Shown: positions 1 to 64,000 of the stretch, piece after piece | How the letters are laid out: every line of letters begins with the position of its first letter | How positions within the stretch are numbered: the stretch's first letter is position 1 | Source of the DNA: Eubacteriales bacterium | GTDB taxonomy: Bacteria; Bacillota; Clostridia; Oscillospirales; CAG-272 | Reading direction: 5' to 3' | Length of the DNA: 64,000 nucleotides | Assembly (NCBI GenBank): GCA_045588245.1 | Contig: JAZNDW010000028.1 | Span: forward strand, 18,094 to 82,093 | Notes under the pieces: generated by a model | Databases searched by the model: none | What the model was told of the DNA's origin: nothing | Seen by the model: only the letters and a program-made list of their open reading frames with translations | Program-made: the position numbers and the translations under genes

Positions 1-1
1 C

Positions 2-541
2 AATTTCCCCGACGCTATCACAGCCTGTGTCGGCGGCGGAAGCAACGCAGCAGGACTCTTTATACCGTTCCTCGCCGATCCCGTTGAGATTTACGGCGTC
101 GAACCGCTCGGACGCGGTTCCGAGGTCGGTCAACACGCTGCTTCAATGACGTACGGCACCCCTGGCAAGCTCCACGGCTACGAAAGCTATTTCTTGCAGG
201 ATGAGGACGGCGAGCCGTCCCCCGTTTATTCCGTCGCAAGCGGACTTGACTATCCCGGTGTCGGTCCCGAGCACGCATTTCTGCACGATATCGGCCGTGT
301 CGAATACGTCACCGCGTCCGACGAAGAAGCACTTGAAGCGTTCTATTTGCTCTCGCGCTTTGAGGGTATCATCCCCGCGATCGAAAGCTCACACGCTATC
401 GCATACGGCATAAGATACGCTAAGGAGCACAACACGGGAAGCATTCTCGTCAATGTTTCCGGCAGAGGCGACAAGGATATGGACTACGTCCTCGAAAATT
501 ACGGCACAGGCGAAAACTATATTGAGAAATACTTGAAATAA
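2..541 (+). CDS. trpB: Tryptophan synthase beta chain, C-terminal part (5' end lies outside the window)
   Basis: The frame is open from the window edge. Translation gives ...[11 protein letters not shown]...[40 protein letters not shown]...[15 protein letters not shown], which are typical TrpB PLP-binding and C-terminal motifs. Stop TAA at 539-541. Confidence 0.92.
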
Positions 542-548
542 ACGCAAA

Positions 549-587
549 AATCACCGCAAAACGATCCGTTTTGCGGTGATTTATTTT
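549..587. terminator. Rho-independent terminator hairpin shared by convergent trpB and the sortase gene
   Basis: Stem ATCACCGCAAAACG (550-563) pairs with CGTTTTGCGGTGAT (567-580). It is flanked by an A-run upstream and a T-run downstream, so it can work in both directions. Confidence 0.8.
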
Positions 588-590
588 GTG

Positions 591-1529
591 TCATTTTTCC
601 TCGCGCAGAATGCCGAAGAGTACATATCGCGCGTTATCAAACTCGTAGGTACACGTAGATAAGGTAACGACGAGGTCATTGACGGTCGGTGTCACTTTCG
701 ATTTGAACTTTGACTTTGCTTTCGTGTCTGCGAGCCATTCGGAAAACTCATCATCCGATGAAAAATTCAACTGCCATGCTTCGTCATCAACCGAGGCAAC
801 GTATCCTGAGAAGATCTCCACGACGTATTTTTTCTCGGGCGTTACGATAACGTAATACGGATGCGCGTCGTAATAAGATTGTTTTTTGTAATTTTTGAGT
901 GCGGTGAACATCGTTTTATCACTGAGCCTGTGACCGTAAATAACGGTGTTTCTGTCGGAAAAATCGGCCTGACAGCGATAATCCATGAATATACTGCCAA
1001 CTCGGTTTTCCTGACCGCTGAACGTGTAATGCAGATAATGCGAATTGTCCTCACCTTGCACGATGGGGTAATTGATGTTTGTGCCCTCGACGTAGATCCA
1101 TCCCGTGACATCGGAATTGATAGCTGACAGCGCATCAAAATCAACAATTGGAAGCTTCGGCTTGCTGACGGTTGGCTTTTTCGCAGTTGTTGTTTCCGGT
1201 TCGCCTGTCACGTTTGCGTCGGTGTCAGTGACAGCACCATCGGATGTCACGTAATCTGTGACGTCTGAAATGTAAGTGCTTTCGGTTTCTGTATCCGCCG
1301 TGTCATCGTAATACAAGTCGTCGGTGTTGTCAGTGCCGTTATCATCGCTATCGTCAGCATCCTCGGACGGCATCTGTACGTACTGCAGCAGATCGTCGTA
1401 AGCCGCCTTACTTTCGTTATACTCCGCCTGAAGCGTGAATAGCATATATGCTGAATATGCACCCGTACAAATGAAGAGCAGGATAAGGAATATATATATT
1501 ATCGATTGGGTGTTGTTTTTCTTTTTCAT
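591..1529 (-). CDS. srtB: Class B sortase with N-terminal TM anchor and an acidic D/T/E-rich linker
   Basis: N-terminal hydrophobic segment IIYIFLILLFICTGAYSAYMLF. Catalytic motifs VIYGHRL (His) and LVVTLSTCTYEF (TLxTC Cys), plus a C-terminal Arg region ARYVLFG. The length of the catalytic domain fits SrtB-type enzymes. Confidence 0.85.
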   Translation of the reverse strand: MKKKNNTQSIIYIFLILLFICTGAYSAYMLFTLQAEYNESKAAYDDLLQYVQMPSEDADDSDDNGTDNTDDLYYDDTADTETESTYISDVTDYVTSDGAVTDTDANVTGEPETTTAKKPTVSKPKLPIVDFDALSAINSDVTGWIYVEGTNINYPIVQGEDNSHYLHYTFSGQENRVGSIFMDYRCQADFSDRNTVIYGHRLSDKTMFTALKNYKKQSYYDAHPYYVIVTPEKKYVVEIFSGYVASVDDEAWQLNFSSDDEFSEWLADTKAKSKFKSKVTPTVNDLVVTLSTCTYEFDNARYVLFGILREEK

Positions 1530-1639
1530 ATTAACGCAAATCCGTGAAGAATCATTCTAAACTGTATAAATAATATCATAAAGCTTTTCCCGAATCAATC
1601 GTGAAAGGTAAATTTGTCAAAATATTGAGTGATACCGCA

Positions 1640-1675
1640 CAAAAAACGGACTTTCCGCAGCCGGAAAGTCCGTTA
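1640..1675 (-). terminator. Rho-independent terminator downstream of the M24 peptidase gene
   Basis: Stem AACGGACTTTCCG (1645-1657) pairs with CGGAAAGTCCGTT (1662-1674). The A-run at 1641-1646 reads as a T-run on the minus strand. Confidence 0.8.
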
Positions 1676-1693
1676 TTCATCGTTAATAAAACT

Positions 1694-2935
1694 TTATCTT
1701 TTGCCCATAACGGCTTCAATGTCTTCAATCGAGCGCGGTGTAACAGCGGAAAGATTTTCGCAGCCGTCTTCGGTGATAAGGCAGTTATCTTCAAGACGGA
1801 AACCGATGCCCCATTCGGGAACGTAGATTCCAACGTCAACGCAGAACACCATTCCGGGAGCCATAAGACCGTCGTAAGCTTTAAGGTTAACCATGTCGTG
1901 AGTATCAAATCCGACGTGATGTGCGCCGCCGTGCCACATGTATCTCTTTTCGTTTTCAGGCTTGTCAAGCAAACCAATATCGCAAAGAAGCTGGGAGCAG
2001 TAGCGGTGGACTTCCTTGTCTGCGAACGGCATGGGAAGACCGGGCTTTAATACCTCAAAAAGATGATTCGATGTTTCGTAAGCGCATTCGTAAAGCGCAC
2101 GCTGGCGGTCGGAGAACTTTCCGTTACACGGCCATCCGCGGGATACGTCCGTGTGCATGTGGTCAAACTTGCCGCCGACGTCGTTCAAGATCATGTCGCC
2201 GTCTTTAGCCTGTCTTGAATAATCGTAATAGTGAATGATGAAGTTGCTGTTGCCCGTGGAAACGATCGGCGGGAATGCAGATTCCTTGCACCCGCGCGTA
2301 AGAAGCGCGTAGTCCCACTCAGCCTTGTACTGATATTCGTACATCCCCGGCTTCGACGCACGCATCATCGCTAAAATACCGTCGCGTGTAAGCAGCTCTG
2401 CCTGACGCATAGCTTCGATCTCGCAAGACTGCTTCACGGTACGCTGTGCTGTGATCTGCGGTCTGATATCGTGTATATTATCAGCACCGAACAGCTCACG
2501 AGCGTGCGCCTGAAACGACAGCTGCGTCGGATTGTTCGCCTTCATGTTGTCAATGTCAAGCGCAAGCCACTGACGTTTGCCTGCGGCGGATTTTATGTAT
2601 TCATCAAGCTCGTCAACAGATTTCACGTCAGCTATACCCGAGATCGCATAAGCGGCATCGGGCTTGATGCGCTCACCGGTCCAACGCTCTGCCATAAAAT
2701 CGGGCGGAAGCATAAAGAGGGTTTCGCGCACCTCACCGTTTGCCTTTTCCGCCAAAAGAACGGACGCGTGCTGTTCTATACCCGTAAGGTACAGAAAATT
2801 CGTGTCGGTGTAGAAAAGGTAATCCTCGTCAGCCGTTTTGCGTAAAAGATCGCCCGCGAAAACGAGAAGAAGGCTCTCGTCGGGTAGCGTTTCATATAAA
2901 CGGTGTCTGTTTTGCGTGTAGAATAAAGAATCCAT
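1694..2935 (-). CDS. M24-family Xaa-Pro aminopeptidase / prolidase
   Basis: Creatinase/prolidase-like N-domain followed by a pita-bread fold. Metal-ligand contexts LNDVGGKFDHMHTDVSR, HGGAHHVGFDTHD and FRLEDNCLITEDG are present. Confidence 0.85.
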   Translation of the reverse strand: MDSLFYTQNRHRLYETLPDESLLLVFAGDLLRKTADEDYLFYTDTNFLYLTGIEQHASVLLAEKANGEVRETLFMLPPDFMAERWTGERIKPDAAYAISGIADVKSVDELDEYIKSAAGKRQWLALDIDNMKANNPTQLSFQAHARELFGADNIHDIRPQITAQRTVKQSCEIEAMRQAELLTRDGILAMMRASKPGMYEYQYKAEWDYALLTRGCKESAFPPIVSTGNSNFIIHYYDYSRQAKDGDMILNDVGGKFDHMHTDVSRGWPCNGKFSDRQRALYECAYETSNHLFEVLKPGLPMPFADKEVHRYCSQLLCDIGLLDKPENEKRYMWHGGAHHVGFDTHDMVNLKAYDGLMAPGMVFCVDVGIYVPEWGIGFRLEDNCLITEDGCENLSAVTPRSIEDIEAVMGKR

Positions 2936-3063
2936 AAAGCCTCCTTAAAAGCTGTAAAATTCATATTACCGGCGTAAACCGCTTATGAAAATAATAGCAC
3001 AATCGATAAGTATTTTCAAGAGTTTTGCAGTGCCCGTGCCAAAATAAAGGCTATATAAAAATA

Positions 3064-3096
3064 AAGAATCCGTCGGAATCGTTCCGACGGATTCTT
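3064..3096 (-). terminator. Rho-independent terminator downstream of the large glycoside hydrolase gene
   Basis: Stem AAGAATCCGTCGGA (3064-3077) pairs with TCCGACGGATTCTT (3083-3096). The minus strand continues into TTTATTTTT. Confidence 0.8.
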
Positions 3097-3118
3097 TTGT
3101 TGAAATGATCGATTAGGT

Positions 3119-6100
3119 TTATATTACGTTAAGCGTAAGGGGCACGTGAATATCCGTGCCGATAACGATGCCTGCATCGGCAACGGTGTACGTGCCGACG
3201 GCGGAGCGCACCTCTTTTGCCGCATTGTACCACTTGATTTTGTACGTCTGATTGTCGGCAGAACCGTTGTTACGGTGAACGGTAGCGGTGTCGGGGAGCT
3301 GCGGTGCCTCGCCTGCTCTTACGGTAACGGATACGGGATCAGTTTCGGTGATGCTGGCTTGATCCATATCTCCTCTTGCGTAAACAGATGCTGTGACCTG
3401 ATGCGTCAGAGGACTCGTCACGCCAGAAACGGTATAAAGTCCGTCAGCGGAGGTGTCGAGCTTTTCGTCAAACCATACGACGGAAAGCGGGATACGGTCA
3501 CCCTCGGCGGAAATGCCTACGATGGTATCGGGAAGCGTGGGATGCTCACCCGATTTGACGGAGGCGATCACCTCTTCGATGTGATCGATCGCAGGCATAT
3601 AAGCCTTAAGACGGTATACGCCGAGTCCGCTTGAAGGCGTGCTCTTGCAGTGAAGCGTCAGCGATTTCGCGGTAACGGTTTTGAAATTCACGCGGTTATA
3701 TTTTCCGACAGCGATCGCGTCGGCGGTGTCGGTAGTGGCGCTGATGTCGTGCTCGATGCCGTCGCGGTCAACGTAAGTGAGGTTAAACGATACGGGAAGC
3801 TTGATGCCGCCGTTATCGCAGTACCAATAAATGTCGGCGGCGTTGAGCGTTACTGGCTCATCCCACATGAGCGTCAGCTCATGTTCACGGCGGCGTGAGC
3901 CGTACGTGCCCCAACCTCTGCCGGAACCCATCGCGGACGAACGCGGTTCAAACTTTTCGTTGATAACGCCGTCCTTGTTCTCCCAATCGGTGCAGAAATC
4001 AACGGAAACTTTGGCTTTCGGTGCCGCATCGTAAAGGGCGGATTCATTTTGCTTGATGAATACGGCGTGACTGCAGTGACGGCGCGTTTCACCGTCCGAA
4101 ACGTGAAGCGTCAGGTGATAGCGTCCGGGAGTTGACACCGTCATGACGGTGTCGGGACAATGAATGTCCTCGATCATAACCGACGCGCCCTCAGGCTTCC
4201 AATCGACGTTCCATCTGTACGTCATGTCGCGGTCAAACGGCATACCGTCGTCGATCACGTCTACCAAAAGGCGGGCTTTGAGTCCACCGAGATCATAAGA
4301 TCCTGCGTAAACGTACGGCGGATAGTTGAGGACGGCGCAACGCGGCGTACCCTCAAAGTAAAGCGCGATCTCCGTTACGGCTGTATAGTGATGTAAACGG
4401 TTATAAAAGTGAACGCGGACGCGGTCCGTCGTTACAGCGTCGAAACGGCTCTCGTTCTTATTCGCGCACATGAGCCGCGGCGTCTGCGAACGCGTCGTAA
4501 CGGGAAGCCACTGCCCGTCGGCATAGTATTCGATAAGATAACGGCGCGGATAGGAGTATCCGTCATTTTGCCTGTCATCATAGAAATATGCCGTCAACGT
4601 GTCGAAGGTACGTGGAGAGGGAAGCGTCAGTGTCAGCGTGTCAAACTCGTTTTTTGAGCCGTAATTGCCCCAGAACGGCATACATTCATAAATCCCGTCA
4701 ACGACGGCATCGGGCGACGGTGTATACTCGTTAACGGCGATCGACGACTCATCGTGCCCGTCTGCGCGGTGTTTTTCAGCCCAGATCGCTTCTCTTGCGG
4801 ACTCGGGTGTGTATGTTGCCGTGACTGTTGCACCTGCGGCGAGATTTGAAAGATCCGTGATTCCGGCAAGCGAGTAGAGCCGCTTCATTTCTTCGTCAGC
4901 AGTATCACATTCAAGCGCCGCGGCAAGCGCGCCGACAGCAACGGAGGCGATAACGTCGCCGTCCGATTCAACATTTCCCGTTATAGGATCGTAAACGAAT
5001 GCGGAAAGAGACGCCATGTTTACGGCGAGCACGCCGTCAACATAAAGGGAATAGCCGCTCGGAATGTCAGCGTAGTGTCCGTCGGTGTTATAGAAGATCG
5101 AAACGTCGCGTCCGTGATAGCGCATATTGTCTGCGGCAAAGTGAGCGTAGCCGAAATCGATCGGCGAAAGCTCGATCTTACCGTCCGCACGCGGACGAAG
5201 TCCCGCCATCTCCTCAATGAAGATGTAGTTATAATTACCGAGAATGTTGTGGTAGATCCACGAACGATAATAGTCGCCCGCGCCACGCGGATCGGAGGCA
5301 CGGTCTGCGTTGAAGAATTCGTTATTGTTCGGATAGTCAAGATCACCGCCGTCGGGGAACATATTCCATGCACACCAATCGACCATATTCTCAAACATCT
5401 CAGGCGTTACGTATTTGCCGTCCTTATCATAATCGCGGATCGCGGCGGAGTATGCGCGCGCCTGAACGGTGAAATTGATGTTAGAGAAATTGTTGCTTCC
5501 GGGAGCGAGCTTGTTGTCACGCTGGCTCGCAGTGTAGTATGGGAAAATGGGAAATTCCTCAGGATCGGCAAGGTGACGGAAAGCGTCAATGTATTTTTTG
5601 AGCGACTGTTCGTCTGTAGGAACGACACGCTCGGAAAAGTAGTTATAGTTGTTGTTTTCCTTCAATGGAACAAGGTTCGGTTTATCGGGGTTGTGAATGA
5701 CGAAATCATCTGTCGGGGCGACGGCGCGCGTTTCGAAGAAACGGCACTTATCGCACCAAAGATAGTCTAAAATATCATGGCGTATCGCTTCGGCAAGCTC
5801 AGTCATCTCGGCAGCTTTTTTTTCGTTTCCGGCAAGACGGTATAGCTCAGCGGATGACGCAGCCGCACCGAAAACGTATGCGTTTTCGGCGTGTGTCTTG
5901 TGCATGCCGACTCCGCGATAGTGCATTGAGCAGGTGTCGGCGTCATTACCCGTCATGTAGTTGCTGCGATATGAGATAAGATGCGTTTTCGGTGTGGAGG
6001 GGCTTGCGTGCTGACCGTAATGCTGCAGCTGCCCTTTGCAGTCTCCCTCGAACCAACGTGCGAGTGTCAGGGCGAACTGTTTATCACCGCCGTGTACGAA

Positions 6101-7351
6101 GAAAGCCTCGCGTCCTGCCGTCGCGATATACTGACCGTAGTGGTTGTTCCAGTTGCGGCGGTTGCCCGGATTGTCAAGAAATGCACTGCCGCCCGAGCAC
6201 GAGCCGACAGAAAGAAGCTGACCGTAGGGAAGATGCGGCAGTCTTTGCCACTTTGTGTCCTGCAGATGCATACACTGCGTCAGGACGATGGCGTTATTGT
6301 AGCCGAGAACGCCCTCCATTGTGATAGGATATTGATAATCGTGACCGGGAATGTTCGCGTTGAGCGTATTATAGCGTAAGAGCCAGAAGTGATAATCGAT
6401 AGCTTTTTTCATCGGCGCACTCGGCACATCGATGTAGGGAATATAGCGGTGCCAATATTCGTTATATTCGCGTCTTTGTGTGGCAAGAGCCGCTTCGTGC
6501 GATTCGTCAGCCAACGCCGCAAAGCGGAGAAAATCGTCCGCTGATTTCGGTATCTCGTCGGTGACAAAAGCAATAATGGCGTCGCCTTTGGCGACTCCGC
6601 CTGCCGGAATTTTTATTTCTCTGTAAAGGGACGGCTTACGCTTCCATGCGGGAAGCACCTCTCCGTCTCGCGGCGGACGGTGTCCGCGCGGACGGGGCGT
6701 GCCCGAAGCGGAAAGCCGTGCCGTTATCGTCGTAAGATTGTCTTTATCGTTCAGCCTTCCGCGAAGCTCGCCGCGAAGCTTATTGTTGGGATAACACGCC
6801 CACGGTACTGTGGTGTACGGAGAATGAGTCACGACCGTCAGTACACAGTCGTCGCCAGATGAATTTGCAACGGTGTAAAGAACGACAGCACAGTTTTCTT
6901 CGGTAAAGAACTTGTCAACCGTGACTGTGAGCGCGTTGCATACGTATTCACCGTGCCAATATGACGGCGTATTAAGACGCTTTTCTGCAACCTCGGAAAA
7001 CTCAAGCTTATCTATACCGCGGTAGAAATCTATAACCAATAAGTCGCGTCTGCCAAGCGGTTGACAGTACGAAGCCATACCGCCGAATCCGATAACGGAA
7101 ACGTCGTGCGTGAACATATAAAACGATCGTCCGCGCGTCATGAGCGCGTCGCCGTCGTCGTTGCCGCCGCGATTAGGGTCTCCGTTTGCGGCACCGTGAC
7201 GCGCAAGTATGCGGTCGAGCCTGTATTCGCCCGATCCGATGTCCTCGGCAAAGGAGGCTTCAAGATGACGCAAAGAGGAGAGGGGGGCATAGTCAGCATA
7301 GATCTGTTCTGTTGCGAATGTGTTTTTATAGATCGGTTTTTGCAGTTTCAT
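3119..7351 (-). CDS. Large (1410 aa) multidomain glycoside-hydrolase-like protein: (alpha/alpha)6-type catalytic core, F5/8 type C (discoidin)-like modules and C-terminal Big_4-like Ig domains
   Basis: One uninterrupted 4.2-kb ORF. The central region has a GH63/MGH1- or GH78-like flavour (WLLRYNTLNANIPG, YGQYIATAGREAFF, DYLWCDKCRFF), but the family is not resolved by eye. There are discoidin-like segments (YLIEYYADGQWLPV...VTEIALY; LTLMWDEPVTLNAADIYWY). Two C-terminal repeats have the PxLPDT...V.W pattern (PTLPDTIVGISAEGDRIPLSVVWFD; PQLPDTATVHRNNG...YKIKWYN). Confidence 0.6.
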   Translation of the reverse strand: MKLQKPIYKNTFATEQIYADYAPLSSLRHLEASFAEDIGSGEYRLDRILARHGAANGDPNRGGNDDGDALMTRGRSFYMFTHDVSVIGFGGMASYCQPLGRRDLLVIDFYRGIDKLEFSEVAEKRLNTPSYWHGEYVCNALTVTVDKFFTEENCAVVLYTVANSSGDDCVLTVVTHSPYTTVPWACYPNNKLRGELRGRLNDKDNLTTITARLSASGTPRPRGHRPPRDGEVLPAWKRKPSLYREIKIPAGGVAKGDAIIAFVTDEIPKSADDFLRFAALADESHEAALATQRREYNEYWHRYIPYIDVPSAPMKKAIDYHFWLLRYNTLNANIPGHDYQYPITMEGVLGYNNAIVLTQCMHLQDTKWQRLPHLPYGQLLSVGSCSGGSAFLDNPGNRRNWNNHYGQYIATAGREAFFVHGGDKQFALTLARWFEGDCKGQLQHYGQHASPSTPKTHLISYRSNYMTGNDADTCSMHYRGVGMHKTHAENAYVFGAAASSAELYRLAGNEKKAAEMTELAEAIRHDILDYLWCDKCRFFETRAVAPTDDFVIHNPDKPNLVPLKENNNYNYFSERVVPTDEQSLKKYIDAFRHLADPEEFPIFPYYTASQRDNKLAPGSNNFSNINFTVQARAYSAAIRDYDKDGKYVTPEMFENMVDWCAWNMFPDGGDLDYPNNNEFFNADRASDPRGAGDYYRSWIYHNILGNYNYIFIEEMAGLRPRADGKIELSPIDFGYAHFAADNMRYHGRDVSIFYNTDGHYADIPSGYSLYVDGVLAVNMASLSAFVYDPITGNVESDGDVIASVAVGALAAALECDTADEEMKRLYSLAGITDLSNLAAGATVTATYTPESAREAIWAEKHRADGHDESSIAVNEYTPSPDAVVDGIYECMPFWGNYGSKNEFDTLTLTLPSPRTFDTLTAYFYDDRQNDGYSYPRRYLIEYYADGQWLPVTTRSQTPRLMCANKNESRFDAVTTDRVRVHFYNRLHHYTAVTEIALYFEGTPRCAVLNYPPYVYAGSYDLGGLKARLLVDVIDDGMPFDRDMTYRWNVDWKPEGASVMIEDIHCPDTVMTVSTPGRYHLTLHVSDGETRRHCSHAVFIKQNESALYDAAPKAKVSVDFCTDWENKDGVINEKFEPRSSAMGSGRGWGTYGSRRREHELTLMWDEPVTLNAADIYWYCDNGGIKLPVSFNLTYVDRDGIEHDISATTDTADAIAVGKYNRVNFKTVTAKSLTLHCKSTPSSGLGVYRLKAYMPAIDHIEEVIASVKSGEHPTLPDTIVGISAEGDRIPLSVVWFDEKLDTSADGLYTVSGVTSPLTHQVTASVYARGDMDQASITETDPVSVTVRAGEAPQLPDTATVHRNNGSADNQTYKIKWYNAAKEVRSAVGTYTVADAGIVIGTDIHVPLTLNVI

Positions 7352-7399
7352 GGGCGCACCTCAAACATATCGATAAAGTATACAGAAATCTATAGTTTA

Positions 7400-7428
7400 A
7401 TCATACCATGAAAACATTTGTATTACAA
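7400..7428 (-). promoter_or_regulatory. Candidate sigma-A promoter for the large glycoside hydrolase gene
   Basis: The minus strand reads TTGTAA, a 17-nt spacer, then TGgTATGAT (extended -10), about 50 nt upstream of the ATG at 7351. Confidence 0.45.
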
Positions 7429-7566
7429 GGAAATACGAAAATAATCACAGTAAATATTTATATTGGAATCATTAATAAATAAACGAAATTTATAAATATT
7501 GACTCTTAATTAAGTTTGTGATAAGCTTTCTATAAGTATCTGTAGCGAAAGGGGCAAAGACGTACA

Positions 7567-8085
7567 GTGAAAACAAAAGACATCGTTACAGTGGCGCTGT
7601 TCACCGCCATCACCGTGATATGCGCATGGATAACGGTGCCGTCCGCGGTCCCGTTCACACTTCAAACGTTTGCCGTGCTTTTGTCGTGCGGTCTGCTCGG
7701 CGGTAAGCTCGGAACTGTCACGGTACTTCTGTATCTGTCGCTCGGAGCTTTGGGGCTTCCCGTTTTTTCGGGCTTCTGCGGCGGCGTGTCCGTCCTTTTC
7801 GGTGCAGGAGGCGGTTTTTTATTCGGCTTTGTACTGTCAGCCTTGTTCATGTGGACAACGGAGCGGTACACAAAAACGAGCACGGTGCGCCTTGCCGCGT
7901 CGATGGCGGCGGCGCTGTTGGTTTGTTATCTGACAGGCGCGCTGTGGTATGCGACCGTTTACTTAGGCAGTACGAACGATATTTACGCCGTCATAACGGC
8001 AACGGTCTTGCCGTTCATCATTCCCGATGCGGTAAAGCTCACTCTGGCGCTATACATGACGCGCCGATTGAAACGGTTCATTTAG
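7567..8085 (+). CDS. bioY: Biotin transporter S-component BioY (ECF-type)
   Basis: 172-aa polytopic membrane protein. The N-terminus VALFTAITVICAWITVPSAVPFTLQTFAVLLSCGLLGGKLG...GLPVFSG...GGGFLFGF is characteristic of BioY. GTG start preceded by AAAGGGG. Confidence 0.85.
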   Translation: MKTKDIVTVALFTAITVICAWITVPSAVPFTLQTFAVLLSCGLLGGKLGTVTVLLYLSLGALGLPVFSGFCGGVSVLFGAGGGFLFGFVLSALFMWTTERYTKTSTVRLAASMAAALLVCYLTGALWYATVYLGSTNDIYAVITATVLPFIIPDAVKLTLALYMTRRLKRFI

Positions 8086-8109
8086 TCAAAAAGAAGGCAG
8101 GTTACGAAT

Positions 8110-9426
8110 ATGCAAAATAATATTGTAAATAAACCCTTAACGGCGATCATAGTCGGCGCAGGCCACAGATCGATGATATATGCGTCTTTAGCCAAAACGG
8201 ATCCCGATATGCTGACCGTCATCGGCGTCGCCGATCCAGATCCTGTCAAGCGGCGACTTGCCGCCGAAGAGTTCGGCATTCCCGAGGATATGCAGTTTTA
8301 CGATGCCGACGAGCTTGCGTCCCGCGACAGGATCGCGGACGTAATCATCAACGGCACGATGGACAGCCAGCACATAAAAACCGCAGTGCCGCTTCTTCGT
8401 CTCGGATATGATATGATCCTCGAAAAGCCGCTCGCCGTAAGCCGCGAGGAAACGGAGCTTTTATATGAAACGGCAAAGCAGTACGGTAACACCGTGTATG
8501 TCTGCCACGTGCTTCGATATGCACCCTTTTACCGCAAGGTCTACGAATACCTTGACCGCATCGGCGATGTTATCAACATACAGTTAACAGAGCACGTTTC
8601 GTATCACCATCTCGTCGTGTCATACGTGCGCGGAAAATGGCGCAGTGAGGAGGAATGCGGCGCGGGAATGCTCCTTGCGAAGTGCTGTCACGATATGGAT
8701 CTTATGCTTTGGTTCGCGGGCGATGCACGTCCCGTATCCGCTGCATCGTTTGGATCCGATTTTGCATTTTCCGCAGATAAAATTCCCGAAAGGGCAGGTA
8801 CACGCTGTCTTTGCGACTGCGAAATAGAGCCCGAATGTCCCTATTCGGCGAAAAAACATTATATCGATCACCCAGACCGCTGGCGTTTTTACGTCTGGGA
8901 CTGCTTCTCGGGACAAAATCCCACGATTGAAGATAAGATCAACTCGCTCAAAACGGACAATCCCTACGGACTCTGCGTATATAAATGCGGCCACAAGGTC
9001 GTCGATCACCAAAGCGTCCTCGTCAATTTCGATAACGGCATGACAGCAACGCTTAATATGATCGGCGGCGCGTCAAAATCGGAACGCAACGTACACATAA
9101 TCGGCACGAAAGGCGAGATCAAAGGAACGTTCGACGATTCTATAATCCGCCTGCGGCTGATAGATCAGTCGCCTGAATGTAAAACGTTTTATACCGAGGA
9201 TGTGATCGACCTGAAGATCGACGGTGACAAATCGGGAATGACGGGCGGTCACGGCGGCGGCGACGTCGAGCTCGCGCGCGACTTTGTCCGTGCTGTCAGA
9301 GGCGAGGTAACGTCCCCGTGCGCGCCGTCGCTCGACGTGTCGATAGCGTCGCACCTTGCCGTTTTTGCCGCGGAAAGATCGCGCAAAAACGGAACGATTG
9401 AAAAAATTTACGGAGACAAAATATGA
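8110..9426 (+). CDS. Gfo/Idh/MocA-family NAD(P)-dependent oxidoreductase
   Basis: N-terminal Rossmann motif AIIVGAGHRSMIYA, the EKP motif (MILEKPLAV), and a C-terminal alpha/beta oligomerisation-type domain. Confidence 0.75.
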   Translation: MQNNIVNKPLTAIIVGAGHRSMIYASLAKTDPDMLTVIGVADPDPVKRRLAAEEFGIPEDMQFYDADELASRDRIADVIINGTMDSQHIKTAVPLLRLGYDMILEKPLAVSREETELLYETAKQYGNTVYVCHVLRYAPFYRKVYEYLDRIGDVINIQLTEHVSYHHLVVSYVRGKWRSEEECGAGMLLAKCCHDMDLMLWFAGDARPVSAASFGSDFAFSADKIPERAGTRCLCDCEIEPECPYSAKKHYIDHPDRWRFYVWDCFSGQNPTIEDKINSLKTDNPYGLCVYKCGHKVVDHQSVLVNFDNGMTATLNMIGGASKSERNVHIIGTKGEIKGTFDDSIIRLRLIDQSPECKTFYTEDVIDLKIDGDKSGMTGGHGGGDVELARDFVRAVRGEVTSPCAPSLDVSIASHLAVFAAERSRKNGTIEKIYGDKI

Positions 9427-10547
9427 ACGGGATCATCATTCGAAAAAGCACACCCGATGAATACGGTAAGCTCATAAAACTGCTCAACGAAGCCTTTGGC
9501 TTTCCGAGCGAGCGAACGGAAGGGTTTGAATCTCTTTTGCCGAAGCTTTATCACGCCGACACCTGCAGTAACATTGTTGCCGTGCGCGGCGGTGAACTCG
9601 TCGGCGCCGTCGGCGTTTATTATAGGGACATCGACGTTTGCGGCACTCGCCTGACATCAGCAGGTATCGGCAACGTCGCTTGCCGCGCCGATATGAGAGG
9701 AGAGGGAATAATGTCGCGTCTTATGACGGTGGCAACCGATGAGATCCGCGCATCGGGCGCGGATTTGTCCGACCTTGGTGGAAGACGCCACCGATATGCT
9801 CATTTCGGCTATGAATGCGCAGGACGTGTTTATAACTTTTCTGTTCGTAATGACGTTGCACGTCACCTCGGCATCGATCTGAATGATGAAATGCTCGCAG
9901 TGCCGCTTGACGACTTTGTTTCCGAAGCTGAAGCGCTTCACGCTCGGAACCGTATGCACATTATAAGAGATAACTTTGCCGAAGTCATCGCGTCGTGGGA
10001 GGCAAAGACCGTTGCGTTTGTCAAAAACGGCAAGTTTGCAGGATATGCCGTCATAGACGATGACAGAGTCACCGAGATTGAGCTCGTATGTGCGGACGAT
10101 CTGTGTTCCGCTGTGAACGCGCTGTTTTTGCATACGAAGAAAGAACGTCTTTTGTTCTCGCTTCACGAAACGTCACCCGAATTGATAAATGAGATGCACG
10201 CACTGTACGACGGCGTCAATATCCGCAGTAACGAACAGATCTCGGTGATGCATCACAGACGAGTCGCGTCGGCGTATCTGCGGCTTGCCGCAGAGCTTTA
10301 CGATCTGCCCGACGGCGAGCTTTCGCTTTTGATTCACGGTGTCAGCTGTGATGAAAGCTTTACGCTCCGCATTAAGGACGGGGAAGTCAGCATCACCGAT
10401 GAGGTAAAAGCTCCGATCGAGCTGTCGCATAACGATGCGACAGCACTTTTGTACGGACTAACCTCACCGTACCGCGCACAGCTTTCGCACTCTGTAGCCT
10501 CATGGCTGCCTCTGCCGATATATTTTCCGTCACCCGATTGTGTGTGA
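9423..10547 (+). CDS. GNAT N-acetyltransferase of the Eis-like architecture (GNAT plus C-terminal SCP2-like domain)
   Basis: GNAT core AGIGNVACRADMRGEGIMSRLM (acetyl-CoA pocket pattern). Size of about 370 aa and the C-terminal segment are as in Eis-type enzymes. ATGA overlap with the upstream oxidoreductase gene. Confidence 0.65.
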   Translation: MNGIIIRKSTPDEYGKLIKLLNEAFGFPSERTEGFESLLPKLYHADTCSNIVAVRGGELVGAVGVYYRDIDVCGTRLTSAGIGNVACRADMRGEGIMSRLMTVATDEIRASGADLSDLGGRRHRYAHFGYECAGRVYNFSVRNDVARHLGIDLNDEMLAVPLDDFVSEAEALHARNRMHIIRDNFAEVIASWEAKTVAFVKNGKFAGYAVIDDDRVTEIELVCADDLCSAVNALFLHTKKERLLFSLHETSPELINEMHALYDGVNIRSNEQISVMHHRRVASAYLRLAAELYDLPDGELSLLIHGVSCDESFTLRIKDGEVSITDEVKAPIELSHNDATALLYGLTSPYRAQLSHSVASWLPLPIYFPSPDCV

Positions 10548-10554
10548 ACAGCAA

Positions 10555-10590
10555 AAAGACCTTTCGCTCGGCGAAAGGTCTTTCGTTTTT
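10555..10590. terminator. Bidirectional rho-independent terminator between the GNAT gene and the convergent MATE gene
   Basis: Stem AAAGACCTTTCGC (10555-10567) pairs with GCGAAAGGTCTTT (10571-10583). It is followed by TCGTTTTTT and preceded by an A-run. Confidence 0.85.
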
Positions 10591-12005
10591 TATGTATTTT
10601 GCAGCTTTCTCATACGTTTTTTCCATATTCCCGAAACGAAATATATAAGTCCCGGTATCGCCGTTCCGAACGGCGCGAGACCGTAGCCGAGCACGTATCC
10701 GAAAAGCCCGTATCCAAGCGTGACGCCGATGAAATACGAAAGCAGTATGCGCATGAAAAATCCGTCGATAAGAGCGAATATCAAGCCGAGCCGAGCGTTT
10801 CCGATGCCTTGAATGAAGCCGTTCGTGCTTCGCATTATAACCATACCGGGAAATCCCCAAACGATGGCGTGAACGAATACGGGAGCAAGCTCGAGAACGC
10901 CTTCGTCGTCGGTGAAGATCGAGAACATAGCCTCGGGGATCATTAAGTAAACGGACGCGAAGACGAGGTAGCATACAGCCGAGTAGAGCATCGCGTAAAA
11001 GAAGATAGAGCGTATGCGGTCTGTTTTTCTCGCGGCTATGTTTTGTCCCACCATCGCGGAAACGGCAAACGTAAATGCCTGCGTTACCTTGTTCACGATG
11101 TCGTCAACCTTAACGCCGACACCGAAAACGGAGGAGGCATTGACTCCGACGTCGTTGATGAGCGCGTTAACGAACATCATTGAAATGTTGATAGCACAGC
11201 TTTGACAAGCGAAGGGGATTCCGAGCCGAACGAGCTCACGAAGTGCCGTTTTGTCGGGAACGAAGCTCTTCGGCGAAAAATCAAATCCGAACTCTTCACG
11301 TCGGCGGTAAAGGAAAAACAGCGCGTAAATGAACGAAAATGCCTGACCGAGTATCGTCGCGAGTGCGGCGCCGAATGTGCCCCAATCAAAGAAGATGACG
11401 AAAACGACGTCAAGTATGATGTTTATTACAGAAGCGATAGCGATAAAGACTAAAGGGTGCTTTGAGTCGCCCATTCCGCGCAAAACGGCGGAGACCATGT
11501 TATATCCGTATGTAAATATGATGCCGCACGCGCAAACGATCATGTAGTCGTATGCGTAGTCATAGGCTTCCGTCGGAGTGTTGAGAATCGTAAGCGCAGA
11601 GTTCGCAAAAATCAGACCGACGGCTGAAACAACGACGCCCATTGACATCGTGAGCGTGAACAGCGTGCCGATCACCGGCGAGGTGTCACCTCTCTTGCCG
11701 GCGCCGATAAGCTGTGAAATGCGGACCTGTCCTCCCGTTGAAAACCCCATCGCAAGCATTGTCATAAACATGAAAACAGAGCTTGCGGTTGAAACTGCGG
11801 AAAGTCCGGGACCGCCGAGCTTTTGTCCGACGATGAGCATATCAACGAGCGAATAGAGTATCTGCAGCGCGTTTGAGATCATGAACGGCAGAGAAAAGCG
11901 GAATAGCTGACGCGGCACGGAGCCAACTGTGAAATCGGTAACTAAGTCTTTTTTACGTTTTTTTATTTTTTCCATTTTTGTATCCGTTTTTTGTATTGAT
12001 ATCAT
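10590..12005 (-). CDS. MATE-family efflux transporter
   Basis: 471 aa with about 12 predicted TM segments. N-terminal MATE signature context VPRQLFRFSLPFMISNALQILYSLVDMLIVGQ. An internal duplication of 6-TM halves is evident. Confidence 0.85.
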   Translation of the reverse strand: MISIQKTDTKMEKIKKRKKDLVTDFTVGSVPRQLFRFSLPFMISNALQILYSLVDMLIVGQKLGGPGLSAVSTASSVFMFMTMLAMGFSTGGQVRISQLIGAGKRGDTSPVIGTLFTLTMSMGVVVSAVGLIFANSALTILNTPTEAYDYAYDYMIVCACGIIFTYGYNMVSAVLRGMGDSKHPLVFIAIASVINIILDVVFVIFFDWGTFGAALATILGQAFSFIYALFFLYRRREEFGFDFSPKSFVPDKTALRELVRLGIPFACQSCAINISMMFVNALINDVGVNASSVFGVGVKVDDIVNKVTQAFTFAVSAMVGQNIAARKTDRIRSIFFYAMLYSAVCYLVFASVYLMIPEAMFSIFTDDEGVLELAPVFVHAIVWGFPGMVIMRSTNGFIQGIGNARLGLIFALIDGFFMRILLSYFIGVTLGYGLFGYVLGYGLAPFGTAIPGLIYFVSGIWKKRMRKLQNT

Positions 12006-12070
12006 TAAACATTATACCACAAAAAACGCCGCAAGTGTTATATAAAGATTTTTTCACACGATCTAAAAGC

Positions 12071-12099
12071 TTGACACGGAACAATATGACATATATAAT
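12071..12099 (+). promoter_or_regulatory. Consensus sigma-A promoter upstream of the GH43 gene
   Basis: TTGACA (12071-12076), a 17-nt spacer, then TATAAT (12094-12099). Confidence 0.65.
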
Positions 12100-12165
12100 T
12101 AATATGATTAAATATATGCCCCGTAATTTGTGCATTAAGAATAAAAGATAACGAGGTTGATTTTT

Positions 12166-13038
12166 ATGAAGATCAAAAATCCTGCTGTCGGTAACGTCCC
12201 CGGCAATCTGCGGGACCCTGCCGTGATCGACTATAACGGCAAATATTATCTTGTCGCAACGTCGCCTGCATTTTGGTCGGGATATACGCCCGGCGTAAAG
12301 CTTTGGTCATCGGACGATTTAGTAAATTGGACGTTTGAATCAACAATAATTTCAGCAGAGGATATACCCGAAGGGTGCCATTGTAAAAACCGTTTCTGGG
12401 CGCCCGAGCTTTTCATACATAACGGAAAATTTTACTGCACCGTCAATGCGCGTGACGACGAAGAGGGCGTTGATCTTCATTCTTATCTCGCCGTGGCAGA
12501 CGATATCCTCGGTCCGTACAAGCTTCACGAGGAACCCGTCATTGACCGCAATTTCAATGATATCAGCCTTTTTGCCGACGATGACGGCCGTGTATACGCG
12601 ACAGCATCGTGGGAAGAGCTGTATTTGTACGAGATAGACCTGAACACCGCACGCGCCGTCAGCGAGCCGCGAATCCTTGCTCGACCGGGTAAGCCGGGCG
12701 AATGGGACCACGGCAGATTCATAGAAGGCTCGTATATGGTGAAGCGTGACGGCGTGTATTATCTTTGGTATTCAGGCGTCGGCAGAGGATATGAAATGGG
12801 ATGGTATACGTCCGATTCGCTTGACAGAGAATTTGACAAATACGGTAACGAGCCCGTTTTGTCGGGGATTGGCACCGATATCCCGATTGCGGGACACAAT
12901 GCCTGCTTCCGCCTCCGCGACGGCAGGGATGCCGTGTCTTTCCACGGACACCGTAAAGGTGAGCCTGAAATGTTATGCTTTGACATCGTCGAATACCCGA
13001 TGAAGCCAAGAAAGATATCGCTTGAAATAGAAGTATAA
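12166..13038 (+). CDS. Glycoside hydrolase family 43 (beta-xylosidase / alpha-L-arabinofuranosidase type), cytoplasmic
   Basis: Motifs NLRDPAVIDYNGKYYLVATS, WAPELFIHNGKFYC and FIEGSYMVKRDGVYYLWYSG match the five-bladed propeller GH43 Asp/Asp/Glu contexts. I chose the ATG at 12166 (GAGG 9 nt upstream) over the TTG at 12157 used in the ORF track. Confidence 0.85.
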   Translation: MKIKNPAVGNVPGNLRDPAVIDYNGKYYLVATSPAFWSGYTPGVKLWSSDDLVNWTFESTIISAEDIPEGCHCKNRFWAPELFIHNGKFYCTVNARDDEEGVDLHSYLAVADDILGPYKLHEEPVIDRNFNDISLFADDDGRVYATASWEELYLYEIDLNTARAVSEPRILARPGKPGEWDHGRFIEGSYMVKRDGVYYLWYSGVGRGYEMGWYTSDSLDREFDKYGNEPVLSGIGTDIPIAGHNACFRLRDGRDAVSFHGHRKGEPEMLCFDIVEYPMKPRKISLEIEV

Positions 13039-13721
13039 TGCCACACCGTATAAATAAATGCGCCGCGTATGTCGCGGCGGCAACGGTACTCGGATGTGCA
13101 GTCATGGCGATAGTAGACGGTGTAATCTCACCGACTTATGCGGTGAAGTCTGCCGTTAAGATCGTGCTTTTTGCGGGGCTTCCGATCGTTTTTGCGCTCT
13201 GCTTCGATAAAGATGCCTTAAGGTCAATACTGTTGCATAGAAAAAAGGGGATCATCTTATCGCTTTTGATCGGTATGGCAATATATGCTTTCATCGTAGG
13301 CGGCTATTTTGCGCTTCGCGGTGTCTTTGACTTTTCGGCAGTCACCTCATCGCTTACGTCGGGCGAAGGCGTCACACGCGACAATTTCCTCTATGTTGCC
13401 GCGTATATTTCAATATGCAATTCCTTACTTGAGGAGCTTTTCTTCCGCGGATTTGCATTTCACACGTTGAATAAATATATGAATCGCGGCATAGCATACG
13501 TGTTTTCTGCGCTAAGCTTCGCTGTGTATCACGTTGCGATAATGTCGGGCTGGTTTTCGCCGCTTCTGTTCGTGCTTTTGGTTGCGGGACTGTTTGCGGG
13601 CGGCGTCATTTTCAATTATCTTGACGAAAAAACAGGCAGCATTTATCCTTCGTGGATAGTCCATATGTTTGCAAACCTTGCAACGAACACCGTCGGATGT
13701 GTTCTTTTTGGAATATTATAA
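13038..13721 (+). CDS. CPBP-family intramembrane glutamic endopeptidase (CAAX/Abi-like)
   Basis: Polytopic membrane protein with motif 1 LLEELFFRGF, motif 2 FAVYH and motif 3 HMFAN. The start overlaps the GH43 stop (TAATG). Confidence 0.85.
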   Translation: MPHRINKCAAYVAAATVLGCAVMAIVDGVISPTYAVKSAVKIVLFAGLPIVFALCFDKDALRSILLHRKKGIILSLLIGMAIYAFIVGGYFALRGVFDFSAVTSSLTSGEGVTRDNFLYVAAYISICNSLLEELFFRGFAFHTLNKYMNRGIAYVFSALSFAVYHVAIMSGWFSPLLFVLLVAGLFAGGVIFNYLDEKTGSIYPSWIVHMFANLATNTVGCVLFGIL

Positions 13722-13804
13722 CCCATGATCGTAAAACTTGATCTGACAACGTCAGATATAACGAATACATTATTCGAAAACAATATAAAGGAGCGTGACG
13801 TACG

Positions 13805-14095
13805 ATGATTCTGCTTGATAACATTATCGTATTGCTGATAGCGATAGCGGCGGTGCTGCTTTTGCAGATATTGAGTATAAAAACGGCGAAAAAATGGATA
13901 TACGCAAGTGCCTCGGTTGTAATCGAGCTTTTGGTTACTGTATTTTTGCTGTTTGAGGGAGCTTCTTTGGAGGAGCTATACTTGATGCTTCTTATTTTCG
14001 GCGCCGTCAGCTTGTCGGTTTATTATTATGTGAAGCCCGCGCCGAAAAATGACGCTGACGTATCGGAAAAGGAGGAAACGTCAAATGGTATTTAA
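13805..14095 (+). CDS. Small hypothetical membrane protein (about 3 TM) preceding the MBOAT gene
   Basis: 96-aa ORF with three hydrophobic segments and an acidic/lysine tail. Its 3' end overlaps the MBOAT start region. No family recognised. Confidence 0.4.
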   Translation: MILLDNIIVLLIAIAAVLLLQILSIKTAKKWIYASASVVIELLVTVFLLFEGASLEELYLMLLIFGAVSLSVYYYVKPAPKNDADVSEKEETSNGI

Positions 14096-15557
14096 TTCGC
14101 TTGAATTTTTGATCTTTTTGCCGATAGTCGTCATATTGCATTATCTGTTGCCGCTGAAATACCGCTGGATAATGTTGCTTGCCGCGAGCTATTATTTTTA
14201 TATGTATTGGGACGCAAGTCTCATATATCTCATCGTGCTTACAACGGCAGTGTCGTACGTGTCTGCGCTGTTAATGAGCAAAACGGATAACAAAGCGTAT
14301 AAAAAGCTACTGTTGGCAGTGACGCTCGTTGCCTCACTCGGTGTTCTCGTTTTCTTTAAGTATTATAACTTTTTTGCAAACTCCGTCACCGGTACGATAT
14401 CATTTTTCGGAGGCGGCGACTTTGATCTGACGTTAAACCTCATTCTGCCTGTCGGAATATCATTTTATACGTTCCAGACGCTGTCCTACGTTATCGACGT
14501 GTATCGCGGAGATATAGAAGCGGAGCGTCATTTCGGATACTATGCGACCTTCGTTTCGTTCTTTCCGCAGCTTGTCGCAGGACCTATCGAGCGTCCGGAC
14601 AATCTGATTCCTCAGCTTAAAGCTGAGCATAAATTCGATTGCGATGACTTTATCACCGGTTTCGGTATTGCGATCGTGGGATTCTTCAAAAAGCTCGTCG
14701 TTGCCGACATCGTCGCCGTTTACGTAAACGCTGTTTATAACGATGCCGCAAACGCAACGGGACTTGGAGTGCTCGTTGCAACGGTGCTCTTCGCTGTGCA
14801 GATATACTGTGACTTCTCCGGATATACCGACATCGCCATCGGATGTGCGCGGATGATGGGCATCCGCCTGATGCAGAACTTCAACCGTCCGTATTCTGCC
14901 GAAACGATCAAGGAATTCTGGGGACGCTGGCACATCTCGCTTTCAACATGGTTCCGCGATTACCTGTACATACCGCTCGGCGGTAACCGACGCGGCGTGT
15001 GGCGTAAGCACTTGAACGTTCTTATCGTTTTCCTCGTGTCGGGACTTTGGCACGGCGCAGCGTGGACGTTCGTCATCTGGGGCGCGCTTCACGGACTGTA
15101 TCAGGTCATCGGCGAGCTTACAAAGAAGCCGCGTGCTTCCATTTGCGGCAAGCTCGGCATAAATATGGACAGCCGCGGATTCCATGTTTATAAAAAAGCC
15201 GTTACGTTCACTCTTGTATCTTTTGCGTGGATATTCTTCCGTGCAAACAGCATCTCCGACCTCGGCATACTCATCGGCAAGCTCTTTACCGACTGGGGAA
15301 CGGGGCTCGACTACATCAAAAACACCTTCAGCTTTATGGGACTCGATCTTGTTATGCTGATCGCTGTTGCCGTGTCCGTTTATATGCTTTCTCATTTCGA
15401 CAAAAAGCCGATACGCGAGCTTTACAAAACGGATGAAAACGGGTATATGCTCACGGCTTCGTACAGTTACGCTCACATTATATGGATGGTGATCGCCGCG
15501 GCGCTTATTATCGCATCGGGTGACGGCGAAAGCACCTTCATATACTTCCAGTTCTGA
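14085..15557 (+). CDS. MBOAT-family membrane-bound O-acyltransferase (AlgI/DltB/PatA-like)
   Basis: Typical N-terminus MVFNSLEFLIFLP. Also FYTFQTLSYVIDVYRG, the conserved DFSGYTDIAIG segment and the catalytic His context FWGRWHISLSTWFRDYLYIPLGG. The ATG at 14085 with GGAGGA 8 nt upstream is preferred to the track start at 14049. Confidence 0.88.
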   Translation: MVFNSLEFLIFLPIVVILHYLLPLKYRWIMLLAASYYFYMYWDASLIYLIVLTTAVSYVSALLMSKTDNKAYKKLLLAVTLVASLGVLVFFKYYNFFANSVTGTISFFGGGDFDLTLNLILPVGISFYTFQTLSYVIDVYRGDIEAERHFGYYATFVSFFPQLVAGPIERPDNLIPQLKAEHKFDCDDFITGFGIAIVGFFKKLVVADIVAVYVNAVYNDAANATGLGVLVATVLFAVQIYCDFSGYTDIAIGCARMMGIRLMQNFNRPYSAETIKEFWGRWHISLSTWFRDYLYIPLGGNRRGVWRKHLNVLIVFLVSGLWHGAAWTFVIWGALHGLYQVIGELTKKPRASICGKLGINMDSRGFHVYKKAVTFTLVSFAWIFFRANSISDLGILIGKLFTDWGTGLDYIKNTFSFMGLDLVMLIAVAVSVYMLSHFDKKPIRELYKTDENGYMLTASYSYAHIIWMVIAAALIIASGDGESTFIYFQF

Positions 15558-15573
15558 TCGGGAGGTGTAGACT

Positions 15574-17022
15574 ATGAAAAAGATGAAAATATCGTTTATT
15601 GCAATAGCACTCGTCATACTCATCCCCGTGATAACGCTTGCGGCGGTATGCCTTGCAACTCCGTCGCAGTACGGCGAGACCTTCCTCGGTGAGCTTTCGG
15701 AAAAGTATGATAGACTCATCTCCGTAGAGGGTGAAAAAATCGTCCTTATCGGCGGCAGCAGCCTCGCCTTCGGACTTGACTCAAAAACGATGGAGGAATA
15801 CCTCGGACGCCCCGTCGTAAATTTCGGACTTTACGCAACACTCGGCACGAAGGTCATGCTTGATTTGTCTAAATCGGGCATCGAACGCGGAGACATAATC
15901 GTTATATGTCCGGAAATGGACGCGCAAACGCTGTCAATGTATTATAATGCCGAGTCGATGTGGCAGGCGTGCGACAGCGATTATTCGCTTTTGTTTCATA
16001 TAGGCGCGGATAACTTTGGCGATATGGCGGGCGGATTCTGGAGCTACCTTGGCAAAAAGCTTGAATATGCACGCGGTGACGGTCTATCCGTTTCGGGTGT
16101 CTATACAAAGGCGGCATTCAACGAATACGGTGACATCGTTTATGAGCGTCCCTACAATCAGATGACGCTTGGCTACGACCCGAACAAGATGATAAACCTG
16201 TCGGGCGATCTGTTCGACAACGGATTTGTCGATTATCTGAACGATTATATTGCGTGGGCGAACCGACGCGGTGCAACCGTCTACTTCAGCTTCCCGCCCA
16301 TGAACGCGGATGCCGTCACAACGACGGATGAAGAAATAAAGGCATTTTATCAGTTCCTATACGATAATATCGACTGTGAGATCATCTCCGACGTCGGCGA
16401 TTACATACTTGACGGCGGCTATTTCTACGACAGTAATTTCCACTTGAACGATGCGGGTGTTCCGATCAGAACAATGCAGCTCGTCGAGGATATAAGAAGA
16501 GCAGAGGGCAACACCGAAGCGGTAGATATCATATATCCCGAGATCCCCGAGGTGCCCGAAGCGCCCGGTGGCGAGGGAAGTGACGTTGAGCTTGACTTCA
16601 CCGAAACGTCGGCGGATGCATTCACGTACGAACAATTTGGTAACGGTTTGCTTGTAACGGGTGTTACGGGCGATGCGGCATCGGCAGACACGATCGTAAT
16701 CCCGAAAACAGCGGACGGCAAAGCCATCCTCGCCATAGGCGAAGGGGCGTTTTCTGATGCGAAGGCGTTGAAGACGCTCGTTATCAATAATAACATCGTT
16801 CAGATATACGACGGATTCCTCAAGGGATGCAGTACGATCGAGGAGATATATCTGTATAACGCAAACTGCGGATCTGTTTCGATCGGTGCGGAGCTCTTAT
16901 CGGGAGTCAATTCGAAACCAACGATCAAGGTTCCGTATGAAGCCTTCGGAAGCTACGTTTCCGATTATTTCTGGGGTATTTACGCAGGTAATCTCTCCGT
17001 TATCAGCGCACCGGAAAAATAA
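15574..17022 (+). CDS. Extracytoplasmic DltD/SGNH-like acyl-transfer partner protein with C-terminal BspA-type leucine-rich repeats
   Basis: N-terminal signal anchor, then a KIVLIGGSSLAFGLDS block (a GDS-like serine motif as in DltD/PatB/AlgJ-type partners). The C-terminus IVIPKTADGKAILAIGEGAFSDAKALKTLVINNNIVQIYDGFLKGCSTIEEIYL matches the LRR_5 (BspA) pattern. It lies immediately downstream of the MBOAT gene. Confidence 0.6.
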   Translation: MKKMKISFIAIALVILIPVITLAAVCLATPSQYGETFLGELSEKYDRLISVEGEKIVLIGGSSLAFGLDSKTMEEYLGRPVVNFGLYATLGTKVMLDLSKSGIERGDIIVICPEMDAQTLSMYYNAESMWQACDSDYSLLFHIGADNFGDMAGGFWSYLGKKLEYARGDGLSVSGVYTKAAFNEYGDIVYERPYNQMTLGYDPNKMINLSGDLFDNGFVDYLNDYIAWANRRGATVYFSFPPMNADAVTTTDEEIKAFYQFLYDNIDCEIISDVGDYILDGGYFYDSNFHLNDAGVPIRTMQLVEDIRRAEGNTEAVDIIYPEIPEVPEAPGGEGSDVELDFTETSADAFTYEQFGNGLLVTGVTGDAASADTIVIPKTADGKAILAIGEGAFSDAKALKTLVINNNIVQIYDGFLKGCSTIEEIYLYNANCGSVSIGAELLSGVNSKPTIKVPYEAFGSYVSDYFWGIYAGNLSVISAPEK

Positions 17023-17029
17023 AAATTAT

Positions 17030-17067
17030 AGCAGCGTGTCGGTCGCGGATCGACACGCTGCTTTTTG
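17030..17067 (+). terminator. Rho-independent terminator after the MBOAT/SGNH operon
   Basis: Stem GCAGCGTGTCG (17031-17041) pairs with CGACACGCTGC (17051-17061), followed by TTTTT. Confidence 0.85.
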
Positions 17068-17143
17068 AAGCAAAATAATTGCCATAAAGTTTAATAAAAT
17101 CGAATAAAATTATTGCGATAATGTCAACAATTAACGATAGTTA

Positions 17144-17172
17144 TTGACACTTATCAAAAAATTAATTATAAT
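17144..17172 (+). promoter_or_regulatory. Consensus sigma-A-type promoter upstream of ytvI
   Basis: TTGACA (17144-17149), a 17-nt spacer, then TATAAT (17167-17172). AGGAGG RBS at 17204-17209. Confidence 0.55.
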
Positions 17173-17215
17173 CATAATATAGATTAAGAAGTAAAATATT
17201 ATCAGGAGGCGATGT

Positions 17216-18289
17216 ATGCAAACAGAAGAGAAACGTAAGTTTATAATAAATATCCTATACATCGTTATTTTATTGGCGCTTATATATATTTTTTTTAAGC
17301 GTGCGATCAACTTTATGATGCCGTTTTTGATTGCATACGTTATTTCCGTTGTGCTTCGTCCCGTGGTGTTGTTTTTTGAAAAAAAACTCAAGCTAAAAAA
17401 TAAGGTTGCATCGATATTGGCATTACTGCTGTTTTACAGCACGATCGGCGTTTTAATAGTAGCTCTCGGCGCAAGCCTGATTTCCTATATCGCATCACAA
17501 ATATCAAAGCTGCCCGCATTCTACAATAATACGATCAAGCCGCTTTTGTCTATGGCTATCGACGGTGCCATGGAGTTTCCCGAGGACTTTGACCCGACGC
17601 TCGCTGCTGCTATAGAAACACTTGCGAATAACATCTTCGGATATATCGGCAGTCTGATATCAACGCTGTCGGGTGCTATCGTTTCGCTTATTACAAGTAT
17701 CGCTTCTTCGCTTCCCACAACGGTGATCGGAATCGTATTCTCCATCGTCGCTTCGTATTATTTCACTGCAGATCACGATAAAGTCAGCCAATTCGTAAAA
17801 CGTCAGTTCAGCGAAGCTTCTTACAAAAAAGCAGTTGCTGTCAAAACCGCTATCTACGACATTCTTTTCGGCTATCTGAAATCGTACGCTCTGATTCTCG
17901 GAATCACCTTCGCAGAGCTGACCGTAGCAATGCTCGTGCTCGGTGTAAAAAACTTCTTTGCCGTTGCGTTTATGATCGCAGTCTTCGATATTCTTCCCGT
18001 TGTCGGAACGGGCACGGTCCTCATCCCTTGGACTGTCATTGAGCTTATACGCGGCAACTACGGCATGGCGATTGGACTCATCATCACTTACGTCATCGTG
18101 TTCATTATCCGCCAGATCATCGAACCGAAGATAGTCGGCGACCGTGTAGGCTTGCATCCGCTCGTTACGCTCGTTTCAATGTTTGTCGGAACGGTGCTGT
18201 TCGGCGTTATCGGACTGTTCGGAATTCCGATAACGATGGCTATCATTATGGATCTTCATGAAAAAGATGTCATAAATTTCGTCAAATAA
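17216..18289 (+). CDS. ytvI: AI-2E/PerM-family transporter, YtvI-like sporulation integral membrane protein
   Basis: 357 aa with 7-8 TM segments. N-terminal pattern KRAINFMMPFLIAYVISVVLRPVV and C-terminal ILPVVGTGTVLIPW...IEPKIVGDRVGLHPLVTL are typical of the UPF0118/AI-2E family and the YtvI subgroup. Confidence 0.75.
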   Translation: MQTEEKRKFIINILYIVILLALIYIFFKRAINFMMPFLIAYVISVVLRPVVLFFEKKLKLKNKVASILALLLFYSTIGVLIVALGASLISYIASQISKLPAFYNNTIKPLLSMAIDGAMEFPEDFDPTLAAAIETLANNIFGYIGSLISTLSGAIVSLITSIASSLPTTVIGIVFSIVASYYFTADHDKVSQFVKRQFSEASYKKAVAVKTAIYDILFGYLKSYALILGITFAELTVAMLVLGVKNFFAVAFMIAVFDILPVVGTGTVLIPWTVIELIRGNYGMAIGLIITYVIVFIIRQIIEPKIVGDRVGLHPLVTLVSMFVGTVLFGVIGLFGIPITMAIIMDLHEKDVINFVK

Positions 18290-20702
18290 CGTCGTTTGTT
18301 TTTGCGGACGATGCCACACGTATAACACATACGGTGGCGTCGTCCTTTTTTTGTAAGCGGCGCTCGGCTTCTTTGATGATCAAATCAGCCGTGTCGGCGG
18401 TGCCCCTGTCGCAAACGTCGGAAAGAAGCGTGCATAGCCAGACTGAGTCTCTGTCATCCTCGGCAACGCCGTCAGACACCATAACGATGATATCACCTAC
18501 CTCGGTGCGGACGGTCGTTTCCTCCGCGTCGAGAGAGCGAATGAGCCCGACGGGGATCGTCTTTGAATCGATGCGGAAAACCTCGCCTCCGCGCACGATG
18601 TATGAGGGAGCCGCACCGCTTTTGATGAAGTGCGCCTGACCTGTCAACAGATCAAAGTCGAGCATATCAACGGACGCAGAGCATTCTGCGCCTTTGGCGC
18701 GGATCATGGAATTCAACATTTGAAGCGTAACGGATGCGCTGTTTCCTGCCGACATCATCTTTTCGATGAAAAGGGCGCACATACCCGATGTAAGCGCCGC
18801 TTCGCGGCCGCTTCCCATGCCGTCGCTGATCAGAGCGCAATATCGGTCCTCTCTGCAGGGAAAACCCATCGCCGAATCTCCGCAGGCGGAGCTTTCGGAC
18901 TTAGTAGACTGCCTTTTTTGGAAAATGACTGAAAAAGACGCCTCCGAGCGCATTGTGGCATTGATGCTGCCGCCTTTAAGCTCAAATTCGGGCGACGAAA
19001 ACTCGCCGCCGCATACGTCTGAGGTGAGCCTGCGAAGGTCATCTTCGCCGATATGGATCTGAGAAAGCTTAAGATCGGAAATGAAAACGGTTTTTTTGCG
19101 GTTACCGAATATGCAAACTCTTTTTGCGTGTATTTTGTGCTCGCGCAGATGTGCGGCAAGCTTTTGTGAGAGCTTATGGTCGATTTCATAGTCGACTTGC
19201 CGCTCTGCGATCATGCCTGACAAAACCGACGAGATCGCACCGTAGTCAAACGCCATGATTTCGGTTTTGTCGGTGTCAATCAAGGAACGCAATAGCTCGG
19301 CATACGCTTCGTTGATTCCGCAACATAGCTCTTCGACGTGCCGACAGTTATCAGAGAGGAACGGCGGCACGTCGGTTTCGCGCAAAATACCGTTGTTAGC
19401 CACTTTAACGGCAACTTTGTCCCATGCATCCTCCGTTTCGCCTTCGTGTTCTGTATAGCAAAAATCACGCTTTTTGCATCGGCGGCAGATCTTGCGCTTT
19501 CCGTCAGCTATAACCTCTTTTACATCGAAAAAGCTCGGACGGCAAATCCGATCTGATAAACGGTAAAGCATATCCGAAAGCCCCGAAAAAGCATTGGCAC
19601 GCGCATGCAGCAAGGCATCTGTGTCTTCGCGGCGCAATCTATCCGTCAGTAGTATCGCTTCGGCGGGGACGGTGTCTGCTTTTTCTGACGGTTTTGCTGT
19701 CAATATATCTGAGTACATGACGACGGCGGCGAGTACACCGCCAAGTAAAAACGACGGTGCGACTGCGGTGGCGATGATGTATCCACCTGCATATATTGCC
19801 CAGGAAAGTGCCGCAAGCGAGCTTGCCGCTGTCGCAATATACGGCGATGCCGAGAATAAAATGCCGGAGGTGATTGCCGCCAAAGCGAAAACGGGCATAA
19901 GAGATGGCGGTAGTATCAGCCCCATGAAAAGACCGAAAATCACACTTTTGTAGGTTCCGTATCGCTTTGCGGCACAGATCGTCATCAACATCGCCGCGGC
20001 AACGGCGACATTTATCCCGAGAAGCGTCAGATTGCGTAAGACCGCAACGAGTGATACGACAAGTGCTGCCGCGCCTGCTTGTTTATATAAAGTAACGTCG
20101 TTTATTCCTTGCTTTGCCGTTACCGCAGAATACAAAAACGTCAGCGTCGGTGTGAGTATCACGTAAAGCAAAAATGCAAAAAGAGAAGCTAAAGAAAAAT
20201 CGGCATTGATCGCTTGATAGGCACCGAGAACGGCACCGCCGATGGTGGAGACCGCCATCTTTACGCGAAGCTTGTCCTCAAAATCGAAGATGCGGCGATG
20301 CGAATCGATGAAGATCACCGTCAAACGGCGCAAGCACAGAACCAACGTATAAACGGCAATGTCAACGGCGACCGAATCCGAAAAGATCAAAGCCGCAGTC
20401 AAAGTGCCAGCGTACGCCATCGGCGCCCATCGTCCCGAAGATGCCAAAAACGCAATACCCAAAGGGTACGTACCGATCACGATGTGCTCCGACGATAGGA
20501 TGAGCGCGGCAAAATAGTACAAAAGCGGCACCGCGCTCGTCAGCGCCGCGTAAGCTGCCGACAAAATCGCCGCGACCGTATTTTTTTCCGTTCGTGCAAC
20601 GGTATATGCTTTATTAATGTTTGCCACAGCAGATAACAGAAAAGCTTTGACTTGCAGGGAAAGCCTTGATAGCTCTTTTATAGGTTCGTTTTGATTGTTC
20701 AC
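18282..20702 (-). CDS. spoIIE: Stage II sporulation protein E (PP2C-type phosphatase with polytopic N-terminal membrane domain)
   Basis: 806 aa. About 10 N-terminal TM segments, a central regulatory region and a C-terminal PP2C domain (CGDSAMGF..., ALISDGMGSGREAA, IIVMVSDGV, DDATVCVIRV). GTG start at 20700-20702. Confidence 0.9.
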   Translation of the reverse strand: MNNQNEPIKELSRLSLQVKAFLLSAVANINKAYTVARTEKNTVAAILSAAYAALTSAVPLLYYFAALILSSEHIVIGTYPLGIAFLASSGRWAPMAYAGTLTAALIFSDSVAVDIAVYTLVLCLRRLTVIFIDSHRRIFDFEDKLRVKMAVSTIGGAVLGAYQAINADFSLASLFAFLLYVILTPTLTFLYSAVTAKQGINDVTLYKQAGAAALVVSLVAVLRNLTLLGINVAVAAAMLMTICAAKRYGTYKSVIFGLFMGLILPPSLMPVFALAAITSGILFSASPYIATAASSLAALSWAIYAGGYIIATAVAPSFLLGGVLAAVVMYSDILTAKPSEKADTVPAEAILLTDRLRREDTDALLHARANAFSGLSDMLYRLSDRICRPSFFDVKEVIADGKRKICRRCKKRDFCYTEHEGETEDAWDKVAVKVANNGILRETDVPPFLSDNCRHVEELCCGINEAYAELLRSLIDTDKTEIMAFDYGAISSVLSGMIAERQVDYEIDHKLSQKLAAHLREHKIHAKRVCIFGNRKKTVFISDLKLSQIHIGEDDLRRLTSDVCGGEFSSPEFELKGGSINATMRSEASFSVIFQKRQSTKSESSACGDSAMGFPCREDRYCALISDGMGSGREAALTSGMCALFIEKMMSAGNSASVTLQMLNSMIRAKGAECSASVDMLDFDLLTGQAHFIKSGAAPSYIVRGGEVFRIDSKTIPVGLIRSLDAEETTVRTEVGDIIVMVSDGVAEDDRDSVWLCTLLSDVCDRGTADTADLIIKEAERRLQKKDDATVCVIRVASSAKTNDVI

Positions 20703-20935
20703 GACTCACGTCCTCCAATAAATCGGGATTTTTAATTTCCCCACCATTTTATACGCAAGTGTGCCGTGTGGGCGGTCGAAAGCGGACTGTCGCGTTGTAG
20801 CCGTAAAAATCGGTTAATGACCGCGAACGTGCGGAAATGTCGTTGGCTGAGTATTTTCCGTGCGAGAAGGGAAGGTGGTTGTCGCTCTTGGTCAAGTACC
20901 CGATGAAAAGTATCGTCCGAAAAATATTTTTCGTC

Positions 20936-20978
20936 AAAAAAGAACCAACGCCGTTGGAAATCGACGTTGGTTCTTTTG
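20936..20978 (-). terminator. Rho-independent terminator downstream of hflC
   Basis: Stem AGAACCAACG (20941-20950) pairs with CGTTGGTTCT (20965-20974). The A-run at 20936-20941 reads as a T-run on the minus strand, and TTTT follows on the plus strand. Confidence 0.75.
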
Positions 20979-21011
20979 TATACTGTATATATTTACATTT
21001 CCTACCGTGAA

Positions 21012-21941
21012 TTATTCGGTAACTTCCTCGCTGTCGGCTTGAAAATTGCCCGCAAGTATATTTCCGAGCACGGAGTCAGAACCGAGAATAACGGTTTTTT
21101 CGTCACCCGAAAGGGTAGCCTTGAGAGCTTCCAGCGCACGTGTAAATTCATAGAATTCCTTTTTGTCGTCCGTGTTGTAAGCTTCTGCGAGCAGACGCAT
21201 ATATTCAGCCTCGCCTTCAGCTTCGATGCGAGCAGCTTCTGCGGTCGCATCGGAGATGATGATGTTGACTTGCTTGTTGACCTCGTTGCGGATGAGGGAA
21301 GCCTCGTATTCACCGTTTGCTGTATATTCGGCAGCGATTCGTTCACGGTCGGAGATCATACGCTCGTAAACTGCCTGTTCGTTTGCTTCGGGCAGGTCAA
21401 AACGCTTGATCTTAACGTCGATAACGGTGATACCGTACACCTTTGCATTGTCGGAAACCTCCGTCGTAATGCCTGCGTAGATGTCGTTACGCTCGCTCGC
21501 ATCGTCCTGATTAATGATGTCGTCCTGATTGAGTCTACCCATAAGGTTTTTGAGCGAATTGTACGTTAATGCATCAAGTCGGGTTTCAGCTTCGCTGATC
21601 GAACCTACCGCCTGATAGAACGTTTTCGGATCGGTGATCTTCCAGGTGAGGTAGCTGTCGACGGTCATGCTTTTCTGGTCGGCAGTCAAAACTTCGGACG
21701 CGGGGATGTCATATAAAAGCACCGTCTTCGGGAATGTACGCACCTCGTCTATGAAGGGCATCTTGAAGTGAAGTCCCGCATTTTCGGTGATGATCTCAAT
21801 TTTTGAGAAACGGAATACGCAGGCGTATTCGTTCTCGGCAACGGTATAAAATGAGTTAAAAAGCACAACGACGGCGACGACCGCAAGGATAGCCAACACG
21901 ACGATGACACTTACTTTAGCTTTGGATTTTGCCATGATCAT
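21012..21941 (-). CDS. hflC: SPFH/band-7 protein HflC (protease modulator)
   Basis: N-terminal signal anchor and an SPFH domain (FRFSKIEIITENAGLHFKMPFIDEV...). C-terminal coiled-coil EAEGEAEYMRLLAEAY. Paired with hflK directly upstream. Confidence 0.8.
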   Translation of the reverse strand: MIMAKSKAKVSVIVVLAILAVVAVVVLFNSFYTVAENEYACVFRFSKIEIITENAGLHFKMPFIDEVRTFPKTVLLYDIPASEVLTADQKSMTVDSYLTWKITDPKTFYQAVGSISEAETRLDALTYNSLKNLMGRLNQDDIINQDDASERNDIYAGITTEVSDNAKVYGITVIDVKIKRFDLPEANEQAVYERMISDRERIAAEYTANGEYEASLIRNEVNKQVNIIISDATAEAARIEAEGEAEYMRLLAEAYNTDDKKEFYEFTRALEALKATLSGDEKTVILGSDSVLGNILAGNFQADSEEVTE

Positions 21942-21972
21942 AATTACCTTTCTTTAGTATTGTTGCGGTGAA

Positions 21973-22968
21973 TCAGTTGCCCGACGGAGGAGCTACAGTT
22001 GATTCGATAAGGCTTTCAAGCGGGAGCAGCATTTCAATGTTGCTTCCGTCGCTCGCTGTGTTAAGGTATACCTTAACGTTAGGCAGAACTTCGCAAATCA
22101 TTTCATAGTACATACGTGTGCGGGTTATGGATGGCGCATTCGCGTATTCGGTATACATCGCCTCAAACATAGCAACAGCTTCTTTAGCCTCGTTGATACG
22201 GTTCTGCTTTAAGTATTCGGCATTCTGCAAGAGGGCGTTTGCCTCGGCATTTGCGGCAGGTATCTGCGCATTCTGGAAAGCTTCCGCTTCGTTGATAACC
22301 TTTTCAGCGGACTGTTTCGCCGTTTCAACAGCCTTGAATGCCGCCGTTACCGTTTCTGTCGGAGGTTCGCTGTCCTGAATGGAAACGTCAACAAGAACAA
22401 GACCGATGTCATAGGATGTAAGGATCTCCGCGATAAGATCCTTTACCTTGATCTGAATTTCAGGTTTACCGTCTGTCAGCACGCTGTCAACGTCGGTTGA
22501 GCCGACGACGCTGCGGATCTGGCTCTGAACGAGATTCTTAAGAATAAGATCGGGTTCAGCGGAGCTGTACAGATATTTCACAGGATCGGATATTTTATAC
22601 TGAACGAAGAAATCGACGTTAACGATGTTATAATCTCCCGTGATCATTTTGCTTTCCTCTTCCTTGACGACTACGGTGGCGTCAGGCTCGGAGGTGTAGC
22701 CGATCTCGATCTTCTGATATACGTTGACCTCGACCATTTCTACCTTTTGTATGCCGAAGGGGAGCTTGAAATGGATGCCTGCTTCGGTTGTGTCGGTAAC
22801 CTTGCCTAAAGTTGTAACGACGGCGCGTTCCTGCTCGTCAACCGTATACCAGCAGCTTCCGATTACAGAAAACACAAGAATGAGGATAACGCCCCAGACT
22901 ATATACGTCTTATACTTGCCGAAGTTGATCGGCTTTTTGGTTTTGTCGAAAAATTCCGAATTGTTCAT
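21973..22968 (-). CDS. hflK: SPFH/band-7 protein HflK
   Basis: TM anchor, an SPFH domain (VDEQERAVVTTLGKVTDTTEAGIHFKLPFGIQKV) and a C-terminal alanine/glutamate-rich coiled coil. The gene order hflK-hflC is classical. Confidence 0.8.
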   Translation of the reverse strand: MNNSEFFDKTKKPINFGKYKTYIVWGVILILVFSVIGSCWYTVDEQERAVVTTLGKVTDTTEAGIHFKLPFGIQKVEMVEVNVYQKIEIGYTSEPDATVVVKEEESKMITGDYNIVNVDFFVQYKISDPVKYLYSSAEPDLILKNLVQSQIRSVVGSTDVDSVLTDGKPEIQIKVKDLIAEILTSYDIGLVLVDVSIQDSEPPTETVTAAFKAVETAKQSAEKVINEAEAFQNAQIPAANAEANALLQNAEYLKQNRINEAKEAVAMFEAMYTEYANAPSITRTRMYYEMICEVLPNVKVYLNTASDGSNIEMLLPLESLIESTVAPPSGN

Positions 22969-23111
22969 TTGTTTTTCCTTTCGAAAAAGATATAGCGTTC
23001 AACGCTTACACTATAGATTATACAACGCAATCACATGATTGTCAAGTGAATTCCAAAGAAATTTATTAACATTTTGTAAATCATTGACTGTGGGGAAAAT
23101 CGCAAACGATA

Positions 23112-23141
23112 TTGAAAAGCGACACGGAGATATGATACAAT
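23112..23141 (+). promoter_or_regulatory. Candidate sigma-A promoter for tadA
   Basis: TTGAAA (23112-23117), an 18-nt spacer, then TGaTACAAT (extended -10; TACAAT at 23136-23141). Confidence 0.4.
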
Positions 23142-23179
23142 TATAAGGTATACGAACACAATAGCGAAAGGCGGCACGT

Positions 23180-23653
23180 ATGACGAACGAATGCAGTATT
23201 GACGAAATATTTATGAGAGAAGCCATGCTTGAAGCGGAGCGTTCGGCAGAGCTCGGCGAGGTGCCTGTTGGGTGTGTTATCGTATATGACGGGCAGATCA
23301 TCGCACGTGGCGCAAATGCACGCGAAACGGACAAAAACGCACTCCGTCACGCAGAGCTGACGGCGATAGACCGTGCTTGCACGGCACGCGGCGGCTGGCG
23401 CCTTTTCGGATGTACTCTCTACGTCACGCTTGAGCCGTGCCCCATGTGCGCGGGCGCCATCGTCAATTCCCGTATCGACCGCGTCGTATACGGAGCAAGC
23501 GACACGAAAGCGGGAGCTTTCGGAAGCGTACTTGACCTGAACACGTTTCCGCTGAATCACAAGCCCGAGATCACGTCGGGTGTTCTCGGCACGGAATGCG
23601 GAATGATGCTGTCCCGATTTTTCGCGCACCTGCGTGAGTCAAGAAAAAAGTAA
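23180..23653 (+). CDS. tadA: tRNA adenosine(34) deaminase
   Basis: CDA-fold zinc motifs HAELTAIDRA and TLEPCPMCAGAI. 157 aa. Confidence 0.92.
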   Translation: MTNECSIDEIFMREAMLEAERSAELGEVPVGCVIVYDGQIIARGANARETDKNALRHAELTAIDRACTARGGWRLFGCTLYVTLEPCPMCAGAIVNSRIDRVVYGASDTKAGAFGSVLDLNTFPLNHKPEITSGVLGTECGMMLSRFFAHLRESRKK

Positions 23654-23676
23654 AACTATAAAAAACGGTGTAAAAG

Positions 23677-23710
23677 GAAAACCGTATGGCACGTGCCATA
23701 CGGTTTTTTG
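23677..23710. terminator. Bidirectional rho-independent terminator between tadA and the convergent LOG-family gene
   Basis: Perfect palindrome AAAACCGTATGGCAC / GTGCCATACGGTTTT (23678-23707) flanked by A- and T-runs. Confidence 0.85.
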
Positions 23711-24244
23711 TTATTTACTCAAATATTCCATAATCTCTTCAGCCGTATCGCAGAAGTGACATAGGGAAAGATTATCCTCACGCATAAAGCCTTCTTCGAC
23801 GGTTCGGAGCAGTAGAGCGTGAAGTTGTTCGTAACATCCGTCTACGTTATAGATCGCAATCGGTTTATTCATTCTGCCAAGCTGACACAAAACGAGCACT
23901 TCAAAAAACTCTTCGTAAGTGCCGATGCCGCCTGGAAGCACTGCGAACGCATCGGACATATCCTCAAGCAGCGCCTTGCGCTCTCGCATCGTTTCCGTGT
24001 AGATAAACTCGTCACATTCCTCGTAAAGAACACCCGGAACGTCGAAAAACTTCGGAGCAATTCCGACAGCAACACCGCCCGCGGCTTTGATTCCGCGAGC
24101 CGCTTCTCCCATTACGCCCGTGGCGCCGCCGCCGAACACGAGACTGTGACCGTGCCCGGGCAGCATTTTTCCGAAATCATACGCCGCTTTAAGATAGCGA
24201 GAGGGGATGTCGTTACTCGATGCACCGAAAACACAAATTTTCAT
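23711..24244 (-). CDS. LOG-family (TIGR00730) nucleotide 5'-monophosphate nucleosidase / lysine-decarboxylase-like protein
   Basis: Motifs GGGATGVMGEAARG and PGGIGTYEEFFE (PGGxGTxxE). Confidence 0.85.
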   Translation of the reverse strand: MKICVFGASSNDIPSRYLKAAYDFGKMLPGHGHSLVFGGGATGVMGEAARGIKAAGGVAVGIAPKFFDVPGVLYEECDEFIYTETMRERKALLEDMSDAFAVLPGGIGTYEEFFEVLVLCQLGRMNKPIAIYNVDGCYEQLHALLLRTVEEGFMREDNLSLCHFCDTAEEIMEYLSK

Positions 24245-24266
24245 AGTGTGCTCCTTTTTGTGATAG

Positions 24267-25334
24267 TCAGTTATATTGCTGCAGGTCGATCATGCCAATG
24301 ATGGCGTCGGCGATAACCTCATGCCCCTTGGCATTGGGGTGCGGGTCTGCGGACATGAATATGGTCGCGTAATCATCGTCCGAGCCGATGAAAGCGTCGG
24401 AATTAACGACGTCGGTCAGCTCCGAAAAAGCGCCATAAATGTTAACTACGTCATAGCCGAGCGTGTCGGCATTCTCTGTGATAACACTGTTCAAGGCTTT
24501 TACGAGGCGGTCTGTTTCGGCAGAAAGATCAAGCTCGTTTGAAATGAAATCAAGAGTCAGATCCATGTGCCTGTACGGATTGTATATCGTCTGGAAAATG
24601 ATCTTTGCGTCAGGCGCGGCATCGCGTAAGAGAGAGATGATACGCGGCAATTCTACGCCGAAGTCAGCAATGCCGCTTGCTGTTTGCGTCAGTAGATCGG
24701 TATATATCTGCGGCAGCATCATGTCGCGCAGATTCTCGTCCTGTATGGACAGATACATATAATATTCACCGAGATTATCGAGCGCGGGACCGAGAACGTT
24801 GTTGGCTCCGATGCTGACGGTGACGATGTCGGCGGCGGCGAGCTCGGGAGCGCCGCCACCCTCAAGTAGCTCGATCAGGTCGGAGCCCTTGTCGCCGCTG
24901 ACAGCATAATTGTAAACGTTTGATTTATAGCCGTCGACGGCATCGATATGGTTTCCTATGAGAGTTGAATATCTCTGTGTCATAACGGAAGGCAACGCAT
25001 ATCCGTATGCGATCGAGTCGCCGAGAGCGACGTATTTTACGAAAATATCGTCGTGAGTTTCGTCAGGCTTTGCCGCAACGTCGGTGTCAGCAGGGATCTC
25101 CGTATCCGTTTCGGTGTCCGACGGTTCCGTATCGGTCGATTCCGTAATAGCATCGGTTTCGGTATCGGTTTCAGTTTCAGTTTCAGTTTCGGTTTCAGTT
25201 TCAGTGTCCGTTTCGGTTTCGGTCAAATCCGACGAATCCGTTACATCGCTGTCCGAACCGTCGGCGCAGGCAACGAATGAAAACATCAGTGCAAATATAA
25301 GCACAGTCAGTATGAACTTAAAATAATTATTCAC
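24267..25334 (-). CDS. SGNH/GDSL-family hydrolase lipoprotein with a (T-E/T-D)n acidic linker
   Basis: Signal peptide with lipobox-like FVAC. Low-complexity TETETDTETETETETETETDTETD. SGNH block I ALGDSIAYGY, block III SIGANN and block V DPHPNAKGH. Confidence 0.8.
   Translation of the reverse strand: MNNYFKFILTVLIFALMFSFVACADGSDSDVTDSSDLTETETDTETETETETETETDTETDAITESTDTEPSDTETDTEIPADTDVAAKPDETHDDIFVKYVALGDSIAYGYALPSVMTQRYSTLIGNHIDAVDGYKSNVYNYAVSGDKGSDLIELLEGGGAPELAAADIVTVSIGANNVLGPALDNLGEYYMYLSIQDENLRDMMLPQIYTDLLTQTASGIADFGVELPRIISLLRDAAPDAKIIFQTIYNPYRHMDLTLDFISNELDLSAETDRLVKALNSVITENADTLGYDVVNIYGAFSELTDVVNSDAFIGSDDDYATIFMSADPHPNAKGHEVIADAIIGMIDLQQYN
25154..25223. repeat. Imperfect hexanucleotide tandem repeat (GTTTCR)n, about 11 units, inside the lipoprotein gene
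   Basis: The plus strand reads CGGTTTCGGTATCGGTTTCAGTTTCAGTTTCAGTTTCGGTTTCAGTTTCAGTGTCCGTTTCGGTTTCGGTC. This encodes the T-E/T-D dipeptide run on the minus strand. Confidence 0.9.
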
Positions 25335-25337
25335 AGT

Positions 25338-26261
25338 TTATTCCTCGTTATTTTCTTCGTCGAAAAGTAAAGTGATGCTTCGACCGTCGTGCCCGCATTC
25401 GGCGGCAGGAAATATGGCGCACGCTTCGTTCATATAGTCAGACGGATTCGGCATAGAAGGAGAAAAATGCGTCAGCCAGAAACGGCGCGGCGACGCGTCG
25501 CGTGCAAGTGACGCCGCCTCGGCGAACGTCATGTGCTTCGTTTTGATCGCCTTGTCGTGCTTGTCTTCATCCCCGTACATTCCCTCGCAGATGAAAAGAT
25601 CGGAGTCGTATGCCATCTCGGAAATAATCGGTGTCGGGCGCGTGTCCGTGCAGTATGTCACCTTGATCCCGCGTCTCTGCGGGCCAAGCACCATATCGCT
25701 CGTGTAAGTGACTCCGTCGTATTCAACGGACTCGTTTTTTTGCAGTGCATTCCAAACGCGAAGCGGAACGTTATTTGCGATAGCGCGGTCGCGGTTAAAT
25801 TTTCCGACGCGCGGAATCTGAACGGAAAAACCGTATGTCGGAAGCGTATGATTCACGCGAAACGCCGTTATGTGAAAGCCGTCGATCGTGACGGTTTCCG
25901 TGCGCTCGGTGACAGGACGGCATATAACCTCAAACGGAAGCTCGGGCGCAATAGCCAAAAGTGCACGAACGTATTTTTCGATGTGCTGTGGACCGATAAT
26001 GGTAACAGGCTCGGTTCGTCCCTCGCCACCCATTGAAAGAAGCATTCCAGGCAGTCCGCTCATGTGATCGGCGTGATAGTGGGAAATGCAGATAACACCG
26101 ATCGGCTTAAAGGGGAGGGAAGCGTGCTTCATGGCGATCTGTGTACCCTCGCCGCAGTCGATCATAAGGCATTTTCCGTTGTGCCGCATAAAGCAAGAGG
26201 AGAGCCATCTGTTTTTGAGCGGTATTGTGCCGCCGCATCCTGTTAACGTAACGTCAAGCAT
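25338..26261 (-). CDS. rnz: Ribonuclease Z (metallo-beta-lactamase fold)
   Basis: MLDVTLTGCGGTIP N-terminus and HxHxDH motif (ISHYHADHMSG). Later His/Asp ligands are in context (AFRVNHTLPTYG, CTDTRP, THFS). The start at the MLDV methionine (26261) is preferred over the 15-codon extension in the ORF track. Confidence 0.85.
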   Translation of the reverse strand: MLDVTLTGCGGTIPLKNRWLSSCFMRHNGKCLMIDCGEGTQIAMKHASLPFKPIGVICISHYHADHMSGLPGMLLSMGGEGRTEPVTIIGPQHIEKYVRALLAIAPELPFEVICRPVTERTETVTIDGFHITAFRVNHTLPTYGFSVQIPRVGKFNRDRAIANNVPLRVWNALQKNESVEYDGVTYTSDMVLGPQRRGIKVTYCTDTRPTPIISEMAYDSDLFICEGMYGDEDKHDKAIKTKHMTFAEAASLARDASPRRFWLTHFSPSMPNPSDYMNEACAIFPAAECGHDGRSITLLFDEENNEE

Positions 26262-26407
26262 ATTTATCATTCTCCTCTTCTTTTGATTTTGGACCGTGAC
26301 AGTCAAATTTACTTATTCGATTTTATCATATCTTTCTCATTTTTTCAATAGTTAATACTTACAATAGAAAAGGGACCGTGCGGATAACACAATCCCTGTG
26401 TGTTTTT

Positions 26408-28867
26408 TTATTTCTTTTTATATACGACTTTGCCGTCTGCGACTGAAGCCGTGATGCTGTCACCCTCACGGATATTCCCCTCAAGTATTGCTTCCGAAAA
26501 CGTGTCCTCAACGAGCCGCACAGCGGCGCGTCGTATCGGACGCGCGCCGTAATCGGGATCGAAGCCTTCGCTTGCGATAAGCTCCGCTACGTCGTCGCTG
26601 AATGTGACATCGATTCCGATGTCGGCACATCGTGCACGTATCTTATTCAGTAAGAGCGTGGCGATTTTTTTGACGCACTCGCCCTCAAGCTTGTTAAATA
26701 CGATGATCTCGTCGATGCGGTTCAAAAACTCGGGCTTGAAGGTGCGCTTGAGCGAATCGGTCACTGAGGAGCGGATCCTGTCCTTTTCCTCAAGCTTTTC
26801 GTCGGTGACGGTGAAACCGAGCCGTCTGCTTGAAACAATGTCGGCAGCACCGACATTTGACGTCATGATTATGACGGTGTTTTTGAAATCGGCTTTGCGT
26901 CCTTGCGCGTCTGAGAGGATTCCGTCGTCAAGAATCTGTAAAAGTACGTTGAAAACGTCGGGATGTGCCTTTTCGATCTCGTCAAAAAGAACGACAGAAT
27001 ACGGATGTCGACGGATCATTTCGGTGAGCTGACCTCCCTTGTCGTAGCCAACGTAGCCGGGCGGCGAGCCGATAAGCTTGGAGGTACTGTGGCTTTCCAT
27101 GTATTCGGACATATCAACGCGGATCATGGCACTTTCAGACCCGAACATAACGTCGGCGAGCGCTTTTGAAAGCTCCGTTTTGCCAACACCCGTAAGCCCG
27201 AGAAAAATGAACGAGCCGACGGGACGGTTCGGGTCTTTCAGACCCGTGCGGCCGCGTCGTATCGCACGTGCAACGGCATCGACAGCTTCGTCCTGACCGA
27301 TCACGCGCTCTTTCAGGATCATATCAAGATGCAAAAGTCGTTTGCTTTCCTCCTCAGCCAAGCGTGAAACGGGAATTTTAGTCCAGGCTGTCACGATTTC
27401 CGCGATCTCCTGCTCTCCGATGGAAAGCTCGGAGGTGTCGCGTTCGGAAGTCCATTTGTTTTTTTCGGTTTCGTATTTTTTGTGCAGCTCGTGTTCACGG
27501 TCACGCAGGGCAGCGGCTCCCTCAAAATCCTGCGAGCGTATAGAGGCTTCTTTTTCGCCCGTGACGCGCTTTAGCTCGTCTTCAAGCTTCAGAATATCCC
27601 CCGACGGGGTCATGCTCGAAATTCGTTTGTGCGATGCTGCCTCGTCGATCAGATCGATTGCCTTGTCGGGCAGCCGTCTGTCGCTGATGTAACGGACGGA
27701 AAGCCTCACGGCGGCTTCAATGGCGTCATCGGTGATCTTCAGCTTGTGATGCGCTTCATATTTGTCACGCAAGCCGTGAAGTATACGTACCGCCTCTTCC
27801 GCCGTCGGTTCACCGACGGTGACGGATTGAAAACGGCGCTCAAGTGCCGAATCACGTTCAATGTGACGGCGATATTCTTCGATCGTAGTTGCGCCGATGA
27901 CCTGAATCTCACCTCGCGCAAGCGCGGGCTTCAGAATATTTGCCGCATCTACGGCGCCTTCCGCCGCGCCCGCGCCGATTATGACGTGGATCTCGTCGAT
28001 AAAAAGAATGATGTTCGGGTTTTTGATCACCTCACTCATGACGTTTTTGAGTCGCTCCTCAAATTCGCCGCGATACTTCGCTCCCGCGATCATTGATGAA
28101 ATATCGAGCGTTACGATGATTTTATCACGAAGCGTTTCGGGAACACTGCCTTCGACTATGCGTTGCGCCAACCCTTCGATAACGGCAGTCTTGCCAACAC
28201 CCGGTTCACCGATCAGGCAAGGATTGTTTTTCGTGCGTCGGGACAAGATCTGAACGACGCGTTCCATTTCCGTGTCGCGTCCGATGATCGGATCGAGCTT
28301 GCCCGAACGTGCAAGCTCGCAAAGGTCGCGCCCGTGCTGAGCCGTCGTAGGTGCGTCATAAAGCGACGGGTTGCTGTTTTTGCGATTATCTTTGCCCAAA
28401 ACCGCAGAGCCTGTGCGTCCGATGCCTGCGATGCCATCGGAAAGGAAGCCTTCAATGTCTGAAATCAACCCGTCAACGTCAACGCCGAGCGACAAAAGAA
28501 GCTTTACGGCAACGCACGACCGTTCAAGCAACACAGCGCAAAGAAGATGCTCTGTGCCGATATAATTGTGGTGATATTTCGTTCTGATAAAAGCGGATGC
28601 TTCGAGTATCTTTTTCAAGCGAGGCGTCATGTCCGCAGACGATAGACTGCAGGTGTCTCCCACGCCTGAAATACTGCGAACGATGTTTTCAACGTCTGCG
28701 TATGACGCACCTCGGCTTTCAAGGAGTTTTAACGCAGCAGAATCCGTCTCCGCTGTAAGACCGAGAAGAATGTGCTCCGAGCCGATGTAGGTGTGTCCCA
28801 GCTTCTCGGCAAAGCGGAGCGCATTGTTAATGGCATTCTGCGCCTTTTGCGTAAAGCGATTTGTCAT
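26408..28867 (-). CDS. clpC: ATP-dependent Clp protease ATP-binding subunit ClpC (class III Hsp100)
   Basis: Clp_N repeats at the N-terminus. Two AAA+ modules with Walker A GEPGVGKT and [12 protein letters not shown]-like linker ([18 protein letters not shown]) lies between them. 819 aa. Confidence 0.9.
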
Positions 28868-29082
28868 TTATGTTGATCCTTTCGTAAACGTAAAATAACC
28901 GTTGGTTTGAATATAGGAGTTGTCGGAATGATCTCATGCAGCGGCGGTGACACTTTGGCACATAACATAGTGTATGCCTCTATATGAAAAAAACAGTCAC
29001 AACTGATGAAAATTTTACAGCAAAAGCAGAAAAAATGACGTGTATATACTTGTCGGCGAGAAAAGAGATTCCTTTGTAAGCA

Positions 29083-29120
29083 CAAAAAATCACAAGCGTT
29101 ACAAACGTAACGCTTGTGAT
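29083..29120 (-). terminator. Rho-independent terminator downstream of the DUF4097 gene
   Basis: Stem ATCACAAGCGTTAC (29089-29102) pairs with GTAACGCTTGTGAT (29107-29120). The A-run at 29084-29089 gives a T-run on the minus strand. Confidence 0.85.
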
Positions 29121-29136
29121 TTGTGTTGATATTTGA

Positions 29137-29928
29137 TTAATTATTAAAGGTGACGTCAATGTTTCCGATGTCAACTGAGAGGGAAACGGGTATACCGTCG
29201 CCGCCCGGTTCAACGTTACATTCGCCCGTGCGGTGTGTTATTGTGACGGCGTAGCTCTCACGCGGAAGAGGGAAGCTACCCGCGATGTTTCCAACGTGTG
29301 TGGAGAAGGTTACGTTATTGAGCGATTCGGATGAAATATCGTGAAAATCAACGTTGCCCGTCGAAACGGAAGCGCTGACGTTAGGCGCCGTAATAGCGCT
29401 CAGCTCAATGTTTCCCGTGTCGGCGACAAGGCTGAGCGCGTCTGCGCCAATGCTCGTCGCAGTAACGTTTCCTGCTACCGTATGAGCCGTGATCTCGGCG
29501 GCTTCGATATTTGAAATAATGATGTTACCCGCAACGGTGTTGAGCAGTATCACTCCGTCAAAATCGGCGGGAATACCAATGGTGACACCGTATTTGTCTG
29601 CGATGCTCAAACGTGCTCTGTCATACCATTTCAGCTCGTCGGACGTGATACGGAGTATATCCGCACTCGTTTCGATATGGTAAAAACCGTCGCGGATCGC
29701 GGCAAATTCAAGCGTCACGTTTTCTCCGGATGGACGCTCGGTCACGTTGATGTATCCGATATCGATGTCGAGCGTGATCTTGTTCGTGTCGCCGAGCGAA
29801 ACGAACTCCGAAGAAATGATAACGTTTCTTTCCGCAGCATAAAACAGCTTATTGATGAGTACGAGCGTCTGTGCGACGACGGCAAGTACAATAACGAGAA
29901 TTATTATCGTAAAAATTGTTTTTTTCAT
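29137..29928 (-). CDS. DUF4097-type beta-helical repeat protein with N-terminal membrane anchor
   Basis: TM anchor followed by repeated xxGNIxx strands (VAGNIIISNI, VAGNVTATSI, DTGNIELSAI, STGNVDFHDI, HVGNIAGSF, DIGNIDVTF), as in the DUF4097 putative adhesin fold. Confidence 0.7.
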   Translation of the reverse strand: MKKTIFTIIILVIVLAVVAQTLVLINKLFYAAERNVIISSEFVSLGDTNKITLDIDIGYINVTERPSGENVTLEFAAIRDGFYHIETSADILRITSDELKWYDRARLSIADKYGVTIGIPADFDGVILLNTVAGNIIISNIEAAEITAHTVAGNVTATSIGADALSLVADTGNIELSAITAPNVSASVSTGNVDFHDISSESLNNVTFSTHVGNIAGSFPLPRESYAVTITHRTGECNVEPGGDGIPVSLSVDIGNIDVTFNN

Positions 29929-29954
29929 ATAATAGAAAACCTGTATTGGAATAA

Positions 29955-29984
29955 AAAAGGCAGACCGGTTCCGATCTGCCTTTT
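29955..29984 (-). terminator. Rho-independent terminator downstream of the DUF4956 gene
   Basis: Stem AAAAGGCAGA (29955-29964) pairs with TCTGCCTTTT (29975-29984), with A/T runs on both sides. Confidence 0.6.
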
Positions 29985-29991
29985 GGAAAAA

Positions 29992-30675
29992 TTAAAGTCT
30001 TTCGTAATCGAGAGCATCGGGAGTCATTCCGCAGATGATATCAAGATTACCGTTACGGCAGCGGATCTCATCGATCATTTCTTTTTCATCGTCGTCATTT
30101 TTCAGTTCGAGATGATAGAAAAGCTGATACATGCTGCCAAGATTTGTCGTCTTAACGCGCATAAGTTTATATGACTTTGTGTACTTTTCGAAAATATCGT
30201 CGAAAATATGTGAGTAATTAAGGCTTTCGGGAATCGTAACCTTGAGTTCTTTGCCCGTGGAGCGTCCGGAAAGGCCAAGCAGCGTGCAAACAACGTAAAC
30301 AAGAAGAGCAACGATAGTGAAAACAACGGCGAGCAAGAGGTAACCCATACCGTTAATAAGACCGATAGCCATGGAAAGGAAGATGAGAAGGATATCGGAA
30401 GCGGTACCGGGATTGGAACGGTAGCGAACGAGGTTAAAGGCGCCCGCAACGGCAAGACCTACACCGATATTGCCGTTAACGATCATGATAACGACCTGAA
30501 CGATAACGGGAAGAACGATGAGGGAAAGGATTACATTTTTCGAACGGTTGCTTCTGAAGGCGGCTACGAGAGCCGTCAGAAGACCCAAAACCACAGACGA
30601 AAGCGAGCAGATAAGGAACATTCCTATCGTAATTTCATTGCCTGTGATAACTGATGTGAAAACTTGGGAAAACAT
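29992..30675 (-). CDS. DUF4956-family membrane protein
   Basis: Four N-terminal TM segments and a soluble C-terminal domain (KELKVTIPESLNYSHIFDDIFEKYTKSYKLMRVKTTNLGSMYQLFYHLELK). It lies 4 nt downstream of a VTC-domain gene, which is the usual partner of this family. Confidence 0.6.
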   Translation of the reverse strand: MFSQVFTSVITGNEITIGMFLICSLSSVVLGLLTALVAAFRSNRSKNVILSLIVLPVIVQVVIMIVNGNIGVGLAVAGAFNLVRYRSNPGTASDILLIFLSMAIGLINGMGYLLLAVVFTIVALLVYVVCTLLGLSGRSTGKELKVTIPESLNYSHIFDDIFEKYTKSYKLMRVKTTNLGSMYQLFYHLELKNDDDEKEMIDEIRCRNGNLDIICGMTPDALDYERL

Positions 30676-30679
30676 AATT

Positions 30680-31399
30680 TTAGATTCCTCCTGCCGAACG
30701 GCTTAATTTGTTTTGAAGCAGAGTCATGTAAGCTCTGCCGTATTTACTGAATGATGTGGGATAGATTTTCAGCTCATCAAATTTATGAGCGAGCCAAAGC
30801 GGCATAGCATCGGGGATCTTGACCTCCATGAGCCGCACACCGTCAGGCAAGATGGTATTGCCATAAACGCCGAGCGTCAGATCAATGTCATAATCGCGCC
30901 ATGTGATGTTCTTGTCGAACGTGATGCGCAGATTCGGATCATTCTTAGCGAAATAAGCAGTGCGGTCATATGTCAGAACCATCGCGGGCGCAAGTCCGTT
31001 ATAGTAATTGATGAACCACATGATCTCGCGCGCTATCTGCGAATCCTTTTTCGGGGGCACTTTGTCGCAAGTGAAATCTATCGCTCGTTTGTATTTCATG
31101 CTTATCCTGCGCTTGTAAACGATACCCTTGTACTTTTTCTTTATCTCAACAAAGGTAGTCGTGTCCTCGTTCGGAACACCGTACGTGCGTATGCGCAGTT
31201 TTTCTTTATAAACGGGTTTTTCAATGGAGCGGCGAATAAGCTCGTGCGTCGGTGTATCGTAATATATGTTGCAGATCGTACTTTCGCCGTAATCATCGCC
31301 CTTCATGTATTCGTCGATGGTTGGCATAAGAGCCTCGTACTGCTCGGTGGTGAGGATGTACTTTTTTTCAACACGCTTGAAAATTTCCTTAAACGCCAA
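30680..31399 (-). CDS. VTC-domain (triphosphate tunnel metalloenzyme, polyphosphate-polymerase-like) protein
   Basis: N-terminal FKRVEKKYIL strand (the R/E/K tunnel motif of CYTH/VTC). Alternating basic/acidic beta-strands follow throughout (EKLRIRTYG, FVEIKKKYKGIVYKRR, RITFDKNITWR, RLMEVKI). TTG start with GGAGG 8 nt upstream. Confidence 0.65.
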   Translation of the reverse strand: MAFKEIFKRVEKKYILTTEQYEALMPTIDEYMKGDDYGESTICNIYYDTPTHELIRRSIEKPVYKEKLRIRTYGVPNEDTTTFVEIKKKYKGIVYKRRISMKYKRAIDFTCDKVPPKKDSQIAREIMWFINYYNGLAPAMVLTYDRTAYFAKNDPNLRITFDKNITWRDYDIDLTLGVYGNTILPDGVRLMEVKIPDAMPLWLAHKFDELKIYPTSFSKYGRAYMTLLQNKLSRSAGGI

Positions 31400-31447
31400 A
31401 GACTGACACCTCCATTTCGACTAAAATTAATCATTCTATACTATAAA

Positions 31448-31476
31448 ATTATATATCCGTTTGTGCAAAAAGTCAA
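31448..31476 (-). promoter_or_regulatory. Consensus sigma-A promoter for the VTC/DUF4956 operon
   Basis: The minus strand reads TTGACT (31471-31476), a 17-nt spacer, then TATAAT (31448-31453). Confidence 0.6.
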
Positions 31477-31535
31477 GATAAACAAGCAAAGAAAGAATAA
31501 TATTTTTGCTTAATCAACAATGATTATCATGTGTA

Positions 31536-31565
31536 TTGACACAAAAGAAAGTGTTGTGATACAAT
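31536..31565 (+). promoter_or_regulatory. Sigma-A promoter for the tRNA-Gly gene
   Basis: TTGACA (31536-31541), an 18-nt spacer ending in TGa, then TACAAT (31560-31565). The tRNA 5' end is 10 nt downstream. Confidence 0.6.
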
Positions 31566-31574
31566 TAAGGCATC

Positions 31575-31645
31575 GCGGGCGTATTTCAATGGTAGAAAAT
31601 CGGCTTCCCAAGCCGAGTACGCGGGTTCGATTCCCGTCGCCCGCT
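31575..31645 (+). tRNA. tRNA-Gly(CCC): tRNA-Gly, anticodon CCC, 71 nt, no encoded CCA
   Basis: Hand-folded cloverleaf. Acceptor GCGGGCG/CGCCCGC, D-arm TTTC-AATGGTA-GAAA, anticodon arm TCGGC-TTCCCAA-GCCGA, T-arm GCGGG-TTCGATT-CCCGT, discriminator U. The downstream sequence is GAAAAC, not CCA. Confidence 0.9.
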
Positions 31646-31671
31646 GAAAACGGTGTCCGTTCGCACATGAT

Positions 31672-31710
31672 AAAAGATCCCGACGCATTGGCGTCGGGAT
31701 CTTTTCGTTT
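31672..31710. terminator. Bidirectional rho-independent terminator between tRNA-Gly and convergent argF
   Basis: Stem AAAAGATCCCGACGC (31672-31686) pairs with GCGTCGGGATCTTTT (31691-31705), loop ATTG. Confidence 0.85.
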
Positions 31711-31713
31711 TGA

Positions 31714-32697
31714 TTATAGTGTTGCCGCAATGACGGCTTTGATCGTGTGCATACGGTTTTCGGCTTCCGCAAAAACGATAGAAGCGGAGCTTTCGAAAAC
31801 TTCGTTTGTGACCTCCATGTGGTCGCGTCCGAAACGTTCACCCATCTCTTTGCCGACAGTTGTGTTCATATCGTGGAACGCAGGCAGGCAATGCATGAAT
31901 ACGGCACCCTCGGCGGCAATTGACATTATGTGTGAGTTGACCTCGTAAGGCGAGAGCGCATTGATGCGTTCCTCCCATACTAGAACGGGTTCGCCCATCG
32001 AAACCCAAACGTCCGTGTATATGACGTTTGCATCCTTGACGGCTTCTGTAGGCTCAGTAATAAACTCAAGCACAGCACCTGTTTCGGCGGCGATTGAACG
32101 GCATTTTTCAACGAGTTCTTCTTCGGGGAAGTATTCCTTCGGTGCGCACGCAACGAAGTGAAGTCCCATTTTTGCCGCACCGATCATGAGCGAGTTGCCC
32201 ATGTTGTAGCGAGCATCGCCCATATAAACGAGCTTGATGCCGTCAAGTGAGCCGAAGTGCTCGCGAATAGTTAACAGATCAGCCAAGATCTGCGTCGGAT
32301 GATACTCATTTGTGAGTCCGTTCCAGACGGGCACGGATGAGTATTCGGCAAGTTCGTCAACGATCGACTGACCGAATCCGCGGTACTCAATACCGTCGTA
32401 GATTGAAGAAAGTACGCGGGCTGTGTCGGCGATAGATTCCTTTTTGCCGATCTGCGAGCCCTGCGGATCAAGATACGTAACGCCCGCTCCGAGGTCGCGT
32501 GCCGCAACCTCAAAGCTGCAGCGTGTGCGTGTGCTCGTCTTTTCAAAAATAAGCGCAATATTTTTACCGTCGCAAAGCTTGTGCGGAATGCCGGCGCGTT
32601 TCTTTGCCTTGAGCTCAGCGGCAAGATCGAGCAGATACGTGATCTCCTCAGGCGCGTAATCGAGCAGCGTGAGCAGGTCTCTGCCGTGTAGATTCAT
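31714..32697 (-). CDS. argF: Ornithine carbamoyltransferase
   Basis: Carbamoyl-phosphate motif [13 protein letters not shown], plus HPTQ, the ornithine-binding DVWVSMGE and HCLPAFH. Confidence 0.9.
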
Positions 32698-32715
32698 AAA
32701 GTGTACCTCGCTTTA

Positions 32716-33459
32716 TTATAAAACTTTCGACAGGAAGGTTTTGAGTCTGTCGGACTGCGGATTACGGAAAATGTCTTCGGGAGCACCTTCTTCTGTGATA
32801 ACGCCCTCGGAGATAAAGACGACGCGATTCGATACTTCGCGTGCAAATCCCATCTCGTGCGTAACGACGACCATCGTCATTCCTTCGCGTGCGAGCTCCT
32901 TCATAACGTCGAGAACTTCTCCGACCATTTCGGGGTCAAGTGCCGACGTCGGCTCGTCGAAAAGCATTACGTCGGGCTCCATCGCTAGCGCGCGAACGAT
33001 GGCGACGCGCTGCTGCTGACCGCCCGAAAGCTGTGCGGGATAAGCATTGATCTTATCGGAAAGTCCGATTCGCGCAAGGAGAGCTTCCGCTTTCGCCACG
33101 GCTTCTTCGCGCGGCATCTTTTTGAGCATCATCGGCGCTGTGATAAGGTTATCGAGCACCGTCATGTGCGGGAAAAGATTAAAGTGCTGGAATACGGTTC
33201 CCATCTTCTGACGGTGACGGTTGATGTCAACGCCTTTGCTTGTCAAGTCCACGTTATCGAAAATGATGTGACCTGACGAAGGCTGCTCAAGCAGATTGAG
33301 GCAGCGCAGGAAGGTCGATTTGCCCGAGCCCGAAGGACCGATAACGCAAACGACGTCACCTTTGTTTATCGTGATATTCACACCGTTGAGGACACAAAGA
33401 TCCTCAAAATTTTTACAAAGATCCTTTACGACGATCACTTCTCTGCAGCCTCCTTTCAA
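32716..33459 (-). CDS. Polar amino-acid ABC transporter ATP-binding protein
   Basis: Walker [10 protein letters not shown], signature [11 protein letters not shown], Walker [13 protein letters not shown]-loop VTHEM. The start is uncertain: ATG 33459 or GTG 33438, and both overlap the permease 3' end. Confidence 0.88.
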
Positions 33460-34144
33460 AGATAGTCAAAAGCTTTGTCAGCACGATGACCATGATAAGG
33501 TAAACGATCGCTACTGCCAAAAGGGGATTAAACGCATCGTAGGTGTTGTTTCTGATGAGGTTACCCGCTCGGGTGAGATCCATAACGGCAACGTAGCCCG
33601 CAACGGAGGTTTCCTTCAAAAGCGCGATCATTTCGTTGCCTATGGCGGGCAGGATGTTTTTGACTGCCTGCGGGAAAATGATCTTATACATCGTCTGCAA
33701 ACGCGACATACCGAGGCTGCGTCCCGCTTCCATCTGACCTGCATCAACGGCATTGATGCCGCTGCGGATCAGCTCCGCCATGTAAGCACCGGAATTGATA
33801 CCAAAAGCGATGATACCGACCGTAACGCCGTCTGCGGATTTGAGAATGAGGTAATAAAATATGAGAAGCAGAACGACGACGGGAATTCCGCGTATCGTCG
33901 TTGTGTATAGATCGCAAATCCACTCTACGGGGCGAAGCGGAGGATACCCTTCGGAGAAATATTTGAGTACAGCGATGACGGTGCCGAGGATAACGCCGAT
34001 GAGAAGAGCACCGAAGGTGATAATGAGCGTGTTGCCGAGACCTTCGATGAGCCACATATAGCGAGAATCTTCGATGAAAGTGTCATGGAGCTGTGTTGTC
34101 CATTCGGAGAAAAAATCCGTGACTTTACTGAAAAACTGAGGCAT
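33413..34144 (-). CDS. Polar amino-acid ABC transporter permease (HisM/GlnP-type)
   Basis: Five TM segments and an EAA-like loop [29 protein letters not shown]. Confidence 0.88.
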
Positions 34145-34177
34145 TTAATGTTCCTTTCGATTGCTTATATACGACAA

Positions 34178-34210
34178 GATAACGGAAGAGCATAAAGTTC
34201 TTCCGTTATC
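34178..34210 (-). other. Intercistronic stem-loop between the binding-protein and permease genes
   Basis: A 13-bp stem, GATAACGGAAGAG (34178-34190) pairing with TTCTTCCGTTATC (34198-34210), with a 7-nt loop. It sits in the 86-nt gap inside the operon. Confidence 0.6.
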
Positions 34211-34230
34211 TTGTTATTTTTGATGTTTGA

Positions 34231-35010
34231 TTATTTAGAGGGAGCTACGTAAACGGTGTTGTACTTTTCGAAGATAGCAGCGATGGTGCCGTCTTCTACC
34301 CACTTGTCTATGTATTCGTTAAGCTTTGCAACGAGCTCGTCGCTTCCCTTGAGAAGTGCGAATGCGTAGGGCTCGCTCGTCATAGCTTCGTCAAGAACCT
34401 TTGTCGCTCCGTTTGTTTCCGCGGACATTGCGATAGCAACTTCGTTGTCAACTACCCAAGCATCAACCTTGCCGGTTGTGAGAGCGCTGCAGGCGTCATT
34501 GTTGGAAGCGTAAGCGAGGAATTCGTAGCCGTTTTCCATGCAGTATGCTTCAGCGGTTGTGCCCGTCTGAACGGCGATCTTCTTGCCTTCGAGGTCGGCC
34601 TTGGAGGCGATGTCGCTGTCTGCCATAACTACGATAGCCTGAGAAGCGAGGAAGTAGGGGTTTGTGAAGTCGGAGTTCTTTTCACGTTCGGGTGTAACGG
34701 TGATGCCGGAAACACCGATGTCATACTTACCGGTCTGAACGCCGGGGAGAACGGAATCGAAATCCATCTTTTCGATTACGAGTTCAACGCCGAGCTCTTC
34801 AGCAAGCTTGTTGAGAATGTCGATCTCGATGCCGACGACTTCGCCGTTTTCGAGCGTTTCAAAGGGAGGGAAGTCGGGGCTTGTTGCGATAACGAGCTGA
34901 CCTGCTTCGGTGATATCAGCAACGGTTTTGGGTGTAGCACCGCAGGATGCGAGGAATACGCACATCATAACAGCAAGTGCTAAAGCGATGATTTTTGTAA
35001 GTTTGTTCAT
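34231..35010 (-). CDS. Polar amino-acid ABC transporter substrate-binding lipoprotein
   Basis: Signal peptide with lipobox LASC, then a family-3 SBP fold (LVIATSPDFPPFE, DIGVSGITVTPER, KIAVQTGTT). The start at the ATG at 35010 (MNKLTKII...) is preferred over the upstream TTG extension in the ORF track. Confidence 0.85.
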   Translation of the reverse strand: MNKLTKIIALALAVMMCVFLASCGATPKTVADITEAGQLVIATSPDFPPFETLENGEVVGIEIDILNKLAEELGVELVIEKMDFDSVLPGVQTGKYDIGVSGITVTPEREKNSDFTNPYFLASQAIVVMADSDIASKADLEGKKIAVQTGTTAEAYCMENGYEFLAYASNNDACSALTTGKVDAWVVDNEVAIAMSAETNGATKVLDEAMTSEPYAFALLKGSDELVAKLNEYIDKWVEDGTIAAIFEKYNTVYVAPSK

Positions 35011-35064
35011 TTGTGATGTGTCCTTTCGAATATGATGATTTTGTCCGCCGTGCAATATGCATAA

Positions 35065-35103
35065 CGCGAATAAATATTCGCTCAGCGTGAATATCGAATA
35101 AAT
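35065..35103. promoter_or_regulatory. Tandem ARG boxes (candidate ArgR operator) upstream of the ABC-transporter/argF operon
   Basis: Box 1 is cgcGAATAAATATTCgct (35065-35082), with perfect 6-bp arms GCGAAT/ATTCGC around AAAT. Box 2 is cgTGAATATCGAATAaat (35086-35103). The centres are 21 bp apart, meaning two 18-mers separated by 3 bp. Compare the ARG-box consensus TNTGAATWWWWATTCANW. Confidence 0.6.
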
Positions 35104-35114
35104 TTTATGCAATT

Positions 35115-35143
35115 ATATTAACACAAACGGAATAATTATGCAA
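35115..35143 (-). promoter_or_regulatory. Candidate sigma-A promoter of the ABC-transporter/argF operon
   Basis: The minus strand reads TTGCAT (35138-35143), a 17-nt spacer, then TAATAT (35115-35120). The ARG boxes begin about 12 nt downstream of the -10. Confidence 0.45.
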
Positions 35144-35274
35144 TAGCAAAAATGGAATTTTATCAAATTTATACATTAACACCACTTTCTCTGAAAATAA
35201 TCGTCCATATTTGTGCAAAGCTGATAAAGTGATCGATAAAGTACATATATAAAATATAATTTGAACGTACACTA

Positions 35275-35303
35275 TTGACTTTTTCGCTTTAGCGTGTTAA
35301 CAT
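35275..35303 (+). promoter_or_regulatory. Sigma-A promoter of the his operon
   Basis: TTGACT (35275-35280), a 17-nt spacer ending in TGT, then TAACAT (35298-35303), 20 nt upstream of the first ATG. Confidence 0.55.
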
Positions 35304-35322
35304 GGTGCAGTGATAAAGACCG

Positions 35323-35634
35323 ATGGGAGAATTTAATGAAATGAATAATATTTTTGATGATTCCACAAATCATTTGTTTGAGCTTATTCTTACGCTCGGA
35401 ACGGTACAGGAGTGTGAGAAGTTTTTCCTTGATGTTTGCACCGTCAAGGAGATAAAAGAAATCGCGCAAAGATGCGAGGTCGCAAAGCTCCTGCTTGACG
35501 GCAAGGTATATATAGACATCGTTAAGACAACAGGTGCAAGCACAGCGACGATAAGCCGCGTCAACCGTGCACTTCATTACGGAGAGGGCGGATATAAGCT
35601 TGCGGTTGACCGCGTGGCGGAAAAGAAGGACTGA
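35323..35634 (+). CDS. YerC/YecD-family TrpR-like DNA-binding protein, first gene of the his operon (HisR-type candidate regulator)
   Basis: About 100 aa. The sequence LFELILTLGTVQECEKFFLDVCTVKEIKEIAQRCEVAKLL...IVKTTGASTATISRVNRAL matches the YerC/YecD (Trp repressor-like) signature. Its stop is 5 nt before hisZ. The start may be the ATG at 35341. Confidence 0.8.
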   Translation: MGEFNEMNNIFDDSTNHLFELILTLGTVQECEKFFLDVCTVKEIKEIAQRCEVAKLLLDGKVYIDIVKTTGASTATISRVNRALHYGEGGYKLAVDRVAEKKD

Positions 35635-35639
35635 TTTTT

Positions 35640-36764
35640 GTGAATAATATATATAATGAACTGAAATACAGCGAGCGCATCACGTTTGAGCTTCGTCGGA
35701 TCTATGAAAGCCACGGATATACGCACTTCCGCATGAGCAAATTTGAACCGTATGACCTTTATGCACGGAATAAGGATTTTCTCACTTCCGACGAGGTCCT
35801 CACGTTTACCGATTATACGGGTAAGCTGCTCGCGCTGAAGCCCGACGTTACAATATCCATAATCAAAAATTCCGACTATCGTGACGGCGGCTCGATCGAA
35901 AAGTATTATTATAACGAAAACGTGTACCGCGTAAAAGCAGGGACACACAGCTTCGGCGAGCTTATGCAAACGGGAGTTGAATGTATAGGGGATATCGGTG
36001 CGTATGAAACGGCGGAAGTCGTAATAATGGCCGCAAAGAGTCTTGCCGCAGTTTCGGACAGATACGTTCTTGATGTGTCGGATATGGGCATCGTATCATC
36101 TTTGCTCGCCAAAATCGCGCTCACCGAGGAAGATAAACATTCAATAATTAAGTGTATTGGCGACAAAAGCGCACACGGGATCGCGGACATCTGCCGCGCC
36201 TCAGGCGTTGAGAAGACGATTGAAAGTGCACTGTTGACGCTCGTTACGTGCGGCGGCGCACTGAGCGAATCACTCAGCAAGCTTAAAGAAGCGCTGGCGG
36301 GATTTGACGTTGAAGATTCCGTCAGCGAGCTTGAATCGCTGCTTGCGGCGCTTGAGCGCTGCGGCGTATCGGATCACGTTCGACTCGACTTTTCCGTTGT
36401 ATACGACAAAACGTATTATAACGGGATCGTGTTCCGCGGATTCGTTGAAGGCGTGCCCGAACGCGTACTTTCGGGCGGACGGTATGATTTGCTTTTGAAC
36501 CGTATGGGCAAACACGGCGGCGGCATCGGATTTGCCGTATACATTGACACGCTTGAGCGTCTCGAAAAAAGAAACGTCTCGTATACCGACGTGCTGGTAC
36601 TTATGACAGACAAAGACAAGGCAGACTCTGTTGTCGCTGAAACGGAAAAGCTCATAGCGGACGGAAAAACAGTGCTGACGGCGCGTGCCGTACCGCAACG
36701 CCGCCGCTTTGGAGCGATAATGAAGCTTTCTGAAGGGAAGCTCACGGAGGTGACTGAAACATGA
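35640..36764 (+). CDS. hisZ: ATP phosphoribosyltransferase regulatory subunit
   Basis: HisRS-like catalytic-core paralogue without an anticodon-binding domain (RMSKFEPYDLY, LKPDVTISI, YYNENVYR, YYNGIVFRGF). GTG start, followed by a short-form hisG. Confidence 0.88.
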   Translation: MNNIYNELKYSERITFELRRIYESHGYTHFRMSKFEPYDLYARNKDFLTSDEVLTFTDYTGKLLALKPDVTISIIKNSDYRDGGSIEKYYYNENVYRVKAGTHSFGELMQTGVECIGDIGAYETAEVVIMAAKSLAAVSDRYVLDVSDMGIVSSLLAKIALTEEDKHSIIKCIGDKSAHGIADICRASGVEKTIESALLTLVTCGGALSESLSKLKEALAGFDVEDSVSELESLLAALERCGVSDHVRLDFSVVYDKTYYNGIVFRGFVEGVPERVLSGGRYDLLLNRMGKHGGGIGFAVYIDTLERLEKRNVSYTDVLVLMTDKDKADSVVAETEKLIADGKTVLTARAVPQRRRFGAIMKLSEGKLTEVTET

Positions 36765-37384
36765 TCAATATTGCGCTTCCCAAAGGCAGACTCGGCGAAA
36801 AAACGCTTGCGATCCTTGAAGATGCGGGGTACGGATGCCCCGAGATACACGAGCCCGGTACACGCCGCCTCGTTTTTGAAAATGAGGAGTGCGGAGTTCG
36901 CTTTTTCTGGGTGAAGCCGTCGGATTCGGCGGTGTACGTTGAGCGCGGAGCCGCAGACGTCGGAATTGTCGGTCGCGATATTCTGCTTGAATATTCTCCC
37001 GATGTTTATGAGCTTTGCGATCTTGAAATGGGGCGCTGCCGTATGTGCGTTGCTGCTCCTTTGGGATTTGTTGACGACAGAGAGAAAACTCTCGTCGTTG
37101 CAACGAAATTCCCCGAGATCGCGAAAAGCTATTACGCAAAAAAATGCCGCGATATCGACATCGTCAAGCTTAACGGCTCGATTGAACTTGCGCCTTTGCT
37201 CGGGTTGTCGGACGTTATCGTGGATATAGTTGAAACGGGCACGACGCTTTACGAAAACAACCTTACCGTTGTTGACACGATAGTTGATATAAGCACTCGC
37301 CTTGTGGCGAATAAGGCGTCAATGAAGTTCCGCGAAGCGGAGATCGAAGCCGTAACGTCGGCGATACGATCACGCATCGGTTAA
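36761..37384 (+). CDS. hisG: ATP phosphoribosyltransferase, short form
   Basis: Sequence IALPKGRL...DVGIVGRDIL...VATKFP...DIVETGTTL. At 207 aa it lacks the C-terminal regulatory domain, consistent with the presence of hisZ. Confidence 0.92.
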   Translation: MINIALPKGRLGEKTLAILEDAGYGCPEIHEPGTRRLVFENEECGVRFFWVKPSDSAVYVERGAADVGIVGRDILLEYSPDVYELCDLEMGRCRMCVAAPLGFVDDREKTLVVATKFPEIAKSYYAKKCRDIDIVKLNGSIELAPLLGLSDVIVDIVETGTTLYENNLTVVDTIVDISTRLVANKASMKFREAEIEAVTSAIRSRIG

Positions 37385-37408
37385 AAAAGTCAGAAAGGCA
37401 CAGTATAT

Positions 37409-38692
37409 ATGATAAATATCGTCAGATATGATGCTGGAAAAAAAGAGGAGATACTGTCACACACGATGCCAACGGCGAACGTTGCCGACACTGTCAGCGG
37501 CATAATCTCCGAGGTGAAGGCACGCGGAGACGCGGCACTTTACGAATTTACGGAAAGGTTTGACAAGGCACAGCTCAAAAGCCTTGCCGTAACGAAGGAG
37601 GAAATGTCTTCGGCATATGCCAAAGTGTCGCCCGAACTTATTCGAGTTATAACGACATCTGCCGAAAATATACAACAGTTTCATAAACATCAAATCAGAA
37701 GCTCGTTTATGATGACTCGGGAGGGCGTTGTTGCAGGTCAAAGGATCGTTCCTATCGATCACGTCGGCATATACGTTCCGGGCGGCACAGCACCTCTTTC
37801 ATCAACGGTACTGATGAACGCGATCCCCGCGAAGCTTGCAGGGTGCCGACAGATCGTAATGGTAACGCCGCCACTCTCGGACGGTACGTTAGCTCCCGAA
37901 ATACTCGCCGCGGCGAAGATCGCGGGCGTCGACTGCATTTATAAGATAGGCGGCGCGCAGGCTATCGCCGCACTTGCGTACGGCACGGAAACGGTGCCGA
38001 GAGTCGATAAGATCGTCGGCCCCGGAAACGCATACGTCGCCGAAGCAAAGCGACAGGTATACGGCAGAGTGTCGATCGATATGATAGCTGGCCCCAGCGA
38101 GATTCTGATCGTTGCGGACAAGAGTGCAAATCCGAGGTTCGTTGCCGCGGATCTGCTCTCTCAGGCAGAGCATGATAAAAACGCATCTGCCGTGCTCATC
38201 ACGGACAGCGAAACACTCGCAAAGTCCGTTCAAAACGAGCTTGAAACGCAGCTTTGCCTTTTGCCGAGAGAAGAGATCGCACGCGCTTCAATAGATACTA
38301 ACGGCAAGATCATCATCGTAGACAATATCGGCGAAGCGATAGAGATCTCAAATGAGCTTGCTCCCGAGCATCTTGAGCTTTCCGTTGAAAATCCGTTTGA
38401 TTATCTTGATTACGTGCGACACGCGGGCAGCGTTTTCCTCGGCAAATATTGCCCCGAAGCGACTGGTGACTATTATTCGGGAGCAAACCACACGCTCCCC
38501 ACGAGCGGTACGGCAAAATTCTCGTCGCCGCTTTCCGTTGATGATTTTGTGAAAAAGATTCAATATACATATTATACAAAGGATGCGTTTACCCGCGTTG
38601 CGGGTGACATCGCACGCTTCGCGGAGTGTGAGGGACTGACGGCTCACGCGTACAGCGCTCTCGTCCGCGTTGAAGAAGAAGGAACACTATGA
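37409..38692 (+). CDS. hisD: Histidinol dehydrogenase
   Basis: Motifs GIYVPGGTAPLSSTVLM, IDMIAGPSEILI, SQAEHD and ELAPEHLEL. Confidence 0.93.
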   Translation: MINIVRYDAGKKEEILSHTMPTANVADTVSGIISEVKARGDAALYEFTERFDKAQLKSLAVTKEEMSSAYAKVSPELIRVITTSAENIQQFHKHQIRSSFMMTREGVVAGQRIVPIDHVGIYVPGGTAPLSSTVLMNAIPAKLAGCRQIVMVTPPLSDGTLAPEILAAAKIAGVDCIYKIGGAQAIAALAYGTETVPRVDKIVGPGNAYVAEAKRQVYGRVSIDMIAGPSEILIVADKSANPRFVAADLLSQAEHDKNASAVLITDSETLAKSVQNELETQLCLLPREEIARASIDTNGKIIIVDNIGEAIEISNELAPEHLELSVENPFDYLDYVRHAGSVFLGKYCPEATGDYYSGANHTLPTSGTAKFSSPLSVDDFVKKIQYTYYTKDAFTRVAGDIARFAECEGLTAHAYSALVRVEEEGTL

Positions 38693-39747
38693 GCCGTTAT
38701 TTTGCTAAAAAATATGAGACCCTTGATGCATACGTGCCGGGCGAGCAGCCCCGCGGCAGAAAATACATCAAGCTGAACACGAACGAAAGCCCGTATCCGC
38801 CGTCGAGCGGCGTGATCGCGGCGGCTGACCGAACGACGATCGAATCTTTGCCGCTCTATCCCGATCCCGAAGCGACACTGCTGCGCGATAAGCTTGCCGA
38901 GTATCACGGGGTCGAGCGGAAAAACGTCTTCGTTTCAAACGGCTCCGACGACATACTCAATTTTGCGTTCATGGCATTCGGTATTGACCCGGGCGCGGCT
39001 TTCCCCGACATCACATACGGATTTTACCGCGTCTTCTGCGCACTTCACGGCATCGATTTTGTCGAGGTACCGCTTGCGGATGATTTTACGGTCCGCGCCG
39101 ACGATTACGTCGGCATCGGACGCTTCGTTGTGATCGCAAATCCGAACGCACCGACGGGAATAAATCTGCCTTTGTCGGAGGTTGAGCGCATCGTTGCGGG
39201 AAACCCCGATACAGTCGTTTTGATCGACGAAGCATACGTCGATTTCGGCGGTACGTCCGCCGTACCGCTTACAAAAAAATACGATAACGTCCTCGTCGTC
39301 GGAACGTATTCGAAATCACGCTCCATGGCAGGCGCAAGACTCGGATATGCCATCGGCAACGAAGAGTTAATACTGGACCTCGGAGCGCTTAAATATTCAA
39401 CGAATCCGTACGACGTCGATACGCTCACGCAAAAGATGGGGGCGGCTGCCATTGATGACGCGGCGTATTATCTACACAATTGCAAAAAAATCATCGCCGT
39501 TCGCGATGCGTTTGGGGACGAGCTCTGTAGCATGGGCTTTTCTGTCCTCGATTCAAGCGCAAACTTCGTTTTCGCAAAGCACGAATCGATAGACGGCGAA
39601 ACCGTCTACGCCGAGCTCCGCCGCCACGGAATTCTCGTCCGCCATTTTTCTGGCGAACGTATCTGCAATTATAACAGGATCACCATCGGCACCGAGGCTG
39701 ATATGAAAACCGTTGCCGAAACACTCCGAAAGATAACACAAAAATAA
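38689..39747 (+). CDS. hisC: Histidinol-phosphate aminotransferase
   Basis: Motifs KLNTNESPYPPS and IDEAYVDFGG, with the PLP-lysine context GTYSKSRSMAGARLGY. Confidence 0.92.
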   Translation: MSRYFAKKYETLDAYVPGEQPRGRKYIKLNTNESPYPPSSGVIAAADRTTIESLPLYPDPEATLLRDKLAEYHGVERKNVFVSNGSDDILNFAFMAFGIDPGAAFPDITYGFYRVFCALHGIDFVEVPLADDFTVRADDYVGIGRFVVIANPNAPTGINLPLSEVERIVAGNPDTVVLIDEAYVDFGGTSAVPLTKKYDNVLVVGTYSKSRSMAGARLGYAIGNEELILDLGALKYSTNPYDVDTLTQKMGAAAIDDAAYYLHNCKKIIAVRDAFGDELCSMGFSVLDSSANFVFAKHESIDGETVYAELRRHGILVRHFSGERICNYNRITIGTEADMKTVAETLRKITQK

Positions 39748-39768
39748 AGCATAAAGGAAGAATACCGT

Positions 39769-40356
39769 ATGAGATTCACCGAAATTGTACGCAAAACAAG
39801 TGAAACAGAAGTAGCCCTCAACCTGACGCTTGAGGGCGGCGGCGTCTCCCGAATGAACACGGGTTGCGGATTTTTAGACCACATGCTGACGCTGTTCGCT
39901 CATCACGGCCGTTTTGATCTGTCGATCGACTGCGTCGGTGACACAAACGTTGACTATCACCATACGACAGAGGATATCGCGATCGCGCTTGGCAAAGCCT
40001 TCTCCGAGTCTCTCGGAGACAAACGCGGCATCGCACGCTACGGCTCGATGATTCTGCCGATGGATGAAGCGCTCGTATTGACAGCGGTCGACATTTCGGG
40101 ACGCGCACACCTTTCCTACGACGTTACGCTTCCTTCAACACGTGTCGGTGATTTTGATACGGAGCTTGTGGAAGAATTTCTCACAGCGTTTGTCCGCTCG
40201 GCGAATATAACGCTTCACGTAAGAATGATGGCGGGCAAAAACACGCATCACATAATCGAGGCGATATATAAAAGCCTTGCACGCGCGCTTCGCGCGGCTG
40301 TCGCAATCGATCCTGATGCGGCGGACACGATCCCGTCAAGTAAAGGAGTTATCTGA
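39769..40356 (+). CDS. hisB: Imidazoleglycerol-phosphate dehydratase
   Basis: Motifs RKTSETEV, GCGFLDHMLTLFAHHG, DYHHTTEDIAIALG and NTHHIIEAIYKSLARAL. Confidence 0.93.
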   Translation: MRFTEIVRKTSETEVALNLTLEGGGVSRMNTGCGFLDHMLTLFAHHGRFDLSIDCVGDTNVDYHHTTEDIAIALGKAFSESLGDKRGIARYGSMILPMDEALVLTAVDISGRAHLSYDVTLPSTRVGDFDTELVEEFLTAFVRSANITLHVRMMAGKNTHHIIEAIYKSLARALRAAVAIDPDAADTIPSSKGVI

Positions 40357-40362
40357 AAATAA

Positions 40363-40986
40363 ATGATAGCCATAATTGATTACGGTGTCGGCAATCTGTT
40401 TTCGCTCGCATCAAGCTTCCGTGCCTGCGGCGAAAAAACCGTCGTCACCTCCGACAGAAAGATCATCTCCGAAGCCGACAAGATCATCCTGCCGGGTGTC
40501 GGCGCTTTTTCCGATGCGGCAAAGAAACTGTTTGATTCGGGAATGGCGGACGCGGTTACCGAAGAGGCGGCAAAAGGGAAGCCCTTGATGGGGATCTGCC
40601 TCGGAATGCAGCTTTTGTTTGAGGAAAGTCTTGAATACGGACGCCACCGCGGACTCGGTCTGCTCCCCGGGACCGTCACGCCAATATCTGACGTTATTCC
40701 GAAGGAATATAAGATACCGCACATCGGCTGGAACGCGCTTGACTTGAAGCAGCCCGAATGCAAGCTTTTTGCACGTACCAAGAACGGAGACTGCGTTTAC
40801 TTTGTCCATTCATATTATGCCGACACGGAGCCCGACGTCGTCGCCGCCGTGACAGAATACGGCGCAGAGCTGACGGCGGCTGTCTGCCGCGGCAATATAT
40901 ACGGATGTCAATTCCACCCCGAAAAAAGCGGTATGGTGGGGCTCGGAATACTGAAATCTTTCATTGAAATGAGAGGGAGCGTATGA
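40363..40986 (+). CDS. hisH: Imidazole glycerol phosphate synthase, glutamine amidotransferase subunit
   Basis: Motifs IIDYGVGNLFS, LPGVGAF and GICLGMQLLF (catalytic Cys), plus FHPEKS. Confidence 0.93.
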   Translation: MIAIIDYGVGNLFSLASSFRACGEKTVVTSDRKIISEADKIILPGVGAFSDAAKKLFDSGMADAVTEEAAKGKPLMGICLGMQLLFEESLEYGRHRGLGLLPGTVTPISDVIPKEYKIPHIGWNALDLKQPECKLFARTKNGDCVYFVHSYYADTEPDVVAAVTEYGAELTAAVCRGNIYGCQFHPEKSGMVGLGILKSFIEMRGSV

Positions 40987-41696
40987 TCATTCTTCCCGCA
41001 ATCGATCTTTTGTCAGGATGCGCCGTCAGACTGTATCGCGGCGATTACGAACAAAAAACGGTGTATAGCGAAAATCCCGCAGAGGTTGCAAAGGCATTTG
41101 CCTTTGCGGGTGCGGAATATATCCACGTCGTTGACCTCGACGGCGCAAAAACGGGCGAGCTGACCAATCTCGGAACTATCGAGCGGATCGTGTGCAAGTC
41201 GGGACTCAAGGTTGAAGTCGGCGGAGGTATACGTTCGATGGAATCTATCGACCGATACATGAGTATCGGCGTTAAGCGTGTCATTCTCGGTACGGCGGCG
41301 ATCAAGGATCGCGCACTTTTGTGCTCCGCCGTCGCAAAATACGGTGACGCTGTCGCCGTCGGCGCGGATCTGTCCGACGGATACATCGCCATTGACGGCT
41401 GGCTCAACAAGACCGAGGTGACAGCGGACGAGTTTTTCTCCGACATGGAATTTATCGGTGTGAAAACCGTCATCTGCACCGACATTTCGCGCGACGGAGC
41501 CATGAAGGGCACGAACCACGAGCTTTACCGTACGCTTTCGGAAAAATATAAAGTGAATATCATCGCGTCGGGCGGCGTGTCGTCGCTCGATGACGTGAAG
41601 CGGCTGGCGGCGCTCGGTATATACGGCGCCATAATCGGCAAGGCGTATTACACGGGTGCCATTGATCTGCATGAAGCATTGGAGGCGGCGAAATGA
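40983..41696 (+). CDS. hisA: 1-(5-phosphoribosyl)-5-[(5-phosphoribosylamino)methylideneamino]imidazole-4-carboxamide isomerase
   Basis: Motifs ILPAIDLLSGCAVRL, HVVDLDGA, VGGGIRS, DISRDGAMKG and ASGGVSS. Confidence 0.93.
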   Translation: MIILPAIDLLSGCAVRLYRGDYEQKTVYSENPAEVAKAFAFAGAEYIHVVDLDGAKTGELTNLGTIERIVCKSGLKVEVGGGIRSMESIDRYMSIGVKRVILGTAAIKDRALLCSAVAKYGDAVAVGADLSDGYIAIDGWLNKTEVTADEFFSDMEFIGVKTVICTDISRDGAMKGTNHELYRTLSEKYKVNIIASGGVSSLDDVKRLAALGIYGAIIGKAYYTGAIDLHEALEAAK

Positions 41697-42457
41697 TAAC
41701 GAAAAGAATAATACCGTGCCTCGATGTAAAAAACGGACGTGTTGTTAAGGGCACGAACTTTGAAGGACTTGCCGACGTCGCCGATCCTGTGGTGCTCGGT
41801 GAATATTACAGTCATTCGGGTGCCGACGAACTCGTTTTTTACGATATTGCGGCATCGTCTGAGGGAAGAACGCTTTTTACGGACATATTAACACGTGTCG
41901 CAGAGCGGATATTCATACCGCTCACGGTCGGGGGAGGAATCAACACGGTCGACGATTTTGATCGCGTGCTGAAGTGCGGTGCGGACAAAGTCAGTGTCAA
42001 TTCGGGTGCTATCAAGGATCCGTCACTTATCGAGCGTGCGGCAAAAAAATACGGCTCGCAGTGCGTCGTGCTTTCTGCCGATATAAAGCGTGTTGGCGGA
42101 GAATATCACGTTTTTATGAACGGCGGCAGAATCGATACGGGAATGGAGGCGCTTTCGTGGATACGCCGCGGTGTTGACCTTGGCGCAGGCGAGATCGTCG
42201 TCAATTCGATCGACACAGACGGTGTCAGATCGGGCTTTGATATAGAGCTGACGCGCCGCGTGTGCGAGCTTGTGACAGTTCCCGTCATCGCGTCGGGCGG
42301 AGCAGGAAAGCTTGAGCATTTCACGGAGCTTTTTGAAAAAATCTCCACTGTTGACGCCGGACTTGCCGCGTCCGTATTCCACTATGGAGAAATAAAAATC
42401 GAAGATCTGAAGCGCGAACTGCTGCTTCGGGGAATCAACATAAGAGGTACGATATGA
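41693..42457 (+). CDS. hisF: Imidazole glycerol phosphate synthase, cyclase subunit
   Basis: Motifs [45 protein letters not shown] and ASGGAG. Confidence 0.93.
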
Positions 42458-43110
42458 TAAAGATAGATGAACTTAAGTTTGATGAGAGCGGGCTCATACC
42501 TGCCGTCGTCGTTGATGCGATAACCCGTGACGTGCTGACGGTTGCCTATATGAACCGTGAAAGCCTCGGCATCACCGTTGAGCGCGGTCTGTCCTGCTTC
42601 TGGAGCCGCTCGCGTGCTGAGCTTTGGCTGAAGGGCGAAACGAGCGGAAACTATCAACACGTCGTTAAGATCGTCGCGGACTGCGACCGAGATGCACTCG
42701 TCGTGCTCGTTGAGCGCGACGGTCCTGCTTGCCATACGGGAAGCGATAGCTGTTTTTTTGATGTGCTTTACGAAAGCGACGAACTGCACGACTTTACGTA
42801 TCAAGGACTTTTCGATCTGATAAAGGGGCGTAAGACAAACCAAAAGGACGGATCGTATACGACGTACCTCTTCCAGAAAGGTCTTGATAAGATACTCAAG
42901 AAAATCGGCGAGGAGTCAACGGAGGTCATCGTTGCCGCAAAGGGCGGCGATCGCGCCGAAACGATATACGAGATCGCGGACCTCTGCTATCACGTTATGG
43001 TTTTGATGGCGGAAGCCGACATTAGCCTTGATGAGGTGACGCGCGAGCTCGCATCACGTCACGTTATCGATAAAAAAGTGAAGCAAGAAACGATGAAGAG
43101 TAATGTATAA
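42454..43110 (+). CDS. hisIE: Bifunctional phosphoribosyl-AMP cyclohydrolase / phosphoribosyl-ATP pyrophosphatase
   Basis: HisI part LIPAVVVD...MNRESL...FWSRSR..LW.KGETSGN...DCD.DAL. HisE part [25 protein letters not shown]...[13 protein letters not shown]. Confidence 0.92.
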
Positions 43111-43918
43111 GCAAAATCTTCATACGCATACCGTCTATTGCGACGGTGCCGACGGCATAGAGGATATGGTACTCACCGCAATCGACGGGGGATTCGATTC
43201 GATCGGCTTTTCGGGGCACAGCTACACACCGTTTGACGTGAGATACTGCATGACTCCCGAAAAAACGGCGGAGTACGTCGCCGAGTGCAGACGCCTTTCT
43301 GAAAAATACCGAGGAAAGATCGACGTGTACTGCGGAATCGAGCAGGATTATTACGCGCCCGCACCGGAGCATGACTACGATTATATCATCGGATCGGTAC
43401 ACTACATCCGCGTCGGTAACGATTATGTCCCGATCGACGACGACGTACAGACGCTATTTGACGCGGCGGACAAATGTTTCGACGGGGACATGTATGCGCT
43501 TGTCGAGGAGTATTACAAAACCGTCGCCGACGTTCTGAAAAAGACGGACTGCGACATAGTCGGTCATGTTGACGTAATAACGAAGTTTATAAAGAGGGCG
43601 GAGCTATTCGACGTCAGCTCGGAGCGTTATCGAAGAATGGCAAAAGCCGCCATCGAAAATTTACAAAGATCAGATGTGATTTTTGAGATGAATGCCGGGG
43701 CTGTTGCAGGTGGATACCGCCGCGATCCGTACCCTGCATTTGACCTTTTGCGGCTGATTGCGGATACAGGGGGAAAGATAACGTTCTCTTCGGATTGTCA
43801 CGACAAAAGCAAATTAAGCGTCGGCCGCGACCGAATGATAGAGCTCGCCAAGTCGGCAGGCTTCAAAGAAGCATACGTCCTCTGCGATGGCGGATTTATC
43901 CCGACACCGTTAGATTGA
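43103..43918 (+). CDS. hisK: Histidinol-phosphatase, PHP family
   Basis: N-terminal [11 protein letters not shown] metal motif, plus GFSGHS, GSVHY and the later GHVD and SDCH motifs typical of HisJ/HisK PHP phosphatases. Last gene of the his operon, overlapping hisIE by 8 nt. Confidence 0.82.
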
Positions 43919-43996
43919 AACGAAACCGACCTTGTATCACGAATCCCTTGCTTGAAAAATCGGTTTTTAATGTTTTTAATTTGCCGAAATAAACGA

Positions 43997-44029
43997 AGCG
44001 CCATTCATCAGAATGGCGCTTTGCTTTTG
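43997..44029. terminator. Bidirectional rho-independent terminator between the his operon and the convergent glycopolymer operon
   Basis: Stem AGCGCCATTC (43997-44006) pairs with GAATGGCGCT (44011-44020), followed by TTGCTTTTG. Confidence 0.8.
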
Positions 44030-44040
44030 TTTATTTGCTT

Positions 44041-45081
44041 TTATTTTTTCAGCTTTCCCATAACTCCGGGATTGTGATTGCTCCAAACGTTTCCGACGCT
44101 GTTTTGACCGCGAGCCCTTACGGTATAAAGATACGCGATCTTGTCTGACGGCGGAACGTCCGTATATTCAAGTCCTGCGTATCCGTCAGCGATCTGACTC
44201 CAAGCCGAACCGGGGACGTTTTCCTTGCGGTACACGCGATAATCGATGGCATTGTTTATGTTGTTCCAGCTGATAGTGACCGAATCGGCGCACGACGTAA
44301 CGCGGACGGTCGGTGCCGGCAGGTACGACAGCTTTGTCGGATCGCTTGCGATATGCTGATGATAAAGCTCAAGCACCGTTTCGGGATCGCCAATAGCGCG
44401 CAATTCGCCGAACTCAAGCCACATAACACGAGTGCAAAGATTTTTGATCTCTCCCAGGTTGTGGGATACGATTATAACGGTCTTGTTGCTGTTGTTGATG
44501 AGAGCTTCGAGCGCGGCATGGCTTTTTGCACGGAATTTCATGTCACCGACGGAAAGGACTTCGTCGATGAGGATTATATCCGTTTCAAGCATTATGGCGA
44601 TGGAAAATGCCAATTTTGAATACATTCCGCTTGAATAATTCTTCACAGGACGGTCAATGGCGTCACCGATCTCGGAAAACTCTACGATGCTGTCAAACTT
44701 TTCGTCAATTTCATCTTTGGTGAATCCCATTGAAAGGGCCGAGAGAATGACGTTGTCGCGTCCTGATAACTCTCCGATAAACCCGGTTCCGAGCGAGAGA
44801 AGAGAAATGCTGTTCCCGTGGAGGTCAACGGAACCCGAATTGGGAGCCATAAGACCGGCAACAGAACGCAAAAGCGTAGATTTTCCGCTTCCGTTAGATC
44901 CGATAATACCGAGTATTTCGCCTTTGGGTACGGTAAAGCTGACATTGTCAAGAGCTTTTACTGTTTTTTTGTTTTTGTCGCCAAAGCGTAAGCTGCGGAT
45001 ACTCCGTTTTTCGGTAATATCATATTGTAAGCATAAATTCTCAACTGTAATAACTTCTGTCATAGTAATCTCTTTCATCAA
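44041..45081 (-). CDS. tagH: Teichoic-acid/polysaccharide export ABC transporter ATP-binding protein (TagH/Wzt type) with a C-terminal FN3-like domain
   Basis: Walker A GSNGSGKST, signature YSSGMYSKLAF, Walker B ILIDEVLSVGD. The last ~100 aa, SVTISWNNINNAIDYRVYRKENVPGSAWSQIADGYAGLEYTDVPPSDKIAYLYTVRARG, fit the fibronectin type III strand pattern. No TM segment. Confidence 0.82.
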   Translation of the reverse strand: MMKEITMTEVITVENLCLQYDITEKRSIRSLRFGDKNKKTVKALDNVSFTVPKGEILGIIGSNGSGKSTLLRSVAGLMAPNSGSVDLHGNSISLLSLGTGFIGELSGRDNVILSALSMGFTKDEIDEKFDSIVEFSEIGDAIDRPVKNYSSGMYSKLAFSIAIMLETDIILIDEVLSVGDMKFRAKSHAALEALINNSNKTVIIVSHNLGEIKNLCTRVMWLEFGELRAIGDPETVLELYHQHIASDPTKLSYLPAPTVRVTSCADSVTISWNNINNAIDYRVYRKENVPGSAWSQIADGYAGLEYTDVPPSDKIAYLYTVRARGQNSVGNVWSNHNPGVMGKLKK

Positions 45082-45872
45082 ACGACTTTGATATATTGGC
45101 TTTCGGACTTATATATCCTGCGGACACCGAGTACGCTGACAACGATTGCTATAATAAAATACGTTATGAGCAGTCCCCATTGAGCCGGTGTTGCATAAAG
45201 CAAGGCATTTCGTGCCTCAAATATAATAAGCGCAATAGGGTTGAAAGTGAATACCGCTTTTGAGACTGCAGGTGCTAACAGCTCGTTTATGGGATAAAAG
45301 ACACCCGTGATGTAAAAGAGCATCTGCAAAAAGATCACCATCAGTTTTTGCAGGTCTTCAACGTAAACGCCGATGTGCATACACCAAGAGCATATACCGA
45401 ACGTGAAAACGAACAGTACGAGCGTTATCGGCACGATCGATAAAAGGTTAAGGCTCAGGGGTACACGGTAAAATACCATAAGAGCGATGATCGGCACGTA
45501 TGAGCAAAGCATTTTGAAAGCGTTTACACAAAGCATTGATAAAATCAGCACAAACTTCGGAATATACACCTTTGACGCAACGGCGCGGTAGCGCTTGAAC
45601 AGCGTTATACTCGAAACTACGCTGCTGTTGAAGAAACGCCAATATGTGAGTCCGACAATGATGAACGCGACAACGTAGGTCGTTGTGCGATGGAACACCG
45701 CGGTAAACACGAACATATAGACGAACATGAAAAGTACAGGCTCAAGCACCCACCAGAATCCGCCGAGCCATGAGCTTGCAAGCTCCGCTTTGAGCTGTGC
45801 TTTGGCGGAATAGAGAATATAGCCTCTGTATTTCATTAAGTCGTTAAAGAATTTTTTCATCGTTAACTCCAT
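45078..45872 (-). CDS. tagG: ABC-2 type polysaccharide/teichoic-acid export permease (TagG/Wzm type)
   Basis: 264 aa with six TM segments. N-terminal YRGYILYSAKAQLKAELASSWLGGFWWVLEP is typical of ABC-2 Wzm/TagG permeases. 4-nt overlap with the ATPase gene. Confidence 0.82.
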   Translation of the reverse strand: MELTMKKFFNDLMKYRGYILYSAKAQLKAELASSWLGGFWWVLEPVLFMFVYMFVFTAVFHRTTTYVVAFIIVGLTYWRFFNSSVVSSITLFKRYRAVASKVYIPKFVLILSMLCVNAFKMLCSYVPIIALMVFYRVPLSLNLLSIVPITLVLFVFTFGICSWCMHIGVYVEDLQKLMVIFLQMLFYITGVFYPINELLAPAVSKAVFTFNPIALIIFEARNALLYATPAQWGLLITYFIIAIVVSVLGVRRIYKSESQYIKVV

Positions 45873-45910
45873 CGGGTCCGCTTTTCTTGCGGAGAGTTAA
45901 ATTATATTTG

Positions 45911-48115
45911 TTATAAAGATAATAGTGACGAAAGAAGCGATTCTGCATTTTCGTCGTTTGCCAAGCCTTTATCGTAGAGCTCCGCTATTGCGGCGGCATT
46001 AGCCGTGATCGTCTCGGCGGGGAGCTTGAGAACACAGCGGTCAAGCCGAGTGGGGAAGAGCTCCGCAGGTATTTCGTCTGCGGAATTGTTCTGCCTCAGC
46101 TTAGCCATACGCGATACTCTTGTAGACGACCTGTACTCGCTGTAGTGACGGGCAGAAGGCATCTCTTCGATGATCTTGTGCATCAGCTCGATCACTTCAT
46201 AGTAAAACTCGTTTTCGTAATGCACCGAGTTCAGATAGAGCAGGTTCATTTCATCGGAAACGAAACTGTCAACGAAGTCGATATAGTAGCACCCTGAGCA
46301 TTTTGCAAAATGTTCAGCATATATATCGCTTTTGGGATTGCGCGTGATGCTGTCGTTATAGTCCTTATCTCCGAACCGCTTGAGCTTGCCGCAAAAATCA
46401 ATATAATGCGTCATCCGCTTATGCTTAATAAGAATGACGCGGTCGCCGTAACGTCCGCGGACGTATTCGGCGAGCCGATCAAGTTCGGCTTTTATTTCGT
46501 CGTCGGAGAAGGCTTCGTATAAGTTGACGTTTTTCGCACCGAGCCGTTTTGAGCAGAAATTCTTGTTATCGTTATAGTATTTTCCGCGCAAATTGTATAT
46601 GGAAAGAGCCGTAAGCGTGTAAAAATCCAAAACGAGCCAATCTGCCCCCGACTTGTTGAGTGTGTCGCATACGGTGCCGTCAAGCTGATGCTTGATAACT
46701 AGATTGTCATTTGAGATCGGCGGGGAGAAGAGCATATCGAGATAAAACGGCTTCGGTCCGTCCATGAAAACGGGAAGTGCCTGGAACATATCCGTGCGAA
46801 CTACGATAGAGGACGCTCTGTCAACGAGGCAATACTGGAACGTAAGACGGGATACACAGCTTCCCAAAAGGTCAACAGCGTGCGGCTTCAGTATCGTCTC
46901 TGGCGTGCCGTCGTACAGGCGCAGTATATCCTCTGCGCGATAACGGACCACTTCGTCATCCGTCATCTCAAGCTGCATACGGGCAAAATAGTACCCGTAG
47001 TTGACTTCCGTTACCTGCTCGGGGAAAACGTCGCTCCAGTGAGCGCGGGCGTAATCCACAGTGTCCTTCCAAAGAGCACGAACGGTGAGCTTGTTTTTGA
47101 ACAGTTGATCGTACCGAATACTCGGATTGACGTAATCCTTCGCGATAACGGCGTTCATCGCCAACAGTATTTCACGCGCCGTCTCTGCGTTCGGAGCCGA
47201 CATATCGAGTCCGTCAGCAACCTCGGTGTAGCTTGATTTCAAAAGCTTTTCAGCCGAGCGTAACAGCTCGTAATTTTCCTTGATAAACCAAGGCTCAGCG
47301 CTGTATACGAGATTTTCCACAGCCCAGCTTGAACGTAAAAACGAGCCAAAGGCTTTTTTGTAAAGGTTAGAGTAGTATTTGCAGCATCTGTCAAGAGAAT
47401 AGCGGAATATGGGACGGCGGCGCACGTGCTGACGGCGCACGAAGCGGCGGATGTTGTCAGCGGTATCGGCGTAAGCTTCACTTTCATATTGATTGCCGTT
47501 TGGCTTCTTTTCCATGTAATAAAAACGAAGCGTGTCGATGACGGTGCAGCCCGTCTTTTTTACGAACAGATCCTCGCACTCACTCATGGTTTTATTGAAT
47601 GTGGCGCATTCCTGCTCGCGTATTCTGTCTCCTACGGCATAATATGCGCTTTTATATGTCTTGACGAGCGCGATCTTGTCGGAGGGGAAATGCTTTAATA
47701 TGATCTTTGCAAACTCTTCGGTCAGATGCTGTTTTTTGTCGCGGGACAGATCATTTGCAGATACCTCTTTTGCCCCCTTGCCGTATTCTGTAAGCGGCAT
47801 ATCGGCATACTTTGTGTAATAGCTGGCTTTGCGGGTGACAAGAGGCTGGCAGACATAATGCAGATCAACGATAACGTATTCCGCATCAGCATTCTCAAGA
47901 TAGTCTGAAAGACCGTTGTTGAGATCGACACGGCGGACGGGATCTTTATGCTTACTTTTGAAAATAGGCTTTTTTGATGAAGCGAGAGCAAACGGCGACG
48001 CACCGATAAGAGTGTCGGTGACGTTGATCGCAGATAAAAGTCCGCGCTTATAAATAGTGCCGCAAACGAGGTTTCCGCCGATCAGAAGAACGCTGTTTTC
48101 TTTTTTGTTATTCAT
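45911..48115 (-). CDS. Hypothetical 734-aa cytoplasmic protein of the glycopolymer operon with two related domains
   Basis: No signal peptide or TM segment, and no family confidently recognised. The N-terminal block (VLLIGGNLVCGTI ... AEYVIVDLHYV ... ASYYTKY) recurs around aa 440-560 (AVDLLGSCVSRLTF ... ADWLVLDFYTL ... GKYYNDN). Confidence 0.5.
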   Translation of the reverse strand: MNNKKENSVLLIGGNLVCGTIYKRGLLSAINVTDTLIGASPFALASSKKPIFKSKHKDPVRRVDLNNGLSDYLENADAEYVIVDLHYVCQPLVTRKASYYTKYADMPLTEYGKGAKEVSANDLSRDKKQHLTEEFAKIILKHFPSDKIALVKTYKSAYYAVGDRIREQECATFNKTMSECEDLFVKKTGCTVIDTLRFYYMEKKPNGNQYESEAYADTADNIRRFVRRQHVRRRPIFRYSLDRCCKYYSNLYKKAFGSFLRSSWAVENLVYSAEPWFIKENYELLRSAEKLLKSSYTEVADGLDMSAPNAETAREILLAMNAVIAKDYVNPSIRYDQLFKNKLTVRALWKDTVDYARAHWSDVFPEQVTEVNYGYYFARMQLEMTDDEVVRYRAEDILRLYDGTPETILKPHAVDLLGSCVSRLTFQYCLVDRASSIVVRTDMFQALPVFMDGPKPFYLDMLFSPPISNDNLVIKHQLDGTVCDTLNKSGADWLVLDFYTLTALSIYNLRGKYYNDNKNFCSKRLGAKNVNLYEAFSDDEIKAELDRLAEYVRGRYGDRVILIKHKRMTHYIDFCGKLKRFGDKDYNDSITRNPKSDIYAEHFAKCSGCYYIDFVDSFVSDEMNLLYLNSVHYENEFYYEVIELMHKIIEEMPSARHYSEYRSSTRVSRMAKLRQNNSADEIPAELFPTRLDRCVLKLPAETITANAAAIAELYDKGLANDENAESLLSSLLSL

Positions 48116-50982
48116 TACTTTTTATCCTGAGATGTAGTGTTTTCCTCAGCACGTTTCTTTTCGTCAGCCAAAACGTCTACGCTCCAACGTAAAAGTCTGT
48201 GGGAAACCTGATTGTGCTTAGGAGGGAACTGCATATAGTCTCCGTATTGCATCGTTAAAAATACATCGGGACGGCGCGGCACTCTTGCTCGGTGTCCGTC
48301 AAACAGAACGTCCTGATACGGAAGCAGGTCATCAAGCTTGATATATGTGTATGAGGGAACAAAGCTTGCAACAGTCGTTAGTCCAAGCTCCTCTGCCTTG
48401 TCGTTATAATACGTTGCACGCTCAATGTAGGCTTTCTGCGACTTTTTGAGTGACTGAAGCTTGAAGAAGGTACGCTTCAGTATTCCGTAGCCTTTGCAGT
48501 AAAGCTCGTATAAGTCACGCGGCAGGTAAGGGTCTATCGGTTCGGGCTTCTGATTGTTAACGATGCGGTTATGAACTTTGGATAGACCGATCACCTCTTT
48601 TTTGAAGGCTTCCTGAGCACCGGGCTCGTTGGGGATAAAATCGAAGGGGAAAATATCGAGGCAGATTCCCTTGTGGAAAGCGCGGCGCTCGTTATATTCC
48701 GTGATGTATTCGGTATTGTTCAGCCTTAATTTAGAGAAAAGATACGGGATATGAGGGTCCTTTTTTCTCGTTTGGAGAAAGAATCTTTCGTCAAGATAAG
48801 GCTCAGCTTCGTTAATGAAGCGGTCGTAATCGGCGCGGAGCATGCCGATGTCGATATCGTCGTCCCACGGAATAAATCCGCCGTTACGCATATATCCGAG
48901 CATGGAGCCGCCGCAGATGAAGTAACCGATTCCGAGCTTGCGGCAGATCTCATCAACCTTATCGAGCAGCAAAAAGTCCGCTTTTTGAATTGACGTCACC
49001 TGATAGTGAAGTGCCTCGTCGATAACGGGGGTCCAGACGGAATAGTCCCGCGGACAGTTAATCTCGGTGTCGCGGAAGTTGCATTTTCCAAGAGGAAAGA
49101 GATCGTCCTCGCGTATGAACTTCGATTTTTCATGAGCGACTCTGCCGTAAAGATGCGTTTCATCATCGTCGTTATAATATTGCGCAAGCTCGTCGATCTC
49201 GCGGTAAAGCGACATGATCGGCTCCTCGCCGTATTTTTTCTTTGCGCGCTCAAGTTCTTTTTTCGAGATAGCTTTGGGGTTACCGGATTCATAGTCCGCA
49301 AGCTTTTTGATAAGCGTGTTTCTGCGGTTAAGCTTTCTTACGAATGCGTACTGCGTATCGTATCCTTCGGGGATCTTATCAAAGGGAACGAGTCTTAATT
49401 CGCCTTCAAAATAGAACGGTGTAGACAAAGAAACGGTTTTTGTCAGCTTGGGGCAGCGACGCGCGCTGTCACGGAATTCGGAAAGCTTGATCCCATATTC
49501 ACCGTCGTGATTGCGGAGTGCATGGAGCAGCTTTTCATATTCGGTGCGCAGAAGGGCAACGTCCCATCCCGACGTCGGGTGAGACGGAATGTAGTCGTTA
49601 TAGGTTACAGCTCCGATCAAAAGATCCGCAATAGCAAAATATGTGATATCGTGATCCAGACAAAGCTTTATGAGACGTTTTAAGATCTCTGTTTTTTGTG
49701 CGTTTGCGGCACGGTTATAGTCAATGTCGGATTTTTCTGACCATATATAAAGGTCTGCAGGAACATTGATCTCAAAATCGTTCATCTGCAAACGAACCGT
49801 CGGGAACACCTGTCCGAAAAACAAAGTTTTGCTTTGTCCGCATTCAATGCGGCAGATGCGTGTGGTGTCGGAAAATTCACCGCCGTTATATTTTTGAGCC
49901 GTTGTGTGCAGCGACTTATACGCATTGGAAACAGCTTCCTCGTTGCGGGGTTCGGCATTCAGTGCTGAATTATAGCGTGCGGAGAGCTTTTTTATTTCAT
50001 CCATGAATTCGCGGCGCTCACGTTCTTCTTCGGGAAGGCAGTCGTATGGCATGACGGAAATGACGTTGTCGTATACGTCCTCTACGTCCGCGTAGTCTGC
50101 GTGAGCGATACGAAGCGCACCGTCGGGTGCGCCGTTACGGGCGCAATCAAAACAGATCAGCTTGCTGTCGGGGTCGATAAGCGACACAAGCTTATTTCGG
50201 TCGTGACGGAGCATACCGACTTCGATAGCGGATGTATCAAGATCGGGCGGCAGCTTGCCATACATTCTTGCGCCGACTGCAAGCTTGGAAATTGCAAAAT
50301 AGGGGAGCGAATGCTTGCGGCAAAGCTCGTCAAGGGCACGAAGCGCGGCGAGTCTTTCAACGTCATGCTGCTGCGGTACGTCGGCGCACGTGTCGAGCGC
50401 CGTTGTGGCGACGGCGTTGCCGTAAAAGGCTTTGTTCTTTGTCGGGTAAACGAGCGCACGGTTGAAGGCAGGCGTCGTCTTGCCGACGAGTGACGCCATC
50501 ATAACGGCGTCTTCGTCGCCGTTATACCGCTTTGCAAAAGCGGTGAGCTTTTCGTATGCGGAGTCAAGATTCTCGTCTTTGTTTTTATACATCAGAAGAT
50601 ACGCCTTGTTTGCTTCGTCCATTTGAGAAAGAAAGTTCTTTCTTTCCTCTGCGGACAAAGGAAGAGCGTCATAAGGATAAAGAAGTATTTCCTCGCCGCC
50701 AAGGCTGACGGAAAGAAAGCCGAGCTTCGAGTCGGAAACGGTGAATCCGTATTCGTCAGCGTCAGTGGTGAACGTATCAAAGTCGCATCTCGGCATACCC
50801 ACGCTCCATTCGGACGCGATCTCCACATCAGTGAGCGGACGAAGGTTTCTCGCGGCACGGTCGAGCATACCGACAGCAAAATATGTTACGTCGCGTTTCA
50901 TGGCATAAGCGTGAAGCTTATGTATCACGGCTGTTTTTTCGGTGAGCATAAGCTCGTTTTTTGTATTTTCGTTAGTATTCAT
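48115..50982 (-). CDS. LicD-family phosphotransferase, 955 aa: three degenerate LicD-like modules followed by one canonical LicD domain
   Basis: Canonical module: YFICGGSMLGYMRNGGFIPWDDDIDIGMLRADYDRF ... ICLDIFPFD. Three earlier modules keep the YFA(V/I) strand and the helix but lack the acidic motif: YFAVGMLDRAARN...EWSVGMPRCDFD; YFAISKLAVGARMYG...AIEVGMLRHDRN; YFAIADLLIGAVTYN...GWDVALLRTEYE. Confidence 0.75.
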   Translation of the reverse strand: MNTNENTKNELMLTEKTAVIHKLHAYAMKRDVTYFAVGMLDRAARNLRPLTDVEIASEWSVGMPRCDFDTFTTDADEYGFTVSDSKLGFLSVSLGGEEILLYPYDALPLSAEERKNFLSQMDEANKAYLLMYKNKDENLDSAYEKLTAFAKRYNGDEDAVMMASLVGKTTPAFNRALVYPTKNKAFYGNAVATTALDTCADVPQQHDVERLAALRALDELCRKHSLPYFAISKLAVGARMYGKLPPDLDTSAIEVGMLRHDRNKLVSLIDPDSKLICFDCARNGAPDGALRIAHADYADVEDVYDNVISVMPYDCLPEEERERREFMDEIKKLSARYNSALNAEPRNEEAVSNAYKSLHTTAQKYNGGEFSDTTRICRIECGQSKTLFFGQVFPTVRLQMNDFEINVPADLYIWSEKSDIDYNRAANAQKTEILKRLIKLCLDHDITYFAIADLLIGAVTYNDYIPSHPTSGWDVALLRTEYEKLLHALRNHDGEYGIKLSEFRDSARRCPKLTKTVSLSTPFYFEGELRLVPFDKIPEGYDTQYAFVRKLNRRNTLIKKLADYESGNPKAISKKELERAKKKYGEEPIMSLYREIDELAQYYNDDDETHLYGRVAHEKSKFIREDDLFPLGKCNFRDTEINCPRDYSVWTPVIDEALHYQVTSIQKADFLLLDKVDEICRKLGIGYFICGGSMLGYMRNGGFIPWDDDIDIGMLRADYDRFINEAEPYLDERFFLQTRKKDPHIPYLFSKLRLNNTEYITEYNERRAFHKGICLDIFPFDFIPNEPGAQEAFKKEVIGLSKVHNRIVNNQKPEPIDPYLPRDLYELYCKGYGILKRTFFKLQSLKKSQKAYIERATYYNDKAEELGLTTVASFVPSYTYIKLDDLLPYQDVLFDGHRARVPRRPDVFLTMQYGDYMQFPPKHNQVSHRLLRWSVDVLADEKKRAEENTTSQDKK

Positions 50983-50998
50983 ATAATAATCTCTTGTT

Positions 50999-52414
50999 TC
51001 ACTTTATATTTGTCGGATCCTCGCGCATAACCGTACTGCCTAAATCAAACTCCACGGCATTGTGGTGACTGTACCGTTTTGACGGAGATGGCCAGGTCAT
51101 ATAGTTATTTCCGTATGAGAATCGCAGATAAGCGTCGTAATCCTTCGGGACGGGGAATAAGTGTCCCTCAAATGCTATATTGACAGAATCGGAAAGAATA
51201 TCGGCGCGGAAGTTTCCGTGACCGAGATGCTCACCCATACCGTCGTAGCAGTAACGTGAGTTTTTGCTGTTATATAGCGTCATAACACCGCGTTCTAAAT
51301 GTTCGAGCTTTTCTATCGGCGTGCGCCGAACGTAACGGCTTACAATGCGGCAAATGCCACGCAGCTTGCCGTAAAAATGGAGAGGGGAGCCGTCCCACTT
51401 ATGAAACACCATAGAACGTAGTAGACGTGTCGCAAATATATGAAGCTTCAACAGTGCCGTATTCTTCGGCGCACCGTCGTGTGCGAAGATATCGATCCAT
51501 ACCTCGTTGTGCATTTCGGGAAAGCGGCTTGAAAACTCTGTCACAAACCGTGTATTCAAAAGACGAAGCTTCGAAAACGGGCTGTGATAGTGCGGATCGG
51601 TTTTTGAATTCTGGAAAAAGAAGCCGCCGCCGACTTTTTCGGGTGCGATCACTGAAAGACGGTCAAAGTTTTCGCGCGTCATCATAACGTCGATGTCGTC
51701 ATCCCAGGGGATGAAGCCGCCGTGACGGACAGCACCCAGAAGCGTGCCGCCTCCGAGAAAGTATTGAATGCCGTTCTCACGGCATATTCGGTCAAGCTCC
51801 AAAAGGCAAAGCAGCTGTGCTTTTTGCAAGCGTCGAAGCTCGCCGTTATATGATGTGTCGTCGTAAAATCGCCTTTCGGGATGCGTTTTCAAAAGACGAA
51901 GCGTGCGTACGGCATCCTCACGGCAAACAAGCTTTTCAAATTCGATGTCACCTATGCCGTAGCTGCCGATTTTGTACGAGGATACGGCAGAGATCAACAA
52001 GGAAAAAAAGTCGATCACGTGCAGTTTCGGGTGCGTATCGTCAAAAACGATACTGTCATCGGCACCGAATCCTTCGGGAAGCCCTGCACCGTAAAGCGGC
52101 GGCAGGTTGACGGTCATGTATGTGTCGTTACCGCCGTCAACGGCGGCGGTGTAGACAGCAATCACGCGTGAAGCGTCCGTTATAATGTTCGATTTCGGAA
52201 TATCAACGAAGATATGGCAGTCAGCACCGCCTACTGTGACGTCAGCACCGTGTGCTGTAAAAATATCATGTGCCGCATCGTCAAGCACGTGGCAAGCGGA
52301 CGTAAAAGCAATGATTTGTCCTTTAAGGCGGGAGCTTGCAGACAAAGCCGTTACCCATTCCGCACGAAACTCGGACATATTCAATTCATACGTGTCGGTA
52401 TTTCGTTTCGTCAT
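50999..52414 (-). CDS. LicD-family phosphotransferase with an unrecognised ~230-aa N-terminal domain
   Basis: Motifs YFLGGGTLLGAVRHGGFIPWDDDIDVMMTRENFDRL and VWIDIFAHD. The start at the ATG at 52414 (AGGAGG 5 nt upstream, 11 nt after the upstream stop) is preferred over the 30-codon extension in the ORF track. Confidence 0.78.
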   Translation of the reverse strand: MTKRNTDTYELNMSEFRAEWVTALSASSRLKGQIIAFTSACHVLDDAAHDIFTAHGADVTVGGADCHIFVDIPKSNIITDASRVIAVYTAAVDGGNDTYMTVNLPPLYGAGLPEGFGADDSIVFDDTHPKLHVIDFFSLLISAVSSYKIGSYGIGDIEFEKLVCREDAVRTLRLLKTHPERRFYDDTSYNGELRRLQKAQLLCLLELDRICRENGIQYFLGGGTLLGAVRHGGFIPWDDDIDVMMTRENFDRLSVIAPEKVGGGFFFQNSKTDPHYHSPFSKLRLLNTRFVTEFSSRFPEMHNEVWIDIFAHDGAPKNTALLKLHIFATRLLRSMVFHKWDGSPLHFYGKLRGICRIVSRYVRRTPIEKLEHLERGVMTLYNSKNSRYCYDGMGEHLGHGNFRADILSDSVNIAFEGHLFPVPKDYDAYLRFSYGNNYMTWPSPSKRYSHHNAVEFDLGSTVMREDPTNIK

Positions 52415-52425
52415 ACGTCCTCCTT

Positions 52426-53568
52426 TCACTCGGGAATGATCTTGAGCAGACGGAGAAGCTTGTCGGTACTGTTGCCGTCGCAGTATGCCATGTCGCTTTC
52501 CCAAAGCACGTCCAAACGGGCGCGGTACGGTTCATCCGCCCACGCATCAATAGTCGTTACTGCGTCGTAAAGCGACGTATAATCGTCTGCGAAGTATGCA
52601 GGCATTTTTTTATAGTCGGGGTAAAGCCCGCGCGCCGCCTCGTAAGCGGCAAGGTCGGGAGCGTAGAGAATGATGGGGCGGCGGTAGTACAGATAGTCGA
52701 ACAAAATCGAAGAATAATCCGTTATGAGCGCATCGGCAACGGCGAGCAGCTCGTTTGACGTAAACTCGGGAGTCGTATCAAGATCGACACCGTTTGAAAA
52801 ACGGTGCGTTTTAATGAGTACGACGATGTTATCGGACACTTCATCGCGAAGACGCAGAATATCGTCCGCGCCAACGAGATGTCCTGAGTGGACGTCACCG
52901 CGGAAAGTCGGCGTCCACAGAATGATCTTTTTGCCCTTGTATTCGGGGTAATCTTCAAAAAAGCGGCGTCTTATGTCAGCCTCGCGGTCAGCACGGTATA
53001 GTAGATCAATGCGCGAAACACCCGATGTGCAAAAGCACTCCCTCGGTATCATCATAGCGTGCGACAAAACGTCGGAAACGACGTCTGAGGAAGCTGTGAA
53101 CACGTCCGTATTTCGATACTGATCCTTCATCATCGCGGCAGAATCCTCAGGGGAATCGATGCCGACCTTTTTCATAAGTCCGCCAGAATGCCAGAGCTGA
53201 ACGAGCGTTGTGCCGCGGCGCTTTCGGCAAGCGGCGGCGGGGATGAAGCAATCAGAGATGAAAACGTACTCCGCACGCGCATAGAGCGGCATAAAGCCGA
53301 GCATGATACAGAGCCCCTTTACGGGGGAGCAAAATGAATAGTCACGGAAGTATTCCTTGACAGTCAAGCCGTCAATTGAATGGAGTCTGTCGCGCAGAAC
53401 GACCATTGAATAAGGAATACTGTTCTGATGTCCATCCGCGAGGACGACGAGATTTTTCTTTACGGGAAATAAACAGCAAACGTAGTAAAGCGGCGATAAA
53501 ACGATCAAACGCAGTGTGTTTTTGAGAAAACGCCGTATCCTGACGGCAATATTCGTTTTGCGTTTCAT
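52426..53568 (-). CDS. CDP-alditol/CDP-glycerol phosphotransferase of the TagB/TagF family
   Basis: Glyphos_transf motifs QLWHSGGLMKKVG, IILWTPTFRG and ALITDYSSILFDYLYYRRPIILYAPD. Confidence 0.8.
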   Translation of the reverse strand: MKRKTNIAVRIRRFLKNTLRLIVLSPLYYVCCLFPVKKNLVVLADGHQNSIPYSMVVLRDRLHSIDGLTVKEYFRDYSFCSPVKGLCIMLGFMPLYARAEYVFISDCFIPAAACRKRRGTTLVQLWHSGGLMKKVGIDSPEDSAAMMKDQYRNTDVFTASSDVVSDVLSHAMMIPRECFCTSGVSRIDLLYRADREADIRRRFFEDYPEYKGKKIILWTPTFRGDVHSGHLVGADDILRLRDEVSDNIVVLIKTHRFSNGVDLDTTPEFTSNELLAVADALITDYSSILFDYLYYRRPIILYAPDLAAYEAARGLYPDYKKMPAYFADDYTSLYDAVTTIDAWADEPYRARLDVLWESDMAYCDGNSTDKLLRLLKIIPE

Positions 53569-53626
53569 AACGTCGCTCCTTTCGTTTGAAGTTTGGTGGC
53601 AGACTCAGCTTGCCATGCCGAAGCTG

Positions 53627-54682
53627 TCAGGCTTCGCTGTCGATTAAGATCTTGCCTCTGACGGCACCGGGGGTGCGGAAAAGCTCGAATGCCCGGTCGA
53701 TCTCGGAAAGCGGAATGATCCTGTCGATCATCGTGTCGTCAAGTTTAAGCTGACCGTTTGCGAAGAAATGGGCAGCAGCCGTCCATTCTTCGCCCGGGAA
53801 GGGGGCGGAATAGCTCATCCACGAGCCCGTTACGTACATTTCACGGCGGTTAAGCAGCTCCCATTCGGAAACGGAGAAGACTACCTCATTCTTGGGTGTG
53901 CCGATCATGCAAACGGATGCGGCGTTAGCCGCAAGCTTGAATGCGAGCTTTACGGTTGCGGAAGAGCCCGCAGTTTCAAAAACGAAATCATATCCGCGTC
54001 CGTCCGTCAGCGCGAGTGCTTTTGAAAGAAAATCGGGATCGGACGTGTCTACACCCGCATCGGCACCGAACAGGTCGATGCTGCGCTGCAGTTTTTCGGG
54101 AGAATTATAATCGAAAACGACGATCTTGGACGCGCCGAAGATACGGCACCATTCAAGCGTCAGCGTTCCGATAGTACCCGCGCCTATAATGGCGACGGTC
54201 TTGCCCGGAACGTATTTGGCGCAGCGAACGCCGTGCATGGCTACTGTTGTAGGCTCAAAGAATGCACCGAGCTTGAAGCTGACCTCGTCAGCTATCGGTA
54301 CGGTGTTAACAGCGGGCAAAGCCACGTATTCGGCAAAGCTGCCGTTACGGCGCGAGCCGATGAATGTGTAATGCTTGCAAAGCGAATACTGACCGCGCAT
54401 ACAGTCTGTGCATTTCATGCAGGGAACGAGCGGCACACCTGCAATTCGCTGACCGACGTATCTGTCGGTGACGCCCTCACCAAGTTCAACGATCGTGCCC
54501 GAAAACTCATGACCTAAAATGATCGGGAAGAAGTGACACGCATTTCCGTTGACTCTCGGCAGGTCTGAGCCGCAGATTCCCGTATATTTAACTCTGACGA
54601 GCACCTCGCCCGGTGCGGGCTTCGGTGTTTCTGTTTTTTCGTATCTGATATCAAAAGGACCGTGAACGACACCTGCGTACAT
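53627..54682 (-). CDS. Zinc-dependent MDR dehydrogenase, GatD-like (galactitol-1-phosphate 5-dehydrogenase type) or TarJ-like alditol-phosphate dehydrogenase
   Basis: Catalytic Zn ligands in GICGSDLPR and GHEFSG, structural Zn cluster CMKCTDCMRGQYSLC, Rossmann IIGAGTIG. Blocks CGSDLPR..N..H.(F/Y)P..LGHEFSG, FIGSRR.G.FAEY and GSWM.YS.P(F/W)PG.EW agree with my memory of E. coli GatD better than with S. aureus TarJ. This was not checked by alignment. Confidence 0.65.
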   Translation of the reverse strand: MYAGVVHGPFDIRYEKTETPKPAPGEVLVRVKYTGICGSDLPRVNGNACHFFPIILGHEFSGTIVELGEGVTDRYVGQRIAGVPLVPCMKCTDCMRGQYSLCKHYTFIGSRRNGSFAEYVALPAVNTVPIADEVSFKLGAFFEPTTVAMHGVRCAKYVPGKTVAIIGAGTIGTLTLEWCRIFGASKIVVFDYNSPEKLQRSIDLFGADAGVDTSDPDFLSKALALTDGRGYDFVFETAGSSATVKLAFKLAANAASVCMIGTPKNEVVFSVSEWELLNRREMYVTGSWMSYSAPFPGEEWTAAAHFFANGQLKLDDTMIDRIIPLSEIDRAFELFRTPGAVRGKILIDSEA

Positions 54683-54696
54683 TGTTATGTCTCCTT

Positions 54697-55431
54697 TTAT
54701 ATGGGTTTTTCATTTTCGGCGCAAGGGCGCGCATTGGGGAAGAAATCATTGAGCAGTATCGTCAGAAGGTGCAGGTCCCCCGGATACGTGATCTTTAGAT
54801 TCAAAACCTCGGAGTGAACGATCTTCATCGGAATATTATGCTCCATTGCGATTGCACCGGCAGAGGTCATAGCCTCAAGCTCGGCTTCATCGGCACCGCA
54901 GTAAATGCCGTAAATCGCACCAAAGCGGAATGCTTCGGGCGATGCACCCGAAACTATGCGCTGACGGGGAACGACGCGTTCGATGAATTCCTCCTCTGTC
55001 GTCATGTAAACCGTGTCATACTGTGCCTGTCCCAGCGTTGCACCGCCGTATTCGTTAACGGCGTTGATGATCTTTGCAACACCGTTTTTATCGCAGTAAG
55101 GATGCGTTGCATCGTGAATGAGCACGACGTCATCTTTCTTAGCCCAGTCCTTCATCGCGCAAAGTCCGTTTTTGACGGAGCTTGAACGGTTCGGACCGCC
55201 CTTCGTTATCGCGGCGACTTTGTCAGCACCGAGCCATTCGGACCACGCTCTAACGTATTCGATCCAGCTTTCGTGCGAAACGATAACGATCTTGTCTATG
55301 GAATCGCAATTCTGATGTGCTTCGAGAATGTATGAGAAAATAGGGCGGTTGTGCAGCTCAATGTACTGCTTTGGTACGTCGGCACCGAGTCTTGTTCCGC
55401 TGCCGCCCATCATAAGTAAAAGAATGTTCAT
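54697..55431 (-). CDS. IspD/TarI-family cytidylyltransferase (alditol-phosphate cytidylyltransferase)
   Basis: N-terminal LLMMGGSGTRLGADVPKQY (GxGxRxxxxxPKQ), plus VLIHDATHP and KITYPGDL motifs. Confidence 0.8.
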   Translation of the reverse strand: MNILLLMMGGSGTRLGADVPKQYIELHNRPIFSYILEAHQNCDSIDKIVIVSHESWIEYVRAWSEWLGADKVAAITKGGPNRSSSVKNGLCAMKDWAKKDDVVLIHDATHPYCDKNGVAKIINAVNEYGGATLGQAQYDTVYMTTEEEFIERVVPRQRIVSGASPEAFRFGAIYGIYCGADEAELEAMTSAGAIAMEHNIPMKIVHSEVLNLKITYPGDLHLLTILLNDFFPNARPCAENEKPI

Positions 55432-55452
55432 TGTGTCCTCCGTAACTTAGCT

Positions 55453-56784
55453 TTAAGAAAAATGATAACGGTTGATGACGTAATTCGTCTTTGTTGCGTA
55501 GTTATATTCCTCAATAACGTCGATGATATGGCTCTTCACGAGCTCGCGCGCATCGGGACTGAGCATACCCTCACGCACCATGATGTATTGGTTAGGTAAA
55601 AACTGACGTAACAGACCGTGAGGAATTCTGCGGCTGTTGATGTTTGCAAAAAGTTTTTCAATAGCATCGTTTACGCGTTTGTCGGGATAATAATAACGTG
55701 AGCGGTCTGAAAGCGAATATTGACGCTTCAGATGAAGCTCAAGTTCGCTGCCGCGATAGTATTTGCGCCAATGGCGGTCATCTTCGAGCATAACTTCTTC
55801 GAGAACTTCGCGGAAATGAGACTGATCGTCATAGGGGAAGAGCTGTTCTTCGATCATGTTGAGCGCGAAAAGTGCTTCGCGCAGCGCGTATGTGAGTGCG
55901 GGACCGACCTTCAGTATGGCGATACCGTCGGCTACCATTTCGCGCAGGTGGAAAATGGGCTGATAGTCGGTCGAGTGTCCCTCCATAACGAGGGAAGGGT
56001 GCTTTCTGACGGCTTCGCAAAGTTCGCTCGTTTTGAGTCTGTTGTAGCAAGCAATGTTTTCGTTGCCGAACTCAACGCCGGGCTGAACGACGATGCCGAC
56101 GACGTTTTCCATGGCGTTAGGCATGCCTAATTTTTCAAATTCCGCCGTGTAAGCATTAAGCGTTGCTTCAAGGTCTTCAACTCGTGTGACGGAAATAGTG
56201 TCATCCTCGTTTTGCTCACCTCCGGGGATCGGAACCTCGCTTCCGATGATGTAAACGGGACGTACCTCGGCGTGATTATTTTCAAGAAGCTTAAAATACT
56301 CCTCCTCACAGGCGCGGTACAGACGTGCTCCGCGGCGGGCTATCGTTGAAAGCAGAAGCGGCTTGTCCCTCGGGTCGTCTGCCAGACGCATACTCGTGTC
56401 AAGGTGGATCTTTTTGTATCCTGCGGCAACATACTCACGGACGAGCGCTTCGGCTTTTTCCATAGCAACATCTTCTTTTTCTTTATACCACGGAAGCGGA
56501 CCGAGATGGTCTCCTCCCAAAATGACACCGGATTTCGGGAAGTTCACTCTGTCAGCGATCTCATATACCATATCTCTAAAGTCGGCAGGACGCATGCCCG
56601 TGTATCCGCCGAGCTGATTTACCTGATTGGCGGTAGCTTCGATAAGGATACTGTCGTTAAAACGAACGCCTTGCTGTAGGCAGGCTTCAATGACGATCGG
56701 GTTGGCGGTGCAGAAAGACGGAATACCGCAGGATATTCCGCGCTGACGTTTTTCGATTATATTTCGGATAAAATTGTTATTCAT
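55453..56784 (-). CDS. GatZ/KbaZ-family protein (tagatose-bisphosphate aldolase non-catalytic subunit / tagatose-6-phosphate 4-epimerase family)
   Basis: 443 aa. The N-terminus GIPSFCTANPIVIEACLQQG...ILIEATANQVNQLGGYTGMRPADF...ILGGDHLGPLPW is characteristic of the GatZ/KbaZ family. No GatY/KbaY-type class II aldolase gene is present in the window. Confidence 0.75.
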   Translation of the reverse strand: MNNNFIRNIIEKRQRGISCGIPSFCTANPIVIEACLQQGVRFNDSILIEATANQVNQLGGYTGMRPADFRDMVYEIADRVNFPKSGVILGGDHLGPLPWYKEKEDVAMEKAEALVREYVAAGYKKIHLDTSMRLADDPRDKPLLLSTIARRGARLYRACEEEYFKLLENNHAEVRPVYIIGSEVPIPGGEQNEDDTISVTRVEDLEATLNAYTAEFEKLGMPNAMENVVGIVVQPGVEFGNENIACYNRLKTSELCEAVRKHPSLVMEGHSTDYQPIFHLREMVADGIAILKVGPALTYALREALFALNMIEEQLFPYDDQSHFREVLEEVMLEDDRHWRKYYRGSELELHLKRQYSLSDRSRYYYPDKRVNDAIEKLFANINSRRIPHGLLRQFLPNQYIMVREGMLSPDARELVKSHIIDVIEEYNYATKTNYVINRYHFS

Positions 56785-56836
56785 AATAATGTGTAGTCCT
56801 CTCTTGTATGCCGCAAAATTATAGCGGCGTCAAATA

Positions 56837-57616
56837 TCATTTGTTGATCTTACGGTATTTGTTAACGCTTCGTACAACGTAGCAAAGCCAGCTTTTTACT
56901 GCTGTTGGAATGCCGATGCCGGCTTTGATGTACGTTTTGAACGTTCTTTTGGCGGCGCGCAGCTTGTTTGACGAAAGTGAAGATGCGCCGACTCGGTATA
57001 TCAAAAGCGGCTGATCTATACCCGTCGCAGTAACATTTCGATCGCGCAGTATGCGGATCCATGCGGCGTAGTCCTCGCAGATCTCGTTGTCGGTTTCGGT
57101 GAAGCATCCATCGAGCAAATCTCGTTTTATAAGAACCGACGAGCACGAGATTATGTTCTGCTTCAATATTTCGGAGTACGATACTGTCGGCGGCACGTGA
57201 AGAATGTCTCCGATAACGTCACCGTTGGCATTGATGAAAGAAGACGCCGAAAAAACGAAATCCGAACTGTGAGCTATAGCGGCATCGAGCTGTAACGAGA
57301 GCTTTTCGGGCAACCACAAGTCGTCGCTGTCAAGAAACGCTATCCATTCGCCTGCGGCACGGTCGATAGCATGCCGACGCGCAGCGGCGGCTGAGTGACA
57401 GTCCGTCATCTGATAAACTCGGATGCGGCTGTCGGCTGCAGATTCAGCCAACGCGACAGAGTAGGTGCCGTCGGATGAGCCGTTGTCGACGATAATGAGT
57501 TCCCAGTCCGTATACGTCTGACGTTTTGCCGCCCCGATTGCTTCGGTGATGTAATTTTCGCAGTTCAGAGCAGGCATAACGATGCTGACGTGCGGAGACT
57601 TTTTTTCGTTTTGCAT
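56837..57616 (-). CDS. Family 2 glycosyltransferase, first gene of the glycopolymer operon
   Basis: Motifs VSIVMPALNCENYI, LIIVDNGSSDGT and FLDSDDLW (DxD). The start at the ATG at 57616 (GGAG upstream) is preferred over the 21-codon extension in the ORF track. Confidence 0.85.
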   Translation of the reverse strand: MQNEKKSPHVSIVMPALNCENYITEAIGAAKRQTYTDWELIIVDNGSSDGTYSVALAESAADSRIRVYQMTDCHSAAAARRHAIDRAAGEWIAFLDSDDLWLPEKLSLQLDAAIAHSSDFVFSASSFINANGDVIGDILHVPPTVSYSEILKQNIISCSSVLIKRDLLDGCFTETDNEICEDYAAWIRILRDRNVTATGIDQPLLIYRVGASSLSSNKLRAAKRTFKTYIKAGIGIPTAVKSWLCYVVRSVNKYRKINK

Positions 57617-57857
57617 TGGCTTCTCCTTCGTAATAATACTCCCAAAAAAATCGGAAGATAGAAACGCATAATCCACCACGTTACAATTAAAATCATTTTA
57701 TCATACATTATAATAAAATGCAAGGAAATTTGACTTTTATCGCGCAAGATGAGCACGCTCACAACGCGCCGTAAGTAAGATTCAACATAATATATTTGAA
57801 ATGTTTGTACAGATTCAATATTATTCATGAACGAAATGAAAACAACGCAACTTTTAC

Positions 57858-57886
57858 TTGCTGTTTTCGACATAATGTGGTATAAT
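57858..57886 (+). promoter_or_regulatory. Candidate sigma-A promoter for the priming phosphoglycosyltransferase gene
   Basis: TTGCTG (57858-57863), a 17-nt spacer ending in TGg, then TATAAT (57881-57886). This leaves a leader of about 100 nt. Confidence 0.5.
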
Positions 57887-57994
57887 CAGCCCGAATAAAC
57901 CGTTATTTGCATGAAGTGTTGCTAATTAAAGTTGCGTTTTTTGCGAAGACGGAGAACACTATGTTATCAGTCAAAGGAATGTTGATAGAATATC

Positions 57995-59428
57995 ATGAGT
58001 GGAAAAAATAAAATCGAGCGTGAAAACACAAAAGGAATCGTCCGAAGTCTGGAAAGCCTGCTTGAAGTAGCGATACTTACGGTGATGTATTACATCATCT
58101 GGCGGGTGGGGTACGGTGCCGACGGATTCCCGGCGTATTCACATAACGGTAAATATGTCCTGATGGGACTGTATGCGTTTTTAACGTATTTATTGTTTGA
58201 AAACATGGATGGTTTCATGTTCGGCAATCTACGGAAAACCGACCTGATAATCACTCAGATAATTGCGATCTTTATGGTGAATTTTATCACCTATTTTCAG
58301 CTTTGCCTGATAGCAAATGCGCTTATCAGCCCGATTCCGATGCTTATTCTTTTTGCGGTTGACGTGATAATGGAGATAGCATTTGTTTATCTTTACGTTT
58401 CGATCTATTATCAGCTGTATGCACCGCATAACATGATAATGGTTTTCGGAACGGATAATGCTATGGTGCTCAAGGTAAAGATGGACACCAGACGCGACAA
58501 ATATAAAATCAAAAAGCTTATTAATGTCGACGAAGGCTTCGATAAGATCATCGGTGAGATCGTTAAATATGATGCCGTGGTTATCAACGACGTGCCTACG
58601 CAAATCAGAAATGATATTTTGAAGTTCTGCTATAAAAATCGCATCCGTGCCTATGTCGTTCCGAAAATTTCGGACGTACTCATGCGTGGCGCACGTGACA
58701 TTTCACTGTTTGATACGCCTATCGTTATGGTAAAAGGAACGGGTCTGACGGTCAGCCAGCGTTTCTGCAAGCGGCTATTTGACATCGTTATGAGTCTATT
58801 CATAATGGTGCCGATCCTTCCTGTAATGTTAATTATCTCAATAGCTATTAGGATCGAGGATGGAGGTCCTGCCTTCTATAAGCAGGAACGTGTCACCGTT
58901 GGCGGAAAGCCGTTCCAGATACTCAAATTCCGCAGCATGATAGTCAATGCCGAACAGCTCCACGGAGCCGTTATGGCAACGGATAACGATCCCAGAATCA
59001 CAAAGGTCGGACGTTTTATACGCGCGACCCGTCTTGACGAGCTGCCTCAGATATTCAATATTTTTATGGGCGACATGAGTTTTGTCGGTCCGCGTCCCGA
59101 ACGCACTGAGTACGCCGAGAGATATCTTGACGATATTCCCGAATTTGATTACCGACTCAAGGTAAAGGGCGGACTTACGGGGTACGCTCAGGTCTACGGT
59201 AAATATAACACCAGTGCATACGATAAGCTTCGTCTTGACTTGATGTATATTGAAAATTATTCATTCTGGCTTGATATGAAGCTGATCCTTTTGACGCTTC
59301 GAATCATTTTTATCAAATCGAGCACCGAAGGGGTCGATAAGGCTGCTGAAAACGGTAGGATCGCCGTTGAGATCGCGGATAAAGTGAAACATGAACATGA
59401 CATCGACAGCGGCGAAGAGAAAGTATAA
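57995..59428 (+). CDS. Polyprenyl-phosphate hexose-1-phosphate transferase (large WbaP/CpsE-type priming phosphoglycosyltransferase)
   Basis: N-terminal TM bundle and a central nucleotide-binding-like domain. The C-terminal catalytic domain has KRLFDIVMS, FYKQERVTVGGKPFQILKFRSM, DELPQIFNIFMGDMSFVGPRPE and YIENYSFWLDMKLIL. Confidence 0.85.
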   Translation: MSGKNKIERENTKGIVRSLESLLEVAILTVMYYIIWRVGYGADGFPAYSHNGKYVLMGLYAFLTYLLFENMDGFMFGNLRKTDLIITQIIAIFMVNFITYFQLCLIANALISPIPMLILFAVDVIMEIAFVYLYVSIYYQLYAPHNMIMVFGTDNAMVLKVKMDTRRDKYKIKKLINVDEGFDKIIGEIVKYDAVVINDVPTQIRNDILKFCYKNRIRAYVVPKISDVLMRGARDISLFDTPIVMVKGTGLTVSQRFCKRLFDIVMSLFIMVPILPVMLIISIAIRIEDGGPAFYKQERVTVGGKPFQILKFRSMIVNAEQLHGAVMATDNDPRITKVGRFIRATRLDELPQIFNIFMGDMSFVGPRPERTEYAERYLDDIPEFDYRLKVKGGLTGYAQVYGKYNTSAYDKLRLDLMYIENYSFWLDMKLILLTLRIIFIKSSTEGVDKAAENGRIAVEIADKVKHEHDIDSGEEKV

Positions 59429-59438
59429 AACAAACGTT

Positions 59439-59473
59439 AAGGCATCCGAGTATGTTTCGGATGCCTTTTTTTG
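59439..59473 (+). terminator. Rho-independent terminator after the priming transferase gene
   Basis: Stem AAGGCATCCGA (59439-59449) pairs with TCGGATGCCTT (59457-59467), followed by TTTTTT. Confidence 0.85.
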
Positions 59474-59479
59474 TTGTAT

Positions 59480-59509
59480 TTGACATTTTACGTCAAAATA
59501 TTATATAAT
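59480..59509 (+). promoter_or_regulatory. Near-consensus sigma-A promoter for the discoidin-domain protein gene
   Basis: TTGACA (59480-59485), an 18-nt spacer, then TATAAT (59504-59509). Confidence 0.55.
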
Positions 59510-59545
59510 ATCGTATAACGAAAATCATTTGTCGTGAGGATGATC

Positions 59546-60664
59546 ATGAAACGGGCAGTTACGGTGACTTCAGTGATAATAATGCTATTAATAACGGTGA
59601 CTTTTTCAGCTTATGCCCGCGCGGACAAAAATGTAAACGTAGCACCGGATGCGAAGATAGATGCGCCCGAATGTAAAGCGGAAGCATCTGTATCTGCGCT
59701 GTGCGACGGAAAGTACCCCGATGTTTCTTATCAACAAACAGCGTACGACTGCTATAATTCCCACGATTATTTGGGACCGCTACCGTCGGTGGATGATTAC
59801 GCCGCATATGATAACGTCGAAACGATTACGTTTACATGGGAAAACGACGTGACTGTCGGGTCGGTGCATATAGTATTCGTGTGTACGGCACCGACACGCG
59901 AAGTCTGGTGTATGTTCGGCGGTGCGGATGCGCCTGCGTATTATGAGATCGAATATTTGTCAAACGGAGAGTATGTGTCCGTTGTCGGTGACGGATACGG
60001 TGTTGCACGTGACACGGTAAATGTTACGGAGTTTGATACAGTTACGACTCGATCGATCCGCATAACGATGACGAAGCTCACCGATGCCGAACGGGTGTCT
60101 TATGTAGACGGCGAAGCTGCTGTGATCAACGGCGGTCCTGAGGGGCTTGTGTACCGTTATCTCGGAATCGGAGTTGCTGAAATAATGGTGTATACGGCAG
60201 AGCCGAATGAAACTCCGACATTGACGGAAACGAACGCGATCGAAACGGGAAAGCACGAAACAACACCTGAGCAAACAACCAAGGCACCCGAAAAAGAAAC
60301 GACTAAAGATACGACCAAAGATACAGAAAAAGAAACGGATGCTCCTATACAGACGAGCGACGTTGACACAGATCCCGATGCGCCAGAGGTGACAACTGAT
60401 ACTGATGGTGACGGAACGGTTGCCGACACAATTGAAACGGCAGACACTGAGACCGAAAGTGACGAAGCGACGGAAACTGTGACCGATACAAGCGAAAACC
60501 ATACGTCGGCTCACGATACGCTCTATCTTAACGACGGATCGGCATTTGACGATGGCGGTTACGGGGTGCTATGGCATTCGTGGTACATTATTGCGGCAAT
60601 TGCCGCGGCTTTAATTGCTGTAGCTGCTGTTACAGTTATTCTGTTAAAGTACAAAAAATATTGA
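59546..60664 (+). CDS. Secreted, C-terminally membrane-anchored protein with an F5/8 type C (discoidin)-like domain and an acidic T/E/D linker
   Basis: Signal peptide (VTSVIIMLLITVTFSAYA). Discoidin-like block ETITFTWENDVTVGSVHIVF...YYEIEYLSNGEYVSV...TTRSIRITMTK...GVAEIMVY. About 120 aa of T/E/D/K-rich low complexity follow. C-terminal TM segment IIAAIAAALIAVAAVTVILL then KYKKY. The ORF track starts at GTG 59534; the ATG at 59546 has a better RBS spacing. Confidence 0.65.
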   Translation: MKRAVTVTSVIIMLLITVTFSAYARADKNVNVAPDAKIDAPECKAEASVSALCDGKYPDVSYQQTAYDCYNSHDYLGPLPSVDDYAAYDNVETITFTWENDVTVGSVHIVFVCTAPTREVWCMFGGADAPAYYEIEYLSNGEYVSVVGDGYGVARDTVNVTEFDTVTTRSIRITMTKLTDAERVSYVDGEAAVINGGPEGLVYRYLGIGVAEIMVYTAEPNETPTLTETNAIETGKHETTPEQTTKAPEKETTKDTTKDTEKETDAPIQTSDVDTDPDAPEVTTDTDGDGTVADTIETADTETESDEATETVTDTSENHTSAHDTLYLNDGSAFDDGGYGVLWHSWYIIAAIAAALIAVAAVTVILLKYKKY

Positions 60665-60669
60665 TAAAA

Positions 60670-60703
60670 ATAGCCGACAGACATCGAAATGTCTGTCGGC
60701 TAT
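60670..60703. terminator. Bidirectional rho-independent terminator between the discoidin-domain gene and the convergent MATE gene
   Basis: Stem ATAGCCGACAGACAT (60670-60684) pairs with ATGTCTGTCGGCTAT (60689-60703), loop CGAA. Confidence 0.85.
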
Positions 60704-60716
60704 TCAATGTGAGCTT

Positions 60717-62102
60717 TTATTTGTTTGTTATTTTGTGCCGTCGAGCTTCCCAATCGGAGAATCGATAATAGAGAAAAATCAAAACGGAACAAAGAACCCA
60801 GCCTGCAGGGTACGCAAACGTGATGACCATGACGGAATCTGTGATACGGGAAAAGACGTAAAGATAAAGCTGTCGGAACAGAACGAAAGAAGAAAGCATA
60901 ATAATCATAGGGGCGCATGTGTCGCCGGCACCGCGAAGAACGCCTGCAATCGTCTGATTGACGGTGCAGAGCAGATAGAAAGGTGAAATAAAGTGCAAGA
61001 ACAGCGTGCCGTATTCAATAACTCCGGGGTCGTCATTGAAGAATGCGACGAGATGGGGGGCGAAAATCATTATCGGAAGCAAAATCGCCGCAGTGATGAC
61101 GCATGAAACGGATATACCGACGCGTACACCGAGCCGTGCGCGGTCTGAATTTCCTGCCCCGAAGTTCTGACCTGCGAAGGTTGTGACGGAGAGGGAAATG
61201 CTCTGCATCGGAAGCATGGCGAATGCGTCGATCTTATTATATGCAGACCAGCCCGCCATGCAGTTGGTGTTGAATTTGTTTATGTATGACTGAACGAAAA
61301 CGTTTGAAAAGGATGTTATCGCCATCTGGAACGCGGCGGGTACTCCTATAACAAAAATCTGCTTGAAGATCTGTGAAGAGAAAGTGATGCGGTTCCATCT
61401 TATGCGATAAGGGGCGTTTTTGAACGTCAGCACCGAGATAACGAATATCGCCGAGAGCGCTTGTGCTATAACGGTTGCCCATGCAACGCCTTCGACACCC
61501 ATATCAAAGCCGAGAACGAACCATAGGTCAAGAGCTATGTTAACCGAAGCTGATATGATCAGTGTGATCAACGGCATAACGGAGTTTCCTACGGCACGGA
61601 GTATGCCTGCACCGATGTTATATAGCATCAGTCCCGAGATTCCGGAAAAATAGATGCGGAGATAACGCGAAGCTTCGCCGAAAACGTCATCCGGAGTATC
61701 CATGATCCGCAACATATACGGCGCATAATAATAACCTGCGACGGAAAAGAGAAGGCACATTACCAAAGTCATAATGAGCGCGGTGTGTACCGTGTCTGAA
61801 AGCCGTTTATCATCCTTGGCGCCGGTATATTGGCTGATAACGACACCTGCTCCCGTTGCAAAACCTGCGAAAGTTCCTATTGCGGTATTGATGATGGGAC
61901 CGACGCTGCCAACGGCGGCAAAGGCTTCTTTGCTGACGTAATTTCCGACGACGTATGAGTCTACGGTGTTGTAAAGCTGTTGAAAAAGGTTGCCGATTAG
62001 CAGAGGAATGGCGAAGAGGAGCAGCTGATGGAGTATGTTTCCCTCTGTCATATCGATGTCGGTGCGCCTTGTGAAAAGTCGGCGCAAAATGTTGACCTGC
62101 AT
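60717..62102 (-). CDS. MATE-family efflux transporter
   Basis: 461 aa with 12 TM segments. N-terminal MTEGNILHQLLLFAIPLLIGNLFQQLYNTVDSYVVG is the typical NorM/DinF-type MATE signature. Confidence 0.88.
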   Translation of the reverse strand: MQVNILRRLFTRRTDIDMTEGNILHQLLLFAIPLLIGNLFQQLYNTVDSYVVGNYVSKEAFAAVGSVGPIINTAIGTFAGFATGAGVVISQYTGAKDDKRLSDTVHTALIMTLVMCLLFSVAGYYYAPYMLRIMDTPDDVFGEASRYLRIYFSGISGLMLYNIGAGILRAVGNSVMPLITLIISASVNIALDLWFVLGFDMGVEGVAWATVIAQALSAIFVISVLTFKNAPYRIRWNRITFSSQIFKQIFVIGVPAAFQMAITSFSNVFVQSYINKFNTNCMAGWSAYNKIDAFAMLPMQSISLSVTTFAGQNFGAGNSDRARLGVRVGISVSCVITAAILLPIMIFAPHLVAFFNDDPGVIEYGTLFLHFISPFYLLCTVNQTIAGVLRGAGDTCAPMIIMLSSFVLFRQLYLYVFSRITDSVMVITFAYPAGWVLCSVLIFLYYRFSDWEARRHKITNK

Positions 62103-62144
62103 TTATTATACCCCCAAGCGCGTCACATCGACGCGCATAAACAA

Positions 62145-62173
62145 AGTATACCACAAAAACACAAATTATGCAA
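62145..62173 (-). promoter_or_regulatory. Candidate sigma-A promoter for the second MATE gene
   Basis: The minus strand reads TTGCAT (62168-62173), a 17-nt spacer ending in TGg, then TATACT (62145-62150). Confidence 0.5.
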
Positions 62174-62326
62174 ATGCAAAAATACATATTGGCAAACGCA
62201 GAAAACGTTTTTAAGCGCTTTCGACGTTGAAAATGCAAAAAATCAGTGATAAAATTAAAAAAGGATGTAAGATTTTCCGCCTGCGGCGGAATAATAGAGC
62301 GAATCGATTCGGAGGACTTCGTGCGA

Positions 62327-62896
62327 ATGAGACCTTTAACAGACAAAAAACTGCTTCGTCAGCTCAGGCGTGATCCTGCCTTGGGAATGCGTCAGCTCGC
62401 GGAGGAATATACGGCGCTCGTCGCGTTTATTGTGCGCGGACGGCTCGAATCCGTATGCAGCACAGCACAGATCGAAGAGCTCATATCCGATGTTTTCGTT
62501 GAATTCTACGTCGGACTTGACAGGTTTGATCCTGCACGCGGAACGGTAAAGGCGTATATTTGCGCTATTGCGAAAAATCTCGCCGCGGAGCGCTATGACG
62601 GCTACATAAAGGAATCGGGACGGCTGTCGTTTGACGACGAAAACGTTTCTGAGGAAATATTTATGTCGGAATACTCCGTTCCCGACGAGCTGATCGACGA
62701 CGAGCTGCGGCGCGAGCTGATCGACGCCGTGAACGCTCTCGGCGAGCCGGACCGCGAGATCATAGTCCGTAAGTTTTACTTACGCGAGCCGTCAAAAACG
62801 ATCGCTGCAGCGCTCGGGATGACGGTGTCGGCAGTTGACACAAGAACGCACAGAGCGCTCGGAAAGCTGAAAGAAAAGCTCACGGGCAGGCTGTGA
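62327..62896 (+). CDS. ECF-type RNA polymerase sigma-70 family factor
   Basis: Region 2 context LVAFIVRGRL...ELISDVFVEFYVGLDRFDP. Region 4 HTH REIIVRKFYLREPSKTIAAALGMTVSAVDTRTHRALGKLKE. GGAGGA at 62311-62316 favours a start at ATG 62327 or GTG 62321 rather than the GTG at 62246 in the ORF track. Confidence 0.8.
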   Translation: MRPLTDKKLLRQLRRDPALGMRQLAEEYTALVAFIVRGRLESVCSTAQIEELISDVFVEFYVGLDRFDPARGTVKAYICAIAKNLAAERYDGYIKESGRLSFDDENVSEEIFMSEYSVPDELIDDELRRELIDAVNALGEPDREIIVRKFYLREPSKTIAAALGMTVSAVDTRTHRALGKLKEKLTGRL

Positions 62897-62927
62897 GGAA
62901 AAACTATAATTATTTTTTGGGGGTATT

Positions 62928-63869
62928 ATGAAAAAACACTTATATGACATTTTAGCCGACGGTGCAACCGCGACGCACGAGCTGATAACGGATGCTATGG
63001 TAGTGCCCGCGGATGCGGGACTTGACAAAGAGCGCATCGCCGCGCTTGCTACGGATAAGCTCGGACTCTCTAAAAGACAGAAGCCGGTATGGTATAAACA
63101 ATACTATAAGCAGCTCGCGGCTGTTGCCGCGTGCTTTGTGCTCGTATTTGCTGTTGTGGTAGCTGTAATGATCAGTGGAGATGTGGGAACATATACGATC
63201 GAAGAGGACATCGTACGCCCTCCGGTGAGGGAAACCGATAATAAGATACACTCAATGCTATTATTTATACCAATTGAGGAATATGCTGAAGTAGCTGATG
63301 CTATAGTAAGGTTAAAAGTTGGGAATTGGCTTGGTGAATCTTATTTCTATGATGAAACATATTATTTCGCTGAAATTATTGACGTTTATAAAGGAGATGT
63401 ACCGGAGAACATTATTTTATCACAGGTGGGTACATCAAGACAAACTCATAGTGGCTTCCCGTTGTTCACTTATGGCGAAGAACTTATTCTTTTTTTGGGA
63501 AAATATGATTCTCCTAAAAATATTACTGAAGGAATGGTCTTAAATGTTGATATTTCCAAATTTGATGTGAATAATATTTACGGAATATACGGCAGATATC
63601 TAAATACATGGAATGTTGCTTCGCTTGACTCGGGAAAATCGTATGTTGTTCCGATGACGCCTGAGACGGTGGAACGTAATGAGCTGGTGAGTACAATGTA
63701 TGGATTGACGAACTATGGTTCGACTTCGCAAAGCGGAATCAATTTAGAAGCAAAAAATGCAGCTCAAAAATTAATCTCTATTGATCCATATGATAATCCG
63801 GGAGAAGAACCTAAATATATGTTTGAGTTGGACGCTTTTGTAGGATACTTAAAGGAGATATCAAAATGA
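62928..63869 (+). CDS. Single-pass membrane protein in the anti-sigma position with an unrecognised extracytoplasmic domain
   Basis: It lies 31 nt downstream of the sigma gene. About 60-aa cytoplasmic N-terminus, TM segment LAAVAACFVLVFAVVVAVMISG, then a 210-aa C-terminal domain with no family recognised. No classical zinc-binding anti-sigma HxxxCxxC motif was seen. Confidence 0.5.
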   Translation: MKKHLYDILADGATATHELITDAMVVPADAGLDKERIAALATDKLGLSKRQKPVWYKQYYKQLAAVAACFVLVFAVVVAVMISGDVGTYTIEEDIVRPPVRETDNKIHSMLLFIPIEEYAEVADAIVRLKVGNWLGESYFYDETYYFAEIIDVYKGDVPENIILSQVGTSRQTHSGFPLFTYGEELILFLGKYDSPKNITEGMVLNVDISKFDVNNIYGIYGRYLNTWNVASLDSGKSYVVPMTPETVERNELVSTMYGLTNYGSTSQSGINLEAKNAAQKLISIDPYDNPGEEPKYMFELDAFVGYLKEISK

Positions 63870-64000
63870 AAAGATGCAAATATGCAAAGAAAATGTTGAT
63901 ATTTATTACTTCGATTGTTTTGTTTATGAGTTGTTACTATGTTGCGGCTGCTCACTCTACAGCACTAATTGACTATTTTGACGGAGAACTTCAAAGCGAT
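63866..64000 (+). CDS. 5' end of a gene for a secreted or lipoprotein-like protein (truncated by the window end)
   Basis: The ATG at 63866 overlaps the upstream stop (ATGA), with AAAGGAG 9 nt upstream. Translation MKRCKYAKKMLIFITSIVLFMSCYYVAAAHS... looks like a signal peptide. The frame stays open to position 64000. Confidence 0.5.
   Translation, partial: MKRCKYAKKMLIFITSIVLFMSCYYVAAAHSTALIDYFDGELQSD

Follow-up and report, generated by a model that had tools for sequence, protein, structure and literature searches.

Three adjacent genes in a cell-wall polymer operon of an uncultured gut Firmicute (an Eubacteriales bacterium), encoding a GatZ/KbaZ-family protein, a cytidylyltransferase (CT) and a GatD-like Zn-dependent dehydrogenase of the MDR family, probably form a module that makes a CDP-activated hexitol from D-fructose-6-P (F6P), with CDP-galactitol as the most likely product. 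The strongest evidence comes from comparative genomics, according to which the trio is a conserved module that recurs in about 70 other species, mostly gut and rumen anaerobes. Such a pathway had been predicted from the sequence of the stretch of DNA analyzed here (64 kb, the window in what follows), and that reading was supported in every part open to computation. Family calls were made with Pfam and NCBIfam profiles, and the assignments of the trio were far above chance.

The trio within its operon

The three open reading frames were located on the minus strand at the positions given in Table 1, with 21 nt between the GatZ-like and CT genes and 14 nt between the CT and MDR genes, and a Shine-Dalgarno-like site precedes each of them. 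These positions and gaps agree with the original prediction, as does the inclusion of the trio in a polymer operon, which consists of 10 genes in the order GT2, GatZ-like, CT, MDR, TagF-like, two LicD, DUF6270, TagG and TagH. The operon spans from about 57616 to 44041 on the minus strand, and a divergent Bac_transf gene faces its start. An AAGGAG site is found 6 nt upstream of an in-frame ATG at 57616, which is probably the true start of the GT2 gene. The TTG start listed for the 501-aa LicD protein causes an overlap of 79 nt with the TagF-like gene, so that the true start may be further downstream. The hairpin at the end of the operon is bidirectional, with a plus-strand counterpart (43994-44023) located 3' of his genes.

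Table 1. Position and assignment of the operon genes and neighboring features in the window.
Feature	Position	Strand	Assignment and remarks
Bac_transf polyprenyl-phosphate sugar-phosphate transferase, divergent	57995..59428	+	PF02397, 225.5 bits
GT2 glycosyltransferase (TuaG-like), operon gene 1	56837..57679	-	PF00535, 104 bits; TuaG model 188.8 bits, below cut-off
GatZ/KbaZ-family protein, 443 aa	55453..56784	-	Predicted stand-alone F6P to D-tagatose-6-P (T6P) 4-epimerase
IspD/TarI-superfamily CT, distinct clade, 244 aa	54697..55431	-	Predicted galactitol-phosphate cytidylyltransferase, giving CDP-galactitol
GatD-like Zn-dependent MDR dehydrogenase, 351 aa	53627..54682	-	Predicted T6P reductase, giving L-galactitol-1-P (= D-galactitol-6-P)
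TagF-family CDP-alditol phosphotransferase, 380 aa	52426..53568	-	PF04464, 173.9 bits; candidate CDP-hexitol consumer
LicD-family phosphotransferase, 501 aa, catalytic domain 241-465	50999..52504	-	PF04991, 144.8 bits; candidate consumer
Large LicD-family phosphotransferase, 955 aa, catalytic domain 680-914	48115..50982	-	PF04991, 153.8 bits; candidate consumer
DUF6270-containing protein, 734 aa	45911..48115	-	PF19786, 29.7 bits; conserved in full cassette
TagG-like ABC-2 permease	45078..45872	-	PF01061, 27.9 bits
TagH-like ABC transporter ATPase, last operon gene	44041..45081	-	TagH models 203-206 bits, below cut-offs; PF00005
Intrinsic-terminator-like hairpin, operon end	43996..44021	-	11-13 bp stem, 6-7 GC pairs, then T-rich tail

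With respect to the other polymer genes, the TagF-like protein gave weak matches to the TarL, TarF and TarB models, all far under cut-off. In the large LicD protein about 670 N-terminal residues lie outside the assigned domain, and its only match in the PDB was FKRP (6kaj, E 5.7e-5), to the catalytic domain. FKRP is a CDP-ribitol-dependent ribitol-phosphate transferase. Most related loci encode homologues of this LicD catalytic domain beside the trio. The DUF6270 protein has no relative in the PDB, and orthologues 54-56% identical to it occupy the same position in loci L001, L002 (with its duplicates L003 and L004), L010-L012 and L015. The Bac_transf gene, whose product is likely the initiator of the polymer, is found at the same place in L001.

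The original prediction held that the GatZ-like protein has no aldolase partner and that PTS, kinase and aldolase genes are absent. Both points were borne out by tblastn (E<=1e-3) against the 64 kb window, where E. coli GatY and the class II aldolase, PfkB and EIIC-GAT of Hungatella found no match, and by Pfam scans, which detected no PTS or catabolic genes among the other large open reading frames of the window. Two TarJ proteins used as queries in the same way gave no match in the window either, and no sugar regulator was found in it.

Family assignment of the three enzymes

The GatZ-like protein matches PF08013 (GatZ_KbaZ-like) with 572 bits, the gathering score being 26.7, and is 44% identical to E. 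coli GatZ (357 bits); its match to the S. meliloti homologue in the PDB (3txv) reaches 382 bits. The six signature residues taken from PMC11907403 (C25, E49, H93, E183, H270 and K292) are all kept, and they are invariant in 73 of 73 sequences, a set made up of E. coli GatZ, one catabolic homologue and the copies from cassettes. The protein falls under the NCBIfam equivalog cut-off (516 against 568.8), and so does a context-verified PTS-linked Firmicute homologue (499 bits). Interconversion of F6P and T6P by members of this family, on which the prediction relied, has been documented: E. coli GatZ and KbaZ are F6P/T6P 4-epimerases (PMC11907403). The same article cites the enzymes of Agrobacterium tumefaciens, Sinorhizobium meliloti and Caldilinea aerophila, and this epimerization is the only activity documented for the family (PMC11907403).

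The MDR dehydrogenase (PF08240 and PF00107) had been considered closer to GatD than to TarJ in the prediction, and the alignments point in the same direction: GatD is its top match both among NCBIfam models (NF007642, 271.5 bits) and in the PDB (the E. coli enzyme), with 39% identity to E. coli GatD over 296 aa (227 bits), as against 27% over 190 aa (48 bits) for S. epidermidis TarJ and 22% (40 bits) for Listeria TarJ. The catalytic (C37, H58, E59, E143) and structural (C88, C91, C94, C102) Zn ligands are invariant in the alignment, and the motifs CGSDxPR and GSWMxYSxPxPGxEW, common to the window protein and E. coli GatD, are changed or contain gaps in the remaining MDRs of the alignment. D191 corresponds to a NAD-type signature, unlike the NADP-type signature present in many cassette MDRs. 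The score is under the equivalog cut-off (271.5 against 550), and those of context-verified PTS-linked Firmicute MDRs (300-307 bits) are too.

Dehydrogenases from clostridial and erysipelotrichial galactitol-PTS operons are 61-64% identical to the window MDR. In L005 and L008 these operons combine PTS EIIA/B/C-GAT, the MDR homologue, PfkB and a class II aldolase; in L006 (Catenisphaera) PTS-GAT and the MDR homologue are accompanied by a stand-alone GatZ, without kinase or aldolase. Cassette MDRs are 43-86% identical to that of the window, and the catabolic enzymes nest within their diversity in a neighbor-joining tree built without support values and with only two catabolic references. The window MDR, the PTS-linked catabolic enzymes and E. 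coli GatD have 38 invariant positions in common. Close homologues in L093-L095 (63-65% identical to the window MDR, 76-84% to the PTS-linked ones) lie beside an FGGY kinase gene and genes for an aldo-keto reductase and for ABC transporters, so that any physiological substrate assigned to the family as a whole is tentative. Some Listeria MDRs annotated as GatD adjoin pentose-phosphate genes, e.g. rpe.

The CT matches PF01128 (IspD) with 112.7 bits and is under the curated NCBIfam cut-offs for both TarI (133.4, cut-off 166) and IspD (133.6, cut-off 181.3), while genuine TarI proteins, including those beside TarJ in trio-bearing loci, score 351-408 bits on the TarI model. The CTP-binding residues G10, G12, R14, K21 and K213 are kept, and the conserved motifs of its clade hold 21 clade-specific substitutions, with IHDATHPY, GGATL, GASPEAF and TSAGA in place of the TarI motifs HDxVRPF, GxxDT, GQTPQSF and TDACK. 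Assignment as TarI or IspD was rejected on the basis of the curated thresholds, and these motifs set the CT apart from TarI. The best PDB matches of the CT are TarI proteins (105-113 bits; 28% identity to that of Listeria), and the F6P-activating HS5.18 is 24% identical (78 bits). Given this distant kinship to TarI and the altered substrate-site motifs, the substrate of the CT is not readable from homology.

Conservation of the trio across genomes

A search for the motifs of the CT clade in 185,579 species genomes gave 147 matching stretches, 122 of which were confirmed relatives; the best 80 of these 122 were analyzed, and all counts in this section refer to them. The complete trio was present in 69 of the 80 species-level loci, in six gene orders (CZD in 42, ZCD in 9, CDZ in 9, DCZ in 4, ZDC in 3 and DZC in 2, with Z for GatZ and D for the MDR). 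Contig ends truncate most of the incomplete loci, and two or three (L033, its relative L032, and L053) lack nearby GatZ and MDR genes despite ample flanks. A LicD or TagF gene lies within 3 kb of the trio in 62 of the 69 loci (LicD in 47, TagF in 27), and this linkage spans families and phyla. Class II aldolase, PfkB and EIIC-GAT were found in none of the 80, and bona fide TarI and TarJ accompany the trio in three loci. Pairwise distances among the trio proteins correlate, with r = 0.78-0.87.

Proposed pathway, alternatives and known systems

According to the activity of its relatives, the stand-alone GatZ-family enzyme would epimerize F6P at C4 to give T6P. The GatD-type dehydrogenase, judging from its orthology to catabolic GatD, would then work in the reductive direction, converting T6P and NAD(P)H into L-galactitol-1-P, and the CT would join this hexitol phosphate to CTP, releasing pyrophosphate and yielding CDP-galactitol. 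CDP-6-D-galactitol and CDP-1-L-galactitol are the same compound. The LicD/TagF-family transferases may place galactitol-phosphate units onto, or polymerize them on, a lipid-linked glycan begun by the Bac_transf enzyme and GT2; exported via TagGH, the product could be a teichoic-acid-like wall polymer or a capsule with galactitol phosphate. As stated in the prediction, a CDP-galactitol pathway is not known to have been described, and no report of CDP-galactitol or of a bacterial galactitol-phosphate polymer was found by us in the open-access literature.

We infer both the order of the steps and the C2 stereochemistry of this route. The same product could arise in another order, T6P and CTP giving CDP-6-tagatose, reduced afterwards by the MDR. 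Both biochemically characterized CDP-hexitol pathways activate before reducing (PMC10918830), so that the order proposed here is not that of the hexitol precedents, and the altered substrate-site motifs of a CT distant from TarI would fit as well. We consider this order unlikely, since the reductases of those pathways are of the SDR type (PF01370) and not MDR (PMC10918830), no PF01370 gene was found in the operon, and the MDR shares its 38 invariant positions and is interleaved in the tree with PTS-linked GatDs, which must use free galactitol-1-P; in addition, the CT is slightly nearer to the alditol-phosphate CTs than to HS5.18. A polymer with a hexitol other than galactitol is improbable. 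It would require the other C2 epimer, CDP-D-talitol (= D-altritol), or a different ketose phosphate, and the diversity of the cassette MDRs, the NADP-type switch in many of them, suggestive of adaptation away from a catabolic enzyme, and the non-PTS context of some family members speak for it, facial selectivity being something that sequence cannot reveal. Against it, GatD orthology and microscopic reversibility imply that L-galactitol-1-P is obtained from T6P, the cassette enzymes and E. coli GatD have the active-site and GatD-specific motifs in common, and the F6P/T6P epimerase family is co-conserved in 69 of the best 80 of 122 loci.

An ordinary TarI/TarJ-type CDP-ribitol or CDP-arabinitol pair, with the GatZ-like gene as a bystander, is very improbable and largely refuted computationally: the teichoic-acid-like character of the operon (TagF, TagGH), the TarI proteins as best PDB matches of the CT and the neighborhoods of the Listeria MDRs would be in line with it, but the low identity to TarJ, the failure of the CT on the TarI model and the three loci that hold TarI and TarJ besides the trio are not, and a bystander would not be co-inherited with the CT and the MDR, as GatZ is across six different gene orders. 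The idea of a catabolic remnant, in which imported galactitol or tagatose would be broken down by the GatZ-like and GatD-like enzymes, their genes being located among polymer genes by chance, takes its appeal from two families best known from catabolism and from the catabolic nature of close MDR homologues. It is effectively refuted by the absence of PTS, kinase and aldolase from the window and from the best 80 of the 122 related loci, the lack of a sugar regulator in the window, the tight packing inside a biosynthetic operon, and the wide linkage with CT and LicD/TagF.

The proposed CDP-galactitol route resembles the TarJ and TarI pair of Staphylococcus, Listeria, Bacillus and Streptococcus in that a ketose phosphate is reduced and the alditol phosphate then activated with CTP, by an IspD-fold CT and a Zn-MDR-fold reductase encoded in a TagF/TagGH-type wall polymer locus. 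It differs from TarJ, a ribulose-5-P reductase, in a reductase of GatD lineage (39% identity to GatD, 22-27% to TarJ), from TarI, a ribitol-5-P cytidylyltransferase, in a CT that fails the TarI model and has other substrate-site motifs, and from both in an upstream GatZ epimerase that would make the ketose from F6P, the predicted alditol being a hexitol. CDP-D-mannitol in S. pneumoniae 35A (Mnp1/Mnp2) and CDP-6-D-glucitol in C. jejuni HS:5 (HS5.18/HS5.17) are also made from F6P via a PF01128 CT, in two-enzyme pathways where the CT acts on F6P and the SDR reduces CDP-fructose, and they feed phosphodiester-linked hexitol units of capsule or LPS (PMC10918830). The trio, with three enzymes, would include a C4 epimerization to the tagatose configuration, a Zn-MDR whose orthologue is a dehydrogenase of free sugar phosphates, and a different stereoisomer, galactitol, as predicted product.

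Known stand-alone GatZ-family epimerases (those of A. tumefaciens, S. meliloti and C. aerophila, and E. coli GatZ/KbaZ) share with that of the trio the family, the six signature residues and the lack of an aldolase partner; they serve galactitol/altritol catabolism or industrial use, while the one described here would supply T6P for a nucleotide-activated alditol. Galactitol catabolism by E. coli gatYZABCD and in Catenisphaera also relies on the GatD and GatZ families, with galactitol-1-P, tagatose-6-P and fructose-6-P as intermediates, the same as those predicted for the trio. In the latter the flux would be reversed, in the anabolic direction, without PTS, kinase or aldolase and coupled to a CT and LicD/TagF, and many cassette MDRs, other than that of the window, carry an NADP-type signature. 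The module could thus be seen as the catabolic GatD and GatZ pair, as found in Catenisphaera beside a galactitol PTS, run in reverse and capped with a nucleotidyltransferase. If this is true, an activated sugar alcohol for which the open-access literature gave no report, CDP-galactitol, would be its product.

Genomic context of the three genes

The open reading frames for the GatZ-like protein, the cytidylyltransferase and the GatD-like dehydrogenase lie on the minus strand where the original prediction had placed them, with intergenic gaps of 21 and 14 nt, and their three starts are preceded by Shine-Dalgarno-like sites (GAGAGGA, GGAGG and AAGGAG). They are contained in a ten-gene operon with the order GT2, trio, TagF-like, LicD (501 aa), LicD (955 aa), DUF6270, TagG-like permease and TagH-like ATPase. 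The presence of phosphotransferases, a TagG/TagH exporter and, divergent to the operon, an initiating polyprenyl-P transferase identifies this region as an ABC-transporter-dependent, teichoic-acid-like wall polymer locus, on the basis of profile matches to PF04464, PF04991 (twice), PF01061, the TagH models (203-206 bits) and Bac_transf (225 bits). No gene for an LCP ligase was found among the window ORFs scanned, that is, those outside 31714-39747 and, within 1-40000, those of at least 180 aa. The features of the window and of the loci from other genomes are collected in the table.

Features of the window and of comparison loci (L-handles) from other genomes
Sequence	Feature	Position	Strand	Match or remark
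Window	Sortase gene	591-1529		
Window	M24 aminopeptidase gene	1694-2935		Between sortase and surface-protein genes
Window	Surface protein, 1410 aa	3119-7351		F5/8 type C and Big_4 domains
Window	MBOAT-family membrane O-acyltransferase (DltB/AlgI-like), then 482-aa protein	14049-17022		482-aa protein: weak leucine-rich-repeat match only
Window	VTC-domain and DUF4956 proteins	29992-31645		Adjoin tRNA gene
Window	tRNA gene	31575-31645	+	Rfam, 68.9 bits
Window	Terminator-like hairpin, bidirectional	43994-44023 (+) / 43996-44021 (-)	+/-	Common to convergent his/PHP genes (+) and tagH end (-)
Window	Polymer operon, ten genes	~57616 to 44041	-	Contains the trio
Window	DUF6270 protein, 734 aa	45911-48115		
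Window	955-aa LicD, N-terminal ~670 residues	48115-50130		
Window	Zn-dependent MDR, 351 aa	53627-54682	-	PF08240 and PF00107
Window	IspD/TarI-family cytidylyltransferase, 244 aa	54697-55431	-	PF01128
Window	GatZ/KbaZ-family protein, 443 aa	55453-56784	-	PF08013
Window	Initiating transferase, divergent to operon	57995-59428	+	Bac_transf, ~225 bits
L005, L008 (Hungatella and related metagenomic lineage)	EIIA-EIIB-EIIC(GAT), regulator, MDR, PfkB, class II aldolase			
L006/L007 (Catenisphaera-type contigs)	PTS EIIA/B/C-GAT, GatD-like MDR, stand-alone GatZ	5832-10382		Without tagatose-6-P kinase or aldolase
L033 (and L032)	Cytidylyltransferase	10001-10699		LicD adjoining
L053	TarI-TarJ pair and clade cytidylyltransferase	10001-14330		
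L058	TarI-TarJ pair and clade cytidylyltransferase	5390-13000		
L071	TarI-TarJ pair and clade cytidylyltransferase	4437-12455		
L093	GatD-family MDR directly after FGGY-family kinase	2462-8072		
L094	GatD-family MDR directly after FGGY-family kinase	4501-9793		
L095	GatD-family MDR directly after FGGY-family kinase	4436-8222		

Two gene starts in the operon deserve comment. The GTG listed as the start of the GT2 gene (57679) is probably wrong, and an in-frame ATG at 57616, located 6 nt past an AAGGAG site, would give a protein of 259 aa, nearer to the 248-aa homologue in L001, one of the comparison loci. With the listed TTG as its start, the 501-aa LicD gene would share 79 nt (52426-52504) with the end of the TagF-like gene, so translation probably begins at a site further downstream. 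As for the distal part of the operon, PDB searches returned no relative of the DUF6270 protein or of the N-terminal region of the 955-aa LicD, a weak FKRP match to the catalytic domain of the latter being the sole PDB match. Both the DUF6270 protein and this N-terminal region, although devoid of recognisable domains, are kept in all full cassettes, with 51-62% identity, and may have new functions in polymer assembly.

The remaining genes of the window are those of an ordinary spore-forming Firmicute chromosome, including the sortase, the large surface protein encoded near it, SpoIIE, a Clp ATPase and the his operon. The MBOAT gene and the 482-aa protein that follows may constitute a surface-polymer O-acylation pair unrelated to the polymer operon. 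The Rfam search gave nothing but one tRNA. According to tblastn searches (EIIC-GAT, PfkB, aldolase and TarJ) and Pfam scans of the large ORFs, genes for a PTS, a tagatose-6-P kinase, a class II aldolase and TarJ are all absent from the 64 kb of the window; the first three absences had been proposed from inspection of the sequence and are borne out.

Family assignment of the encoded proteins

Members of the GatZ/KbaZ family were formerly called 'aldolase chaperones'. The protein encoded in the window matches PF08013 with 572.1 bits (gathering score 26.7), the alignment covering positions 2-419 of the 420 in the profile. It shares 44% identity with E. coli GatZ and aligns with its S. meliloti homologue (PDB 3txv) with 382 bits. 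Six residues, C20, E44, H88, E171, H257 and K279 in E. coli, set GatZ/KbaZ apart from class II aldolases (PMC11907403); their counterparts here, C25, E49, H93, E183, H270 and K292, do not vary among the 73 sequences compared. In vivo, GatZ and KbaZ of E. coli act as epimerases that convert fructose-6-phosphate (F6P) to D-tagatose-6-phosphate (T6P), and homologues from A. tumefaciens, S. meliloti and Caldilinea aerophila are cited as F6P/T6P 4-epimerases (PMC11907403). The score against the equivalog model TIGR02810 is below the NCBIfam cut-off (516.3 versus 568.8) and, in line with the description of this protein as lacking an aldolase partner, neither GatY nor another class II aldolase is encoded in the window or in the 80 related loci described below, which together indicate a member of the GatZ family that is not of the enterobacterial aldolase-subunit type. 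We predict it to be an F6P/T6P 4-epimerase.

The dehydrogenase has E. coli GatD as its top match both among NCBIfam models (NF007642) and in the PDB (4a2c, E = 6.7e-68). Direct alignment with E. coli GatD gave 39% identity over 296 aa (227 bits), versus 27% over 190 aa (48 bits) with S. epidermidis TarJ and 22% (40 bits) with Listeria TarJ, the TarJ and TarI references being genuine tarI-tarJ pairs from one S. epidermidis plasmid and one Listeria record. The closer resemblance to GatD than to TarJ, as put forward in the original prediction, is thus now measured. In all 74 sequences aligned, E. coli GatD among them, the ligands of the catalytic (C37, H58, E59, E143) and structural (C88, C91, C94, C102) Zn are the same, and the structural-Zn cysteines are missing from S. 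epidermidis TarJ when aligned to the MDR. The motifs CGSDxPR and GSWMxYSxPxPGxEW are common to this protein and E. coli GatD; Tdh, 4ej6 and the other aligned MDRs have different residues or gaps there. The score obtained with NF007642 (271.5) falls below the equivalog cut-off of 550, and so do those of the PTS-linked homologues from Firmicutes (300.6 and 307.1 bits). Because these PTS-linked enzymes fail too, the failure reflects lineage and not function, the model being calibrated on enterobacterial sequences, and we have discounted it as an argument against GatD function. The gene is located in a polymer biosynthesis operon and not in a galactitol-PTS or T6P catabolic operon; the same chemistry as that of GatD is expected, in a different role.

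The cofactor position of the MDR is Asp191, of NAD type. Among the 74 sequences, which include those of loci L010-L089, this column holds 39 Asp and 4 Glu, which are NAD-type and include the window protein and E. coli GatD, along with 11 Asn, 12 Gly and 3 Ser, many of them with Arg as the next residue, which are NADP-type. This variability suggests repeated adaptation to NADPH in a biosynthetic role.

The cytidylyltransferase matches PF01128 with 112.7 bits and keeps the nucleotide-binding motifs GGxGxR and PKQ as well as K213, which makes it a member of this superfamily. It remains below both curated cut-offs, those of TarI (NF001183, 133.4 versus 166) and IspD (TIGR00453, 133.6 versus 181.3); true TarIs, used as control, reach 351-408 bits with the TarI model. 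The substrate-side motifs of TarI, HD(A/S)(V/A)RPF and (Q)TPQ(S/A)F, are replaced by invariant HDATHPY and GASPEAF. Comparison of the clade with TarI showed GGATL for GxxDT, TSAGA for TDACK, HDATHPY for HDxVRPF and GASPEAF for GQTPQSF, and altogether 21 clade-invariant positions within conserved motifs differ from TarI. Identity is 28% to Listeria TarI and 24% (78 bits) to HS5.18, the F6P cytidylyltransferase of C. jejuni, whose sequence was taken from the supplement of PMC10918830. The protein is predicted to be a galactitol-phosphate cytidylyltransferase of a new clade.

Distribution of the module and its catabolic relatives

The motifs of the cytidylyltransferase clade were searched for in 185,579 species-representative genomes, a set that excludes the species of the window and in which the best match to its cytidylyltransferase is 85%. 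There were 147 matching stretches, 122 of them confirmed as relatives, and the best 80 of these 122 loci were fetched. The genome survey proposed in the original prediction thus revealed the complete trio in 69 of these best 80 loci, with its genes mostly a few nucleotides apart, in six different orders (CZD 42, ZCD 9, CDZ 9, DCZ 4, ZDC 3 and DZC 2, where Z is the GatZ-like protein, C the cytidylyltransferase and D the dehydrogenase). LicD (47 loci) or TagF (27) is encoded within 3 kb in 62 of the 69 complete loci. Class II aldolase, PfkB and EIIC-GAT were found by tblastn in none of the 80. Most incomplete loci within this set are cut by contig ends, the true exceptions being L033, its relative L032, and L053. 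In L033 and L032 the cytidylyltransferase gene has LicD next to it but neither GatZ nor MDR, the flanks available being 10 kb on each side for L033 and around 2 kb downstream for L032; the partners may be elsewhere in these genomes, or hexitol phosphate may derive from uptake. The matrices of pairwise distances are correlated among the three proteins (r = 0.78-0.87), suggesting joint inheritance of their genes. The full cassette of the window, GT2 through TagG or TagH, is kept in L001, L002 (with duplicates L003 and L004), L010-L012 and L015. Carriers amount to at least 69 species-level genomes of anaerobes, mostly from gut and rumen, labelled as Oscillospiraceae, Ruminococcus, Acutalibacteraceae, Lachnospiraceae, Christensenellales, Eubacteriaceae, Anaerovoracaceae, Erysipelotrichaceae and Eggerthellales, with at least one isolate among them, Clostridiaceae bacterium 1XD21-29 (L086).

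Homologues 61-64% identical to the window MDR are encoded in canonical galactitol catabolic operons, such as those of Hungatella and a related metagenomic lineage. In a neighbour-joining tree rooted on E. coli GatD these PTS-linked enzymes nest among the cassette MDRs, beside the sub-clade of the window, whose MDR is nearer to them than to most other cassette MDRs (43-61%). The Catenisphaera-type operon implies a short galactitol route, from galactitol-1-P to T6P and F6P, that would bypass tagatose-1,6-bisphosphate, and offers a precedent in nature for a functional GatD-GatZ pair. Three further loci (L093-L095) have the MDR gene directly after that of an FGGY-family kinase, with an aldo-keto reductase and ABC sugar transporters nearby; in L093, which also has a class II aldolase, kinase and MDR genes overlap by 4 nt. 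Their MDRs are 63-65% identical to that of the window and 76-84% to the PTS-linked enzymes, with which they probably share the phospho-hexitol substrate, and the loci may represent a non-PTS, kinase-dependent route of hexitol catabolism.

A bona fide TarI-TarJ pair accompanies the clade cytidylyltransferase in L053, L058 and L071, with TarJs 52-56% identical to that of Listeria. The trio is complete in L058 and L071, and L053 has the clade cytidylyltransferase with no GatZ or MDR nearby. Within L058 and L071 the TarI model gives 351-364 bits for the TarIs versus 111-123 bits for the cassette cytidylyltransferases; coexistence in the same loci, together with this gap in score, indicates that trio and TarIJ are distinct systems and not redundant ones. 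This suggests that these three loci direct the synthesis of polymers with two different alditol phosphates.

A putative route to CDP-galactitol

Teichoic acids, like many capsules and O-antigens, are built from CDP-activated alditols, which both the LicD and the TagF transferase families use. In the pathway we propose, the GatZ-type 4-epimerase would convert F6P to T6P, as indicated by the demonstrated activity of the family and the conserved residues, and the GatD-type enzyme would reduce T6P with NAD(P)H to L-galactitol-1-P (that is, D-galactitol-6-P), as orthology and context suggest; the NADP-type signature of many cassette MDRs would suit a biosynthetic reductase. The cytidylyltransferase would then use the hexitol phosphate and CTP to yield CDP-galactitol and pyrophosphate, a step based on the chemistry of the superfamily, on linkage of the genes and on TarI and IspD having been excluded. 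Finally, LicD and TagF would transfer or polymerise galactitol phosphate onto a lipid-linked primer made by the Bac_transf protein and GT2, and the product would be exported by TagGH, in keeping with linkage and with the use that both kinds of transferase are known to make of CDP-alditols, the match of the 955-aa LicD to FKRP being an example. That the module produces some CDP-hexitol derived from T6P is very likely, and that this is CDP-galactitol, with reduction preceding activation, is probable. The original reading of the three genes as a pathway from F6P through T6P and galactitol phosphate to a CDP-hexitol thus agrees with the family, residue, context and comparative evidence.

The main rival keeps the end product and swaps the order, the cytidylyltransferase acting first so that T6P would be converted to CDP-tagatose and this to CDP-galactitol. 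Such an order is used by both characterised CDP-hexitol routes, those of CDP-mannitol and CDP-6-glucitol (PMC10918830). However, the reductases of these routes are SDR and not MDR enzymes, while the window MDR falls among enzymes whose substrate must be free galactitol-1-P and has 38 invariant positions in common with those catabolic enzymes and with E. coli GatD, so that we consider activation before reduction unlikely. Chances are slimmer still for a product of opposite C2 stereochemistry (talitol or altritol) or for another substrate altogether, the latter being the option that the MDR homologues next to FGGY kinases, aldo-keto reductases and ABC transporters in L093-L095 could favour. Two other readings are effectively refuted: that of a TarIJ-type pathway to CDP-ribitol, given the 22-27% identity of the MDR to TarJ and a cytidylyltransferase score far under those of true TarIs, and that of a catabolic function, given that aldolase, PfkB and EIIC-GAT are absent from the window and from the best 80 of the 122 loci.

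The module shares with TarJ/TarI the proposed order of reduction followed by activation, but it has a reductase of another lineage, a cytidylyltransferase of another clade and an additional epimerase. With the CDP-mannitol (Mnp1/Mnp2) and CDP-6-glucitol (HS5.18/HS5.17) enzymes it has in common the predicted class of product, a CDP-hexitol, whereas these systems combine a PF01128 cytidylyltransferase with a PF01370 SDR reductase and the trio operon has no PF01370 protein. Judging from the sequences, it belongs to neither of these systems. The original prediction knew of no described CDP-galactitol pathway, and our search of open-access full text also found no galactitol-containing donor or polymer, a description in subscription journals being possible. 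Nor did this literature yield anything relevant that links GatZ to a cytidylyltransferase; all matches dealt with catabolism, transcriptomics or methylation-analysis derivatives.

Known CDP-alditols comprise those of glycerol, ribitol, arabinitol, mannitol and glucitol, ribitol phosphate being present even on mammalian dystroglycan, and with each donor that was added, new antigens, phage receptors and transferase specificities were defined. The proposed CDP-galactitol route extends this theme and does not overturn it. If true, it would add a new nucleotide-alditol and a new pathway logic, from epimerase to MDR reductase to cytidylyltransferase, and would be the first case in which a GatZ-type 4-epimerase and a GatD-type dehydrogenase serve biosynthesis, so that two 'catabolic' enzyme families would be reassigned. 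On this reading, the labels that the trio proteins routinely receive in Clostridia genomes (tagatose-bisphosphate aldolase subunit, galactitol-1-P dehydrogenase and IspD) are mis-annotations. The motifs IHDATHPY and GASPEAF of the cytidylyltransferase clade offer a simple genome marker for the module. On balance we favour the view that these mostly gut and rumen anaerobes build galactitol-phosphate wall or capsular glycopolymers from CDP-galactitol, obtained by a three-enzyme reversal of a catabolic route, which would mean that Firmicutes abundant in these habitats, though poorly cultured, carry a surface polymer not yet characterised.
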